Below are positions 1 to 64,000 of a stretch of DNA of 64,000 nt, piece by piece. The notes beneath the pieces are model-generated. The model had not been told where the DNA came from, made no database searches, and worked only from the letters and a program-made list of their open reading frames with translations. The translations under genes and the position numbers were made by a program. The stretch's first letter is position 1; the number at the start of each line of letters is the position of its first letter. The stretch is from Asterionella formosa (taxonomy: Eukaryota), in the NCBI GenBank assembly GCA_002256025.1, contig NKIB01012514.1:1-64000 (forward strand), read 5' to 3'.

Positions 1-567
1 TTGGCAAGGAGAGCTTGAACGACCGTGGTCAAGATGCTTTGGACGTGCGCATGTTGAATCGTTTGATTAAGGCCGTAGTAGTACTGATCCACAGTCTTGA
101 GCCATCCCACGTCGTCGTGTGTATGTGATGTAAACCTTCTTCTGATTGATCTAAGACATCAATCTCGTTAGCAAGCTTCTTGACATGGGAACGCATCATT
201 TGACTCATTGGACTATAGTCGAGTCCACAGTCCTTGTGACTCATTATAGCCATTGATGCTATATTCTTGACAACGGTATACCGTGTGTCCCTCATTCATC
301 GGAATGTTGTAGGTAATTGCGGCTAGGAGTTGTAATATTGCCCCTTGCTAGGCAGGTAACTGTTGAATGCAATTGGAATTTGGACGGGAACTATCAATCG
401 CACATTATTTATCTTGTCGCAGTCATGCTCGTCCAATGGGGTTGAGTCATGTATGCTACCTCATGGTACACAACATTTTTATATGGTGGTCACATTTTTG
501 CGAATCTAAAATCAGCAATTAATACTAAAATTGCTCCAGGAGAATACTTGCCATCAACGACTCAATC

Positions 568-1566
568 ATGGTGATTACAATCTATGAAGAAGACCAAGTC
601 ATTGATTCAACGTCAGTCAATATTCCCGACGATGTGGAGATGGCGTTAGACGTGCTATTCCTGGGAGGTAACAACCAAGTACACCAGAAAAAGGAACCAC
701 TCAATTCCGAGTTCTCAGAGTCAATGTCAGTTTCAATTTCTACAACAGGAAGTGACGAAGATAATTCATTCGCTGACCCTGATACGGATGATAGTATTGA
801 CTTGGCCAAGAAAAGTAGTACTACGGGTCCCAGTTCTTGCAGTGTCAAACGATGGCTAATCATCATTCTTTACGAATTATACATCATTTCAAAGTTCATA
901 ACAGCTGCATTGATTGTCTTTATTGTTGTGGCCGAAATTGGATCGAGCCTCGAAAAGAGAGCCTTCCTAAGGGCACCTTCAACCATGTCATTATACAACA
1001 CATCTGATGTTTGTGCAAAAAGGAACAACACGTCAGTCCCAAACATCGATTTTAGCACCTTTCCATTATCGCAAGATGCTCATGACGATGACTACAAAGT
1101 GGCTCACTGTGGTCAATGCGGCCACTGCTCGAACCCCATCGACATTGGAATTCAAGCCAAAACCGTCAAGACACTGACCACAACCTCCAAAAAATGCGCC
1201 TTAATGTCCCTCACCGGGGGCCTCAAGGCGGTACATAAGTGTTTGGAGAAGAACGTTGGCTTTACAAAACCATGTGAGGATTGTTGGGTCGAAAATATTA
1301 AATGCACCAAAACGCATTGCAAGTTTACTTGTCTTCTAAGTCTTCTAAATGAAATTACTGGTGGCACCAACAGCACCAACAAAGCCGACGGTTCATTGAA
1401 TGATTGCCTCCAATGTGACACAAGAATGTGTGGTCCAGCACAGTTCTTGAAATGTTCTGGATCAAATCGACGCCGACTCGGCCTTGATAGCGATATCGGT
1501 CGAGACAGGGAAAATGAGCTGTGCAAGTCAATAGATGTGGACTGGAATAATGTAACAACAAAATAG
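568..1566 (+). CDS. Hypothetical type II membrane protein with Cys-rich C-terminal domain
   Basis: 332-aa ATG ORF with an acidic/Ser-rich N-terminus, a hydrophobic segment (WLIIILYELYIISKFITAALIVFIVVA) and a regularly Cys-spaced domain (HCGQCGHCS...PCEDCWVENIKCT..HCKFTCL...CLQCD.RMCG...CSG) with several NxS/T sequons. Confidence 0.8.
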   Translation: MVITIYEEDQVIDSTSVNIPDDVEMALDVLFLGGNNQVHQKKEPLNSEFSESMSVSISTTGSDEDNSFADPDTDDSIDLAKKSSTTGPSSCSVKRWLIIILYELYIISKFITAALIVFIVVAEIGSSLEKRAFLRAPSTMSLYNTSDVCAKRNNTSVPNIDFSTFPLSQDAHDDDYKVAHCGQCGHCSNPIDIGIQAKTVKTLTTTSKKCALMSLTGGLKAVHKCLEKNVGFTKPCEDCWVENIKCTKTHCKFTCLLSLLNEITGGTNSTNKADGSLNDCLQCDTRMCGPAQFLKCSGSNRRRLGLDSDIGRDRENELCKSIDVDWNNVTTK

Positions 1567-1739
1567 AATTATTTATCATGAATGTACATATGCTATTCCC
1601 TCGTAGACACTTGGATCTAAAGCTGTATTTTCTCATTGACAATCCACAAAGAACAATTCAACGACAAAGGATATTTGGCCGTACATATGTCTTTCTTGTT
1701 GTCTTCAAAAATAGTCCACGTAGCATCGCCAATATCTTA

Positions 1740-2702
1740 CTAGTATATTCGTTTCGTAAGTTTTTTTTGTATTGAAAGGCTAGACAATGAGACTGGCTGC
1801 ACCCTTGCCTGTTCTTTGACGGCAGTCACTACATACAGTGGATCACCGACAATCATTTTCTTCCTCCCTTGCCTTGTCGAGAGATCTTGAGCTTGGATAT
1901 TCTCAAATCCACCATCACAAAACGCAAGGTAACCGCCTACAGTATAAGCATGATCAATATCATCTGCGCCTGTCCAAAGTGCCACAGCCTTTTGTATAAA
2001 AAGACGATTGGAAAACAAAATGTATACACGTCCTCCAGGTCTCAGTACCCTGCTCACCTCCCTCATGACCTCAAGAGGTCTGGTCAAATAATCAATGCTC
2101 AACTGACACAATACAACCGAAAAGCTCTCATCGCCATAGGGAAGCTTTGGATTTTCATTCAGGTCTACAACAACGTACTCAGTAAGAGCCTGATTAGCTT
2201 TCAATTCCTCTTCATTCATACCTAGCCCTGCTACTCGAATCCTTGTTGCTTTCGTGTTAATATGACTTGTCCAGCTGGAACACAAGTCTAAAACTGAATC
2301 ATCATCATGAATGGCATGGTTGGAAACGAAATCGGTCAAGGTCCTCACTGCATTCTCGTCAATGTGCTCGACAAAGCGAGGATTTGTATAAAATTTGGAA
2401 TCAGGCGTCGAATCCAATCTTCCGAAGATTGATTTGGTATCTCCAGTGAAGGGATTCTCGCTCCATGTCCCTGGTATCGAAGAAGCTATCTCGCCCATTT
2501 CTGGCAGGGCAATACCCGTTTTGGGGTCATTGAGCATGGCCTCGACAGGCCCGCAGCAGGCAGGTGCAGAGATGAGAACAACGCCCAAGTCTTTCAGGAA
2601 TCGTCTTCGCGGTGCATTAGAAGTCGACCATGCCGATGTGACTATTGGTAGATAAAAAAGGATTGTAGAAATGGTGATGCTGCCGCTACGCATCATGGTC
2701 AA
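1740..2702 (-). CDS. SAM-dependent methyltransferase (type 11-like), predicted plastid-targeted
   Basis: Motifs FYTNPRFVEHID, VLDLCSSWTSH, GLGMNEEELKAN, SIDYLTRP and VLRPGG..FSNR are typical of a cyanobacterial/plant methyltransferase family. The N-terminal signal peptide ends TSA-W (ASAFAP-like). Confidence 0.85.
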   Translation of the reverse strand: MTMMRSGSITISTILFYLPIVTSAWSTSNAPRRRFLKDLGVVLISAPACCGPVEAMLNDPKTGIALPEMGEIASSIPGTWSENPFTGDTKSIFGRLDSTPDSKFYTNPRFVEHIDENAVRTLTDFVSNHAIHDDDSVLDLCSSWTSHINTKATRIRVAGLGMNEEELKANQALTEYVVVDLNENPKLPYGDESFSVVLCQLSIDYLTRPLEVMREVSRVLRPGGRVYILFSNRLFIQKAVALWTGADDIDHAYTVGGYLAFCDGGFENIQAQDLSTRQGRKKMIVGDPLYVVTAVKEQARVQPVSLSSLSIQKKLTKRIY

Positions 2703-4860
2703 ACGATGTTAACGAAACCAGCAAGCAAGGAAAGGGACGCGATATTTGCCGGTAGTACCTGGTATCGTAATTCTTATTTTATGTTTTTCTTTTTTATGTC
2801 TGCTAATCATGGTCGCTTCGAACATAAAATATTTTTACATTTGCTGTACTCATAACCCAAATATTTAGCTAGGTGGGAACTGGAGTTACCAAATTTGTGG
2901 TCAGCACAAACATGAATCTTTTTACAGTTGGACATAACAGCGCGAAATATAAAAATGTGCCTACCGGTATTCATGTATGACTACACATATGATTTCCCGG
3001 AATATTTCAATGCTTGCTTGCTCATATACCCAATATGGCTTGTTCTTGATCCAAAATATGTATACATACTATACATGTATACATCAATCAGCCTTATGTA
3101 CACCAATTGTCATCTGTTTTAAATTCTTGTTGTGGTGATGATGTCATCATCCTCTTCCTGTCAAAGGTGACCAGCAAGAGAGGGTGTCACTTCCTCCCCA
3201 ACAAGGCTGCTTGAACATTGCCATCTCCAGCAAGTAAAACATTTACAATCCCAAGATGACAAGAAGGAGCAGGAGCAAGCAAGAGCAAGAGCAGGAGCAG
3301 GAGCAAGAGAAAGAGGACGATGCCAACAAAGATGCCAATGATGGTGATGATGACAGCAGGGTTGGTGCCTCCTGTGGCTCTCTGATTGGTGTCTCTCAGT
3401 CTTCATCAAGGAACAATGGCAATAAATCATCGCAGCACAGTGCAAGTACAAGGTTCAACCGTAAAAACAGTTACACAAGAACAAGGACAACTTGCTTTGC
3501 TATCAATGCAGCAATCATTGCAATCTCCAACCACAACAATACCAAGTACAAAGAAACTACAATCTTCATCTGCATCCATAGAATTTCAAACCCCAAATGA
3601 TAATGATAGTGACAATGAAAGCAGTAATCTAAGAATCTGAAACATTATTCTATGACTTAAAATGTATAACTGGCTGGTAGCACTTCTATGCAAATAGGGC
3701 TAGATAACATCATGCTGCTAGCAGTAGCTAGTGATGCGATCATCATGTCATTATCATCTTGAAATGAGAAGAATGCCAACATGGTCAGTGACTGACCATG
3801 GTGAAATTATGAAACTCATAGAAAATGAACAAAAGGAGGCATAACACACAAGTGGATGCATGATGGTGGCTATGAAAATTTAAAATTGAATTCGAAAATT
3901 TATTTACTGTTGCTTAGATAAGTAATCTAAAATAATTCGAGTGACAGAGTGCAATGACGATATTAGTATATATATTTTATAACCAAATTATATTTGTGAT
4001 ATAATAACTTTGGCACAAATTAATTAGGTATTCCGAAGTGCCCCCAATATAATCACTATACCGGTACTAATTTTTGAGAGGTGTCACTCACAGCTAGTCA
4101 GTCTGTCTAACTGTTCATGCCCATTCACTTTATTTACGTACCATTACGCCTTGATTCAAGATTAGATCAGATAATACGACCTGAGCGAGGAAGCCCACGT
4201 AGTCCCTTTGATATAATTAATTAGTTTATAAGTACAATACTGCTACAGTCATCCAAAGAACTTAAATATTAAACCTCTTTCAACCAATGATATTATTCAT
4301 TATTTTCATTTGACGATCATGCTTGTGTCATTCCATTGTCCCAAGCTTCATCCTTCATCTTTTGAAATTTTCTTGTTATATATATCAGCCACCAGTATAG
4401 ATTGATTGTTTCACAGGAGTACCATAAGTTCTCTTTGTTTTTTCCTTTTGGTAGTATTGATCTCCTGGCCACCTAGTAAGCAAGCAGGTCAACAATTAAT
4501 TCATTTCGGTTCTTGCCAACTTCACTTGGCATTTGCCATCATTGCATTAGGATTAGAAACCCAAAGAATATCCAATAAGATTGATGAATAATCTTGGTAC
4601 TATCATTGAAGCATCCTCCACATTGATGAACCTTGGATGACAGAATCGAAGGCTTTTTGCATACAATATAGAAGATGTGCTTTGCAAGTCAACAATCAAT
4701 AAAGATAAGCCCCCACCATTCTTTGAAGCCAATTAAGATGCCATGAACGCGTTTAAGCAATGTGGAATTCAAAATTTGAATTCGCTCTTGGTGGAAAAAA
4801 TGAATGAGTATGAATATGATTATGTTCATGAACATCTGGTTCACACCACATTAGTTTTAC

Positions 4861-5251
4861 GTTTGGGTTTGGAAATCAACGGGTTGGATGATGACACAAA
4901 GAATGCCCTGCTCTTCGAACATCAATTTACAAAGACACGCATTTACCACAGAACAATCTAAACTTATAGAGTCAAGAGGTTGCTTGCTTTAGTTGTCAAG
5001 AAAACTGGAATTAACTGAAGTAATAACAATGCGATCTATATGTCAGTAGAGTGATGTTTGGGTTTGGAAATCAATGGGTTGGAGGATGACACAAAGAATG
5101 CCCTACTCTTCGAAAATCAATTTACAAAAACACATATTAAAAACAACAGAACAATCTAAGCTTATAGAGTCAAAAGGTTGCTTGCTTTAGTTGTCAAGAA
5201 AACTGGATTTAACTACTATAGTAATAACAATGCAATCTATATGTCAGTAGA
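4861..5251. repeat. Tandem duplication, two diverged ~195-bp units
   Basis: gtttgggtttggaaatcaa...atgtcagtaga at 4861-5050 and again at 5056-5251 with scattered mismatches and indels. Confidence 0.9.
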
Positions 5252-7712
5252 ATGTATGAAATCATGCTGACAACTTAGAGATGATACTGGAACTACAATC
5301 ATACATTGTGTCATTTCGAGAACAGAATTGATGTTCTAAATAATACATTTAACTTGTTAAGCTACCAATCCAATAAGTCATCAGGACATTGCAACCAGGA
5401 ACCTGAAAAAAATTCCATTATCCAGCCAGCACTCAACCATTCTTGATCAGGGACCTTGATTTCTCAGAATCTGTTACCCACAGCTGCAAGTGGCCACTGG
5501 AACAAACACGACATCTTCTAGTCCAGTCTGCTCATATTGGTCCATTCTGGATGACTCCTGGTGAAGGACGTTCATGCCGACATGATGATGTCCCTAGTAC
5601 TAGTGCAATAAAAACACACCTCGAACTTGGTCGGAATTGCTTGCTGACTTTGCTGCAAGAGGAGCTAACACCAAAGCAAGGTAAAAACAAATGCGAGCTT
5701 CAGAATATTTTTTCGTAGTCTGAAATTGAAACTAGATACAAGACGAGAAATACAAGTCAAGGAATGCTGGGAAGGCAAGGCGAAGGGATTAATGCAAGTC
5801 TTGTGGGGATGAGGATTGATTGATCATGGCAAAACCTTACCTTTCTATACCACTTTAACTGGACCGAAAGATGCACATGAAATCGTCAACCATGATTCAA
5901 GTTTGAGACACATCATGTCAATGTGTACTTACATGTTGAAAGAGAATAAAGGAATGATAAGAAGATTGGCGGAGACATGCTTGGAGCTAGTTGCCTGCTT
6001 GAAGTTAGTAGTTGCCTTGAGGTCATCATTTTTACACCAAAGTGTCCTCTTCATGCAGAAATTTCTTGCAAAGAGGCAGGGAGTTGCATTTATGTGCTGT
6101 GTGTTCTGTCTCAAAGGGGCATACCAAGTGAACAAAACCTGTCACTGAAGGAGAAGTGAGGGGGGCAAAGGGAAGTTAGATCATCTATATCAGAGGAATG
6201 AAAGTTTTCTAGACAAGCTCATCAGTACTACATGTTGGCTTACTACCATGACATTCCATTGACTCTGGCCAATTCAATCCAGCACAACATAGCAGTGGTG
6301 CTATCAACATCATGTTCCAGTTGCAATCGAAGACCTATGTACAACAAATGCAGTGACGTAGTACAATATCTTCATGCCGGATCAAAACCTATACCGGTAT
6401 TGTAATATTGTTCGTAAGCGCCGAACCTAAAATGACCCCCAGCCAGCCGGGGCATATAATTTCACCTAAAATTCGCCACCTTGCTTCAGATGCAACATAT
6501 AGGTAAATCATTTAACTGCACCATGGTGTGTGTCCGTTGTTGGATAATGACGAAGCGGAATTTATTTAGCATTAAAATCTAATTTAAAACTATTTTACCT
6601 TCTTATGACCGCGATTGTCAACGATCTTGTTACTCGCAAAGCAAAACAAGTACCTATCGTAGTCCAGTTTAGTCGCTTTAACGGAACTGGGACTTTTCAT
6701 TGGCTGAAAGTCACTCTAGCGTCTGTCGAGTCTGATATAGTTGTGGTCAGCCAAATGATTCTTTCATGTTCCTGTGCAATATACAGACGAAGGATGTTGG
6801 GCTTGTTAGAGCAAGTACGAAATGTTCGAAGTTGTCCCAATCCCGAGTAAGTTTCCACGTACCTTGGATATCTGTGTGGTAGTAACGGTATGTGCAAGTA
6901 GTACCAAAACATATTTCTTCATATGCACTACATTCATTATTGCATCCTACCGGTATTCATATGCCTTTGGACCATTTCATGATGCTTGTTTATATTTATT
7001 CAGTATTATGTATACCCATGTACATTAAGTAATTCAATTTATTCGTTGCAATGCATATCTAAATCCTTATATGAGCAAAATGACATGATTTCTTCACATG
7101 CAACCATAACAACAAGGGGGAACACCGGAGTACAGGTATTTACATACTGCATCATACTCGCTATGTCCCAACAAATTTTGATACCGGTTGCCGCTCGCCT
7201 TGGGCATTTTACATCACACTCGACCACGTATAAATAATCTGTGTGAAAACAATATTCCGTTCTACACATTATGAATACAGACAATCCATTACCGGTATAT
7301 TTATGAGAAGTGATCGCTTTATATAAAAAGACAGGTTATTCACATTTTGTCAGGAACAGTTTCTTGATCATTGCCTTGTTACGATTCCCAAGTTGTACAG
7401 TCTAAAGCTACTAGCGACACTGACAGCCTTAATCTGCAGGTGTTCGTTCGTCGGATTGATGATGAGTTATTTAAGAACTTAAGCTTGTGTGGAAGTAAGT
7501 CAACTGTTACACAAATCAAGAGGTGCAAAACAAATGCATAATTTTTGTTCGCGGGTTAAATGCTCAATCCTTTAGTTTTGTTCTACAATAGCTTAAACCT
7601 TTCTGAGGAATCCTTTCTTATACTATACTTAATAGTATTTCGAGTCGACCGATTGGTTGAGAAGAATATTAGCTAGCGAGATCCTCGACTTTAACAGTGT
7701 CGTCGTCGTAAC

Positions 7713-10700
7713 ATGATGATTCCCCCAAACAAAACAAGCGACGAAGGATTCATCAATTTAGACATTGCGCTCACCGAATGCGATCGCTTTCCCTTGCATC
7801 ATATTGATAGCATTCAAGCAAATTCAGGCCACGTCTTGTATTGGAGGTATCCTTCTGGGACCATTGTCGCAGCGGACGCACTCATTCACCAGGTGATTTG
7901 GATCCGAAAGCATGGCAGCGACAAACGGAACGGGAAGGGGGAAAGCGCGGCAGAGACTGCGGTCACGCCGCAACCGCCCTTGTTGTTGGGAGCCTCCTTG
8001 AAAGACTGGATCCCGGAGATTCTGTACCATGACATCATGGACATTATCACGGGAATGGTGACGGCATGTTCCCAACGAGCCTTTCACTTTGCTACCTTTG
8101 ATAGTCAAACATTCGCCTTTTCAATCTCGACCACCTTCTCGGATTATTCCTTGATTGGCATGGAAATTGAGCTTGTCAAGGAACACGATAATTCCGAGAT
8201 ATTCTTGAATACTCTCGTGCATCTGGGTCGCATCTTGGAAAGCAATGAAGAGGAAGTGGTCCTGAACAGGGCCTGTGACATTCTTTTTGCATCACTGGGA
8301 TGCTATGATCGCGGGATGGTGCATCGAGTCTATGATGACTTATCGGGAGAGGTTATTCACGAAATCAAACATGAACACATTAGGTCCTCTTACAAGGGAT
8401 TACGTTATCCCAGTTCTGACATACCCCTTTCTGCTCGAAAACTCTTTGCGCACAACAGATTGCGATACATTCATGACACTGATGTAGACAGTATACCCTT
8501 GCTGTCAAACAGTGATACCCCAATCGACATGACACAGTGTCGCATGCGCGCCGTGGCCAAGCCTCATATTTTATATTTGCGCAATATGGGTGTGGTTTGT
8601 TCACTCTCCTTTGCCATTATTGTGGACAATGAGCTTTGGGGAATCTTTGTTTTTCATGGATATGGCAAGCCCACCAAGCCTTCACTGCACCAAAGAATTG
8701 CTTGCGAAACAATTACAGCCATAGTTTCGGTTCGCATAGAAACGATAGTGAAGAAAGCCCAAAGTGCGCGAATCATTCAGCTGCGAGAGATACTGATGCG
8801 TTTGAAAAACGATCAAAATGTCATTCACAACTTGCATGACTGGGGTAGCGAGCTACGTAGAACTCTTGATGCTGATATACTTGTGGGACACATTCAAGAC
8901 CCCCTTGAGGGCGAAGGGGATAATATCGTGCTTGGAGATGCTAGTCTTGCTCCATCCGCAGAGTTCTGGGCAAAAATGACTCTATCCCAAGCTTCTCATG
9001 AACTTTGTGTAATGTCAACTCGAGTTGAAGTTGAGAAACGAGGGTTGAACAAAGTCGATTGTCCCGCATCTGGTATCATGTACTTTCGACAGAACCGCAT
9101 GCACATCATGCTTGGAAGGGATGTACGCTCCAAGGATGTCGAGTGGGCAGGGGATCCTGATGAACCGAAGTTGCGCATTGGCGGGATTTTGCATCCTCGC
9201 CAATCATTCGCTATGTTTATGGAGAAAGCCCGTCAGGAATCACGAGCCTGGAATAGACACGACCTCCAAGTCATTTTCACTTTTCGGGACCACATTTGCA
9301 ATCATTCTCACAAGTGGATGATGGAATTGCTGCGGAACAATATCGATGACACCAATCAGAAATACATGCTGGCTATTGAAAGTGCACGAGACAACTATGC
9401 ATTCTTTGCACACATGAGTCATGAGCTACGGACTCCCTTTCATGGCGTGATGGGATGTCTAAACATTTTGAAGGACTCATTAGATGATTTGTCACATGAG
9501 GACGTGAAAAATCTTTTGGAAACAGCACTTACCTCGGGTCACCATATGATCAATTTGCTGAATGAAATTTTGAATATTTCCAAGAATACACATTTATCGC
9601 ATACTTGTTCAAATGATTCAGTTATTTACCAGACCTTAGCATTCGAAGTAATCTACGGAATGAAGACATTTGCTATGTCACAAAAAATTCCACTGACCTG
9701 CACGATATCCCCCAAGAACAAAAAGATTATTATTCACACTGACCGTACAAAAGTTATCCAGATCGTGTCCAACACTGTAAATAATTCCCTCAAATTTACA
9801 CGCAATGGAGGAGTCCACGTGCAATTTTCCCTTGTGAATACGCTTCACACAGCAATGGAGGAATGCGAAAAAGTGTCATCGAACTATTCCGGAGTCGTTT
9901 ACATCATGGAAGCTGGTAAAATATTCTCGTCAATTGACATGGCGTGGACTTACATGCAGAGCATGTCAAATATTATCAATCAGAAATGGATGTGCATACG
10001 TGTATCTGACACGGGATGTGGTATAGCACCAACAGAACTGGTCAATATGTTTGAGCCATTCATCCAAGCCAGTGCTGGGAGTAATCGGAATTTTCAGGGA
10101 ACAGGCCTAGGTCTATATATATGCTTGTCACTATGCCAGCAGCTCAATGGGTTCATTGTCTGTGCCAGTACACTTGGTGTAGGGACAGTCGTCCACATTT
10201 TTATCCCAGTTCAGATTGGAGACGAGACAACTGCTGTGGAGCTTGCTGATGTGAACAGAACAGCACCCCTTAAGGACATAGCCAACATCATACTCATGCG
10301 AGGACCCATCATGATTGTTGATGACAATAGAGTAAATGTTCGAATCCTTCATCGAGCATTGCAAATTTCTCTCAAAGCTGCGATGATCAATCTTGATGTG
10401 TTCACAGTCGAAGGAGGCGATGCTGCCATTGCTTTCTCCAAGGACACCCAACCTTCACTTTGTATTATAGATTACTGCATGCCTGAGACAGATGGGATTG
10501 CAACTGCTAGCACTATTCGAGCTTACGAGGAGGCCCAGGGCCTCGAAGCATCACACATTTTGTGTTTCACAATCGACGTCACTGATCAGACCAAACAGCT
10601 GGTGCTACTTAGGTCTGGTTTTGATGATGCCATTTCGAAACCTCCATACAATGAATTCATTGCTGATCTAGTTAGCCGAATGCATGTAGTTGAAAATATG

Positions 10701-10754
10701 GAGGAGAGCATCACAATCAATGAATCAGAAGCAGAGAAGAATTCTGCAATCTAG
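7713..10754 (+). CDS. DPH: Diatom-type phytochrome (PAS-GAF-PHY-HisKA-HATPase-REC hybrid histidine kinase)
   Basis: N-terminal ECDRFPLHHIDSIQ (biliverdin-attachment Cys as in BphPs), YPSSDIP, PHILYLRNMGV, LWGIFVFH, PHY tongue WAG...PRQSF, H-box SHELRTP, N-box NSLKFT, DTGCG, GTGLGL, and receiver VDD...IIDYCMP...KP. Uninterrupted 1013-aa ORF. Confidence 0.95.
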   Translation: MMIPPNKTSDEGFINLDIALTECDRFPLHHIDSIQANSGHVLYWRYPSGTIVAADALIHQVIWIRKHGSDKRNGKGESAAETAVTPQPPLLLGASLKDWIPEILYHDIMDIITGMVTACSQRAFHFATFDSQTFAFSISTTFSDYSLIGMEIELVKEHDNSEIFLNTLVHLGRILESNEEEVVLNRACDILFASLGCYDRGMVHRVYDDLSGEVIHEIKHEHIRSSYKGLRYPSSDIPLSARKLFAHNRLRYIHDTDVDSIPLLSNSDTPIDMTQCRMRAVAKPHILYLRNMGVVCSLSFAIIVDNELWGIFVFHGYGKPTKPSLHQRIACETITAIVSVRIETIVKKAQSARIIQLREILMRLKNDQNVIHNLHDWGSELRRTLDADILVGHIQDPLEGEGDNIVLGDASLAPSAEFWAKMTLSQASHELCVMSTRVEVEKRGLNKVDCPASGIMYFRQNRMHIMLGRDVRSKDVEWAGDPDEPKLRIGGILHPRQSFAMFMEKARQESRAWNRHDLQVIFTFRDHICNHSHKWMMELLRNNIDDTNQKYMLAIESARDNYAFFAHMSHELRTPFHGVMGCLNILKDSLDDLSHEDVKNLLETALTSGHHMINLLNEILNISKNTHLSHTCSNDSVIYQTLAFEVIYGMKTFAMSQKIPLTCTISPKNKKIIIHTDRTKVIQIVSNTVNNSLKFTRNGGVHVQFSLVNTLHTAMEECEKVSSNYSGVVYIMEAGKIFSSIDMAWTYMQSMSNIINQKWMCIRVSDTGCGIAPTELVNMFEPFIQASAGSNRNFQGTGLGLYICLSLCQQLNGFIVCASTLGVGTVVHIFIPVQIGDETTAVELADVNRTAPLKDIANIILMRGPIMIVDDNRVNVRILHRALQISLKAAMINLDVFTVEGGDAAIAFSKDTQPSLCIIDYCMPETDGIATASTIRAYEEAQGLEASHILCFTIDVTDQTKQLVLLRSGFDDAISKPPYNEFIADLVSRMHVVENMEESITINESEAEKNSAI

Positions 10755-11326
10755 CAAGACTTTCAGGGGGGTCAATAGTTGCAAATTAGGTGGAAATGCA
10801 AGGCAGTCACGACAGGACTAGACAAAACAAAGACTTCAGCAATGATCTAATGATCTAGGAAGCTTGCTTATCTCGTTGCTATGAATAATAGAGTTTCATT
10901 TTTCGAAATGGCACAATAACCTCTGCTCTCCATTTATGGTTGCTTTATTCAAAGCTTTATCTCGAGCTAGGGTTTAAAAACAATTGATTCAGAGTAATCA
11001 AATTCCCACTCATCACAACACGGACATAACACGGTCGTACCTGGTACCTGGTAAATTGTACCCTGAGTACCAGTATGCACATGATATATAAATCTGGACG
11101 GAGCGTTCGCCTTGTGGTTGGCTGGACATTGCAGCAAGAATATTCATTCACTATTAACTTATCTACCGGAATACGTAGAGTTTTGTCTACATTATGGCTG
11201 ATAAAAGTTATAATTTGTGTCGTTCCCCTACACATATAATTAAATATACATTTTTCTCTACCGGTATATAAATTTTCCCATAGCTACTTTTGTTCAACCA
11301 TCATTTTCCTTTGATTTGACTTTACC

Positions 11327-11980
11327 ATGACTCTAGTTCCTGTTGCTCTCCTCGTCGTTGTTGTTGAATTATTCATAGTTGTGCCCGCCATTGCATGGCA
11401 ATCCTCCAAGGACGCCTCGAACCGTCGAAAGCTGATCTTGGCAACTCCTGCCGCTTTGTTACTGCCCGTAGTAGTGTCGTCCGCTGTGGCTCAGCCAGTC
11501 GAATTCTCCAGTATTGGGACCCAGGCGCCACTTCCGGTTGGAGAAACAAACTCCTTCGTCACTCTTTCCAATGGTGTCCAGATCAAAGACTTTCGACTGT
11601 CAATGTCTCCAGACGCACCCACAGTAGGGCCAGCGTCGCGAATATCTATTCAGTGCACTGGTCGATTATTGAATCTGAACGGAATCATTTTTTATTCTAC
11701 CAAGAACAACAACGTTGATGGGTTCGGGCCCGAACCATTGACTGTAACTCTTGGAAGGAACGAACTCTTGCCCGGCCTTGAGTCTGGGATAATTGGTATG
11801 AAAAAAGGGGGGATACGACGAATCATTGTGCCTGCTGATTTAGCATATTCCAAATTTCCTAACCTGGAACCACAGCCAACAAGTGTGCTTGACCAGCGTG
11901 CGTTAGATAGTGTTGTGAAAAATCCACGACGAGATGCTACTATTTTGTTTGATGTGAGTGTGGAGAGAGTGAAGTTCTAA
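11327..11980 (+). CDS. FKBP-type peptidyl-prolyl isomerase, predicted thylakoid lumen
   Basis: LPGLESGIIGMKKGGIRRIIVPADLAY and ATILFDV are FKBP motifs. Tripartite presequence: signal peptide AIA-W, then RRKL + hydrophobic stretch + AVA. Confidence 0.9.
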   Translation: MTLVPVALLVVVVELFIVVPAIAWQSSKDASNRRKLILATPAALLLPVVVSSAVAQPVEFSSIGTQAPLPVGETNSFVTLSNGVQIKDFRLSMSPDAPTVGPASRISIQCTGRLLNLNGIIFYSTKNNNVDGFGPEPLTVTLGRNELLPGLESGIIGMKKGGIRRIIVPADLAYSKFPNLEPQPTSVLDQRALDSVVKNPRRDATILFDVSVERVKF

Positions 11981-12163
11981 ATCACCCATAGTATCCCAGG
12001 GAAGCTACCCGATACCAGTATAGTTTTATTTGTGGCTAATATTTAAATATAATTGCTATTCATTTCATATCATTACACGGTAATTTGTATTGTCCTCCCG
12101 ACATTACCTAGACCTAGGTTCTATACCAGAGACTATGCATAGCGTACACACAATTCTACTCAT

Positions 12164-13186
12164 TTACAGCCTATCCAGCTCAACTGTGGCATCCCAATAA
12201 TTCCATCCATATGTGGTTCCTAGTTCCATTGGGTCTCGGTTACTGAACCTCATGTCTCGAGAAAGGACACTCACTGGCCAACTGGGTTTCAACATGTTGG
12301 CTTGTTGGTCATATTCCAATCGCCACACCAAACGAACACAATTTTCTATCTCACACCGTTTCATGTACTCATCTTGTTTGATCCCTTGGAGAAAGGCTCG
12401 ATCATTACAGTATTGGCCAAAGTTGGTCACATTCATATCCTCTTCCTCATTGTTGTTGTTGGGTACAAAGTATCGTGCAAACGATGGTTCGTTGTTGGTG
12501 GGTATAATGATAATTTTATTTTCTTCCTCATTATAATAGACATCATGACCAGCAATAGTAGTACTAGTGGTCTTAGTAGTATCTATTGTTGTTGATGATG
12601 ATGTTCCTTGTACTGGCAAGGCCGGAGATGCTGCTGCTACGAATGCTTGTTCCATAGTCATGAGTTGTCGATTGAAAAAGACTGGTGCATCCATTGACGT
12701 AATGGCGAATCCCACAGTCTTGTCTCCAATGTCATTGTAGGCAAATGTCCCCTTGGCATATCCAACCAATAAGGACATGGCTGGTATAATTGCTTCTTGT
12801 ACATTTTCACTTATTCTTGCAAATAAGCCCAATGAACCAGGGACAATGGTTGATTCTGCAATTGACAATATCAATCCAAGTTCTAGTAATTCAAGACTAC
12901 ATAATAGTTCGTTGTTGTCATTGAAGGTTGTTGTACTTGTATCTCCATAAGAAAACGTTGGGCCAGAAAAGGTTTCAATACTGAAATTGTGAGCGTCAGA
13001 ATCTCCTTCTTCACTAAGGGGCTGTTGTTGCTGTAGAATGTAGTTATGCCTTCCGGTAGGTCGGAAAGTATGACTAGCAGGAGAGATGAATGCGTTGATG
13101 TTGACAGCACGCATCAAGCATGGTGATACTATGACGAGGAGGAGGAGGGGAGATGAGAATAAGGCGCCAGTATTCGGCATCAGCAT
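12164..13186 (-). CDS. Hypothetical protein with divergent SET-domain-like motifs, predicted plastid-targeted
   Basis: Long ORF; ATG at 13186 gives a signal peptide ending INA-FISP. Motifs ESTIVPGSLGLFA, GQYCND and ELGTTYGWNYW occur in SET-domain order. Confidence 0.65.
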   Translation of the reverse strand: MLMPNTGALFSSPLLLLVIVSPCLMRAVNINAFISPASHTFRPTGRHNYILQQQQPLSEEGDSDAHNFSIETFSGPTFSYGDTSTTTFNDNNELLCSLELLELGLILSIAESTIVPGSLGLFARISENVQEAIIPAMSLLVGYAKGTFAYNDIGDKTVGFAITSMDAPVFFNRQLMTMEQAFVAAASPALPVQGTSSSTTIDTTKTTSTTIAGHDVYYNEEENKIIIIPTNNEPSFARYFVPNNNNEEEDMNVTNFGQYCNDRAFLQGIKQDEYMKRCEIENCVRLVWRLEYDQQANMLKPSWPVSVLSRDMRFSNRDPMELGTTYGWNYWDATVELDRL

Positions 13187-14033
13187 TCTCAAGAAAATAT
13201 AGTGTAAAATAAAATGAAGAAAGACGAACAAGGAAATTTATGTAGATTGTGATGGTGATATCAACCAAGCTGTTACTCACCACAGTACCTGGTACCTGGT
13301 ACCTGGTACCGGTAACTGAGGCTAGTAGTCCCTTGGACCAGGTACTCTGAACAGTACATACCAGTAGTCTACATCATAAAATTCATTTCTTATCGAGGAA
13401 TTTACCGGTACACCGGTATACTGTCTGTGAGCAAACGAAGGTGTAGTACGCACGGCAGGTCGGAGGAGCTCCCACGGACCAAGAAATCCCGCTAGTGGTT
13501 GGTCGAAGGGGGAGAGTTGTGGAAAAGACGGTTTTTACAAAGCAAAAGGGAAACGCAGCTAAATTTCTCATTTAACGCAACTTGCCCTATGTGTACAGTA
13601 GACAAGCAGTAATAGGTGGGTACTCCTGGCTGTGGACAGCATTCAATGAATGAAAAGGTTCTGAGCCATGTAGCTTGCGCACTTACGACGTCCTACTACG
13701 GTCGGTATTCCTGAGTCCCTGATACCCCTGGTTTCACGTGTTAGTTTACCGGTAGGATAACATCATCTGCAATGTTATGTATATAATTTCGGTATATATA
13801 ACAAATAGGATGACATTGATATGATACCCCTGATATCAGGGTGTACTCAGCCGGTACGTATAGGGTGTGTTCATAAGTCGGTATAATAAAAAGGCAGTAT
13901 TATGGTAGGCTTGCAACGATTGCTTCGTGTCGTACTCCATCAACAACACATTCTATCATCATTGTGTTTGCTTTCCTTCATTCCTGTAATCGTGTCCTGT
14001 ATTTGAAACTAGCCATAGATCAACACCATCATC

Positions 14034-15926
14034 ATGATGCAACGACAGCAGCAGCAGGACGAGGACGAATCGTCGTCGCTGTTGTTTCTGAATCGCAAGC
14101 TAACCATTGACGAAGTGTCCGCACTTCGGAGCCTTTTGCAAACAGAACTCCCTTCCCTTGTGGAAGATGCAGAAGACATTACGGACTTGCTAGATTATAC
14201 CTTTGCCATGATTTCCAATAGCAAATCTGTCCCATATATGGAAGGCGAACTGAAAGAATTGTGTTCAGAAGATGCTGCCAAGCGCATCGGAGAGATTCTC
14301 TTGAGCTACTTTCGTACCATTGAATCTGTCGCCAGTACCACCGGGACTTCTGATACTACTAATGACACTGCTACTGCTGCCACAACTACAACTTCTTCCT
14401 CTACTACCTCTACTAAGTTACCTCTTAAAAAAACCATCAAGGCGTCTGGTGAGGCATTGGGAAATGCACTAACGACATCTGGTGCTTTGGGGTCTTCGAG
14501 GATTGGAAAGGGCAACAAACTCAACAACAACAATACCAAGCCAGAAGTCAACAAGGTCAACTCCAATACTCTTACTTCTACTACTACTGCTATTACTACC
14601 AGTAGTAGTAGTAACAATAGCAGTAAGCAAAAAAGAAAGGAACCATTGTCATTGGACAAAGAGCACACAAATACCGTTACCTCAACTAGTACTACGTTTA
14701 CTGCGCAAAAATCAATGACAGGACGTGGTGGAGAACGCAAACGAGACAACAACAATTTAAGAGGAGGTAAAGGTGGAAATGAAAGAGGCACTTCAAATAG
14801 AGGAGGTCGGGCTGATTTTGACAAGCGGGCTGGACGTTCTGTTACTACTACTTCCACTACTACTACTCCTGGGAGAACAGGGTTAGCTATGGAACGATTG
14901 ACAGATCCAGAAACGAGGCAACGACGTGAAGGAAATCGTGGAGGAGATGGAAGAGGTCGGGGGACAGGAAGGGGCCACGATGATGACCGCAGAGCCAGAG
15001 GAATCAACCAAAGGGGTGGAGGGAGAGATGATGCCATGGGACGTGGACGGATTTCAGGTCATCGGCGTGTGAGAAATGACATGGATGAAGAAGATTTCAT
15101 TCAAGCTCCTCGTCCTCCTGCTGCTCGTGGCGGAGGACGGGAGGGGAGATCCTTCCATGATGGAAGAGGGAGAATGCTTGGTGACGCAAGAGGAGGGCGA
15201 GGAGCAAATCGTGATGCAGGAGGGAGGTTTGGTAGAGGAGATCGTCCTCCTGTTCCTCCGGAAAACAAACGCCAGCGCATAGAAGGAGAGAGAGAATGGA
15301 ATGAAGGTCATGGAGGTTGGCAAGATGGAGGAGGTTATGAGGAGTCATACATGACTCATGGAGGTTACGGTGGAGGCTACGATGAAGGATACGGTGTTTA
15401 CGACGATGGATATGGTGGTTATGGAGGATACCATGATGGATATGGGTACGGAGGCTATAACGATGGATGGTATGGTGGTCAAGGACGTGGTCGTGGTCGT
15501 GCTGGACGATTCGGACGAGGCCGTACCGATGGTCGCATGGGACGTGGCGGCGGTCGCTTTGGTCGTGGAGGAAATGCGGATGATGCTGCTCCTGTTGATG
15601 CTGGTGCTACTTCCGAGCAGCTACATGCTACTATTGAAGGAGTTCCTGGATCTGGAGCAGACGGTCACGAAGGCAACCATGGAGCAGCTTTCGAGAATGG
15701 GACATTGGCTGGCGCAGCTGCTGGTCACCCATCTCCCATGGTCGCTGCTGCTTTTGGTGGACGAGGACGAGGAGGTAGATTTTCTGGCCGTGGTGGTCGC
15801 GGGGGATACAGGGCGCAAGTTCACACAATGATTGCATCCAAGTCGTGGGTTCGACCAAAGCCTGACAAGGATGGGGCAGGTGGCGAAGGTTCTGGAGCTG
15901 GAGGACTACCAGCTGCCGAAGGTTAA
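14034..15926 (+). CDS. RGG/YGG-rich putative RNA-binding protein with small N-terminal helical (PWI-like) domain
   Basis: 630-aa ORF with an N-terminal helical segment (DLLDYTFAMISNSKSVPYMEGELKEL...IGEIL), a Thr/Ser linker, many RGG/GRG boxes and a YGGYD-rich block. Confidence 0.75.
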   Translation: MMQRQQQQDEDESSSLLFLNRKLTIDEVSALRSLLQTELPSLVEDAEDITDLLDYTFAMISNSKSVPYMEGELKELCSEDAAKRIGEILLSYFRTIESVASTTGTSDTTNDTATAATTTTSSSTTSTKLPLKKTIKASGEALGNALTTSGALGSSRIGKGNKLNNNNTKPEVNKVNSNTLTSTTTAITTSSSSNNSSKQKRKEPLSLDKEHTNTVTSTSTTFTAQKSMTGRGGERKRDNNNLRGGKGGNERGTSNRGGRADFDKRAGRSVTTTSTTTTPGRTGLAMERLTDPETRQRREGNRGGDGRGRGTGRGHDDDRRARGINQRGGGRDDAMGRGRISGHRRVRNDMDEEDFIQAPRPPAARGGGREGRSFHDGRGRMLGDARGGRGANRDAGGRFGRGDRPPVPPENKRQRIEGEREWNEGHGGWQDGGGYEESYMTHGGYGGGYDEGYGVYDDGYGGYGGYHDGYGYGGYNDGWYGGQGRGRGRAGRFGRGRTDGRMGRGGGRFGRGGNADDAAPVDAGATSEQLHATIEGVPGSGADGHEGNHGAAFENGTLAGAAAGHPSPMVAAAFGGRGRGGRFSGRGGRGGYRAQVHTMIASKSWVRPKPDKDGAGGEGSGAGGLPAAEG

Positions 15927-16656
15927 TAGATGAAATTGTGATTCTCAATTTACTTGAAAGTGTTTTGGGGGGCAAGGCATCGCTCTCAATTACGACTCAT
16001 ACATACTTATCTATATGTACTTACCATGTGAAGGTTAAATCAGAAAAGCAGTTTCATCATGAAAAGAAGGAAGTACTTTAAAAAAAGAAATCAGAAAAGA
16101 AAAAAATAAATCAATCAAAATAACAACGATGAACAAAAAAAACAGAAAGAAAAACCTTCATTAAAAGAGACCACAGGTCCAATCACCGGCAGTTTAAGGA
16201 AACGAGTGCTCACTTTGAGTGCCACTGCCCAATGCGATTGTAGAATACAGTATGAAATACACTTGGTGTTTGTCCCAGCCAACCGAGGGACGACGACCTC
16301 CTTATAGGAGCAGCTATTATTTGTTACCTGACCTACTGCTTCTCTTGCGGGGTCTGGTTTTGAAAATGTTGAATCAACATGCATTCGTTAGGAACACATT
16401 CCAAGGCCAGGGAGAGCATCTATAGTCCTGTGGCGCCTTAATACCTTCCCTCACTAAACAAGTCGCGTCTCTCATTTTTCTCGACAATTTATGTATCCTA
16501 ATGGTGTTGAATTTCCAAACAGTGCATGATGTGTCATTTGATGCTTTTATACTCTCTACACTGTAGTTGTATGTCATTAGAAAGGGCAAGAAGGAAATGT
16601 ATTTTGCTTCAGACTACGATGAATTATTTACAAATATTACATTACATGTGTATATA

Positions 16657-17943
16657 TTATTCAGCCTGAATATCCTTAATTCCATGGACAACTATTGGCA
16701 ACAATAGAGGAACAATTTCTTGAACTCCTTTTGGATTTCCTGGTAGATTGACAATCATTGTTTTATCCCGAATGCCTGCCACTCCACGTGACAATGATGA
16801 CAATGGTTGAGTCCGACTGCATTCTGTTGTAATGAAAGACAATAGGCCAGGCAATGGTCGGTCCACAATACTGGCTGTTGCTTCTGGTGTTACGTCCCGT
16901 TTGGAGAATCCTGTTCCACCTGTTGTTAACACAAGATGTATACCTTGATTGGCATAGTCCATCAACTTGGTTTGAATAGCATCCATAGTGTCAGGAACAA
17001 TTGTTCGATCCACGATTGTACAACAAACTCGTATAGTAGCACTAGCAGTCATGACTGCTTCTTCTGCGGCTGGACCAGATAAATCTCCAGTTTCATATTG
17101 ATTAGTAAAGGCTCGATCACTAATGGTAAGAATGGCACAAGTAAAGTTAACTCCACCTTTTGGTGGTGGCGGAGGTGAGAAGGGTGGAAGGGTTCGAGTG
17201 GATCTTGTTGTAGATAAAGTGGCAGTAGTGGTACTACTAGGTGCGATACCAAAAGTAGGAGCAGAAACTGAAACGTCGTCTACATCTTGACAACAAACAT
17301 TTGAAAGGAGCGATGATGAAGGTGGTTGGCTGGGGCAGGTTGTTTCTGCTGAAGTAGCAGATGTAGTAGGAGCAGAAGTAGAAGAAGTAGTAGCACTAGT
17401 AGCAGTCATGTTGGTGCGTTTCATCAAAATGGCATCATCATGAAGCGCATGCAAAGGTTTGCTCAACTCATATCGCTCCATTTGTTCCTTGGATGCCTTG
17501 CTGGAGTGAGCTATCTTCCAATCTGCATAGTTGCATCCGTACACATATTGCGCAGCTTCATCATAGCCCATGGCATCAAGGCTTTGTAGTATGTTGTTGT
17601 GGTTGTTCCTGTCAACGACATCCAGAGCAGTACTATTGGTTTGCAGTTGCACTGATAATCGCCTGGCTTCAAGGACCATCCACTGCAATGACACAAGCTG
17701 TAAGTCTCATTTAGTAGCACAACACTTACTACTTATAGTACTTCTTTGTCTCACCTTGGCAAGACAATTTCTACAAAATCCCGATACCGTCATGAGGTCA
17801 ATATTTGGAACAGAATCAGAACGTTCGTTCAAATGTGCACACAACGATCGAAACGCAGCAGCCTCTAATTGCTGTGTCACGGATGGTGGCAAGTGTTCGT
17901 CGACATAGTGGCTGCTGAGGCTGGGGCTGCTGGGGCTGGTCAT
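16657..17943 (-). CDS. DUF1244-MogA/Cnx1G (molybdopterin adenylyltransferase) fusion protein; exons 17755-17943 and 16657-17682, 404 aa
   Basis: Exon 1 encodes LEAAAFRSLCAHLNERSDSVPNIDLMTVSGFCRNCLAK. A 72-nt phase-0 GTGAG...TTGCAG intron (17683-17754) joins it to WMVLEARR...YVYGCNYADWK, completing DUF1244. The C-terminal domain has ILTISDR, DLSGP, LTTGGTGFSKRDVTPEAT, SRGVAGIR and NLPGNP (MogA/MoaB family). Confidence 0.85.
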
Positions 17944-20059
17944 GATGCTATAAAACCACTTGCTGATGGTATGATTGAACAGCAGTGGAGTGTTGCTTTG
18001 GACGGCGATTTCTTTTTGTTTTGCATGGAGGCGATGAGAACACATAATTAACAAGCGTAAGTCCGTACCATCACCTATAATAGTGTGTATGTACATCTCA
18101 TATCGACAGGATCAAGCATCATGTTTCCCTAACCCTAATAATGCAGATGGCGAGAGGAGGAGCAATGCGAGCAATTATGCATAATAGACTGGAGTACATT
18201 TGATACAATAAATTATGAAATTGTCATCAGCATTCAAAGGTTGCTTGCATGTGTGGTGGACTGGTGGGGAGTTGTGGTAAAGACGCACTTTGGGGAAAAC
18301 ATAGCTTAATTTCCTGTTTACCACAACTTGCTTGCTCTGGTCACTGTGCATATTCGGATCATGGGGTTCCAGAGTAATATGTGTTTGTCATTCATAGGAC
18401 ATGCTCATTTCTAGTATATCAACAGATCCCCTGCCAGTATTATCAAGGGTATAGACCATGGAATGGGTCAAGGGTGTGAGGGTGGAATTATCAACAGAGC
18501 CAAAGTCATACTAGTATTTACCATGAAGAAACAAGGTTGAAACAAAAGTGGAGAAAGGAAGAGACATCATGTTGCTGTTGGTGGTGGTTGTAATGGAGAT
18601 TGCAGAAACCGGAGTGCTAGTAATAGCTAGCAGGAGTCCTTTTCATAGCAGGTGTGCAGCCTCTATGAGTCTGTGATATCAAAACAAAGCTGAAAGCGGT
18701 GTTGGTTGCAGTATAAGTATGCATCATTGGCATTGGAAGTAGCAGTCGTAATGATGTCATCAGATGAACAAAGGCCATGATTGGTGCAATGGCTGGCTGT
18801 GGACATGGAAGGACCAAATCAGAACTGATTGCTGTGAGGACTCTGGGTTTCTCTTCTTGTGACTGCTGAACAAGCTGGGAGTAACAATAGCAGCTTCCTG
18901 GTGAGGCGTGATTGCATCTTTTGCAAAGTGTTTGTGGGTTGGAGTCAGTGACATCATTTGAGATGGAATCAAGTCAGATTATATTGTGTCTGACAAACAG
19001 TCTACTAAATCTCATGAGGAAATTGAACACACAAAGTATTTGTGGGATGGAGTCAGTGACATTATCATTGGAATGGAATAGAGGCAAACGAACAAGAAAA
19101 AGTGGTAGAGTTCCGCTTAGCAAAGTATTTGAAACTAAAATTTTTGTGTAGAATAACTGTTGCTGTCCTGGCACCTATCATACCTATAGAAAATTTACAT
19201 CTTGGAGTACATCTTATTGTAGTCTCTGCTACTGTCACAGGTATGAATACCAGGAGTGTACATCATACATACAAATAAGAAAATATACTCCTACTTTATA
19301 AATACCCTTGATTGTATACCGGTTATGGTAAGCAAGAGGAGAGTATGCTTCGAAATGGAATGTGGCATCTGAATTGGTGATTCTCTCCCACAATAGCTAT
19401 AGTGAAATTATTGTAAAGTGGTACTCCCCCTGTCTAATAACAGTTGCATCGATAATTCAAATTTATCCAGGGCCATTTTGACTCCTAGGATTTTCTCCGG
19501 CTCAATAGCCCCACGGTGCAGCTTGCTCTAAGCTACGGATCCATGTATATATTATATACAGAAAGATTAAAATTGGCAATTACATTTGAAAAAAACGGTT
19601 TTCGGCTTTTTCGACTTCCACTTTTGCTCATCTCAAGCGAAATGCAGATGCCTGACCCCCCTTTTTTCTTGCCATCACCTCTTCTCAACAAGCACATGAG
19701 AAAGCATCTAACACCAGAAGAACTTCAAATTGTGTGGGATTATGGTTAACGGAACCTCCAAAAAGGACCTGATGGAGGGGACGAAATAGATGGTCACCCC
19801 CATTTTAGTGCATGGAACAGTTAAATTTTTGGTACATTAGCAGCTGCTCCTCTTGCCCTTCCCAAGTCAACAGTTTTTGGATTGTTACAAAGAATGACAG
19901 AGAGAATGTAATACCAAGTTCAGTCTAGCCGATGCTTTCGGAGGAGGGTAAGATAAGTTGTTTTATGTAATGTGTTAATCATTTACAATTGAACCATCCA
20001 GATCAAGAACATCCTTCCCCTGATGTTGATTTTGATCCAGGACTGTTTGGTTATTATGA

Positions 20060-20850
20060 TGGCTTTTATGACCAGGTCCATATAGATGAAAAGTGGTTCT
20101 TTTTTTTTCAGAAGGAAAAATGAAAATATATCTGGCTCATGGAGAAGAGGCGGCTCCCACAAGACGGACGAAACATAACAAGGAACATATCGAAAAGGTA
20201 ATGTTCCTTTCTGCTGCTGTGACACGTCCGCGTTTTGACGACGAAAAAGTGTGTACATTTGATGGTGAAATTGGAATTTGGCCATTCGTGCACCAACTAG
20301 CAGCGCAAAGAAGTTCAATTTATCGACCAGCAGGGACAATGGAAACAAAGTCACTCCCAGTGACAAAACAGCAGTCATATGCTAACATGATTGTTGATAA
20401 TGTTTTACCTATGATCAAAGCCAAGTGGCCTGATATAAAAACGAATATACTATCTACAGCACGAAAAAGCTTCAACACATTTTGGTTCCGATTTTGCTCC
20501 CTTTGTAGGAGCTGCTGCAACAGATAAAGAATGGGATATTCGATTGACTAAGCAACCAGCGAACAGTCCGGATTTTAATATCAACGATCTATTTTTTTAA
20601 GGACATTACAGTCAGGTCAATGGGACTCCGTGGAAGAAGCCCACAACGACGTCGACGGTTTGATAGAGGCAGTGCAGGCAGCATTCGGTTTTACCAACCA
20701 AATTAAATTGTTTTTTCTTAACATTACAGGGTTGCTTGGAAGAGATTATTTTTGTTAATGGCGACAACAATCATCATATACCTCAAATTGGGAAGGCGGC
20801 TCTGGAACGTGCGGGAATTTTACCTGATAGGTTAGCAGATGGGGAGTGAA
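20060..20850 (+). pseudogene. Frameshifted mariner transposase
   Basis: FYDQVHIDEKWFF, KVMFLSAAVTRPRF...FDGEIGIWPFV, RSS..RPAGTMETK and QPANSPDFNINDL are spread over different frames. Limits are approximate. Confidence 0.85.
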
Positions 20851-21094
20851 GGAGCAATTGAGTTGGCCCACACATTTCTGGATGATCTATTTTAACAGTC
20901 ATAGGGTGTAATGATAAGAAGGTTTTCGTCTCTGGTGCCATTTGCATGGCTGCATTGGATCAAAAGACTGGTTGTTAATGGTTCTATATGTATTGAACTT
21001 TATAGTTTCTTTGACAAGTTGGATAACTATAGTTGGATTTTATTTTAACTAGTACACAGCAGTAGGATTATGAATTTCCTCCTTAACAGATTCT

Positions 21095-21537
21095 TCAATT
21101 TTTGACCCTAACGTCAAGAAACATAAAAAGAGCAACTCCAAAACCTCGCATATTCATTCTTCGATTTGTTTGCTCATTAGAATCTTGTAGTAGTTCAATA
21201 ACTAGCTACAGCAGTATGATACTAGACATACTGTGCTGCCTCGACTTGCTTTGTTATGCGTAATCCTCCTTGCAAGATACCCAACTCTGCACATTTGACC
21301 TTCTGTATGGAGATCACAGTCCATGGTCACCTCAATAGCGTCCTCGAGTTCTTGCAGGATCTCGTCCAACACTATACAAAAAGAGAAGAAAACCACAGAG
21401 CCAACCTTTACTACTGTTGATCCGCAACAGTGATGATGGGCACAACTGCAACCATTGTTTCTGGCCATCAAGCCAAGGATCCTCTGACCATCAGGAATGG
21501 GCGCATTGGCAATGTCAACATCCATTTTGACAAACAT
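21095..21537 (-). pseudogene. Second mariner-internal ORF, Cys/His-rich HIRAN-like protein (one frameshift)
   Basis: NNGCSCAHHHCCG...EDAIEV...CRVGYLARR, continuing in another frame as LVIELLQDSNEQTNRRMNMRGFGVALFMFLD to a TGA at 21095-21097. Lies between the mariner TIRs. Confidence 0.55.
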
Positions 21538-22143
21538 GATGATGCAAAATCAACGCATTCGCATCACTTGATATCTATCTACATGTACCCAACATATAAA
21601 TATATGTTAAATTTTTTTCGATTAACTTATTTAGATGCTAAATATTCAATTCCAAAAACAGAGTATGTGTTCATGTTTATGTAACTCATTAAAAACGCAT
21701 TTTTTCGAGTAAGCAAGCCGACCCTCACATCGAAATTTGGTATGTGGCTACATAATCCATCCTATGCAAACAGTAATGACACTGGTGGTGCTGGCGAATC
21801 AATGCAACTGTTATTAGACAGAGTGAGTAGTACTAAAACAGTGTCTATATAATACGCACAACAACAAATAATCATACCAGTATCATATTGTCATAGTAAA
21901 ATAAAAGCGCGCCATTTTTCTAGCAAATCATTATATCCTATGGTCATAACGAAGCAACAGAAGCTCGCTCACACATATCATAAATTATGCTACCGGTACC
22001 AGGTACCTGGTACCAGGGTACCGGTTCCACTACCAGTACCAGTATATTCATTTTCTTCCCTTACCACTACCGGGTATATCATTCATTCATCCATTCATTC
22101 CAAAAGCAAGCACTCACTAACCTCATCATCATTGCCTTACTGA

Positions 22144-25100
22144 ATGAAAGCAACAGTAAAACTAAGTTGTCCTTCCTTTGTCAGACTTTGGAGTTGCGCA
22201 TTGTCCTTTTCGTCTGCGTTTGTTCCCGCCGTCCGACGTGATTGCCTTCGACACTACAGCTATAAAATGTCTGAAGATCCTTTTGGAGATGATTCCTTCT
22301 TTGCCGAAATTGACTTGGATGCTGTCATACTTGCCAATCAAAGGCAAAGGCAAAGAAGTGGCACTACTGCGAGCAACTATTCCGCAAAGAAGCAAAAGAC
22401 TTTATTTGGGGCCAACTACAAGGGACCAGATATCACAATGGGACAAAAGACGGATCCTTCCAACATGACTTTTGCGTATCACGAGCTTCCTGTTGCCTTG
22501 AGAGAATCTACGAATACCACTAGTGCTCAGTTTGTTGGTACGCCTACTGCTACTCTTGCCACTACCACCACCACTACCACTACCATGAAGAACACACCAA
22601 AACAACAACCAAGTTCATCCAATCACTCACTACCCATTCACTCACAGCCAGCTCCTTCAGCACTGGAAGAAACACTATTACAATACTTTGGTCACGACAA
22701 GTTCCGGTCGGGACAACTCGATGTCATTACTGCTGTCCTTGGAGGACGAGATGCAGCTGTCTTTTGGGCAACTGGGAGTGGAAAGAGCATGTGCTATCAA
22801 ATACCAGCCCTGCATAGCAAAGGAGTTGCTATCGTTATATCGCCCCTCATTTCCCTCATGCAAGATCAAGTACACAAGCTTAATGGATTGTCCGATGCAC
22901 CGCTGGCCACCTTTTTAGGATCCGGACAAATGGATCCACATGCTGAGAGTGGGGCCTTGAATGGGGATTACCAACTTGTCTACGTTACTCCTGAAAAATT
23001 ATTGTCTGGGGGATTTTTAGAGGCACTTGCTCACATGCACCAGAAGAAAAGGACCATTTCACTCATGGCCGTCGATGAAGCACATTGCGTATCCGAATGG
23101 GGACATGATTTTCGTACTGATTTTAGGAATCTGCACTTGATTCGATCGCACCCTGTATTGAAGCATGTGCCAATCTTGGCGCTGACAGCCACTGCCGTGC
23201 CTCGGGTTCAAATCGATATTTTGTCAAGCTTGAGACTACAGAATCCCTACATTGCCAGGCAAACCTTTGATCGGACCAATTTGGAAATTTCTGTTGTGAA
23301 GAAGCATCGAGGTGGAATTGGAGCGACTTTGGAAACTGTACTCCCAAAACTCAAAGACAATAAATCTACCATTATCTACGCCGCCACGAAAAATGAAGTG
23401 GAAGACATTGCTGCCTACTTGGACTCCAAGGGTGTCTCAGTTCAACCATACCACGCCGGATTGACGACAAAACTACGGACAGATGCACATACTAATTTCC
23501 TGATTGGAAAAACGGATGTATTGGTTGGAACAGTCGCTTTTGGTATGGGCATTGACAAGCCTGACACTAGGCGAGTCATACACTACGGTCCACCAAAGAC
23601 AATGGAAGAATATTACCAACAAATTGGTAGAGCCGGTCGAGATGGTCTCGCAAGTGAAGTGTGCATGTTTGTTAATGACAATGACTTTGACAAGTATTAT
23701 GGTGACTTTTATATGGGATCGCTGCCCGCAGAAGCCAAGCAAGCCATGGAAGGATCTTTGAGTGCACTGAAAACATACGCATTGGATCCACAAACTTGTC
23801 GACGAAAAGCTGTCTTGGATTTCTTTGAAGAGAAGCCGAGCTTTGGAGAGCGCTGTGGAACGTGCGATACTTGTCGAAATGTAAAGAAATATGGAAGTGA
23901 GATGGAAAGGGACTTGGGAAAGATGGGCGCTCGAGTTGTTTTGAAAGCAGTTGAGTCTCTAAGTGAGCAAAGTTTGTCAATTATAGAGAAGGTGATCAAT
24001 GGCAACACTGTGGAGAGCTACCGTTATTCCAAATATGCAAACACTACGGCGGTCAATGACTACATTGTTATGGCTCGCAAAGATATGGGCAAGAGGCGAC
24101 CAATCAGCTACTTCAAGGAGCTTGTATCCCCTCTCGTGAGCGCAGGCTATCTAAGTGAAAGGAGCAAAAAAATCGAAATAAATGGATACAAAAAAGCCTT
24201 CACTGTATTCCTCATTACGCCCAAGGGTCTTGAGGCTTTGCAAAACGAGGAACTTCCAATCATCTTATCCGTCCCTCAGTCACTTCGTGATTTTGAGGAG
24301 GAGGAAGAGAGGGCACGTCAAACAGTTCTTGCCCAACTCGAAAAGTCTGGCATCAAGCTCGAGAAGATTCCCAAGGAAGAAATTGAGAGTGGGGAAGGAA
24401 TCACCATACAGGCGTACTCGAAATGGAATTCGCACATCGAATCCCATCGTAAAAATAACCGCCAATCTCGCATTCAACAATTGGAAGACTTGCTTGGACG
24501 CATTGAGTTGTGGCGACGCAGCACTGCAGAAAAGTTTCGCATGGCGCCTGCAGCTGTCCTAGCCGAGCACATTACATATACAATTGCCTATGCTATCGCT
24601 ACAATGAATGGTAAGGTGGAAAGGGAAGCGCTCGTGGCTGTTGGGGTTCGCAGTCGAGAACTAGACAACCTTCTCCAAGCGTTGCATGAGTGGCAAGATG
24701 AAGTTCAACCACAGAGTCCTTTTCCAGTGAAGATAGCATCTGGCACCACTCAAATGGTCCTCCCCAACATGTTTACCCCAACACGTGCCTGGGAGTATGC
24801 TGTCTATAGACCTAACAAAAAGACTGGGCTCGCTTCCTGGGAGTCCTCCCACAATCGATTTGTGGCAGGCGAGCATCTTCAGACTATTGCCATGTCACCA
24901 GCTGGTGGAAAACCGGTAACTGCGACAACAGTATTTAATCATGTTTTGGAGGGCTTGGTGATGGGCCGTGGGACACCACTGAAACGACTTGCATCTCACT
25001 GGAACCCTCCACCAACCGAAGAAGTTTACAATCGCCTAAAGGAATGTGAATCCTTGAGTGGTATGGATCCCGTTGGGATGCCAGCTACTTCCGGAAAAGA

Positions 25101-25314
25101 TGGTGGAAAATTCCTTTTGACTGATTTCTTGCGTCCCATTATTGGAGATGAGCTCGCCGACAAGCCGTATGAGACAAGAACCTTTGAGGACAAGAAAGAA
25201 ATTAATAAATGGTACAGTGCACTGAATTGGTACCTTGCATTTCGTCGAGCAGGGTATGATCCTTCTTTCGCTCCGCCTGACGAGCAGCTTCCATCAGTAG
25301 GAGCTCAAGTATAA
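22144..25314 (+). CDS. recQ: RecQ-family ATP-dependent DNA helicase (helicase core, Zn-binding/RQC, HRDC-like and C-terminal HTH regions)
   Basis: ATGSGKSMCYQIP, SPLISLMQDQ, DEAHCVSEWGHDFR, ALTATA, YHAGL, AFGMGIDKPD, YYQQIGRAGRDG and CRR...CGTCDTC. A second in-frame ATG lies at 22267. Confidence 0.95.
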   Translation: MKATVKLSCPSFVRLWSCALSFSSAFVPAVRRDCLRHYSYKMSEDPFGDDSFFAEIDLDAVILANQRQRQRSGTTASNYSAKKQKTLFGANYKGPDITMGQKTDPSNMTFAYHELPVALRESTNTTSAQFVGTPTATLATTTTTTTTMKNTPKQQPSSSNHSLPIHSQPAPSALEETLLQYFGHDKFRSGQLDVITAVLGGRDAAVFWATGSGKSMCYQIPALHSKGVAIVISPLISLMQDQVHKLNGLSDAPLATFLGSGQMDPHAESGALNGDYQLVYVTPEKLLSGGFLEALAHMHQKKRTISLMAVDEAHCVSEWGHDFRTDFRNLHLIRSHPVLKHVPILALTATAVPRVQIDILSSLRLQNPYIARQTFDRTNLEISVVKKHRGGIGATLETVLPKLKDNKSTIIYAATKNEVEDIAAYLDSKGVSVQPYHAGLTTKLRTDAHTNFLIGKTDVLVGTVAFGMGIDKPDTRRVIHYGPPKTMEEYYQQIGRAGRDGLASEVCMFVNDNDFDKYYGDFYMGSLPAEAKQAMEGSLSALKTYALDPQTCRRKAVLDFFEEKPSFGERCGTCDTCRNVKKYGSEMERDLGKMGARVVLKAVESLSEQSLSIIEKVINGNTVESYRYSKYANTTAVNDYIVMARKDMGKRRPISYFKELVSPLVSAGYLSERSKKIEINGYKKAFTVFLITPKGLEALQNEELPIILSVPQSLRDFEEEEERARQTVLAQLEKSGIKLEKIPKEEIESGEGITIQAYSKWNSHIESHRKNNRQSRIQQLEDLLGRIELWRRSTAEKFRMAPAAVLAEHITYTIAYAIATMNGKVEREALVAVGVRSRELDNLLQALHEWQDEVQPQSPFPVKIASGTTQMVLPNMFTPTRAWEYAVYRPNKKTGLASWESSHNRFVAGEHLQTIAMSPAGGKPVTATTVFNHVLEGLVMGRGTPLKRLASHWNPPPTEEVYNRLKECESLSGMDPVGMPATSGKDGGKFLLTDFLRPIIGDELADKPYETRTFEDKKEINKWYSALNWYLAFRRAGYDPSFAPPDEQLPSVGAQV

Positions 25315-26310
25315 AGGAAAATATTCAGTGACGACATGTGAGTCATTGCATTATTCATTTCCACATCCGGTGTGTACAGTACAATCTCAAACAAATGTTA
25401 TTTAAGCTCGCAAGACTAAATGAATAGAGTTATAAAGTGAATCCCATACTATGGTATGTTCCAGGAATTGGGAGCAAAGATTAAGGCATGGGAGGCACAG
25501 CGAAAGTAATAGGGCGGACAAAATCAAGAGAGGCAAACATCAAACAGCTTGATTGGTGCGTTTATGCGGAAACTCGGTAGGAGTTTGGACAAAGTAGTCC
25601 TCAATAATTTACTCTGTTTGCCTAAACCTACCAATGATACCATAATTTCGGCCGTTTGTATTATGAATGTGTTGACGTTTTTGTTGTCACCATCTCAGTT
25701 GCCTAATCATCGTGCAGCAGGCGTTAATCCATACTTCGAGTGAGATACTGGAAGCATGGAAAGATCCCCTTTCCTAGGATTTTCAATCATGTATAACAGA
25801 TTCAACGTCGTTGAAATCGTTGGCATTTGCTTTTGTAACTTTTATTGAACTTTTATTGGGTTTTCGGCTTTTCCAGGAAATTTGGATGATGATAATTAAA
25901 ATTGATGGTTGATGCTCAACAAATGTGAATTACTGATATTCTGACTGATATTCTACTCTTTTATGAGCGGTGTCGCTAGATACCAAACGACAAGGGCAAT
26001 GACTCGGGATGACAAACCTTGTATTCCAGAAATTATCCAGATTATCCAGAATGAATTTCATCGATTCAAGGCGAGATCAAAACGCGAAACTCAGCATCTA
26101 TAATATCAGCATTTATTTCTGAAAGGAAGAGACATAATGCATGTTGAACTGTTGTAAAAAATACAAGAGCACTGAACAGCATTATTAAATCAGCATCACA
26201 TTTGTTATTACTTCCTTTCTTATAGAACAGAAAAAATAACAGTACATACTTTCCCAACCAGCTCGACCGTCACCGTGAAACAACGGCTGCGGTATAATTG
26301 ATTGAAAATC

Positions 26311-28275
26311 TCAAACATCAAAATCACGGCCGAGTCCAAAAAAGGCTCGGAACTGTCCGTCTTGTGTATAACTCAAGTCGTATTTAATAGGAATGCCCTG
26401 CACTCCCTTGCGCAGGCCAATTCCAACACTAGCCTTTCGGGTGAAGGAGGACTGCAGATCTTTTTGAGCAAATGACCAATCACCAAAGACAACAATACTA
26501 GCATCTTGCCGAAGTTTGTTGGTTGGGAGAGTTATCGGAATCCGTAGTTCTGTTGTTCCAACAAGGTAGGATGATACTCGGTCGTTGCTGGATGGCGAAT
26601 ATCCTCGAATCTGGGATGCAACTCCTAACGCGTTGGCTTCATGACGAGGCAGATGATGTGTGGATGCGGTGGCTGAATGCTGCAAGGCCAAAGTCAAGGG
26701 ACGTTGGTCATCCGGGGTGAGCGGGAATATTTGTCGTGTCGTTGCCGAGAGAGACGAGTATGGCAGAATATTATAATGGGAAGTTTCTCCGCCATCAGCA
26801 ATCCTTGTTCCTGTCATCAGACTACCCAAGACATGGGACCTTGCATCTAGTGGCAACTCCTTTCGAAATGGTCCCAAACCCAAAGTTACACTGCCCACTG
26901 CTTCGTGCTGCCCCGACCTTGTCGAAGTTTGTTCCAAACAAGCACTTGCTCTAGAATTCTGAATCATTTCTGTACGGATTGGATTTCTCAGGCGAAACGT
27001 AGCTCCCTTTCGGTCCAATAAAGCATCATGATCATAGTCCTTCTGTTGCTCATCTGTCCCATCACTTTCCAGATTTTCTCCAATATAATCAGAAAATAAT
27101 TCAACGTCATATCCACCTTCCAAGCCAAAATTATCATCACTAAACTTCAATCTCACACTTGGCTCAGCATCTTTTGTGCCTCGTTTGACCGTCACCCCCA
27201 AGCACTCCCCTCCTCCAAAGACATTGGAATGTTGAAAGTCCGCTTCGCCTTCCCACGAGCCCGTATAAAGTGACTTGGTCAGCCCATATTCCAAATTTCT
27301 CGGAGGCGCCTCCGTGGCTAGAATTTGAAGCTGCACTGTCCCATCCGGCATGCGCTCTGGTGTAGCTCGAAGCACCTTACTAAAGATGCCCGCCCCAACA
27401 ATGGCCTGCCATCGGTGACCTTGCCATAGAAAGGGGGTTTTGGGATGAAGCTGCAAGGCATTGGCAATTCGGGTGGAAGAGGTCTTTCCAGATGTCGTGA
27501 CAAAGGTTGTGTTGAGATCCTCCTTCTTGAGCTGTGCCAAGCCGCGTGTGTCCCTGCGTGTATGCTTGTCTTTGTACTGCCGAAATGACACTAGCGATCC
27601 GTCGTCATCAATAACCATTTGCTTGCAAAAAATGATTTCAACAGGTCGATTATTTATAAATGGCTCTTGGACTGTGATTTCCGCAGTATTCGTGTCGGCA
27701 TGCAGCGTTGCACCAGTGACCGAATGAAGAATATACCCCTTCCGGTCATACCATCGCTTGAGGTTCCTGGCGAACTCTTGCACAGTTTCTGTTCTAAGAG
27801 GTCTCCCTAGTATTCCGGATCGTTTGGCCGCGGTCTCTATGACTTCCTGAGGCAGGACGGTCGTGTTGGGTACATTCACGTGCAAGACAAGAGTTGTCTG
27901 AAGTTCTGCCATCAAATCCTCCATCTGCTTGTCCTCGTTCGACTTGAGGAAGCGAGGTAGCTTTAGCGTCAAGGATGTAAAAGGCTTGGTGATTCTCTCC
28001 ACGAGATTCGCCCCAACCTGTTTCCAGTATTCCGCAGCCGTTGATAGAGAGGCCTTGGTGCCCTTGATGATGTCATCGGAAGCAGCTCCGCCTCGCATCG
28101 AAACAATCATAGCGTCGTCGTCGTTGTCGTCGTGGTGGTGGTGTCGTTCCGCCATCAAGACTTGCCTGTTCGGTCCTTTGCCAAGACCATCACCATTGGT
28201 TCCAATACCTCGCCACCTAGGTGTCAAACACTGGCACCAGTGCAGATGGAGGATCAGAAGGCCGACGATCTTCAT
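26311..28275 (-). CDS. Omp85/BamA-superfamily beta-barrel protein with POTRA-like domains, signal peptide-bearing (likely plastid envelope)
   Basis: POTRA-like segment (LKRWYDRKGYIL...AEITVQE), barrel start (HSNVFGGGECLGV), IRGY loop motif, ELRIPI, SVGIGLRK...IPIKYD and C-terminal FFGLGRDF. ATG at 28275 starts a hydrophobic signal peptide. Confidence 0.8.
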   Translation of the reverse strand: MKIVGLLILHLHWCQCLTPRWRGIGTNGDGLGKGPNRQVLMAERHHHHDDNDDDAMIVSMRGGAASDDIIKGTKASLSTAAEYWKQVGANLVERITKPFTSLTLKLPRFLKSNEDKQMEDLMAELQTTLVLHVNVPNTTVLPQEVIETAAKRSGILGRPLRTETVQEFARNLKRWYDRKGYILHSVTGATLHADTNTAEITVQEPFINNRPVEIIFCKQMVIDDDGSLVSFRQYKDKHTRRDTRGLAQLKKEDLNTTFVTTSGKTSSTRIANALQLHPKTPFLWQGHRWQAIVGAGIFSKVLRATPERMPDGTVQLQILATEAPPRNLEYGLTKSLYTGSWEGEADFQHSNVFGGGECLGVTVKRGTKDAEPSVRLKFSDDNFGLEGGYDVELFSDYIGENLESDGTDEQQKDYDHDALLDRKGATFRLRNPIRTEMIQNSRASACLEQTSTRSGQHEAVGSVTLGLGPFRKELPLDARSHVLGSLMTGTRIADGGETSHYNILPYSSLSATTRQIFPLTPDDQRPLTLALQHSATASTHHLPRHEANALGVASQIRGYSPSSNDRVSSYLVGTTELRIPITLPTNKLRQDASIVVFGDWSFAQKDLQSSFTRKASVGIGLRKGVQGIPIKYDLSYTQDGQFRAFFGLGRDFDV

Positions 28276-29032
28276 GGTGGATGATTGTGATGTCAAAAAT
28301 ATACACCAAGTTTGACACCGCCGACCATCAAATCATCCTACATACATACCGGTAGTATCTTTCTAGATTCAAATATTATATCAAGAATCGTATATGTATA
28401 TGCAGCCCTTTGCGTCACCATTGTACAGTATTCCGGTATACATAATATTAGACCGGTATATCTGTAGTACTCTGTACCCCGTACCTGGTACCACAGGAGG
28501 TACCAGTGCTAAGCGACTACCGGTATTCCTCCGCGATGATTATCGGCCGATTTACCAGTATGTTAAACGTAACAATCCTACATACCAGAGCAGCTACATA
28601 CGTAATGGTACCAGGGATTGTACCTGGTACACAGTTCCCTCTACTGTATAGGTATGGAGGCCGTGATAGTGATGGTCGATGCCATGGTGCACACAGTTCT
28701 TGCTTCAGCGTTTCTCGAGCGTTGAAGGTCATCCATCGCTGCTGCATACCGGTATTCTATATACGGTAGAGAGATATCATATTGCCTTCTGCATTCCTTG
28801 GTTTTGACCGATCCCTTGTTAGCATCAACGGCTGATGGTTGAATCACTCCCATACCGTACTTTATAACTTGTACATTTGCCTCATCATCGGCTGCAGCGA
28901 CGCAAGGGGAAACGTAGCTCGAACAAGAACACACAAATCAGTACTCGTTGAGACCGTCAGAATCCGCTGTTCGGACGACTTCGAGACGCTTCGAACGGCT
29001 ACTCCCTGGTACCTAAATCTCGTCAACTCATC

Positions 29033-32000
29033 ATGAGCAGTCACAGCGCCAGTCACACTTCGCCACCTCCAGCACAACGCGAACATAGCACGTCTTACCC
29101 TGCTCCGGCCTATTTGAATTTCACTCCTGGTGGATTGTCCTACAAGAAGACAGACTGCGATCTCTCGTCGCACTGGTATAATTTAGCTGACTACTCTGCT
29201 TCCGCTTCTACTGCTGCAGCACCAACAAGCCCACGCCGCCGTGCAACCCCGGATACTCTCATTCTCAAGGCTAAGTACGCTGATGACGTTCTGCGTCAAT
29301 ACAACTTGCTGTATGGTCGATCTATGGTGGCTCCTCACTTTCTTCCATCACTTGCACTCCTGGCATCGGCTGCCTTTGATCGCTTGTCTGGTGTCCCTCC
29401 GCTTTCTGTCAAGCGCTGGGCTGATGCCATGGTCTTGGCATACTTGGAAAATATTGACAAAGAATCTCCCCCACTCTCGGAAGTCCACTGCTGGACCAAC
29501 GTTACCTCCCCAGATCACGCTGCCGCTATACCTTCGGAGACAGTGGTTGCTGTCCTTCGAAACATGCTACACACCAGTACCAACCGGGGCCACGCTCCAA
29601 GTGCACCCCGGCCATGTGGATACGTTTTCAAACGAGGAGACATTGCTTGGAATTGCCGAACCTGTCAAACCGACCCGACCTGCGTCATTTGCGACACTTG
29701 CTTTAGGAATTCGAACCACGAGGGGCATGAAGTATACTTTCATCGAACTACACCCGGTGGCTGTTGTGATTGTGGTGATGCGGAGGCATGGAAGAGTAGT
29801 GGATGCTGTCCGTTGCACAGACACATTCAAGATGAATCAATACACGAAAATGATCCCGAAGAGGCGGTTATGATGGCATTGAGAGGACAGAAACAGGGGA
29901 TTGATGCCTTACAGGACCCATCAACCAAGTTGCCTGATAAGTTAGCGGCGGCTTTAGGGGTTGTCATTGGAGCAGCTGTTCACGCGTTGGTGCAAGCGGT
30001 TGACGGTGCAGGAATAGGAGCAGACCCAGTTCAGTGGAAGCTAAGGTGGACAGATGAAGCTTGTCGAATTAAGAATATGGCGATCAATCGTGATGATTAT
30101 TACCTATGTACTGACTATACCAAATTGGAAACACCACAATCCCTATTGCAAAAGGGAAATTCGATGCCAAAGGATTTCAAGCTGCACCTACGGCTTCACA
30201 ATGATGATGTCCATACCTTTGATGAAGTTATCGATGCATTACACGAACCACGGCACAACCGACTGCCCGAAGATGCCCCACTCCCCCCGCTGGTGGCCAA
30301 TCGAGATGATGCGGAAGAAATGACACACCATGTGGATGCCGATGGCCAAGTCATGGTCAAGTCCTACCAGTCCATCGCTTTGGCCCTGCAGGGATACCGA
30401 CGCCTCAAATCAAAACAACGAGGCTTGCACTGTGCAGTTGTTGGCACCTCTGTAGTAGACGCCGAAAATCGGGCCAGGGCATTGACTTTGTGGTTGTCGG
30501 AAATTTCAGCTGCCCATCCTGCAGCAGCGGCATTGGTCGTACACGCTCTAGTACAACTCAATCACGACTTGGCGGGTATTCAAGTCTGGCATGAAGCGAG
30601 ATCCATTCCGGCTTGGGCATCCTTGATAACAGATGAAGATGACCTTACAACATGTCGTCGTAGATTTTACGCCTTTCCGCCGCACTTGGCCTCTAGTTAT
30701 GTTACGAGAGAAGACGCCGAAACCTTGCACCGCTTAGGAATGGAGATGAACTCGACCATGTTTCAAGAAATGACGGGGACAGATCCCAATTTTTATTCAA
30801 ATGTCCCGTATCGTTTGCCGTCAGAGCGCTATCGAAAATCTCCGCATGCTCTATGGGGGACCCTGCCGTCAACCTATAGCGACTCAATTACTCCCTCCAA
30901 TAAGCATCCTTTGCTCTATAGGTTATCGACTGGACTTTTTGATGAAGTTGCTGGAACCATGCAGAATCAACTCACCGAAGAAGTTTATGTGGTTGATACA
31001 GACTTGCGAAAGCAAGAGGAGTCAGAACGAATCCTGGCAAGTGTATATTCTCACAAACTGCCGGGCGTGCACATGATAAGTGGAGTTGGAACCTTGAGAG
31101 TTCAGGATATCACGGCAGCTTCACCTCCCATGCCGAATCCCATGCAATGGAGGCACTTGTTGCAAACATGCTCCTTTCGAGCTCCAGTCACTCCACTGGC
31201 GTTGTTGCTCTTGCTGGATCCGTACCCGACCAAGCAAGTCAGATTTGTTTTACATTCGCTCTTTTTGTCTCTCTTGGTAGATTCGCGATTCAAATGTCGA
31301 TTTGCCGCAGCACTTGGAGCTGTGGCTTATCGCCCGTTAAGCACGCTGTTTTGTGCTGGTGTTGGAACTGAAGCCGACACTCCTCTTGGGTTTACCGTTC
31401 AAATTTTCACAGCAGGATCGTTGGTACGAGCACTCGGGAATGCGACAGCAATTGAAAAGCTGCTCAAGTCAGATAATGCAGGATGTGATTCCGAAAGCAC
31501 AGCGCCTATTGGTGTTTTTGCCATGCCGCTTGCCCACAATGTTGTTCGTTGCATTCACACAAACTTATTGGGTGCCACAAAAGAAGTCCACATGATTTTG
31601 AAAAACACTATTACGGACAATGATGAAGAAAGTCACGAGGAGGATGCAAGGAGGAATGACAATTTACTTCCGGCTCTCACATACCAAGCCGGGGAACATC
31701 CACTATCTATTTCTTTACCTGCTGCACCTGATGATGGATATTTGGACTCGCGTTCAACGCGTCACAAGCGTCTCCCCCACCTGCTACGAGACTTGGAGTA
31801 TGTTATTGAGACACCAGGAACGGCGATTCGATTGTTACTACCTCAAAAATATCCTATGTATCGAAATATCCAAAGTTCATCGTCATCTCCCATCGTCGAA
31901 AACGTCGTTGAATTTGCTACTGTCTACGCTCGCTTGCTTCGAACAGCCCAGGGAATGGATCCACAGAAACGAGTTATTTCTGGTGGGCACGTTGAGTACG

Positions 32001-35000
32001 AAAAGAGCAGGTGGCTAGATGCATTTGGCCTAAGTTTGAATTTTGCCGGCACAAGGGATGCTCTCGCCGAAAGTTTGACAAATGCCAGCAGTTCAACTCT
32101 GGCCCCGTACAGTGACAATGGTTCTCATCTTGCCAGTATTCAGAATGCTATGGGTAATTTGTTTGTTGCGCTGCTGAGGGAACTGAAGTTGTGGCTCTAT
32201 CGAGAAGGTATGCTAGAGACCGGTTTGCCATTACCGCCAAGTGGAACCCATGGTGGGATGGACTCCTCGCTGGTAGAAGCGTTGCAACGAAGCACGTTGC
32301 ATGTCTCAAGCTCCCAGCTTGGAGCAGTTGCTGCTGCGTCAATGTCAGAGAGCTCAAATGGAGGAGGAGGTGCCCACGCAGTAGCTCTCGCTTGCGCAAC
32401 TGGTGTGAAAATGACTGAAGCGCAACTGGAGCTTATTGAAGGCGCCCTTCGGCTGGAAGACGCGAGACGTCACCATCGTGAAGCGAGTGATGATTCTGTT
32501 CCACCAAGTGGGCCGCCAATGGGCGATTGGCTGCGAATTCCTCACTCTCCGCTTGGTGGTGACAATCTCTCGTTTCACCTACCTCTTCATCGATCATTGG
32601 CGAAGAGTGTCCTTAGCATATGTTATGTTGTTGTACCTGAATCCGTGCGAAATTCCAATCCATACGGTTGGTGGAAACTTCCTGTCCTTGACGACAATTA
32701 TGACGCTGGGGATCAAAGTGTGACAGGCAAGCAACACCCACTAGTATCGCTAATACGTCCTACATTGAGATCGTCAAATTGTCGAGTTGTTTGGGCAGCA
32801 GGACCTGATTGTTCATCAGCGGAAGCACATCATAGAAGGACTCGCTCGAAGAATGTATCTGCCAACATAGCGGCAGCAAAAATAATTCATTCCTTGGCCG
32901 ATCATCCAATCAGATGTTTAGCAGCGGCACAGCAAATCGAACGACACCTTTGGGCAAGAAATGGTACATCCACCGCAGGAATGGCTCTAAACTATGCAAG
33001 TTCGCCGCTGTGTCGATCTTTCCGCGATCTTGATATCACTCTGGTTCAGCTTTCGAGCGCTGGCATGAGCATGGGTCTTGGTGCACGGCGTGTTTTCTCG
33101 CTTTTAGTTAGCCGTTTCAGTATGGATGGATATCTCTGTGATCCTGAACGACGAATCCAGGGGGCATCGAGCCCGACAAGCAGTGGAAATTATGCTGGTA
33201 ATGGTAGTTGGGTGAACCCCCCAAGGATGCAAGATACGGAGCATGCGGTGGCACTGTCCGAGTCATTCTTCACAACCATGTGTATTGTAGTTACGGAGCT
33301 CCCTTCCCCTCCCCCAATTTCTCCTTCGGACGAGGTTGCATTGCGTAGTAGCCTACGTCGTGAACTGCTGCATGCACTTGCTGCTGAACCACGTTCGCAC
33401 AGTGAGGCCATGGAAGCAGCCACTAGTGCGGCGAGTAGACGAGACGAGAGCGCTGGCATTTCTGGTGGAAGCTCTGGTGGTGGTGCTCTTGGTGATGTCT
33501 TTACTCAAGTACTGCGGGAAGTTGGACAGCAGAAGAATCAAGGCTCGTCACGGGCAACTTCTGGTCCATCAGCTTACGAGCTAAGACCTGAATGTAGCGA
33601 CGAATATGATCCGACTTTTTTTCATCTTCGCCGTCAAGACCATCAGCATGCCATGGACACAATAGCGCGCTTACGAAAGCAAAAGGCAGGAAAAGATGCA
33701 GATTCAACTTGCTATCCTGTCGTTTCGTTGCCTCCAAAATCGCATCCCCGGTTCGTTGCATGCCGCCTATTGCTGCACCTCCCAAGCATGGATGCAGCTC
33801 TGCGTAGAGCCCTTCTATTTGCAGTCACGGGTGGTGCTTGGCTTCCTCCAAATGAACCCGCGCCTCCACCGTGTGAGAAAGACGACGACCCGATGCAGGC
33901 AGAATCGTCTGAATGGACAACAGTAGCAACGGGTGCGATGATTGCAGATTATGGTGGCGCTGTCCCAGTATCCACCTTGGGAAGAAAGTTAAAAAGAACA
34001 GGGTCTTCCTCCGTTAGTAGGAGAAGCGGCGATGTTGTGGATTCTTCTCCCTTTTCGCCTGCAGTTGTTGCCGGATCATCTGTCTCGTATCTTGAGGTTC
34101 TCCAGCTTCTCACACTCCAAGTTCACACTCTTGAGGAATGCGCATGTCTTCATCGCTTGCAGCCCGACCTTGATGAGGAGGCTAAGATTTTATCTTCTGG
34201 TCTATCGATCAATTCTTACCTCGGCCGATTAACGATGGTTCCTGAGAGTCTAGTCCACGTATGGGCATTTCGTCCATACCCTGAAGGCCCAATTCCATCA
34301 AAAGGTAGTGGCGAAGATCGCGGGTCTCTTTTAGGACTTTTGATCACTTTGTATGAGCACCGAGCAGACCCCGGTGGCGACGACAAATCTGGCCACGGAG
34401 AGAGCTCAAGTGGCGATGAAGGTCATGGTGGATCTAGAAATCTTTCCAACAGCGGACTGAAATGGCTACTTCGATTTGTAAATGCACTTGTGGATGGCGC
34501 TCCAAGTGTCGCTGCTGCAACAAAGAGTGCGACTTGCGGTGTTCCGATTCAAGCTGCTATTGGGGCTGCAGAATCAGATGGGACGTCATGGACAATTAAT
34601 TCTGCCATTCGCACAAAGATTAGTGGAATGCTAGCAAATCTACCAGATCTCTGGCCAAATGAGGACATGTCAGAGGTCGATGACGATACTGACCGCTTGA
34701 ACGCGAAAAGTAAGGAAGCGAGAAAGGCTGCTCAGCAGCGAGTAATGGATATGATGAAGAAGAAGCAAAGCGCATTTGCTGCGACAATAGCTCCCACGGA
34801 AAGTAATTTGGAAGGAAAGATGGATGTGGATGAAGATGAACAAGATTTATGCATCATCTGCAGATGTGACGATGCTGACGGCGAAAACAACGGACCGCTC
34901 GGATACCTAGGTCACGTACAACGATCGAGGTATGCACACATGAGGTCGTCCACTGAAGCCCCCAAGACAAACCCCCTTTTTTCGACCTATAGAGTTTCTG

Positions 35001-38000
35001 GACATCGAGGTTGTCAACTTCGGACCACAGAAGCAATGGACTCAGAGCCTCTTGTTTGTCTTCCAACCGGAAGTGTCGTTACCATTATGAGTTCGACGGT
35101 GTGCGATGCATACGATATCTTGTCAAGACGTGTTTTCGTTAAACACGTAGAAACAGACCCAGAAAATGGTGACAAGGAGACGAAGGGATGGGCCAGCGTA
35201 CAGTCTTCTGAAGGTTATGTCATATTGAGCCCGCTAACGTCCCTTTGTTACACCAACACTCGATGGGGAAACACTCGGCCAATCATTCGCCAATGTGGCC
35301 ATGCGGCTCATTTACGATGTGTGGAAACTCATACTCTATCACTACACCAGCGAGCAGCTGGGGAACAGCCTTACGATGGCCGATTTGCTGCCAACATTGC
35401 GGATGGTGAATTTTTGTGCCCCCTATGCAAGCAATTATCTAATATCCTGATCCCCCGCGATGACTGTGCACTCAACATGCAAAAGGAAAGTGCCAAATCT
35501 GACCAGAGCGAAATTAAGGAGACCGACAGTGAGATCGATGAGTGGGCGATGTTGCATAAGCGCCTTGCTAAAAAAATAAAGATAGACTCGGATTATTTTA
35601 GTGAAACTGGAAAGGAAGCCCTTCATCAATTTGGTTCAAAATTGGTTCAAGCAATGACAGTCCCATGGGAACGAGCGACAATGGCTAAGGCGAGAAAACA
35701 AAGCCGATGGCATCCTGCCATTCAAAGGTGGGATTTCGAGGATTTCCAGCTCCCTGATGCTGAAGGTGCCGGTGGGACTAATATTCGCGTTCCTTTGATC
35801 AAGGATTTCCTCAGTCGTATGCGACAGCTACACATCGCGTGGGCGGCAATCGGTCACAGTGCCGCCGCTGTTGAGTGCGCTTCAAGAAGTTTGGAAGAAG
35901 TTCTATCTTTCGGAACGTTTTCCCAGACCTCTGACCCATGGAACGATTTTAATGTAGTCTGCCAAGACTCGCATCCGATGCTCCTTGAATTGAGACGGTC
36001 GCTTGTTGCTACTTCTGGTTTCTATGATCTACTTGTGGAAGAAATCGATGAGAGATTTTCCCGGGACGACAAATCTCCGGAAAAATCCTTTAATTTTCTT
36101 GGTTCATGCTTGGCGGATATTCTTAGCGGTAACTGTCATTTTGCAACTGGAAATTTGCGTTTGAGCGTTCAGTCGAAGAATGCGTTGGTGATATGGAGCC
36201 AGGTGTTTGCTTTGATTGCTGCGATGCCTTGCCATGTGTCCAGAGATGGAACTCTGTCACAGCGCCACGAGGCACGGGCAACTGCAGCTGAAATGTGGGT
36301 CATCCAAGGCTTAGGGACTGAAATCAGGACCGACTCTTCCGAAGTTACCCAGGGCAATACTATCTCTTTGTTCGCTGATACTCCTGTTCCCCTTGCAATC
36401 CAACAAGTGCACTCACTCACTGGTTCAACAATGCCGCGCAACTGGGGAACCATATTTTCTTCGTTTGTTGATGCCGAGGCTGATGCTCCCGTCCCTCTTG
36501 CAATTCAGCAAGTGCGCTCTCTCACGGGTTCAGATATACCACGCAACTGGGGAACTGTATTTTCTTCAAGTCTGTTTAACCCTAACGAGATAGTTCCTCC
36601 TTTCCGGCCTGGCGTTGCATCTACATTTTTGTACATGCCATTATTGTCTTGGGACTTCAACACTTTGTCGGGGGCTATCTTTTCAGCGATGCTTGCCAGA
36701 AGTGACGAAACGCCCCCTTCCAGTATTGAGTTATTATTGGCAGCAAAGCTGTTAATCATAGGGAGAGTCGTTCAAGCGATCATAACTCCGTCTGGATACG
36801 AGCTTTGCGAAGAAGACGACGAGTGCGAGTACGAGGAATTCTGGTCCGAGGACGAAATAGAGAAAGAAAGCGAAGCCTTGGCAAAGCTGATACAATTCTG
36901 TAGATCTTGTGTCCAGTCACTTTCAGTTAACCCAGAAGGAAATTTCAATCCTACATTTGGAGGAATTGAAGCAATTAAGCACTTTAGTGCTGTTGGTCGC
37001 TCTATCCTGCCGTTTGCTAGATCCCTAGTGTTGATCCTTCGCGCCACCAATAGTGCTGTACGACAACGCGGGAAGAAGTGTAAGTGTGAACCTGAAAAAC
37101 CAAGTAGGAAAGGGCAGGATCTTGATGCCTCCCTTGTGAATGAGCAACTTATGACGTATGAGGACGGATTCCTAATGATGAGAGAGCTCGGGATCCCGCT
37201 TCCGTCGGTAATTATTGATGAAACCGATTCGAGCAATTGGATTCCTTTGATCAAACGTTGGATTGGGGCATCTATTGCACTCGAGCTTCATCATGGCTCT
37301 AGAGGAAAGTCTTTAATTCCATTGTTAAGCCCTGAATCTGTTCGCCCAAGGCGCAAAATGAGCCCTATGACTCATACTTTGAAGAAAGCTCCTCCAAATT
37401 TTATGGAAGGAGAGGTCAACGATTCTTCTATAATGGAAACGGGAGCCAATGATGATGGAGGTGACGAACATGCAGACCTTGATTTTCGTATGAATAATGA
37501 TGATGTCGATATATCCTTAATGGGAGAAGAGGATGACGAAATGATAGATGAATTTGGCCATACCGACGACTTGGAAGTTATTGATACGGGACGCCACTCG
37601 GCAGGAACTGAAACGCATGATCAGTCTTCAGATGAAGAGAGTTATTCAAATCCCTTTGATGAAAAGCAGCTTGATTTTGCTAGTGTTTCTAGATCCGCAA
37701 TCATTCCCTATCAACCCAGCTTGCTGGCCCGTGAAGAAATTGGACCGGGTACTCGAGGTGCGCCTCTAGAGTGTTCGGCTGCGTCCACCGTGATGCGTGA
37801 CATGAGTCATCTTGGAATGATTCATCGCAAGAATGGTGCAACTAAGTGCCTTGTGCGCCTACCCAAGTCATTCGTGGAACTATACTCGTTAGTCAACAAA
37901 GTCAAAGGACGCGATGACACTGCCGCCATGGATGTCGATGACGATGGTGTGTCGTCCGAAACAGCTATTTGTTTGCTGACTGGTGCTGTGATGCGTTCGG

Positions 38001-38332
38001 GTTCTCCGCGGCGGTTATATGTTAGAACTTCTCGTCCGCCTGGTGCATGTACGCTCCATGCTCGACAAGTTGGATCTGGGATAGGCATTTTCTTCTTGGT
38101 CCAAAAATGCACTGTCCTTTTGATGCACAATAATAAGTCTGCTTATTCTGCATCATTATATGTCGACCAGCACGGGGAAGAAGACCCTGGTTTGAGGAGA
38201 GGACGGCCTCTCTTCTTGAATGAGGCCCGCTACCGAGCGCTCGAAATGCTTTGGAGGCAGCAAGGAATACCCAGAGAGGTAGCTCAAATCCGATCCACAT
38301 CTGATCGAGTGATTCGCGACAATTGGTATTAG
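29033..38332 (+). CDS. UBR1: UBR-box E3 ubiquitin ligase (N-recognin, UBR1/PRT6-like), 3099 aa, apparently intronless
   Basis: UBR box CGYVFKRGDIAWNCRTCQTDPTCVICDTCF..SNHEGH...GGCCDCGD, ClpS-like LHNDDVHTFDEVI, RING CIIC...CGHAAH..C...FLCPLCK and C-terminal YVDQHGEED.GLRRGRPLFLN. Confidence 0.95.
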   Translation: MSSHSASHTSPPPAQREHSTSYPAPAYLNFTPGGLSYKKTDCDLSSHWYNLADYSASASTAAAPTSPRRRATPDTLILKAKYADDVLRQYNLLYGRSMVAPHFLPSLALLASAAFDRLSGVPPLSVKRWADAMVLAYLENIDKESPPLSEVHCWTNVTSPDHAAAIPSETVVAVLRNMLHTSTNRGHAPSAPRPCGYVFKRGDIAWNCRTCQTDPTCVICDTCFRNSNHEGHEVYFHRTTPGGCCDCGDAEAWKSSGCCPLHRHIQDESIHENDPEEAVMMALRGQKQGIDALQDPSTKLPDKLAAALGVVIGAAVHALVQAVDGAGIGADPVQWKLRWTDEACRIKNMAINRDDYYLCTDYTKLETPQSLLQKGNSMPKDFKLHLRLHNDDVHTFDEVIDALHEPRHNRLPEDAPLPPLVANRDDAEEMTHHVDADGQVMVKSYQSIALALQGYRRLKSKQRGLHCAVVGTSVVDAENRARALTLWLSEISAAHPAAAALVVHALVQLNHDLAGIQVWHEARSIPAWASLITDEDDLTTCRRRFYAFPPHLASSYVTREDAETLHRLGMEMNSTMFQEMTGTDPNFYSNVPYRLPSERYRKSPHALWGTLPSTYSDSITPSNKHPLLYRLSTGLFDEVAGTMQNQLTEEVYVVDTDLRKQEESERILASVYSHKLPGVHMISGVGTLRVQDITAASPPMPNPMQWRHLLQTCSFRAPVTPLALLLLLDPYPTKQVRFVLHSLFLSLLVDSRFKCRFAAALGAVAYRPLSTLFCAGVGTEADTPLGFTVQIFTAGSLVRALGNATAIEKLLKSDNAGCDSESTAPIGVFAMPLAHNVVRCIHTNLLGATKEVHMILKNTITDNDEESHEEDARRNDNLLPALTYQAGEHPLSISLPAAPDDGYLDSRSTRHKRLPHLLRDLEYVIETPGTAIRLLLPQKYPMYRNIQSSSSSPIVENVVEFATVYARLLRTAQGMDPQKRVISGGHVEYEKSRWLDAFGLSLNFAGTRDALAESLTNASSSTLAPYSDNGSHLASIQNAMGNLFVALLRELKLWLYREGMLETGLPLPPSGTHGGMDSSLVEALQRSTLHVSSSQLGAVAAASMSESSNGGGGAHAVALACATGVKMTEAQLELIEGALRLEDARRHHREASDDSVPPSGPPMGDWLRIPHSPLGGDNLSFHLPLHRSLAKSVLSICYVVVPESVRNSNPYGWWKLPVLDDNYDAGDQSVTGKQHPLVSLIRPTLRSSNCRVVWAAGPDCSSAEAHHRRTRSKNVSANIAAAKIIHSLADHPIRCLAAAQQIERHLWARNGTSTAGMALNYASSPLCRSFRDLDITLVQLSSAGMSMGLGARRVFSLLVSRFSMDGYLCDPERRIQGASSPTSSGNYAGNGSWVNPPRMQDTEHAVALSESFFTTMCIVVTELPSPPPISPSDEVALRSSLRRELLHALAAEPRSHSEAMEAATSAASRRDESAGISGGSSGGGALGDVFTQVLREVGQQKNQGSSRATSGPSAYELRPECSDEYDPTFFHLRRQDHQHAMDTIARLRKQKAGKDADSTCYPVVSLPPKSHPRFVACRLLLHLPSMDAALRRALLFAVTGGAWLPPNEPAPPPCEKDDDPMQAESSEWTTVATGAMIADYGGAVPVSTLGRKLKRTGSSSVSRRSGDVVDSSPFSPAVVAGSSVSYLEVLQLLTLQVHTLEECACLHRLQPDLDEEAKILSSGLSINSYLGRLTMVPESLVHVWAFRPYPEGPIPSKGSGEDRGSLLGLLITLYEHRADPGGDDKSGHGESSSGDEGHGGSRNLSNSGLKWLLRFVNALVDGAPSVAAATKSATCGVPIQAAIGAAESDGTSWTINSAIRTKISGMLANLPDLWPNEDMSEVDDDTDRLNAKSKEARKAAQQRVMDMMKKKQSAFAATIAPTESNLEGKMDVDEDEQDLCIICRCDDADGENNGPLGYLGHVQRSRYAHMRSSTEAPKTNPLFSTYRVSGHRGCQLRTTEAMDSEPLVCLPTGSVVTIMSSTVCDAYDILSRRVFVKHVETDPENGDKETKGWASVQSSEGYVILSPLTSLCYTNTRWGNTRPIIRQCGHAAHLRCVETHTLSLHQRAAGEQPYDGRFAANIADGEFLCPLCKQLSNILIPRDDCALNMQKESAKSDQSEIKETDSEIDEWAMLHKRLAKKIKIDSDYFSETGKEALHQFGSKLVQAMTVPWERATMAKARKQSRWHPAIQRWDFEDFQLPDAEGAGGTNIRVPLIKDFLSRMRQLHIAWAAIGHSAAAVECASRSLEEVLSFGTFSQTSDPWNDFNVVCQDSHPMLLELRRSLVATSGFYDLLVEEIDERFSRDDKSPEKSFNFLGSCLADILSGNCHFATGNLRLSVQSKNALVIWSQVFALIAAMPCHVSRDGTLSQRHEARATAAEMWVIQGLGTEIRTDSSEVTQGNTISLFADTPVPLAIQQVHSLTGSTMPRNWGTIFSSFVDAEADAPVPLAIQQVRSLTGSDIPRNWGTVFSSSLFNPNEIVPPFRPGVASTFLYMPLLSWDFNTLSGAIFSAMLARSDETPPSSIELLLAAKLLIIGRVVQAIITPSGYELCEEDDECEYEEFWSEDEIEKESEALAKLIQFCRSCVQSLSVNPEGNFNPTFGGIEAIKHFSAVGRSILPFARSLVLILRATNSAVRQRGKKCKCEPEKPSRKGQDLDASLVNEQLMTYEDGFLMMRELGIPLPSVIIDETDSSNWIPLIKRWIGASIALELHHGSRGKSLIPLLSPESVRPRRKMSPMTHTLKKAPPNFMEGEVNDSSIMETGANDDGGDEHADLDFRMNNDDVDISLMGEEDDEMIDEFGHTDDLEVIDTGRHSAGTETHDQSSDEESYSNPFDEKQLDFASVSRSAIIPYQPSLLAREEIGPGTRGAPLECSAASTVMRDMSHLGMIHRKNGATKCLVRLPKSFVELYSLVNKVKGRDDTAAMDVDDDGVSSETAICLLTGAVMRSGSPRRLYVRTSRPPGACTLHARQVGSGIGIFFLVQKCTVLLMHNNKSAYSASLYVDQHGEEDPGLRRGRPLFLNEARYRALEMLWRQQGIPREVAQIRSTSDRVIRDNWY

Positions 38333-39117
38333 AGGTTTAGACAATAGCATGTCAATGGAAAGGTGCTTTGACTATTCCTGGAGCTTTGAGTAGTTTTAAT
38401 TAGTACCGATATTGCTTTATTGTCAATCATCGAAAGATTGGCGATCCTTGAAAGGAGCATCGTATGTGAGCGATTGCATAATAGGGAGGACTCGATGATC
38501 TATGTAAGATGCTTAGGCACGTCTTTTTGACATATTTACTCATAATTGTTCCATGTTTTATTATTGTCATAAAAAGGTAGAAGGAGCTCGTAGCAATAAA
38601 GTGATGATAGTGTGATCGAACCGCGGTTTTCTTTATTTGCTGAAAGGCACTACTGCACGTACGTTCGAGTGTTTGGTTGAAGACAACATTGGTTGTTCTT
38701 GTAAGCCCTGTAATTTTCCTTTTGGGGTTCGAACCCAACGAGGACTACCGGTAAATGCGAACAAGACGTCAAAACAGTATCTAAGTTAATGGAGATGCGT
38801 TGTTGGTACTGGGCTAACTTGTCCCTGATTACAAAAATTACAAACAAATGTTCTCCGAATTTCACGTTTCCTTGCTCCTTTGTTCGACTATATTCGTACA
38901 CACTGTTTCCGCAAGCTCAACTCTCGTTCCTCAATTCTCATCTTTATTATTGTTGCCGTGGTGATCCGGTAGGAAATTTCAATAGATCCTCTCAACTTTC
39001 TCCGATCCGATCCGATCCGATCACTTGAACATACAGGTACAAACGTACCGAAAAATCAATTACAATAATTGTGGTGTTCAGAATGGAATGGATCACACAA
39101 TGACCTAAAAGTCAGCT

Positions 39118-39846
39118 TTAAAATCTCCCCAATGTCGTATCCCCACGTGTCCGCTTGTTACTTTTCTGACTTGCCGCCGATGCCCGGGCCAATGCGCTTT
39201 CAATAGGAGGACGTTGCCCTGACTTGGCTTTAGAGGAAACGGACAGCGCTTGCTTTTGCGCCAGGACGACTGCTTTGCTACCTTCCAACGACGAGTGGGT
39301 GGCCTCCAAGGTCACGAACAAGCGGCGCAGGGCGGACAACAAGTCATTTACATGGACGACGTCTCGGGAACGTATGGGCGATGAAGGGTCGAGGGAGAGG
39401 GTTTGCGTGGTTTGACATAGTTGGCCATGAAACAAACCAGCGTAGATGCAAGAGACAATGGTGGTCTCGTCCGCCGGATACATTTCTGAATAGGCAACAA
39501 CAGCTTGACTCTTCCAACAAGCGCGTTGTACAGCATCCAAAACGGTCAATTGGAGTAGTTTGTGGCTCTGCATGTCGGACAATGGAAGGTACGTGCCGGG
39601 TGCAGAAGTGGAATAGTCTGTGATGCTTCCATATGAAAAGAGTTCCAGTGTTTTCAAGAGGACGGCGCCTTCCAGGCTGTCCTTCAAGACTGGCGAGCAA
39701 ACGGCAGCGAGTTCGTCGAAGCCGCAAAAGATATCTGCATCAGACAGCGCTTTCAAAATGACGGTGCGCAGAGTTGCCGCACTTTGGCTCGCAATCGCCA
39801 TTTCCAGCAGCGCTGTCATAGGAGGAGGGGGTGCTGTTGTCGACAT
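39118..39846 (-). CDS. CSN7: PCI-domain protein, COP9 signalosome subunit 7-like
   Basis: ILKALSDADIFCGFDEL, LELFSYGSITDY, LSDMQSHKLLQLTV, CIYAGLFHGQL and RSRDV match the CSN7 pattern. Confidence 0.8.
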   Translation of the reverse strand: MSTTAPPPPMTALLEMAIASQSAATLRTVILKALSDADIFCGFDELAAVCSPVLKDSLEGAVLLKTLELFSYGSITDYSTSAPGTYLPLSDMQSHKLLQLTVLDAVQRACWKSQAVVAYSEMYPADETTIVSCIYAGLFHGQLCQTTQTLSLDPSSPIRSRDVVHVNDLLSALRRLFVTLEATHSSLEGSKAVVLAQKQALSVSSKAKSGQRPPIESALARASAASQKSNKRTRGDTTLGRF

Positions 39847-39979
39847 GTTAATTGCACCGATGCAGTGTGCAATCTTCCGTACATCATGCGGCGAAGGACT
39901 GAGAAAAATATTAGGTCAGCGAGGATTACCGGTACTTACCGGGATCGGGTACTGGGTTGGCAGTATACTGAAGGGAATA

Positions 39980-40081
39980 CCCTACTCGGGAGGAGTCCGG
40001 CGCTGCGAGAAGGTCAACCTGCGAGGGCCTCCCAAGCCGAGTACACAAGATTACGAGTAGGTAGACTCCTCCCGAGTAGGG
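39980..40081. mobile_element. ~102-bp MITE-like element with perfect 18-bp TIRs and TA flanks
   Basis: TA|CCCTACTCGGGAGGAGTC ... GACTCCTCCCGAGTAGGG|TA. The perfect inversion extends over 22 bp (39976-39997 vs 40064-40085). Confidence 0.7.
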
Positions 40082-40106
40082 TATTACCTAGGCAATTCAC
40101 AAACTA

Positions 40107-41474
40107 GCTATCGGCGCGCTTGTCGCAACGACACTGTCCTTTCAGTTGACATTGAAAACCTATTTTAAATGGTTTGTATGTCATCAGATGCGAACTAGCC
40201 AGTTGCCCATCATATAAAACATATATTGTAGATTTCATATGTACAGTTTTTGGATTACTCAATCCTGCAATTGCCCATCATATAAAAGATATTTTGGATA
40301 TTTCATCTGCTCCGTTTTTCCACTGCCAAACTACATTCAATATTTTCAATGGCCCCTAGATTTTAATGCCGAAATCGACTGCCGTTTATTTAAGGGAATT
40401 TAATTACTGACATCTATAGCCCCTCAATTGACTGCCCTTTACTTAAGGAAAATCGACTGCCGAAATTGGATGAGAGTAGGAGGAGCTATATGAAGGCGAT
40501 GCAAGAAATCAGTATCCACTGGTCAAACCAGCTTGTCCAATGAGGTGAAATATGTTGCCAGTTGATTGTTGTTTTACAAGGTATAATTTACACACACTAA
40601 CATTATTCTTTTCCTGTTTCCCAAAGCTAGGAAGCCACTTTTATCCAAACTCGCACGAAGATTGCAAAGTCTCCAGGTCGCAAACAATGTGGGCAACGTA
40701 TCTTGCCAGCACCAACAACATATCACTCCATTGCTCCCTATCAACCTAATCAAAACTGTCCTCCTCCTCAATTTTCCAATTCACAAACGTCCACATCAGC
40801 CAGTAAATTTTCGACGCATCCTGCTCCTCCTCCTGCTGGATACTGCCAGAATTCTGCACCGCCAGCACCAAGAAACCTCCGCCATCAAGCTGTTGCTCCT
40901 CCAACACCTCCGCAACCACAAGTCCAAATCAAATCAGAAACAAGCATTGCCGCTTAATCCATTCAGGCATCGGTTTCTGGTCCTCCAGGCCCGATCTGAA
41001 AATTTTTGAAATTTCGTTGCAATGACAAAAAAGTGTGAGTTGACAAATTGTTAATGAATATGCATTGACAAAATTTCACACGATTTTTCCGCTGACCCAT
41101 TTTCTTTTTCACTTTTTACTCTACTCCCTGCTTGTCATTTTTACGTCTTACCATTTGATTTCCGTTTCATACTTTGGTTGCTTAACAACATCGTGTCGAA
41201 TTTTCGATGCTTGTTACAATCATTCTTGTATGACTATTCTTCATGCATATACCGGTACCGGTATATTCGGTTGTCCATGCATTTTTGATGTGTCCAAACT
41301 TTTTCCCATGAAAACTCTACTCCTGACATTGCTCAATGGTACCTGCTGCTCAAACGTAAAATTGACTCCCGAAAAATCCACTGTGCCCCATATTGCCCCT
41401 AAATAAAAAATTACTTAAAGAAACCAAAAATTACTTAGACACCCACAGTTCTCATCGAAAAGCAAGGCGATAGC
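40107..41474. mobile_element. Putative non-autonomous TIR element, ~1.37 kb
   Basis: Left CTA|GCTATCGGCGCGCTTGTCGCAACGACACTGT vs right reverse complement CTA|GCTATCGCCTTGCTTTTCGATGAGAACTGT. Internal short repeats AATYGACTGCC near 40370-40465. No transposase recognised. Confidence 0.5.
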
Positions 41475-41794
41475 TAGGGTACTAGGGATTGCTGCAGTAT
41501 TGAATAAGAACACCCCGGGATTAATTGGAAAAGAAGTACATCACTCTATGGTTTGAACTGTATCAGCGGTTTCGGAAAACTACAAATACTGTTCAGCCTT
41601 TGGCTGGCAAAATGCTGGTATTTAACTGTACAGTAGTCCTAGAAAATACTTTGTTTGCAGGCTACCAGTACGCTGGCATCGTAGATACTCTTCTCCAAAA
41701 AGATTGCACATGGGTGTCTATCGTAGAAGGGATGTGGAGTACCGGGAGCCAAAAAATTTGGTAGGTGGCGAAGATAGTAACTACCCTCAATTAA

Positions 41795-42863
41795 GATTCC
41801 TGCATTTCAACCCTAGATTAGAGGTAGGGTAAAAAAAATTGAGTCAGAGTAGTCAAAAAAACTTCTGACGAGAACAACGTAAATGTATATCGCTAAACGG
41901 AGCTTTCACCAATGCACACCCTTTCCATATGCTTAGATACTGTCATTGATCGAAGTAGGGGTATAGGTCAACTCTTTATAACTTCAGTATATAGGATCTG
42001 GCCAGAAACTGCAGAAAGGAACTTCGCTTTTTAAAACTATGCTGAAAACAGTGGATTTTACCAGGCCAACTCGTTTATTTGGCCTAGTAGAAAAACCGCC
42101 CAAGTTCCTATATGTAGTTTCTCGCCAAAAATTAACTTCTGGGGCTTTACTATGAAGATTACCTATGTACTTAACTCTTCTTCAAAACCCAGCCAACATT
42201 GAGCTATCATCATCCAAAACTTCGACAATCGGCCTTTTCATTAGTCTCCAAAATGTCAGAATCAGAATCAATAATCGCCAAAACGTCATCATCGGAATGG
42301 TAGTCTTGTGCTAAAACATTTATTCGTAAAATCTCCTGTACAAAAATTTCCATTGTACATGCCAGCTTCTCTATAAATATTTTGATTGGTCAACTTCAAT
42401 TACTTACCAGTATTTGATTGGCCCGGTTTGCGAGGTCTTGCAAAGATCACACACCAGCCACACTGGATACACATTTAAAATTTCTTGGGTGATCGCCGGT
42501 ACCCTGGTACCTGTTACCATTTCAACTATGGGTAACGGTAGATGATTATTATTTGACACATGCGTACCACTCCTACAGCGCACTTCAAATATTTGGCAAG
42601 CCGCCGGGTCGTATGACACAAAAACCTGTGATTGGTGTATAGAGTGTAAAACAGTATATGAATAGAGATGTACAATCTATATCTATATATTTACCGAAAT
42701 CGAAAAGGAATCTATGCACGTTCGCGCAAATTTCCAACGATTTGAATATTTCAAATAGAATCATGTCATTTGATAATAGCTCATATAACTTCTTAGTTCC
42801 AGGGAAGTTCGGCAACCCTAAGCAATATTTTAATTTTTGCCTTGGGGTTAAAATGCAGGAACC
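41795..42863 (-). mobile_element. Non-autonomous TTAA-targeting (Kolobok-like) element, ~1.07 kb
   Basis: TTAA|GATTCCTGCATTTCAACCC ... GGGGTTAAAATGCAGGAACC|TTAA. Homologous along its length, in inverted orientation, to 60362-61414. Confidence 0.8.
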
Positions 42864-43454
42864 TTAAATGCAGCAAAGCACAGTAACCCAAATTTTAGGT
42901 ACATGACAAAGCTGACAACTGAAAATGCCACAAAACAAAAAAATCACAAATTATACTATTCTCCCCGCCTGCTGTGCATCGCAAAATGGCACTCTTAAGT
43001 CCTGCAAAGTTAAGCCAGAAGGCTATGATCTCATTCTTCTTTCATGAATGACATTATGGAAGAAGATGGGTTGCCAGCACCAGCCTGGAAATCCATAAAA
43101 TGCCTTCAACATAGCTAAGAAGAAGATTTGTGGTTGGCTGGAAAAATCTTCGCAATCACCTGAAAGCATGCATTAGACCAAATCATCAAAAAGAATATGT
43201 ACAGTTTGTGAAGGACAATTTATTTGCAGCATTCAAATCTACAGTTAACTTTTGCTTCCATCATGATGCCACTATTACCAAGGGTGAGATCGAATTCTTT
43301 CACCAAGTTGTTTTCTTCTCCCTCTTGATGTGACCATATGCTTGTTTTCAAGAAGATGATAAATTCACTACTTACTACTAGCTAGAGCAGCAACCAATGG
43401 GTTATATTTCTTAATATTGTTGAGAGCAACAGAATTAGAGAGTGAGACCATATG

Positions 43455-43560
43455 GAATGATGGCTTAGCGGTTTAGCACGTTGCCTTTGATTTGAGGTTG
43501 TGTGGTTCGATTTCCGCAATTATTTTGAGAAGCATTTGTCGGGTTCGACTCCCACACTCC
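43455..43560 (+). other. tRNA-like Pol III promoter head (A box + B boxes), possible SINE or tRNA pseudogene
   Basis: TGGCTTAGCGG (A box, 43461), GGTTCGATTTC (43504) and a second GGTTCGACTCC (43542). Acceptor and anticodon stems do not pair well. Confidence 0.4.
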
Positions 43561-44390
43561 TTCTTACTGTCTCACATGGTCTTGTCTGGGCTGGTGTGCA
43601 AGAAATAGTGGGTTGCCCCCTACAAGCAGCTTGTGCCGCCTTGTTCCTAGACAGTCGGAGTTTCCCCTAACGCTGTGGCTATGATAATCACCTTTTGAAA
43701 AAAGGTGGTTTGGTTGGAGACTCACCTACTCTATCAAAGCTAGAGAAGCACAGGTCTTTTTGGCAGGTAGCACAAAGAATAATTGCCTATAGAGATAGGG
43801 GAGTAAAAATGGGTTATAAAACTGGCAAACTTTTTTTAGAGAGTGAACTATTCTCCTCTTTCCCTAAGTTCACACATCTTTCCCCTGATGGATATTGGTT
43901 TCCCCATGTGATGCAATCGAAAAAAATTATTCTTGGTCAGAAAATATAAATTGCTACAGCCTTGCTTGTGGGTAATTATGTTTTTTTCTAGCACATTAAG
44001 TCAAAAACAACTCTGGCTCTCAGTTCAAACTATTCAAAACTTTTTGGCTCGCTCTGCCTCAGTTGTGATTTCGGGAGTTGCGTGATCCTTGTCGACATGT
44101 CATTAACCTCGTTCTTTTCTAGAATAATCCTGCACTGCTGTGGGATGTTTTTCTAGAATGGGCCTGGGTTGAAACAGAGAAAACTATTCATAAATCCAAC
44201 TGCCCATTGGCCTTTGCACCATTATACATAGAGAAACCTATATTTCCAAGCCTATATCAAATCCGTGCCACCGGTATGATATTTGCTGGATATTGCGCTG
44301 CTCAGATCACTACATGCTTATTATATATGCACTCCATAATAGCCAACATGGCTGTACATACATAGAATGATCTTTGTATTATATAATTTG

Positions 44391-44541
44391 TATATAAATT
44401 GGAAATATTTCTTCCCCCTACTTCGATATTTTCCCCCCTAAGCCGTACCTTCAGATGCTACCTTGGAAGAATCTCCTAGGGATAGGGTTAAGGGGACAAA
44501 ATATCAAAATAGGGGGACGAATTATCATTTTCCTATAAATA
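44391..44541. repeat. Imperfect inverted repeat (~55-bp arms), MITE-like
   Basis: ...TCCCCCTACTTCGATATTTTCCCCCCTAA... pairs with ...TTAAGGGGACAAAATATCAAAATAGGGGGA... Confidence 0.6.
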
Positions 44542-45806
44542 TTAGAAGTATTTTATACAGATTACTACGGGTATGCATTTCTAGCTAACAATATTAGTCA
44601 GCCAAAAAAACAGTGATCAAGCAATGGATTCAATCCGTCATTTAACATTCATGACGACCTTGAAATCGGACTCCATGCATGGCACAGCCACGACCGATGT
44701 GCCTCGAACTTACCAATCAGAGCCTCCGCGGCAACAGTTCTATGCTTGGTGCACTGGAGTTCAAGTTCAGATCCTGATTACAAGGCATGGTAAGCAAGCA
44801 TGATTTATTGTCCGCTCTCCATGAAAATTTCTAAATTCATTGTTTTTCAGTAATCTCGTCCTCATTTGACAAACACTTTCTAACACTCGTTGAACAATGA
44901 TTGACCAAGGAATACAAGATATCATGCCATCAGAGATAGATCCCTTAGACCCCAGTGTCAGCACCGTCAGTTTTAATGAAGTTGACATAATCTTTTTTTG
45001 GTGGAAAGTGCGAAGATTGCCAAGTCGACAAATTTGCCAAGTGTCAACAAAGGGAGGACAGAACAGCAAGCTCATTCTGCAAGAATGCCACGAATTAGCT
45101 AGGGCTCATGTGTTTGGGGGCAATGACTGGAGAGTTTTGCTTCCAAGTAGTACAGTAGTATCGTAATGGAGCGGAGAATTCGTTGGATGAGTCTTCAAAT
45201 TGCCCAAGCTGTTTGTAAAATGCCAATCATGTGGAGAGTGAGTTAGGCGTGTCATCTTTCAGGCCTTATTCCTGTAGAACTTGATGTGAATCTAAGAGAG
45301 AAGCGAGTAAAGTCGTTTTCAATTTTACTTTTACTTTTTACGCTGGACAAATTTAATGTCGTCTTTCCATATCCTTCATCCTCAGGTCCTCCACTCCCCC
45401 AAAATGTTCGAAAGGCTGTGGGTATAAAGGATATAAATGAAGTTGATTGTAGACTTTATTGGTCAGTGAAATGAAGACAATTACATAGCAACAACCAGCG
45501 AGGTGACTTAAACCATAAAATTTGCTTGGTTATTATTTTTGATTTGAGTTTGATTATGTGTATACATGATGCAATGCTTTTGTTGAAGATGAAAATTAAG
45601 CTGATGACTGCTGATGCCGATAAACAATAATATTTCAAAATGACCCTGCTGACGTCATGTCGTCACAAAACCACATTGCACCACCATAGACCTACTGTCA
45701 GTATCGGTATGTACATTCATCATTGCCTCTACTATAGAAAACCTTGACTGAAAACCTTCAGCAGTACCGGTATATTCGGTACCAGTAGTTTCATACCAGT
45801 ATCTGG

Positions 45807-47947
45807 TGAGCAGTCTTGGCCGCTCAACTACAGACATACCTATAGGGTTCTTAGGTTTGCATAGATAGCTATATCAGAACTCTATCAGGCGAGAACTCGA
45901 CTAACACCTATTTGAATACTTAAGTGTCAACCTAGGAGATCGAGTTGCACACAAGGATTAGCTAATAAGCTCATATATTCAACAAATACTACTACTTCTA
46001 GTTGGATACTTCACTTTGAATTCAAAAAGAGTCATATTAGAATTAACAATGTTGATGTATTCTCAAGTCCCAGTGGTCCCATTGATCTATGATTTCAACC
46101 TACTAAACATCAAGAATAGCACCTTTCATTCATTCATACCAATTCGACATCTTGAGTCTTTCAAGCAAGCAAGATGAGATTCATGGAACTCCGTGGAAGT
46201 TTTGTTGATTGCTGTGAGTTCATTCCATGACATTGTTTGTCTAACCTCCGGCAAGAAAAACATTCTTTCTATTCCAAAGGTGCCTTACATAAATTGCCTT
46301 GTCTGAATGGATGAACGTTGAAGTACTCGCAGATGATCAGCCCGATAACAGTTTTGATGATGCCATGGTGATATGGTTGGATGTGCAACTTTTTCTTCTT
46401 CTTCAGGATAGCTTTTCAGTGTCAGCATCATTGGATGCTCTGATACTTGACAAAACCATTCAGCATTTTTAATGGACTTTCGGATACTGTCTCAAAACCA
46501 GAAATAGACTCCTCAAGCGCGTGTATCATCCAAAAAAGAGATTTTGACCAAGGAAGATTTGATGGTGATTGCAATTTGCTCTATGCTCGATGTGTGGCAG
46601 CAACAGTTTGAATTGTGAAAAGAAAGCAAAACAGACCAATCGATTTGCTTCACTTACTTTGAGAGTCACTTATCATTCTAAGATCGTCTCAAGCACATCC
46701 CTAAGCATGAATTCCACCATGATAAATGAGCGCTGAAGGCAAGGAGGGAATCATGTGATGCATCAAGAAACCAAGCGGGACTGGTGTCAATTTTTGACAC
46801 GAAATTGTCTTTATATAGATTGTTAAAGTTGAAGGCAATCATGTGATGCAGCAAGAAACCAAGTGGGACTGGTGTCAATTTTTAACTCGAAATTGTCTTT
46901 ATATGGTTGAAGTTGAAGGCAACTATATAATGCATCCAGAAACCAAGCGTGATGAATTGTATAATGCATCAAGAAACCAAGTATGACAAATTGTATAAGA
47001 AGGCATCAAGAAAACAAGTGTGTGAATAAAAAAAATTGTACACAATATTTTTACATGAAGCGTTTGTGGCAGTGCACATGCAATCATGATTGCAGCCAAC
47101 CATGCATGCAGTTGTGAACCAATGACTGAACATAAGGCCCCTCAAGTTATCTTAGTTGTACTAACACTACTTACACTGCTGCTAACCCCCCACTTACTAT
47201 TCCTCTTGTGTGGAAATTCTACGCAGAGCAAATTATCATACTGACATGGCTAACTCCATTCATGTTTTCTGCCTTGCATGCATTTTTTGTACCAATCCAT
47301 GAGTTAACTCTATGATGATGTCTGGTTAGGGTAATTTGCTGAAATCCATACCTGCCAACTTTTATGAATCTGCCCAGGAAATTTTAGTGGTCATGAACCC
47401 TCCTGTTGGTCAGCTAGTGGCCTATGTGCCTAACAAGAACCAGCCAAATGCTGAACAGATTTCCCATGTGCAACAATAGCAATGCTATTATTATATATAC
47501 ATGACGAAACATTGAATTATGTCTCATATCAGTCATCACCTGGATATCATTTGTTATTTACAGGATAATTACAGTCTGAATACCGCCCTTTTTTGAGAAT
47601 GTGGGATATTCCAATTGCATAGCAGGATTCAATGCATCCCATGCATGATATCACTGAATTATCATACCTACTACTGAACAAATTAATATTTGTAATATCA
47701 AACCTTTTCATACTAGGTGAAAGGTTTTCCCTTGTTGCAGGAGAGTGAGCGATCTTGCTCAACTACAGACATACCTATTTAGGGTTAGGTTTGCATAGAT
47801 ATATCAGAACTCTATCAGGAGAGAACTCGACTTAAACCTATTTGAATACTTTAATGTCAACTGAGGAGATCAAGTTGCACACAAGGATTAACTAATAAGC
47901 TCATATATTCAACAAATACTACTACTTCTAGTCAGATTGGTACTTCA
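45807..47947 (+). mobile_element. Internally deleted/non-autonomous LTR retroelement (LTRs 45807-46013 and 47746-47947)
   Basis: Two ~205-bp diverged direct repeats, each TGA...TCA. A purine tract CAGGAGAG precedes the 3' copy. Flanks TCTGG / CCTGG form a 5-bp TSD with one mismatch. The ~1.73-kb interior has no long ORF. Confidence 0.8.
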
Positions 47948-48615
47948 CCTGGTAACTGGTACCTGTTAATTGGTACAAGCAAGTTGCGGTCGTTTTAACT
48001 ATCTAATATGGGATAAAGATAGCTAAAGTTATCGTTTCAGCACAATTACCACAACTAGGTACCACCAAGAGTACCAGGTAACCAGTTGCGGTAGATGATG
48101 GTTTCTACAGTACTTAAACGCAACATGTTCTGGGTACCTGATGCCATAAAACGTGCATTTCATATGTCATCTACCAATATATCTGAGCGATTGGCGAAGA
48201 GGTGGTTGAATTCAAATTTTTGTAATTCGAGCAGGCCGGGCCCTACTTTCGACCGTTTTTAAATACCGGTTTCTGCGGTACGCCAAGGGACAGTCCAATT
48301 CAGCACAATTTCGTATTGAAGGTTCAAACGAATCCAGTTTCGTCGTTGCTTGTTTTGTTCGTTTATGAATAACCGTAATACACACGTGATAGTTGTTGCT
48401 GAGCGTTGTAGTGGACGAAACAACAACAGCCTATCTTGCAAGCACACGATTTCGTTATGATGCATGTGTGTCATGGGTTTGACATTCCGTCGCGTCTAGC
48501 TTCATTTTTTGAAAGACAACACGACAAGTAGCTATTTGGTACTTTAAGACACGCAACACTTTCGAATTCTCAAAACTCTGAGTCCTCAAAAACAACAAAT
48601 AAATTGAAACAAACT

Positions 48616-50043
48616 ATGGATTTATACGCCAGACGACACGGTGACGACGACGACGACGACAAGGAAGGCCTTTGGATTCAGCAGACTAGAATTGGTGAAT
48701 ACACAGATGACGAAGCATCGAGTAAGAATAATGGTTACATCTCCTCGTCATCAGTCAGCCTCGTTGGAGGCAATTTTGTTGTCGACGCGTCGATAGATGC
48801 CGAACACTCGGCCCTAGAGTATTCAGAAGACGATGTGTCGCGCTCCAATTCTCCTCGTGCTTTACCTCCTACTTTTCTATTGCTGGATCCGATGGACTCT
48901 GACAATGTCAGTTTCACATCGCAAGAGTCGGACTTATTTCTAGATGATGCATATTTTCAACAAGATTTTCTGGGCAAGATGGAACATGATGATGTTAGTG
49001 TGGAGTATCCACCGTCTGTGTCCGATGAAGGAACGAGAGAAGGGAGTTCTGTGAATAGTGCGGGCGGGGACCTAGACGTTTTGGAAGGCAGCTCAGATGA
49101 AGGCATTTTCGAAGACAATCAGGATAGCTCTTTTGATGCTCCCATTCTTGTTCCATACACAGACTTGGAACCTGACGAAGTGTTCAATGGCGAGAAGGGA
49201 CGCAGTTTTGCTCTTCGCTTGTTGGGTAAGTCCAACGCGGACACCGTCAGGACCACTGGGGCCGCAGACAAGCGTCGTAAACAACCCAACATGCTAAAAC
49301 GAGCTGTACGTTCCTTTCGACGCCGATCCAATCGAGATAAGCCATGTGAAATCAATGGTAGTGACTCGAAGGATCAATATGTTTATGGCTCCGCTCTTGA
49401 AAAACGTATGTTGCCTTCCTTTATGTCATCTTCGGCGTCAGTGGTCTCACTTCTAGACGAAGACAAGATTTTGGACAAAATGAGGATAGAAGACTTTGGG
49501 GATTGGGGATCAAGTGAAGCCGCTGCCGTTATTTTGACTCCTCCAAGGCTGAGGAGCACGGTGGACTTAAATTTCGACCTCGAAACCATTGCAATCTTTG
49601 GTATGTCAAGTGATTCGTCGATCGATCGTGCTGCGCCAGTAATTGTGTCGGACGACGATGAAACATCTGTCGGGGGAGCGCCGGTTTTCGCTTTGCAAGA
49701 CAATGGCAGCGTCTTTGAGTCACATTTTATTGACGACTCGCAACTTTCCTTCTCAGATCAGCCTCTATGCAGATCGTACACTAGTGGCTGTATCCCTGAG
49801 GGTCTCTTGTCTCGTACGTCGACCAACGATGTTATATCTCAGCTAAATCTTGGGGTGGACGGCTGGTCAGCCATTAATTGTTTAGAGCAGATGTCTTCGG
49901 CAGTATTGGACATGTGTCAGTATGAGCTTCCTATGCTGACTGTACATGGCATCGAAGTTCCAGATTACAATGCGTATGTCAAGAATTTGGTCGCCACCTT
50001 TCGCCGCGACCTTTTAAAGAGCTCGGAGGGTCTAGGGTCTTGA
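48616..50043 (+). CDS. Hypothetical acidic, Ser/Asp-rich, probably disordered protein
   Basis: Open frame of ~475 aa from ATG 48616 with a central basic patch (KRRKQPNMLKRAVRSFRRRS). No recognised domain. Confidence 0.7.
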   Translation: MDLYARRHGDDDDDDKEGLWIQQTRIGEYTDDEASSKNNGYISSSSVSLVGGNFVVDASIDAEHSALEYSEDDVSRSNSPRALPPTFLLLDPMDSDNVSFTSQESDLFLDDAYFQQDFLGKMEHDDVSVEYPPSVSDEGTREGSSVNSAGGDLDVLEGSSDEGIFEDNQDSSFDAPILVPYTDLEPDEVFNGEKGRSFALRLLGKSNADTVRTTGAADKRRKQPNMLKRAVRSFRRRSNRDKPCEINGSDSKDQYVYGSALEKRMLPSFMSSSASVVSLLDEDKILDKMRIEDFGDWGSSEAAAVILTPPRLRSTVDLNFDLETIAIFGMSSDSSIDRAAPVIVSDDDETSVGGAPVFALQDNGSVFESHFIDDSQLSFSDQPLCRSYTSGCIPEGLLSRTSTNDVISQLNLGVDGWSAINCLEQMSSAVLDMCQYELPMLTVHGIEVPDYNAYVKNLVATFRRDLLKSSEGLGS

Positions 50044-50457
50044 TAATATCTAGCTAATATTGTTACCTGAGTTAACATACATAGGCAGGTAGGTACCTGG
50101 TACTTTCACTCCACTATTCATCTCTACTTTTACTTGTGCCGCCGAACAAATGCTTTTGCTTCAAATCTTCCTATTACTGTTTAGAATTTACCATTATACC
50201 TATATCTGGGGACAAAAACCCGTGATGGAAGGCTCAACAAATCGAGAAACTCGCACAGGCGAAACGAGCAGGAATCCCTCTCTATTTTTACGACAACACG
50301 TCATCAATGTGCTATACCGGTATTTATTATACATACCGGTATATTTGCTCTGGCAAAACTCGTAATTGTCAACTCAAGACTACATGTTACAAGTCTTCTC
50401 CCATTTTGCCTTTTTTCCTCGGTCTATTCTCAAACGACTACAGCCTACCATCCAAGA

Positions 50458-52341
50458 ATGGAAGCCTTTATTGAGGCTCACGCCGATCAATTCCAGTTTC
50501 TCAATATTCCTGAAGACTTCTACGAATCATTGTATGCACAGTTTCAAGCCATCGACACTGGCAGCAATCAACCCATGCTCGGCATTCCGTCCGGTGAGTT
50601 GGGATCTATCATTGTCCTTGCTCATATTTGTAGCTGGGACATGTTGCTTGAGAGCAATCGAGGTCTTTTTGATGGGCTTGCCGCGTTGTCTTGTGAGTTA
50701 TTGGGGAAAGTCTATGATAGTCTATGCACAATTTCGAATCAAGATCCAGGTGACGCTGTTGCTGACTACGACAACTACAGCCTCATCGAAGCCATTTCCT
50801 GTCACCCCCTTTTATGGGCCTGCGTCATTTTGTATCGGGATGTCAACGGCAGAGTCAGGGGTGCCTTGCCCGCTCCTCCATTCTTTCCTCCACTGGCAGT
50901 TAATTCGCCAGCAGACGATACTGAAGCAAATCTCAGCGGTCCCTTTGGATTTCGATATCTCGCCGAAAATGGAGATATCATAGATTACTCATTGGTATAT
51001 GTTGATCCGTTATACAATTCTAAGGAGTTTACACTGCCAAACCTGGATTATGTCCCACTGTATACTGTCCCCGATGCCAGAACGAGGTCTATTCGCTATG
51101 CGGCCTTGCTAGGACTTCAGGCTCCTTGTTTTGCCATCGACACTGTGAAAGAGATTTATGCAACATTTGTACACCAGATGCATTTAGTAAGACAGCAGAA
51201 ACTGGAGATGAAGTTACTTTGTCAAGAACTGCGCCTTGATCCCCCGTTAATACCTCAAAACAGAGTGTACAAAGTATATACCGACACAAATGACCCCATG
51301 AAATTGAGCCACCCCGATGCCGGCTTGTCGAAAGATTTATTCAAACTTGTCGACAACATAAAAGACGCAGATATAGTTTATTCTTACCAATCCCTCTTTG
51401 CTCCCGGGAAAATCCATGATGAGATTGCATCACGAGCTGACGTGCTGATCAACCAATTCCCATACGAAGGTGCCTTTGTTCAAAAGGACCATCTCGGTCG
51501 AGAACTGTTGCGTCAACATGGACTCCCAAGACCACAATGGGCCTTGGAATCTTACGATTTGGATTGTCAGCTTGGTGAGTTCATAGGAGCTGCCTGGATG
51601 GATTATGAGCGCTTCCGTTCGTGGCCTTTGTGGATTGTCAAGCCAGCTTCAGGTACCCAATCCAAAGGACATATTGTCACTAAGAGTTTGGCTCAAGTCT
51701 TGCGATTAGTCGATACAGGCAGTTTTTCTAGAGTGGCCCAACGATATTTGGAAGAACCAGTGTGTTATCACGGCCGGAAAATCGATTGTCGTTGCATTGT
51801 TATAATGACACCGGGGTCTATATACATGCACAAGCGAGTATACTTTCGGATCGCTGCCAAACCGCATTCGATTCAACGGTGGTCGGATTTGGTAGATCAC
51901 GAAATTGTGTTATCAGCTATGCATTTGGTTGATGAGAATGATCCAAACGCAGAGCATCCCGAACGAATGATCCTTCCAATCGATTCAGTAACCATAGCGG
52001 AATTAGAAAAAAACTATGGAGACGCTGGATTTAATTGGAATACAACTGTTTTGCCCAAAGTACACAAATTAATCAAAGAACTTTTTCTGGGAATGAAACA
52101 AAGTTATCCTGCGATGGTTGCTTCGTCGAAATCAAGAGCCCTGTATGGTGTCGATGTCATGTTTGAGGTTGGTGCGGATGGGATCGAGCCAAAGTTGACT
52201 GAAGTCACCTTTTGTCCGTCCAACAACGCGGTTTGTGATGCATACCAACGGGACGATGACTTGTTTCTAAACTACAACACTGATATCTTCAAGTGCATGT
52301 TCTTAGGACAAGTATCGGAGAGTATCATTCAACTCCAGTAA
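50458..52341 (+). CDS. Tubulin-tyrosine ligase-like protein (TTLL12-like, ATP-grasp)
   Basis: INQFPYEG...KDHL, WIVKPAS, VAQRYLEEP, KIDCRCIV, SRALYGVDVMF and LTEVTFCP. Confidence 0.85.
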   Translation: MEAFIEAHADQFQFLNIPEDFYESLYAQFQAIDTGSNQPMLGIPSGELGSIIVLAHICSWDMLLESNRGLFDGLAALSCELLGKVYDSLCTISNQDPGDAVADYDNYSLIEAISCHPLLWACVILYRDVNGRVRGALPAPPFFPPLAVNSPADDTEANLSGPFGFRYLAENGDIIDYSLVYVDPLYNSKEFTLPNLDYVPLYTVPDARTRSIRYAALLGLQAPCFAIDTVKEIYATFVHQMHLVRQQKLEMKLLCQELRLDPPLIPQNRVYKVYTDTNDPMKLSHPDAGLSKDLFKLVDNIKDADIVYSYQSLFAPGKIHDEIASRADVLINQFPYEGAFVQKDHLGRELLRQHGLPRPQWALESYDLDCQLGEFIGAAWMDYERFRSWPLWIVKPASGTQSKGHIVTKSLAQVLRLVDTGSFSRVAQRYLEEPVCYHGRKIDCRCIVIMTPGSIYMHKRVYFRIAAKPHSIQRWSDLVDHEIVLSAMHLVDENDPNAEHPERMILPIDSVTIAELEKNYGDAGFNWNTTVLPKVHKLIKELFLGMKQSYPAMVASSKSRALYGVDVMFEVGADGIEPKLTEVTFCPSNNAVCDAYQRDDDLFLNYNTDIFKCMFLGQVSESIIQLQ

Positions 52342-53317
52342 TAAAACTCCCTTTGGTTTCGAAATTGACTCGTAACGTCACCAACTGTTGTTTATTTAAG
52401 TCAGGTTTACCCCTTGTCTGAAAAAGCCCTTTTTGTCGATCAATCATCTGCTATTGGTGATGATTTCATTCTCACTGCAAGTTTATCCAAGTTTTTTTTG
52501 TCCATAGATATTGATGAAAATGAAAGATGAATTTTTCATAAATTTTGGGATGAGCATGAAGGAACACTTTGGTTTAAACACCAGGTACCCTGGTAGTGTG
52601 ATGCAGCTGCGATGGTCTGTCTTTCCAAAGGGGTGAAGATTTGGACGTACCACTTGAAAAAAAGTAATCGCTCAAATATATTTTTTGCTTGTGGTCGCAC
52701 TACCAGGTACCTGACAGCTGATAGTACGTCACTTATTCAACTTTTTGAGTGAGGGTCACCGAATGACGCAACTCACTAGATGCGACATAATATGAAGTGG
52801 AAGTGTTTCATGATTGATGAATTGTGATGAGCTTGGAATCCCGCTTCCCTCAGCAATGTTGGCTTTTAGTCATTTCGACTTTCTGGGTTCTATTGATCAT
52901 GCATGAGCAAGACTGCAATAGGAATGGTTCGTCCACATGGCTCTAGAGCGACAAGTGCTGCATTAGACTGTCATGACAGATGAGTGTCATCTGATAGCAC
53001 GCAACACGATACTCTTGTTGACAGGAGATTCAATAAGGACACGCTTTGCCATGCAGAATCGCGAAGTCCACATGGGGGAGTATCACCTTGCCTGGATTAA
53101 TTGTGAAGATGCGAGTTCGTCTTGGCGGAGTACCGTAAATGATAGCAAGCAACAATTGCTTTTGGTGTTTTCTAGTTAGAGTCACATCTCCATAAATAGA
53201 GTTACAACCGAGTCTGGGTCTCAGTCCCTAGCACTGATCGGAAAGAGTTTTTTCTATTTGATAATGTTTTGTTAAGAATACTGCAATTTCCCCTATTCTC
53301 GTCCCTTCAATTCTTGC

Positions 53318-55576
53318 TCAAGTAATTGAAAATTTACTCATGTCTGCTAACTCGATGCCAAGCGGATCTGTATCATCAACATCGGCGTCATCGTCATCAT
53401 TATAGATTGCTAATTCCAAGTCTCCATTCTCGTCGTCGCCTGGATCATCATGATATCCATCTCGGAAGTTACCATCATGCAAGTCAATCAAATTGTGTTG
53501 ATAGTCTCGACGCCACGACAGCATTACGGCACAAAACGTAGCACTCAAAAGCAGCATAATTCCCACACCAATCAATATTGTCACATGTGTGCTCCGTACA
53601 TCCTTGCTTGGGCTCAGTCCACCCATGACAGCGTGTCCGTGAGTTTCACCAAACCGATTGGTAGTTTCAATAATGGAAATTTCTTGCCCATCTTGGTTGT
53701 TCCCCACTGAGACGTCATAATTACCAACTACGATGGTAACAGGCACAATTGTCCACCAATCCAATCGACCTTGAATCACCTTGCCGTTGGACTCGTGATG
53801 CCACAGTGGGTTGGTGCGTGCGTTGACGACGTGTGCTTGCGCCCCCATCCCTTTAGGAGCGACGTTGTGGGTCAAATCGGTCCACCCTTGATCGACTCGC
53901 GCGGTCGCCAGAAAAACCCATTTATCGGATGGTTTGAGAGTAGACACATCCACGACGGCAGAAAATATGGGACCCAGCACTGGTTCTGTGAGGGAAATAG
54001 TCGGACTGGGACCATGCTGAGAAAAGAATGTTGTGCCATTGATCCGACTGTCAGGAGATGCTTTCTCGAAAAGTCTTTGTATCTTGGTTGTGTCGGGTTG
54101 GTTGAGGCAATCATAGACACCTCGAATCTCCTCAGTGTCCCTTGCAAACCACAATGAGGTATCATCAATGGTCAAAGCACCACCGACTGACCATTCAATC
54201 TTCAATTGTCTTAAGTTTCTGGGTATCATGATGACGGGAGTTTTGTCGCACGTTCGCTCGATCGTTGGAACAATGTCTTCACTCAAGGCAAAATTGTGCA
54301 CACCCACAATTCTCACGTATGGCTCCACCATATCGGCGGCTACTAAGGAGAGTCGGATGTTTCGCGACACGTGACCATTTCCTGGAGTGTCTTGGTCCAA
54401 CACTCGTTCGGAAGTGCCCAATTCCGATGTCGGTGGAGTTTTGCTGTTCGACGTTTCCACTAACATGTTAAAGACCCGTAACGTGGAATTGTTGTAGATG
54501 GATTTTTCCTTGGGATATGGAGTATATGTATCGGGTTGACAGAGGATCACGCGATCGAGATCCCAGCTCCCGGCGTAGGCCCAATCTTCAAAGCCACCCC
54601 TAACGTAATATACTTTGTCGTTCATGTTGCCAAAGTCATATGGTTGTGAGTGATCCCACCCAGCTCCGTATTTGGAGAAAGCTTGAGCGATATCATGCTG
54701 TGCAATGTCGTCAGGAGAATCACTATGCAGATACGTGGGAGCGCCCCATTCGTAGCCAATAACTTCCGTGCCACCATGAAACGTCAAGGACAACTGAAAT
54801 AAATGCTGTCTGAATATCTCATTCAAAGTTCTTCCGGCAATAGTTCTAAAGCATTCATTCGCTATCTCCACATCAAATGGAAAATCTCTATTCGGATCCA
54901 TATTCTCTTCCGCTCGCTCGTTCCGAAAGTAACCTAATGCATTTGCTGTCGGCACGATGACGATGCGCCTAGTGGTAACCAATCTCGCCAACCATTGTCG
55001 GTGCTGAATGGACACTCCTTGGCTGGCCAATTTCGAACGACATGACTTGGCCTCTTGTAATTGGAGGGGGTATTCGTCACTCGTGGGAGGGGCCGACGGA
55101 AGCGCTTCGCAAGCTGCAGCCTGCAGCAGCAAGGCGGCTGCTTCCATGACAGCAGTCGGCCCGACGCGCTCGTCGCCATGTAGACTTCCACTGAGAAATA
55201 CTTCGGGTAAATGATTAGAGGAATACGAATCGGGTGGATGAACGGTGTAATCTTGAAGTTCTAGAATGTAATGGAGACAACCGTCGCCGCCACTGTCAAA
55301 TGGACAATCGTTCTTGTTTCCAGAGCGAGGAAGACTGTAAGCCTCTTGCGACGTTGTCAACTTGCAGAATTGGGGATATTGAGTCTTCAATCGAAGTAAC
55401 ATTTGGCCTATTTCTTCTGCTAGTAACAGTTTGTACTGACGAGGGTAGGACGACGTTCCGTCGTCCACTGCATTGACTGTGCGAATGAGGTTGTTGTTCC
55501 CATCGATTGTCGTGTGTGCAGATGCTGTGCTTGCCGCGAAGATGAGACTCGGTAGCCACAGCAGGAAGAGATTCAT
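53318..55576 (-). CDS. M14 zinc carboxypeptidase with signal peptide and C-terminal transmembrane helix
   Basis: HGDE Zn ligands, DPNRDFP, TFHGG, GGFEDWAY and LVE. Signal peptide MNLFLLWLPSLIFAASTASA and TM segment VTILIGVGIMLLLSATFCAVML. Confidence 0.9.
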   Translation of the reverse strand: MNLFLLWLPSLIFAASTASAHTTIDGNNNLIRTVNAVDDGTSSYPRQYKLLLAEEIGQMLLRLKTQYPQFCKLTTSQEAYSLPRSGNKNDCPFDSGGDGCLHYILELQDYTVHPPDSYSSNHLPEVFLSGSLHGDERVGPTAVMEAAALLLQAAACEALPSAPPTSDEYPLQLQEAKSCRSKLASQGVSIQHRQWLARLVTTRRIVIVPTANALGYFRNERAEENMDPNRDFPFDVEIANECFRTIAGRTLNEIFRQHLFQLSLTFHGGTEVIGYEWGAPTYLHSDSPDDIAQHDIAQAFSKYGAGWDHSQPYDFGNMNDKVYYVRGGFEDWAYAGSWDLDRVILCQPDTYTPYPKEKSIYNNSTLRVFNMLVETSNSKTPPTSELGTSERVLDQDTPGNGHVSRNIRLSLVAADMVEPYVRIVGVHNFALSEDIVPTIERTCDKTPVIMIPRNLRQLKIEWSVGGALTIDDTSLWFARDTEEIRGVYDCLNQPDTTKIQRLFEKASPDSRINGTTFFSQHGPSPTISLTEPVLGPIFSAVVDVSTLKPSDKWVFLATARVDQGWTDLTHNVAPKGMGAQAHVVNARTNPLWHHESNGKVIQGRLDWWTIVPVTIVVGNYDVSVGNNQDGQEISIIETTNRFGETHGHAVMGGLSPSKDVRSTHVTILIGVGIMLLLSATFCAVMLSWRRDYQHNLIDLHDGNFRDGYHDDPGDDENGDLELAIYNDDDDADVDDTDPLGIELADMSKFSIT

Positions 55577-55871
55577 GGCTCACGTAGTCTACAGGCGAGA
55601 AAGGAAGCGACGAAGCCAAAGAGAGCACATCGTTGACGAGGAGAAACTTCGATTTGTTCCCCAACTACTGCATACCACCTAAAAACCGAGAGGCAACGTT
55701 TAAGTAACTCCTTCTTCGGACTAAAATTATCGACGTATCTTAAGGTTCCTCCATTTCAACCCCTCTTTTAGGCAAACATTAAAAAAATGCTTAGGGTTGC
55801 CAAAACTTCATACCGGTCAGTATATCACTTTGTGGAGTAGTGATATATGTACAAGAAAGATTGAGTCTTAA

Positions 55872-58800
55872 GGTTGCGGCCCCGGCTTAACCCTAGTTTG
55901 GAGAAAATATCGCTAGGGTTGTAAATTCGGCGTGGAACAGGGAGTTTGCTGCTATGAGTTCCCATGATTCGACTGTCCATTTGAATATTTGAATTACCGG
56001 TAAATTGGAGTCAACGCCAGATAGAGTTCCATTTTGAGAAAACGAAAATGATATTTTAAACGTTATAATATACTGGTATGGATCAAGAATCAGACAGCTG
56101 AAGTCTATCGAGATGCTTTGACTCAGGTATTCAGTGTTTATAATACCGGAGGATTTAAAATTACAACAATCCACTGTGACAACGATTTTCGACCTTTGAT
56201 GGAACAAATTTCCAATGAATTTCAAGTCACTATGAACTACGCAAACCCACAAAAACATGTTCCAGAAGCGGAGCAAAATAATCGAGTGATTAAAGAATGC
56301 GTACGCACAGGTTATCATCAATTACCTTTCAAACCTTTGTCACAACTGATGATTAAGATTCTAGTGACAGAATCTGCAAAGAAACTGAATTTCTTTCCGG
56401 CAAAGAACGGGATATCCCCATACTACAGTCCTTGTATGATTTTACATAAACAAAACCTGGACTATGCTCAACATTGCCAGTATACATTTGGCACTTATGT
56501 CCAAGCACATGAAGAACCTGTGTTTTCAAACACTAATGCACCATGCAGTCTAGATTGCATTTATTTACGCTACAATGACAACATGCAAGGAGGTCATGAA
56601 TTATTACACCTACCTACAAATTCATTGATTACTAGACAATCAGTTACTCCTCTACCACTTACCCCAGCAATCATGAATCGAATACACACCCTTGCTGTAC
56701 AGGAAAATATGCCAGATGGTCTCAAGATATCAAATCGAACGGGACAACTTTTTTATGATAGTGCTTGGATTGCAGGAGTGGATTATGATAATGAAGCATT
56801 TGAAGATGCACAAGATGAAGATTATGAAGATCAACACGCTAGTGATGACGAAAGCAACGATGAACTTCTCGGAGAAGAAGAATATGATGAAATGACTCCA
56901 GATGAAATATATGAAGCAGAACAGCTCGAATTAATTAACAATATCCAAGAGGATGACCCTGAACCTGAGGGCAACAATGAAAATAATGTTGAAACAAATG
57001 CAGATGAAATCCAAGATGAGGATGAAGAACCGGCAAATGAAACTGAAAATGAAGAGGCAATGTTAGAAGTCAATCCAAGTACTCAGGATGACACAGACCC
57101 AAATGTTTGAACTACAAGGTCTGGAAGAGTCTCAAGACCGCCATCAAAACTAACTATGGTCCAACATCATTTGCATACCCAAGCACACTGTCAAGAAGAA
57201 TACATGACTGATAATGCGAAAGTGATCGCAAAGACAATGTGTTATATGAATGAGATGTGTATTGATAAAGAAGCATTTCACTTTGTTCAGTCATACAGCT
57301 TAAGGAAAGGCCTCAAGAAATTTGGCCAGAAAGGAAGAGACGCTTCGTATAAAGAAATGAAACAACTGCATGATAGAGTTGTATTTGAACCAATTAGGAT
57401 TGAAGACCTAACCGACATCAAAAAGCGACGTGCAAAGGAAATTCTAATTGTTTTGGTTGAAAAGAGAGACAAGAGCATTAAAGGCAGAGCATGTGCCAAT
57501 GGCAGTTTGCAACGTGAATACATGGACAGAGATGAAGCAGCTAGTCCAACTACCATGACTGAATCTGTTATGATAACAGCAACAATTGATGCGAAGCAAA
57601 ATCGCGATGTTATGACTGCAGATATACCCAATGCATTTGTGCAGGTGGATGAAGATGAGAAAGAAAAAGGGGAACGAATCATTATGAAGATTAGAGGTTT
57701 ACTTGTCAATATGTTGACAGAACTCAGCCCCGAGACTTATGAAAAGTATGTTGAGTATGAAGGGAACAACAAGGTCCTACATGTTAGGATGATCAAGGCA
57801 CTATATGGCATTTTACAGTCATCATTATTATATTACAAGAAATTTCGGAAGGATATTGAGTCAATTGGATTCAAGGTCAACCCATATGATCCATGCGTTG
57901 CAAATCGCATTTTTAATGGCAAACAGCACACAGTTACTTGGCACGTAGACGATTTGAAATCTAGTCACGTGGACAGCAAAGTGAATGATCAATTTTTGGA
58001 ATGGCTCAAAAAGAAATACGCTTCTGACGAAAATGGTGAAGTCAAGGTTATGCGTGGAAAGAAGCCAGATTATTTGGCGATGACACTAGATTACTCTCTT
58101 TCAGGAGTGTTGAGGGTGGACATGTCCAAATATGTGAAATCAATGATTGATGATTTTCCAGACAAACTTGAAGGAGTAGGAAAATTCCCATGGTCAGATA
58201 AATTGTTCACAGTTGATAGCTACATCAAAGAAGCTTGAATTTGAAAAAGCGAAAATATTTCATACTTTTGTTATGAAAGGAATGTTCCTATGTAAGCGAG
58301 GAAGACAGGACATTCAACCAGGAATTGCATTTCTGGCAACCCAAACTACTGAACCGAATGTAGGCGATTGGGAAAAATAGTCAAGATCATGAATTTCTTG
58401 AAAGCAACTCAGAATGAGGTTGCATCTAGCTATGAGTGCTGATGACACTCAGAGTATTAAATGGTACGTTGATGTGGTGTTTGCAGTACACAAAGATTTA
58501 AAAGTCACACAGGAGCTACACTGTCACTTGGAAACGGAATTATTTGTTCTATGTCTACAAAACAGAAAGTGAACACTAGAATTTGGACTGAAGCAGAATT
58601 GGTTGGTGTCGATGACATTATATCAAAGGTGTTGTGGACGAAATTATTTATTGAAGCACAAGGACACAAGGTGACTACGAATGTCATTTACCGTGACAAC
58701 ACTAGCGCAATGAAGCTAGAAGCAAATGGAAAAGCAAGTTCAGGAAAACGCACGCAATATTTCAACATCAAGAATTTTTAAATTACTGATCTTATTGAAA

Positions 58801-60357
58801 GAGAGGGATTACAAATTAAGTACTGTCCAACGGATGCAACGTTAGCAGACTACATGACAAAACCACTGGTTGGAACGAAATTTATTCATTTTCGTCATCA
58901 AATTATGAATTCAAAGTGAGCATCCGTGTCCAGCAGGAGTGTGTTGGAGAAATTTTTTTGGGAAAGAAAATCCCGGTATAAATTACCTACTACATATTGA
59001 ATCGAATGAATCGAATGAATCGAAAAGAATATGGTACCAGAGAAAACTCAGAATTCGAAAACAATCTACATCAACAGTAAAACCCATAATTCTACTAAAA
59101 CTCTTAGGAACGATTTCAATCGATTGCTGCAACATCGTTGATCATATCTACAGCCTATTTGGTACCTGACGTGTCCTTACAGGATACAAGAAGGAATAGA
59201 GTGCTTTGGGACGCAATTTCAACAGAAGCCTGCGTTATCTAGTAGTATCTGTGGCGGGACAACAGACAAAAGGCGCAAATAAATACATGTCAGATGTATA
59301 TGAAATGTTGGGGATGACTATGATAACCCAACTTTTGGAGTCAACGGCAAAAAAGCGAACAAGTGGTGCCGAATACAAGAAAAAACCCACAAGGAAACGC
59401 AAATGAAGCGAAACTATCCATAGCGCATGATTTGAAATAGTTCAACAAGAAAAGACCGACAAGAAAAGAGGAAGAACTTACGAATCAGGTATAGCAGTCA
59501 CCATGGCTGCTGAAGGAAGTGTTCAACATTCCGCTGCTAAGAAATGCAGTCACTGCAGCCTTGCCAATCATTTGAGAAAGACAAGTTCATGATGTCTGTA
59601 CAACAACAGCAAAATTCAAGCACCTCCTCGTGTTGAACTACTGGTAATACTGATAATACTGATTTTACTCCTGATGCATCTAATGCATGTGGTTCAAGGG
59701 TGGCTGGCTTGATTTTACAAGACCGGGAACAGTCAATCCGAAGCAGGTGAGTAAATTCAATTCAACCAATCAGAATATGTGAAAGTGATGCGGGAACCTT
59801 GCCATGGAGTCTTTTCGGATAGAGAACTATTCAGGCAAATATACCTACACAAGACTCCTATGTCTACGAGAACATTTTCGCATGTACAAATTCCGATTCC
59901 AATATTTTGGCGACTTTTGAAAAAGCCGATTGGGTCGACTTTTTTGGAGGAGGATTGCTCAACATCTACAGGGTTTGATGAAGAATAAAAAAGATAGCCG
60001 TGTACCCTGTAACGTCAGGAGTTAACTTCTGGAGAGAAACTGCAGTTATGTATCATAGGTTTTTAGAAAAGCTTCGTAGCTCCTTTTTTTGGACTATTTT
60101 TGCGATTGTTACGATTCTACAATACATAACTGCAGTTTCTTTCCAGAAATGAGGTCTTTGCCATATCCGAAGATAGAACATACCCGTAAGTTGACCCATG
60201 ACTGTATCTAAGCATGTGCAAAGCGGTCGTATTGGTGAAAGCTAATTTTACCTTGAACTATTTTATGTACTTGTATGTAATGTGTGGATGAAGGTACATC
60301 AAAGAATTATTTTGGGAATAAACGGACGTTAGAGTGTGTAACTGCGGGGCCGCAACC
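55872..60357 (+). mobile_element. Kolobok-like TTAA-targeting DNA transposon relic interrupted by a Copia element
   Basis: TTAA|GGTTGCGGCCCCG (55872) ... CGGGGCCGCAACC|TGAA (60357), a perfect 13-bp TIR. Decayed coding remnant at ~59200-59610 ends in CSHCSLANHLRKTSS*C. The 3' part resembles the 1-kb TTAA elements. Confidence 0.65.
56118..59134 (+). mobile_element. 5'-truncated, decayed Ty1/Copia (CoDi-like) retrotransposon: integrase-RT-RNase H plus 3' LTR
   Basis: Integrase (IHCDNDF...HVPEAE.NNR), RT (ADIPNAFVQ, KALYG, NPYDPCV, WHVDDLK) and RNase H (KSHTG, TEAELVG, YRDNTSA, ADYMTKPL) in Copia order, broken by stops and frameshifts. PPT CAGGAGTG is followed by a TGTTG...CAACA LTR candidate at 58942-59134. 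Confidence 0.92.
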
Positions 60358-60361
60358 TGAA

Positions 60362-61414
60362 GGTTCCTGCATTGCAACCCTAAGGCAAAAATTAAAATAT
60401 TTCTTAGGGCTGCCGAAATTCCTTGAAACTAAGAATTTATAGGAGCTATTATTGAATGACATGATTCCGTTTGAAATATTCAAATCAGTTGAAATTTGCG
60501 CGCACGAACATAGATTCCTTTTGGAAATAGCTAAATATATATAGATATTGTCCATCACTATATGTAAATATACCAACGATTATTTTTCTTATAAACGACC
60601 CAACGACTCCAGGAAATATTTGAAAGTGCAATCAACCAGTGGTACCAGCTACGACACGTATGATGTCCAATAATGATCATATACTGGTACCCCCACTGGA
60701 TATAGTACCAGCCTACCGGTACACCCAAAGAAATGTTACATGTGTATCCAATGTGGCTGGTGTGGGTTTGCAATTCCTCTGACAATCAAAGGGAGTCGAG
60801 TATTTCGCTATAGCCAATCAGTGCATATATAATACTGCGCGCACTTACGATGGAATTTTTGGTACTGGAAGTTTTGCGACTAAATATTGCATCACAAGAC
60901 TACCATTCCAATGATGACGTTTCGGCGCTAAGTGGTTCTGATTCCGATATTTCGGAGACCGTAGAAAAGGCCGATTTTGTCGAATTTTTGGACAACGATA
61001 GCTCAACGTTAGCTGGGTCTGAAGCTGATTTAGATGCATAGGTAACCTTCAAATGGCATCAGTATATAACTTCTGGCGAGAAACTGCAGAAAGGAACTTC
61101 GGTTTTTTAAATATGCCGAATAAAGTGATTTCCCCCGAAATTTCAAGTCTTTATAGCATAGTTAAAAATACTGAAGTTCCTTTCTGCAGTTTCTCGCCAG
61201 ATCCTATATCCTGACGATATATAGCGTTGACCTGTGCCCCTACTTTTGTCAATGACTGTATCTAAGCATCATATGGAAAGGGTGTATATTGGTGAAAACT
61301 CCGTTTAGCGATACACATTTATGTTTTACTTGTAAGAAGTGTGTGCTTGAATACTCTGACTCAATTTTATTCTTTTAAAACTTACCTCTAAACTAGGGTT
61401 GAAATGCAGGTACC
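60362..61414 (+). mobile_element. Non-autonomous TTAA-targeting (Kolobok-like) element, ~1.05 kb
   Basis: TGAA|GGTTCCTGCATTGCAACCC ... GGGTTGAAATGCAGGTACC|TTAA. Copy of 41795-42863. Confidence 0.8.
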
Positions 61415-61469
61415 TTAAGTAATTGAACTTTACTACTAATCAAAATATTTAAAATGAAACGGGCAGCCA

Positions 61470-62054
61470 CTTACTTGGAATTTTTTGTACAGGATATTGT
61501 AGGACGAAAAATTGAATCAAAAGACTACTATTCCGATTTTGAAGTATTGGCGATTAATGATTCTGATTCCGACATGTTGGTGACCGTTGAAAAGGCTGAT
61601 ATTGTCGAAGTTTTGGACGAAGATAGCTCAACGTTGGTAGGCTTTGAAGAAATATTTAAGTAGATATGTCATCTTCATATAGCCCCAGAAGTTTACTTCT
61701 GCTTGGAGAGATACCACCGCAGAAAGGAACCTCGGTGTTTTTACTAGGCCAAGAAATAAACGAGTTGGCCCGGTAAAATTCACTATTTTCAGGCAGAATA
61801 GTTTAAAAACTGAAGTTCCTTTCTACAGTTTCTGGCGAGATCCTATATACTGCTGACGTTATTTAGTGTTGAGCTATACCCTTACTTTGATCAATGACTG
61901 TACCTAAGCATAATATGAACTAGGCGTATATTGGTGAAAGAAGCTCCATTTAGCGATATACATTTGTGTTTTTCTCGTAAGAAGTGTGCTTTTGAATACT
62001 CTGACTTAATAGTCCTACCTCGAGCTATGTCTTAGGAGTTCAAATGCAGGAATT
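61470..62054 (+). mobile_element. Partial (3' half) copy of the same TTAA element family
   Basis: Similar to 60850-61414. Ends GTTCAAATGCAGGAATT|TTAA. Confidence 0.7.
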
Positions 62055-63097
62055 TTAAATGATAAAATAATTTGAACCAAGAAGTACGAACTATATTGTA
62101 GATGATAGGTAGGGGATAGCAATCATGTAGTCAGTTCTAAAGTACTACAGCATAGAGTTTTGAGATCTAAGCCATTTAATTTTACCCATTTTGACTCATA
62201 ACATTGACTTTCAGCACAAAAATTTTCATCTATACATGAAGATTTTTCTCCAAACCATGGTTTTTTAACTCGATGGTTACGGAGGACTTAGTCTACAAAG
62301 GTTTTTACATGAGAAAATGCGAGTGATGAATCTTCGACATAATGAAATCGACGCAATTTGCGATTTTCGACTTCTTCATCGCTTGGCAAAGTCTGGAATG
62401 CTGCCAAGATTTGCCAACCGATAAAGAAGTCGAAAATCGAAACAACAGCGATCGACCCCTCATTTCCCTTTTGTCGATCAGCATGATGAAACAATATTAA
62501 TTTAGATATTAAACACATGACTTATTAGGATTCTTTTTTCAATTAATTTCAATTACCTATTTCACCAGCAAACATTTGAAGAGCAAAAGGTTACATGTGA
62601 CCAAATTGCGGACCCATTTGTTCAATAGTTTCATTGCAGCAGCAGCAGCATCAATCAATCAAGCTATGGTGTTGAAATTCTCATTGAACAATGTCATCAG
62701 GAGGGCAGATATGATGATTATAAAACAGCTAAAAATTGATTTCAATGATTCATGGCAGTATATCCTTTTTTCTAGATAAATAAAATAAATTTATATACTT
62801 TTTCGAGGACGTATTAGGTCATGTGTTAAAGTACTTGTCATGGATGCTATTATAAACCTTGTGAAAACCTGGTATACCCATAACCACCATAGATGACGCA
62901 TATATGCATGATGATGCTCCACACCTAAATAATTTGTCGTGTCCAGCTATAGAAGTCAAATTATCAAGACAAGATATCAATTGTCACACATGTACAAAGG
63001 CTCAAATCAATATCAAAATGTTACTGGCGGTATATTGATCATTGTATATCAAATGATGTGGAGACTTCTAAACTTTCCCTATCCATGTTCGTAATGG

Positions 63098-63237
63098 TTT
63101 TTTGGTCGATCGACCATTTCAGGCAAGCAAACAATGAGATGAACAACTTGCTCCAAATCTCAAACTATTTTTTGGTCTCTTGACCATTTCAGGCAAGCAA
63201 ACAACGAGATGAACAACTTGCTCCAAATCTCAAACTA
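63098..63237. repeat. Tandem duplication of a 70-bp unit
   Basis: ttttttggtc...gaccatttcaggcaagcaaacaaYgagatgaacaacttgctccaaatctcaaacta present twice, nearly identical. Confidence 0.9.
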
Positions 63238-64000
63238 ATTACATAGTACTAGCTGACTACCCTATATGCTTGGGAAGGAGCCTGAACTCTCAGAATTTAC
63301 ATTTTATAGAAGTTTTGATAGCAAAACGTGTTATTCTGCAATCAATGGGTCAGAGCACAACAAGAAGAATCTCTGAGGGTCATGGCAGTTTTTCTACTGG
63401 TGTCTGGTACCACCGGCTGTAAAGTGTACCAGTAGTTTGATCGTTTGATATACCGTTACTTGTTGACAGATAAAGATTCATATTGGTATGATGCACTTGA
63501 ATCCAAACTGGACCGCCTGCTACTCCTTCCAAGTAGCACGAAGGCGGGGTAAAAAATGGAGGGTACCTTCCACAGTGTGCGAGTTGAGGCATTCTCGTAG
63601 GTACCGGTATTCTCATTATTTCTGATAGTAGTGACCATAAAGTTGGAACATAATGGGATTCTAAAAATGTTATTGCCAATGCAAAAGATGGGTTAAAAAC
63701 AGTAGTGGTCCACTTTTTAGTCTTAAAGTTTCAGAAAGGGCAATTTAGTAAACAGTGAGGATTTGACCGAGAATGGTCAATTATGGGAAGCAAGCTCCCC
63801 TGTTGTCGCTCCTCGAGTATTGGAAATAAATGTTATTTTGTTCTCAAGTCATTGGAAGCAATGTTGTTGCTCTGACATCTATATTTGCTCTCCGTGATTC
63901 ATGACTTGAACGGGCCTAGAAACTGACAAGCGAAAACATTATTGAGCGTGAGGGCATTGTTGCCCTGGTTTATTTTATTGTTTTTGACTTAAAAATCTAC

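Follow-up and report, generated by a model that had tools for sequence, protein, structure and literature searches.

A probable natural Tyr-to-His variant at the gate-tyrosine site of a freshwater diatom phytochrome

We found that a phytochrome gene in a 64-kb stretch of diatom DNA (the window, meaning the whole stretch analysed) encodes histidine in place of the D-ring gate tyrosine and valine in place of the near-invariant phenylalanine two residues further on. Our preferred reading, to which we assign a probability of roughly 0.45, is that this is an expressed DPH (diatom phytochrome) copy whose photoconversion is poor or absent and whose output is largely uncoupled from light. The gate tyrosine lies on GAF strand beta-1 against bilin ring D, and its change to histidine is among the best-known phytochrome mutations, familiar from fluorescent Cph1 Y176H and from plant YHB, which is constitutively active. 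The literature searched, outside which most subscription journals lay, contained no natural Tyr-to-His change at the gate site and showed the change only as a laboratory product; here it appears to be natural and expressed, in a eukaryotic phytochrome of the biliverdin type.

Architecture of the gene and its chromophore pocket

The coding sequence (7713..10754, on the plus strand, as are all features below) runs through 1013 codons and a stop in the list of open reading frames and its translation, uninterrupted by introns, internal stops or frameshifts, and in tblastn it was the sole phytochrome-like stretch within the window. The encoded protein (P0001) has the diatom-type domain order PAS-GAF-PHY-HisKA-HATPase-REC, with the Pfam models GAF (27.4 bits), PHY (50.2 bits), HisKA (51.8 bits), HATPase_c (68.2 bits) and Response_reg (46.1 bits) all scoring over their curated cut-offs. 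The GAF domain spans approximately 8160..8747 (PF01590 at residues 181-337, and the AF2 model), the PHY domain with its tongue 8775..9332 (PF00360; WAGDP at 478-482), the histidine kinase module 9399..10217 (Pfam HisKA and HATPase_c) and the receiver domain 10308..10646 (PF00072 and the location of its aspartate). The N-terminal PAS-like domain had no Pfam match at E <= 0.01 and was placed at approximately 7782..8132 from the AF2 model, where its pLDDT is mostly above 90; Foldseek also includes it when matching the model to PAS-GAF-PHY modules.

Overall, the AF2 model of PAS-GAF-PHY (pLDDT 83.9, pTM 0.81) matched the modules of Agp2, DrBphP and Agp1 in Foldseek at TMq 0.66-0.75 (E 1e-31, TMt 0.82). 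The closest solved structures are those of the photosensory module of Agrobacterium Agp2, a bathy bacteriophytochrome (6g1y and the PAiRFP2 entries; E 2.5e-34, TMq 0.74-0.75), at only 23-24% identity. The PRQSF segment is helical in the model. We considered this as a sign of a Pfr-like tongue and rejected it, because the segment has a pLDDT of 47-62 and the alignment is dominated by tyrosine-bearing sequences, which leaves the model independent of residue 204.

Upon locating the motifs, we observe that all those of chromophore binding and catalysis are kept except at positions 204 and 206. Cys23 (7779..7781, within TECDRFPLHH), which by analogy with bacteriophytochromes is presumably the biliverdin attachment site, is the only cysteine in residues 1-60, and its context fits the consensus 'ECDRExLH' of our alignment A1. 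The residue preceding His285 is proline, so there is no GAF cysteine at that place, and with Cys23 at the N-terminus this marks the window protein, on the evidence of its sequence, as of the biliverdin type. Further along are the DIP motif (residues 236-238, 8418..8426; Asp236 is aspartate in 284/288 homologs), PHILYL (284-289), HGY with His315, PRQSF (495-499), the H-box SHELRTP with His570, the N, G1 and G2 boxes and the receiver Asp920. No variation occurs in the columns of P238, Y288, H315, W478, P495 and F499, and almost none in those of D236 and H285. The pocket residues Asp236, His285, Tyr288 and His315 are thus all present, and we take the two histidines to be 260 and 290 and the tyrosine to be Tyr263 in the DrBphP/Cph1 numbering.

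Four residues before the DIP aspartate lies Tyr232 (8406..8408), presumably equivalent, by offset from that aspartate, to Cph1 Tyr203 and to Phe203 of DrBphP. Position 232 is phenylalanine in 149 and tyrosine in 139 of the 288 homologs; tyrosine is found in the window protein's clade and phenylalanine in most DPHs. The window protein shares with Cph1 the partner residue of its 'tyrosine dyad'. Where phytochromes are recognised by a gate tyrosine, the window protein has His204 instead, and where a 'YH' pair is sought, it has both His204 and the Tyr232 partner.

By homology the gene is, as far as its sequence tells, a member of the DPH clade despite the loss of the gate tyrosine. It shares its domain order and the N-terminal cysteine for biliverdin with Phaeodactylum PtDPH and with the DPHs of Thalassiosira and other centric diatoms, whose published study has been marine, whereas the labels of the runs containing the window gene are mostly freshwater. 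The initial annotation had described a diatom phytochrome that is no obvious pseudogene, with its other chromophore and kinase motifs intact, and that description holds on every motif named above.

The gate site in the window protein and its homologs

His204 is encoded by CAT at 8322..8324 and belongs to the GAF strand CYDRGMVHRVYDDLSGEVIHE, which begins at residue 197; Asp236, at the start of DIP, lies 32 residues after His204. When compared with solved structures by phmmer, it falls under the tyrosine of Agp2 'ydrvmiYrfqed' (6g1y_A; Tyr165), and also under the X of 9g8c, named as the oCNF165 mutant of Agp2. The Cph1 matches (2vea_A, query 196-530 to chain 168-506; 8rvx_A, query 195-530 to chain 167-506) share an offset of 28, and residue 204 therefore corresponds to Cph1 Tyr176, assuming that the first eight residues are free of gaps.

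We then took a census of the site in 303 other proteins, drawing on the best 150 of 4859 library matches, and 288 of them have a BLASTP alignment across residue 204. Among these 288 homologs the residue is tyrosine in 285, histidine in two and leucine in one. The leucine-bearing homolog, P0204, also lacks the DIP aspartate. The histidine of P0297 was rejected as a false alignment, the gene model being fragmentary and the part aligned an N-terminal run-in that is not homologous, whereas that of P0302, which comes from another assembly, is genuine and sits in the same HRVY motif as in the window protein. Additionally, the N-terminally truncated P0033, which begins two residues before the site, has leucine in the MAFFT alignment and is absent from the non-tyrosine rows of the census. 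In A1, tyrosine occupies the site in 31/31 other diatom sequences. The proposal that prompted this analysis, a Tyr-to-His change at the Cph1 Y176 position with valine at the following phenylalanine, is borne out by translation and alignment alike, and the concern raised with it, that histidine might be common here in diatom phytochromes, is contradicted by the census and by A1.

Adjacent to the site, Val206 (GTC) and Tyr207 (TAT; together 8328..8333) replace the phenylalanine and asparagine of close relatives. Position 206 is phenylalanine in 284/288 homologs and in at least 95% of the A1 diatom sequences, and position 207 is variable among the 288. HRVY thus differs from the YRFN of relatives by three replacements within four codons, residues 204 and 206 lying on one face of the strand. 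A second cluster, seen in the protein alignment, is Ser177-Asn178-Glu179 (8241..8249), where relatives have Cys-Gln-Val. The window protein and P0301 otherwise differ at 20 of 531 residues. Under random placement, two such clusters have P=0.0014, and one cluster alone P=0.065. A local template, acting through template switching or conversion, was rejected as the source of the clusters, as neither has a second 14-mer match (with at most 2 mismatches) in the window.

This concentration of changes could indicate compensation. Val206 and Tyr207 could restore photoconversion, and His204, Val206 and Tyr207 would then together reshape the ring-D pocket of a receptor that is still photochromic, with absorption, quantum yield or dark reversion tuned to lake light. 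The joint probability of the two clusters and the position of two of the three replacements on one strand face fit such a receptor, as does the clade's tyrosine at the partner site, where most DPHs have phenylalanine. Biliverdin phytochromes also tolerate a change of the gate tyrosine better than Cph1, to judge from the available text of 10.64898/2026.03.03.708993, in which ReBphP Y168L/T still form some Pfr, and from that of PMC8980088. However, the gate tyrosine is kept across the census, including its sampled bacterial and other non-diatom members, and tuning therefore normally spares that site; furthermore, seven recombinant DPHs and PtDPH have nearly identical spectra, cycling between Pr at 680 nm and Pfr at 767 nm, in the portion of 10.1101/2023.01.25.525482 consulted. 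A cluster may equally be one multi-nucleotide mutation, the P value of one cluster alone also counts against such a receptor, and the place of the cluster at 177-179, which is not conserved, speaks for mutation over selection. We regard compensation as improbable.

The variant in sequencing runs

The stretch is present in 20 runs of 13 studies, 8 of these runs being RNA, with labels that are mostly freshwater or lake, and the best run contains at most 0.82 of the sampled words. Four runs, X2 and X13 (RNA) and X6 and X9 (DNA), each depart from the window at several further positions. A bump in depth was also seen at 9499-9645.

Upstream of the coding sequence, contigs of both RNA runs (record 9 of X2 and record 1 of X13) end at 7494 and join at 7592, which defines a 5'UTR exon (7424..7494, the portion present in RNA contigs) and a 97-nt GT..AG intron at 7495..7591. 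The joint is thus present in RNA runs of two studies, and it is absent from both DNA runs. In X2, a lake metatranscriptome, the sole contig over the gate site covers 7899-9587 with 16 differences from the window, 15 of which are listed. None of the 15 is at 8322, 8328 or 8331, and of the three letters that separate HRVY from YRFN no fewer than two are therefore window-like in this RNA contig. The gene is hence transcribed, and the possibility that it is unexpressed, raised at the outset, falls away. The site-covering contigs of X6, X13 and X9 have 3, 31 and 10 differences beyond those listed, any of which might carry YRFN. As to whether reads would reveal TAT in place of CAT, the X2 RNA contig does not display it, while X6, X9 and X13 could each hold it among their unlisted differences. 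In the second cluster, X13, X6 and X9 show nucleotide differences at 8241, 8244, 8246 and 8248, and X2 shows none of these.

HRVY is accordingly found on three backgrounds, those of the window, of P0302 and of the RNA contig from X2. Since P0302 carries the motif, the X2 contig spans the site and the intron is spliced in two studies, His204 is very probably a real, natural and expressed variant. An error of base calling or assembly that produced CAT would be consistent with the absence of the exact window protein from a collection of 15 billion proteins, with the ceiling of 0.82 on sampled words and with the differences that all four runs display elsewhere. This explanation is close to refuted, however, as the step from YRFN to HRVY takes three separate substitutions, the same three recur in P0302, which belongs to another assembly and differs by 10% overall, and the X2 contig can conceal at most one of them.

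Light response, relatives and rate of protein change

We next set the variant against published Tyr-to-His mutants. Cph1 Y176H and Arabidopsis phyB Y276H (YHB) carry the same change at the same structural site, but they are laboratory mutants with a phytobilin on a GAF cysteine and with histidine alone, whereas the window protein is natural, of the type with biliverdin on an N-terminal cysteine, and changed at two neighbouring residues too. In the available text of PMC11924222, Y176H raises the fluorescence yield of Cph1 from 2.4 to 14.5%, and a helical, Pfr-like tongue is described for the Tyr-to-His variants of both Cph1 and phyB; both mutants are close to inert photochemically, and the excerpt of PMC13174385 calls YHB 'photochemically inert'. 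The gain in fluorescence is absent in biliverdin bacteriophytochromes, according to the parts of PMC11924222 and PMC8980088 consulted. DrBphP Y176H of Deinococcus radiodurans shares with the window protein the substitution, biliverdin binding and histidine-kinase output, although it is a bacterial laboratory mutant and the window protein a natural one of a diatom. It is cited as non-photochromic and without fluorescence gain across excerpts of PMC11924222, PMC11035067 ('does not allow photochromicity') and 10.64898/2026.03.03.708993 ('precluded trans formation'), while the available text of PMC8980088 is inconsistent on DrBphP, agreeing in one place with blocked conversion and stating elsewhere that the change does 'not block Pfr formation'.

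We consider it an even question whether His204 impairs photoconversion. Under our preferred reading, biliverdin would still be bound at Cys23, and conversion from Pr to Pfr would be poor or nil, as with Cph1 Y176H and phyB Y276H, the reports on DrBphP Y176H being in conflict. The output of the histidine kinase and receiver would then be largely decoupled from light. A copy locked in Pr would tend to be 'on' in any light, because models of the Phaeodactylum DPH take the Pr-Pr dimer to be active (PrPr in the portion of 10.1101/2023.01.25.525482 consulted), and the Pfr-like conformation of Tyr-to-His variants may mean either 'on' or 'off' in a DPH. Bright fluorescence with biliverdin would not be expected, and it is the least likely part of what the initial annotation had suggested.

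Upon examining relatives, we find that the nearest named ones are diatom proteins, from Mayamaea and Seminavis (47% identity) and Nitzschia ('diatom phytochrome 1', 41%). Much closer is P0302, 90.3% identical to the window protein and sharing HRVY but with a different C-terminal module, and other near relatives (P0002, P0301, P0003 and P0004) read YRFN on an almost identical photosensory module. Shorter protein fragments over the site gave 43 matches, none near-identical (best 71% identity), a search of metagenome contigs for the relatives' DNA gave 18 pattern matches, none confirmed, and a separate scan with a degenerate 26-nt pattern over the site gave no stretch. The C-terminal modules of the relatives form a mosaic, which we rejected as proof of recombination, because short metagenome contigs may be chimeric and chimeras can form across the very conserved H-box stretch, a concern on which the bump in depth at 9499-9645 also bears. 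With its tyrosine-bearing near-twins as built-in controls, the natural variant bears on why Tyr-to-His acts differently in biliverdin and phytobilin phytochromes and on whether nature employs light-blind phytochromes as signalling parts, and it extends the study of diatom phytochromes, marine so far, to lake diatoms.

A bolder reading, in which freshwater diatoms keep a YHB-like, state-locked phytochrome beside a canonical DPH, as a light-independent kinase or as a heterodimer partner of the tyrosine-bearing copy that alters the light dependence of the active Pr-Pr dimer and so re-sets depth or shade sensitivity, with HRVY selected and moved between copies by recombination or gene conversion, seems to us improbable.

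The protein of the window copy changes faster than those of its sisters. In relative-rate tests over residues 90-600 with three outgroups, P0001 has 12-14 unique replacements vs 2-3 in P0002 (chi-square 6.3-9.0), and among 139 near-invariant diatom columns P0001 deviates at 6, whereas P0002, P0003 and P0004 deviate at none. Our preferred reading would account for this, since a photosensory module that has lost its photochemical duty would be expected to change faster than in tyrosine-bearing sisters. The acceleration fits equally a redundant copy under relaxed constraint, for which a canonical tyrosine-bearing DPH would serve as paralog or second allele, the hit at the gate being disabling and the gene drifting to loss. 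This explanation, possible but in our judgement unlikely, gains from the existence of the YRFN sequences on nearly the same photosensory module, and from X13, X6 and X9, where contigs that diverge upstream of 7756 are found alongside window-like ones. An open frame of 1013 codons with its motifs kept apart from 204 and 206 argues against it, as do expression in lake metatranscriptomes and the occurrence of HRVY on three backgrounds, which is not the lesion of one strain and must therefore have persisted and spread or recombined. Should the copy merely be decaying, it would offer a dated snapshot of early photoreceptor loss. Finally, the 29 listed read differences in the coding sequence comprise 20 non-synonymous and 9 synonymous ones, and the few private to the window, among the listed, comprise 6 non-synonymous and 2 synonymous, a ratio close to neutral and in keeping with relaxed constraint.

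The phytochrome gene and its gate residue

The phytochrome in the window, P0001, is encoded at 7713-10754 (+) as a single open frame of 1013 codons, and its GAF, PHY, HisKA, HATPase_c and Response_reg domains each score above the curated Pfam cut-off. No Pfam match was obtained for the N-terminal PAS domain, but an AlphaFold2 model covering residues 1-545 (window 7713-9347; 46-row alignment, mean pLDDT 83.9, pTM 0.81) shows it with high confidence; the top Foldseek matches of the model are the PAS-GAF-PHY modules of Agp2, DrBphP and Agp1 (E ~1e-31, TMq 0.66-0.75). The closest folds are Pfr-state structures of bathy Agp2, and the PRQSF tongue segment is modelled as a helix with low confidence (pLDDT 47-62). 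The closest named proteins are diatom phytochromes, at 47% identity in Mayamaea and Seminavis and 41% for the Nitzschia 'diatom phytochrome 1', and by homology P0001 belongs to the diatom phytochrome (DPH) clade of biliverdin-type phytochromes. The bilin-attachment pattern is of the biliverdin type, with N-terminal Cys23 present and the GAF Cys absent.

The genes near the phytochrome are ordinary eukaryotic ones (FKBP, RecQ helicase, UBR-type ligase, tubulin-tyrosine ligase), and tblastn detected no second phytochrome within the 64-kb window. An unbroken 3099-codon ORF at 29033-38332 is a UBR-box N-recognin-type E3 ligase (zf-UBR, UBR1 winged helix, PRT6_C), and an ORF at 57156-58235 contains a copia-type reverse transcriptase domain (RVT_2, E 4.8e-11) and is therefore a retrotransposon remnant or copy.

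The GAF strand CYDRGMVHRVYDD begins at residue 197 and includes His204 (codon CAT at 8322-8324, +), 32 residues before the DIP Asp236. When aligned by phmmer with solved structures, His204 lies opposite the Tyr of Agp2 'ydrvmiYrfqed' (6g1y) and opposite the X of 9g8c (Agp2 carrying the oCNF165 mutation), which identifies the site as Agp2 Tyr165; the Cph1 rows run at a constant offset of 28, which makes it Cph1 Tyr176. The initial annotation, which had proposed a natural Tyr-to-His change here, was correct in its coordinates, codon and alignment, and the remaining motifs that it listed are all present (Cys23, DIP, His285/Tyr288, His315, PRQSF, His570, the N, G1 and G2 boxes, Asp920). P0001 fails at one hallmark of the phytochrome family, the gate Tyr.

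We compared P0001 with 303 other proteins, a subset of the superfamily made up of the best 150 of 4859 library matches together with word-index matches, and 288 of them had a BLASTP alignment over the residue-204 site. Tyr occupies the site in 285/288 homologs, His in two and Leu in one, and in a separate alignment (A1) Tyr is found in 31/31 other diatom sequences. The Leu belongs to P0204, a phytochrome-like histidine kinase of 1167 aa whose DIP Asp is replaced by Tyr and which, from its sequence, is probably a degenerate, non-photochromic relative. One His, in P0297, was discounted, since the alignment runs to ~40 non-homologous residues opening a fragmentary gene model; the other, in the close relative P0302, is genuine. 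Position 206 is Phe in 284/288, with Val limited to the window protein and P0302, and position 207 is variable. Given alternation along the strand, Val206 would lie on the same face of strand 200-206 as His204, and it may either give room for the imidazole or have arisen together with His204 in a single mutational event. In the literature searched, from which most subscription journals are absent, and in the tyrosine passages of two DPH papers, there is no mention of a naturally occurring His at the gate-Tyr site.

Close relatives, clustered substitutions and constraint

P0302, a protein of 1011 residues from a separate assembly, falls in the 90% cluster of P0002, is 90.3% identical to P0001 and reads MVHRVYDD, whereas the other close relatives, namely P0301 (92.3% identical to P0001), P0002 (88.8%) and P0003/P0004 (~85%), all read MVYRFNDD. 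The HRVY and YRFN forms are separated by three substitutions in four codons, and the photosensory modules are otherwise near-alike, P0001 having 20 differences from P0301 and 15 from P0302 across residues 70-600. A second cluster, Ser177-Asn178-Glu179 against Cys-Gln-Val in the relatives (8241-8249, +), packs four nucleotide differences into 8 bases; it is private to P0001 among the proteins of the close relatives, is also found in an RNA contig of run X2, and replaces a Cys177 common to all 11 close relatives. Under random placement of 20 changes over 531 residues, one cluster of three changes within four residues has P = 0.065, and two such clusters P = 0.0014. The clustering suggests that several nucleotides mutated together, that short tracts were converted or that selection acted locally; a search of the window for a template gave none for the first cluster or for the second. 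A compensated receptor, retuned and still photochromic, would account for the substitution cluster but is quite unlikely, being contrary to a site that is almost completely conserved and to the highly uniform spectra described for the DPHs studied so far (Pr 680 / Pfr 767 nm; preprint 10.1101/2023.01.25.525482).

At 139 near-invariant columns, defined by at least 95% agreement among other diatom sequences, P0001 departs six times (Y204H, F206V, L382R, Y909S, Y952F, A954I), and P0002, P0003 and P0004 never do. Furthermore, with three outgroups, residues 90-600 contain 12-14 unique replacements in P0001 against 2-3 in P0002 (chi-square 6.3-9.0). This rate excess is what a redundant gene copy under relaxed constraint would produce, an explanation that we consider somewhat unlikely and that does not account for why HRVY has persisted across several backgrounds. 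That the copy is simply on course to be lost is a real possibility; signs counter to decay are the absence of stops and frameshifts, the intact catalytic motifs, transcription, and HRVY on three backgrounds.

Among P0001-P0007, P0301 and P0302, the sensor is near-identical and the kinase and receiver modules are of divergent types in mosaic combinations (window 9513-10754). P0301 has a P0002-type HATPase with a window-type receiver, and P0003 joins a P0002-type sensor to a C-terminal part that differs from that of P0006 at only 11/404 positions. This reflects either true domain shuffling or gene conversion, or else chimeric metagenome contigs. The receiver shared with P0301 reads CFTIDV at 10563-10580 against YTAD in other diatom phytochromes, with Y952F and A954I at near-invariant columns.

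Expected effect of His204

Cph1 Y176H is described as raising fluorescence from 2.4 to 14.5% with photoconversion lost in exchange, and as sharing with phyB Y276H a helical, Pfr-like tongue; the same source gives the fluorescence gain as absent in bacteriophytochromes (PMC11924222). The phyB variant (YHB) is reported as constitutively active though photochemically inert (PMC13174385). DrBphP Y176H is non-photochromic according to citing papers (PMC11035067; preprint 10.64898/2026.03.03.708993), and by one statement in PMC8980088 Pfr formation is not blocked in a bacteriophytochrome Tyr-to-His mutant. For DPH, the active form has been modelled as the Pr-Pr dimer (preprint 10.1101/2023.01.25.525482). 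P0001 resembles the engineered 'YH' variants in its residue change and in the Tyr at the dyad partner (Tyr232), but differs from them in chromophore type, as read from sequence, and in being natural. In the reading that we tentatively favour (probability roughly 0.45), the His204 protein would bind biliverdin without bright fluorescence, its Pr-to-Pfr conversion would be poor or absent, and because of this its kinase and receiver output would be largely uncoupled from light. The residue of P0001 is a striking one at a well-known site, and near-twins that keep the Tyr provide natural controls.

Transcripts and read evidence

The stretch is present in 20 runs from 13 studies, 8 of them RNA, with labels that are mostly freshwater or lake water. 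Four runs were compared with window 7000-11400 at the contig level, X2 and X13 being RNA and X6 and X9 DNA. A 97-nt 5'UTR intron (7495-7591, +, GT..AG) is removed in both RNA runs, which come from two studies, and retained in both DNA runs, so the gene is transcribed and processed; the CDS at 7713-10754 is itself intronless. One contig of X2, a polyA lake metatranscriptome, spans 7899-9587 with 16 differences from the window, and the 15 that are listed include none at 8322, 8328 or 8331 or in 8241-8248; the X2 mRNA therefore has the Ser-Asn-Glu cluster. The RNA check of CAT that the initial annotation had suggested is, with 15/16 differences listed, positive for at least two of the three HRVY letters, and almost certainly all three are there. 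A sequence artefact is very improbable, as it needs three coincident errors that recur in a second assembly and in an RNA contig. One or more of X6, X13 and X9, with 3, 31 and 10 unlisted differences in their covering contigs, may have YRFN.

Among the 29 CDS read differences listed, 20 are non-synonymous and 9 synonymous, and 8 of those listed set all four runs apart from the window, 6/8 being non-synonymous; the counts are small, yet far from expectation for a strongly constrained receptor. Positions 7948, 8184, 8857, 9049, 9277 and 9280 set the window apart from the contigs of every one of these runs, and the window allele therefore has more private replacements (Ala79, His158, Arg382, Asn446, Phe522, Thr523).

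Contigs in X13, X6 and X9 diverge from the window upstream of 7756 into other sequence, which fits a second gene form with a different N-terminus, as in P0002. Further contigs of X6 and X9 continue past 7756 along the window's own upstream region, and one X13 contig, reaching to 7700, has the spliced 5'UTR of the window. Additionally, over the 3' kilobase (9846-10882) X13 matches the window exactly, whereas 46 differences separate the window from the sole X13 contig spanning the sensor region; the depth of the 3' contig (80.8) is about that of the window-type 5'UTR contig (36.8) plus as much again. We infer two expressed copies that collapse where alike; they may be alleles or paralogs, or come from two organisms. 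Each of the four runs shows a ~2- to 4.6-fold increase in summed contig depth just 3' of the H-box (9499-9645), as a stretch common to several phytochrome genes would produce.

Follow-up and report, generated by a model that had tools for sequence, protein, structure and literature searches.

The gene described here, in which the domain DUF1244 is fused to a molybdopterin adenylyltransferase (G) domain of the MogA/Cnx1G type, is real, expressed and conserved. It lies on the reverse strand of the 64,000-nucleotide stretch of the Asterionella formosa contig NKIB01012514.1 that we analysed (the window), and its sequence suggests that it probably encodes the diatom's working molybdopterin adenylyltransferase, the enzyme for the opening half of the final step in molybdenum cofactor (Moco) synthesis, carrying a helper domain of its own. 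The original prediction had linked DUF1244 to Moco, and the link is supported: several eukaryotic lineages have fusions, the domain depends almost wholly on the pathway in two classes of bacteria, and a minority of genomes place it next to Moco genes in an operon. As the sampled bacteria almost never keep the domain without the pathway, we consider it likely that DUF1244 is an accessory of Moco synthesis, which occurs by itself in numerous alpha- and gammaproteobacteria and as a fusion with the Mo-insertase in several protist lineages.

The gene had been predicted from two open reading frames joined by a GT-AG intron (Table 1). RNA contigs bore this out in three of four runs (X1, X2 and X4, from 2 studies, depth 102-129), skipping exactly the 72 bases, and a database protein from a 1324-nt contig (P0001, 99% identical) has the same spliced junction as predicted. 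Run X7, from a relative about 97% alike (23 differences in 944 bases, depth 7.5), retains the intron. Many other GT/GC-AG pairs would preserve the frame; the RNA shows only this one. Two in-frame upstream ATGs (18096 and 18045) lie beyond the RNA contigs of X1, X2 and X4, that of X1 starting at 17970, and orthologues begin near 17943; contigs cannot prove the start. After splicing, the protein of 404 aa consists of DUF1244, a linker with LLSNVCCQD and the G domain, and every motif that had been predicted (GFCRNCLAKW, the linker CC, GGTG, DVTPEA, SRG and NLPG) is found in it. Pfam recognises DUF1244 in the N-terminal part on both sides of the intron, each time above the cut-off of 27 (exon 1, profile positions 1-19, 33.1 bits; exon 2, positions 31-66, 29.8 bits), and MoCF_biosynth with 73.6 bits. 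Neither MoeA_N nor MoeA_C matches in Pfam, in agreement with the predicted lack of an E domain. A single DUF1244 locus was found in the host genome (68 Mb, 15,436 contigs).

Table 1. Features of the fusion gene (window positions), the separate E gene and bacterial gene orders
Feature	Position	Strand	Remarks
Start codon ATG	17943	-	Opens the 63-codon exon 1
Exon 1, codons 1-63	17755..17943	-	First half of DUF1244, ending in GFCRNCLAK
CxxC of DUF1244 (CRNC, Cys57 and Cys60)	17764..17775	-	
Intron, 72 nt, phase 0, GT-AG	17683..17754	-	Within DUF1244; contains an in-frame stop
Exon 2, codons 64-404 and stop at 16657	16657..17682	-	
DUF1244 second half, about residues 64-146	17434..17682	-	Diatom-type insertion precedes YGxxYxxW
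LLSNVCCQD motif, residues 188-196	17284..17310	-	Within low-confidence Ser/Thr/Pro linker
G domain (MogA/Cnx1G-like molybdopterin adenylyltransferase), residues 240-404	16660..17154	-	
MoeA/Cnx1E frame L004, 655 codons	L004:874-2829	+	G000:C13278
Locus L103			DUF1244-moeB-moaA-moaD-moaE
Loci L104, L129, L130			DUF1244-moeB, opposite mobA-mobB
Locus L133			mobA-mobB-moeA-DUF1244

The fusion is shared by a large set of proteins whose named members are diatoms. Both Pfam families occur together in 119 of the best 120 of 2816 matches. All 120 also carry S/T-x-VCC in a linker of variable length that the predicted model shows as disordered (pLDDT <50), so that the linker CC noted in the original prediction is a conserved motif and not an incidental one. 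The CxxC is visible in only 55 of these 120 proteins, the rest mostly starting at the second exon, which we attribute to gene calls ignoring the intron; 15 of 25 short matches are indeed gene calls that run into unrelated sequence at the intron junction.

Other arrangements exist as well. Several centric-diatom proteins have two DUF1244 copies, with tandem pairs in Thalassiosirales, and a search of longer proteins revealed the order E-DUF-DUF-G in Cymbomonas tetramitiformis, Polykrikos kofoidii and Gymnodinium smaydae, and DUF-G-DUF-E in Artemidia motanka, a diplonemid. HSDVC or SSACC precedes the G domain in the Cymbomonas, dinoflagellate and Artemidia fusions, and P0350 has a CC-type motif behind each DUF1244 copy, while P0351 and P0352 have none. 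The trees of both domains place diatoms, Cymbomonas and Artemidia together and dinoflagellates apart; since the AU test keeps a single clade (p 0.46), we do not claim independent fusions. We found no description of the DUF1244-G fusion in print on diatom Cnx1 or Mo-insertase evolution, where subscription journals, figures and some supplements could differ. The G domains of three algae, Micromonas, Diacronema and Chrysochromulina, are reported to have unexplained N-terminal extensions of ca. 150 residues (PMC13262936); DUF1244 is not mentioned in the text portions and 12 of 21 supplements available for that paper, nor in 8 of the 9 supplements of PMC11733289.

The G domain is 40% identical to Arabidopsis Cnx1G, and its model aligns with the Cnx1G fold over 161 residues (Z 25.0, rmsd 2.1). 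Cnx1G was also the best match of the whole-protein model in Foldseek and VIA, searches that are dominated by the G domain and say nothing on the DUF1244 part. The fold and the SD, GGTG, RDxTPE, SR and PG motifs are shared with the G domains of Cnx1 (1uux, 1uuy, 1o8n) and gephyrin and with E. coli MogA. By alignment, Asp294 corresponds to Asp515 and Ser361 to Ser583 of Cnx1 (numbering from the S583A variant 1uuy), and Asp515 of Cnx1 is required for MPT-AMP (PMC9458074). The catalytic Asp (equivalent to MogA Asp49) is kept along with SD, GGTG, DxTPE, SR and PG; in the best 120 of 2816 matches these motifs number 119 (SD), 118 (GGTG), 118 (DxTPEA), 119 (SR) and 120 (PG), and the catalytic columns are retained in 17 of 17 aligned diatom-type G domains. 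TIGR00177 recognises the diatom domain (85.9 bits, cut-off 85.35), while the bacterial MogA equivalog PRK09417 gives 110.5 bits, below its curated cut-off of 158, as expected of a eukaryotic G domain. Proteobacterial MoaB belongs to the same fold family, but TIGR02667 scores only 67.7 bits (cut-off 222.4) and a quick tree groups the diatom domain with Mog, Cnx1 and gephyrin, leaving MoaB as a separate clade. G domains produce MPT-AMP, and molybdate is inserted by E (PMC9370521, PMC9458074, PMC10461460). It is very likely that the diatom G domain forms a putative trimer, predicted to convert MPT into MPT-AMP for the E protein. Unlike in the two-domain Mo-insertases Cnx1 and gephyrin, where G and E share one chain, the diatom G domain is preceded by DUF1244 and the CC-motif linker instead of being joined to E, whose gene is on another contig.

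PF00994 has three loci in the genome, namely the fusion gene, an FAD synthase (PAPS_reduct, MoCF_biosynth, FLAD1_M; L003:142-2343 (+), G000:C4059) and a single MoeA locus, which is the separate E gene that had been predicted. A G-domain query revealed no second copy of that domain in this fragmented assembly. The E protein ends in a tail of 160 aa that is invisible to Pfam and to PDB sequence search and gave no usable match in the ESM Atlas. Results of HHalign showed, for a profile of 37 tails against 44 intact G domains, 97.0% and an E of 8e-11 over 151 columns. The predicted model of the tail (pLDDT 95.6) is nearest to MoaB, Cnx1G and MogA, with TM 0.72 to 1uuy and fold Z of 17.2 and 16.9 (the latter to 1o8n, rmsd 2.7, 153 aligned) vs 11.5 for MoeA. 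The tail is present in 59 of the best 150 MoeA relatives, the carriers with names being Chaetoceros debilis (a complete transcript) and a Bacillariaceae MAG; a further 44 of the 150 have an intact G. GGTG, DxT/APE and PGxP occur in none of the 59 tails and SD in two, while conserved columns persist in the C-terminal half. The tail is therefore a G fold stripped of its catalytic motifs, and no intact G other than that of the fusion gene was found in the genome.

Conservation of the tail implies a non-catalytic role; that the G enzyme docks through it is a guess. Diatom MoeA is said to lack a MogA domain (PMC11733289), a statement that the degenerate G tail refines. The original prediction had taken G to be usually fused to E; this stands as regards Cnx1 and gephyrin, but G and E on separate genes are usual in algae, for example CNX1G and CNX1E of Chlamydomonas (PMC4620153, PMC2944026), and a stand-alone G is thus not unusual there; the degenerate G on E had been missed. 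In contrast to these split algal genes, the diatom E still ends in a G fold that has lost the catalytic motifs; this suggests that a G domain was duplicated and decayed, or was replaced, rather than that the gene simply split. The genome also has three Oxidored_molyb loci (G000:C14270, C5839, C13142), indicating that Moco clients exist.

The diatom DUF1244 belongs with the family PF06844 (SCOP SMc04008-like; 2o35, 3fyb), with 71.7 bits for the spliced P0001, a phmmer E of 1.9e-10 against 2o35, and CRNC and YGxxYxxW in common. It differs from the bacterial form in being fused, in some 25 additional residues that follow the CxxC helix and in the downstream CC motif, which none of 156 bacterial sequences has. 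CRNC is present in 156 of 156 (80 of them found by patterns including or flanking CRNC), His in 96%, and Asn, Met, Trp and Gly are invariant. The predicted model is small and all-helical, with the CxxC at a helix start, and the ESM Atlas with bacterial DUF1244 returned DUF1244 clusters only. We found no function for DUF1244, SMc04008, PF06844 or 2O35 in the literature, where subscription journals might differ. We take PA3440 to be the P. aeruginosa member of the family. It gave a weak Hcp1 pull-down match and no toxicity (PMC8262886).

Considering the invariant cysteines, the CC arm beside G and the retention of the domain even where G and E are fused, we prefer a reading in which DUF1244 is a thiol metal site, built from an interlocked dimer with the invariant CxxC, the near-invariant His and the eukaryotic CC motif. 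Such a site would load, remove or buffer the metal cap (Cu or Zn) of the MPT dithiolene during the passage of MPT or MPT-AMP from G to E. The PDB title of 1uuy/1uux connects copper with Cnx1G-bound MPT. As deduced from sequence, this putative metal or thiol handling of molybdopterin is a serious possibility, though it falls a little short of an even chance. The lack of the CC motif in bacterial DUF1244 and in P0351/P0352 counts against it.

An unlikely alternative, although one with several observations in its favour, is that DUF1244 is a structural adaptor within Moco synthesis, whose obligate dimer would cross-link G trimers or dock G on the E dimer, possibly via mixed trimers with the degenerate G, and so restore G-E channelling, any metal being structural. 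The family is classed in SCOP with the interlocked obligate oligomers (PMC2954204), and the tandem pairs of Thalassiosirales, dinoflagellates and Cymbomonas would give a dimer within one chain. The degenerate G on E, being under selection, with conserved columns in its C-terminal half, fits as well, and the association with MoaB-type and avoidance of MogA-type proteins in bacteria (see below) would suit a partner-specific protein. On the contrary, the domain is also found where G and E already form a single chain and an adaptor would matter least, mere bridging would not require the invariant N-I-D-x-M..F-C-R-N-C-x..W..YG surface, and the eukaryotic partner is Mog-type, not MoaB-type.

Bacterial genomes bear on the reading of DUF1244 as a Moco accessory, common to the thiol metal site and the adaptor. 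In alpha- and gammaproteobacteria together, MoaC is present in 143 of 145 genomes with DUF1244 vs 95 of 206 without. For gammaproteobacteria (200 genomes scored, one more left unscored; dropping the two unpublished ones does not alter the result), DUF1244 is found in 57, and MoaC accompanies it in 55 of these vs 80 of the 143 others (odds ratio 22). ThiC, used as a control and overall as common as MoaC, occurs in 139 of the 200 genomes (47/57 with and 92/143 without DUF1244) and is unlinked to DUF1244 among MoaC-positive ones, while the MoaC link persists inside ThiC-positive (45/47 vs 69/92) and ThiC-negative genomes (10/10 vs 11/51). DUF1244 is present in 88 of 151 alphaproteobacteria, with MoaC in 88/88 vs 15/63, and ThiC was found in 35 of the 80 tested among those 88. 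As genomes are related and the counts ignore kinship, p-values of co-occurrence overstate independence. Of the two exceptions lacking MoaC, G203 has MoaA and MoaB, and G083 has neither MoaA nor MoaC, which we count against the thiol metal site. Every DUF1244-positive genome of 1.1-1.8 Mb retains MoaC.

MoaB presence is the best predictor of bacterial DUF1244. Among MoaC-positive gammaproteobacteria, MoaB-type proteins accompany it in 54/55 genomes (two just below the cut-off counted) vs 37/80 without the domain, and MogA-type proteins in 1/55 vs 29/80; in MoaC-positive alphaproteobacteria, MoaB-type numbers are 86/88 vs 6/15 (seven at 185-218 bits counted). E. coli MoaB is catalytically dead, with Glu for Asp (PMC11656743). 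We rejected the idea that DUF1244 rescues a dead MoaB, as the catalytic Asp is present in 20 of 20 sampled MoaB (13 from genomes with DUF1244, 7 without). The domain is also dispensable, being missing from 80 MoaC-positive gammaproteobacteria and from 13 of 14 control genomes. MoaC-Mog fusions were seen in several MoaC-positive genomes lacking DUF1244 (G029, G139, G217, G242, G314 and others), and in G125 and G277 alongside MoaB and DUF1244.

Gene neighbourhoods gave a mixed picture. A scan of 80 contig loci with 11 synthesis queries found no Moco synthesis gene within 5 kb, and the commonest neighbours were GapR (37), pyruvate kinase (35) and N-formylglutamate amidohydrolase (FGase, 29), with msrP in 4. 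Of the 57 gammaproteobacterial loci 55 were viewed, and at 9 of these a gene of Moco type lies no farther than 4-5 kb away, against a chance of about 2% per locus (a rough estimate). At five of them moeB or moeA is directly adjacent and co-oriented (Table 1); the other four comprise one with mobA and moaB and three with a moeB/thiF-like gene 2-3 kb away. Among 21 alphaproteobacterial loci, a chosen and non-random set, L121 has moeA immediately upstream, and moaB lies no more than 3 kb away at L092 and L123, both of which were selected for that. The absence of Moco genes from all 80 scanned loci and from 46 of the 55 gammaproteobacterial ones, the dispensability of DUF1244, and the fact that most long bacterial forms are FGase fusions count against the thiol metal site.

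These neighbours also bear on a second alternative, that DUF1244 acts outside Moco synthesis, for example in pterin, nucleoid or central metabolism, with co-occurrence reflecting lineage and the eukaryotic fusion being a single ancient accident that spread through protists. The usual neighbours GapR, pyruvate kinase and FGase would be in line with it, as would two Pseudomonas-type loci (L114:4032-6038 and L147) where DUF1244 is preceded by folM/folX-like pterin genes, namely one for a short-chain reductase and one of the FolB family; uncorrected kinship and the compatibility of eukaryotic monophyly with the AU test agree with it too. We nevertheless judge it improbable, given the scarcity of MoaC-negative carriers, the persistence of the MoaC link irrespective of ThiC, the retention of MoaC by small genomes, three distinct Moco operon contexts, and strong conservation of the domain across all fusions. 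Still less probable is a thiol-disulfide redox module keeping the MPT dithiolene or enzyme cysteines reduced with the linker CC as relay, which would fit the invariant CxxC at a helix start, the CC on a flexible arm in 120/120 diatom-type proteins and the reactivity of the dithiolene (PMC9458074), but the fold is all-helical, domain, model and ESM Atlas searches found no thioredoxin-type domain, and the only recurring reductase neighbours are thioredoxin-reductase-like genes, at 5 of 80 loci.

Extending the thiol metal site to its widest form, DUF1244 might be a widespread cysteine-based metal chaperone, guarding molybdopterin after its adenylylation and until Mo is inserted, in the majority of alphaproteobacteria and in many gammaproteobacteria, and diatoms might have a new kind of Mo-insertase, a DUF1244-G enzyme docked on E via a dead G; we propose this combined picture tentatively, as rather less probable than not. 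Moco synthesis is regarded as a closed gene list, which DUF1244, if a component, would extend. Two DUF1244 structures are solved, and the proposed role, if true, bears on protection of the labile dithiolene, on the function of the copper on Cnx1G-bound MPT and on the handover of MPT-AMP from G to E. It can be put to a direct test in bacteria amenable to genetics and in diatoms, which rely on nitrate reductase and for which the corrected picture is a predicted active DUF1244-G together with an E bearing a conserved pseudo-G.

We also made some minor observations. A stretch of 15 kb at L092 (G294, 1.2 Mb genome) holds moaA-moaC-moeA-moaD-moaE, a sulfite dehydrogenase, moaB, DUF1244 and coxG-coxS-coxL. 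An apparent MobA fusion at L104 (335 aa) was rejected, as long frames over DUF1244 in GC-rich genomes are run-on frames, and the long bacterial DUF1244 proteins are mostly fusions or read-throughs with N-formylglutamate amidohydrolase (PF05013). Plasmid records with DUF1244 (20, mostly chromid-sized) showed no Moco genes in the single annotated neighbourhood viewed. In the window, a 635-codon frame at 14019-15926 (+), with a long RGG-rich region and no Pfam match, is convergent with the fusion gene, and a RecQ-type helicase (DEAD, Helicase_C, RecQ_Zn_bind) at 22144-25314 (+) is an unrelated neighbour. A 145-codon frame at 20090-20527 (+) has no Pfam match and presumably recalls a decayed DDE transposase.
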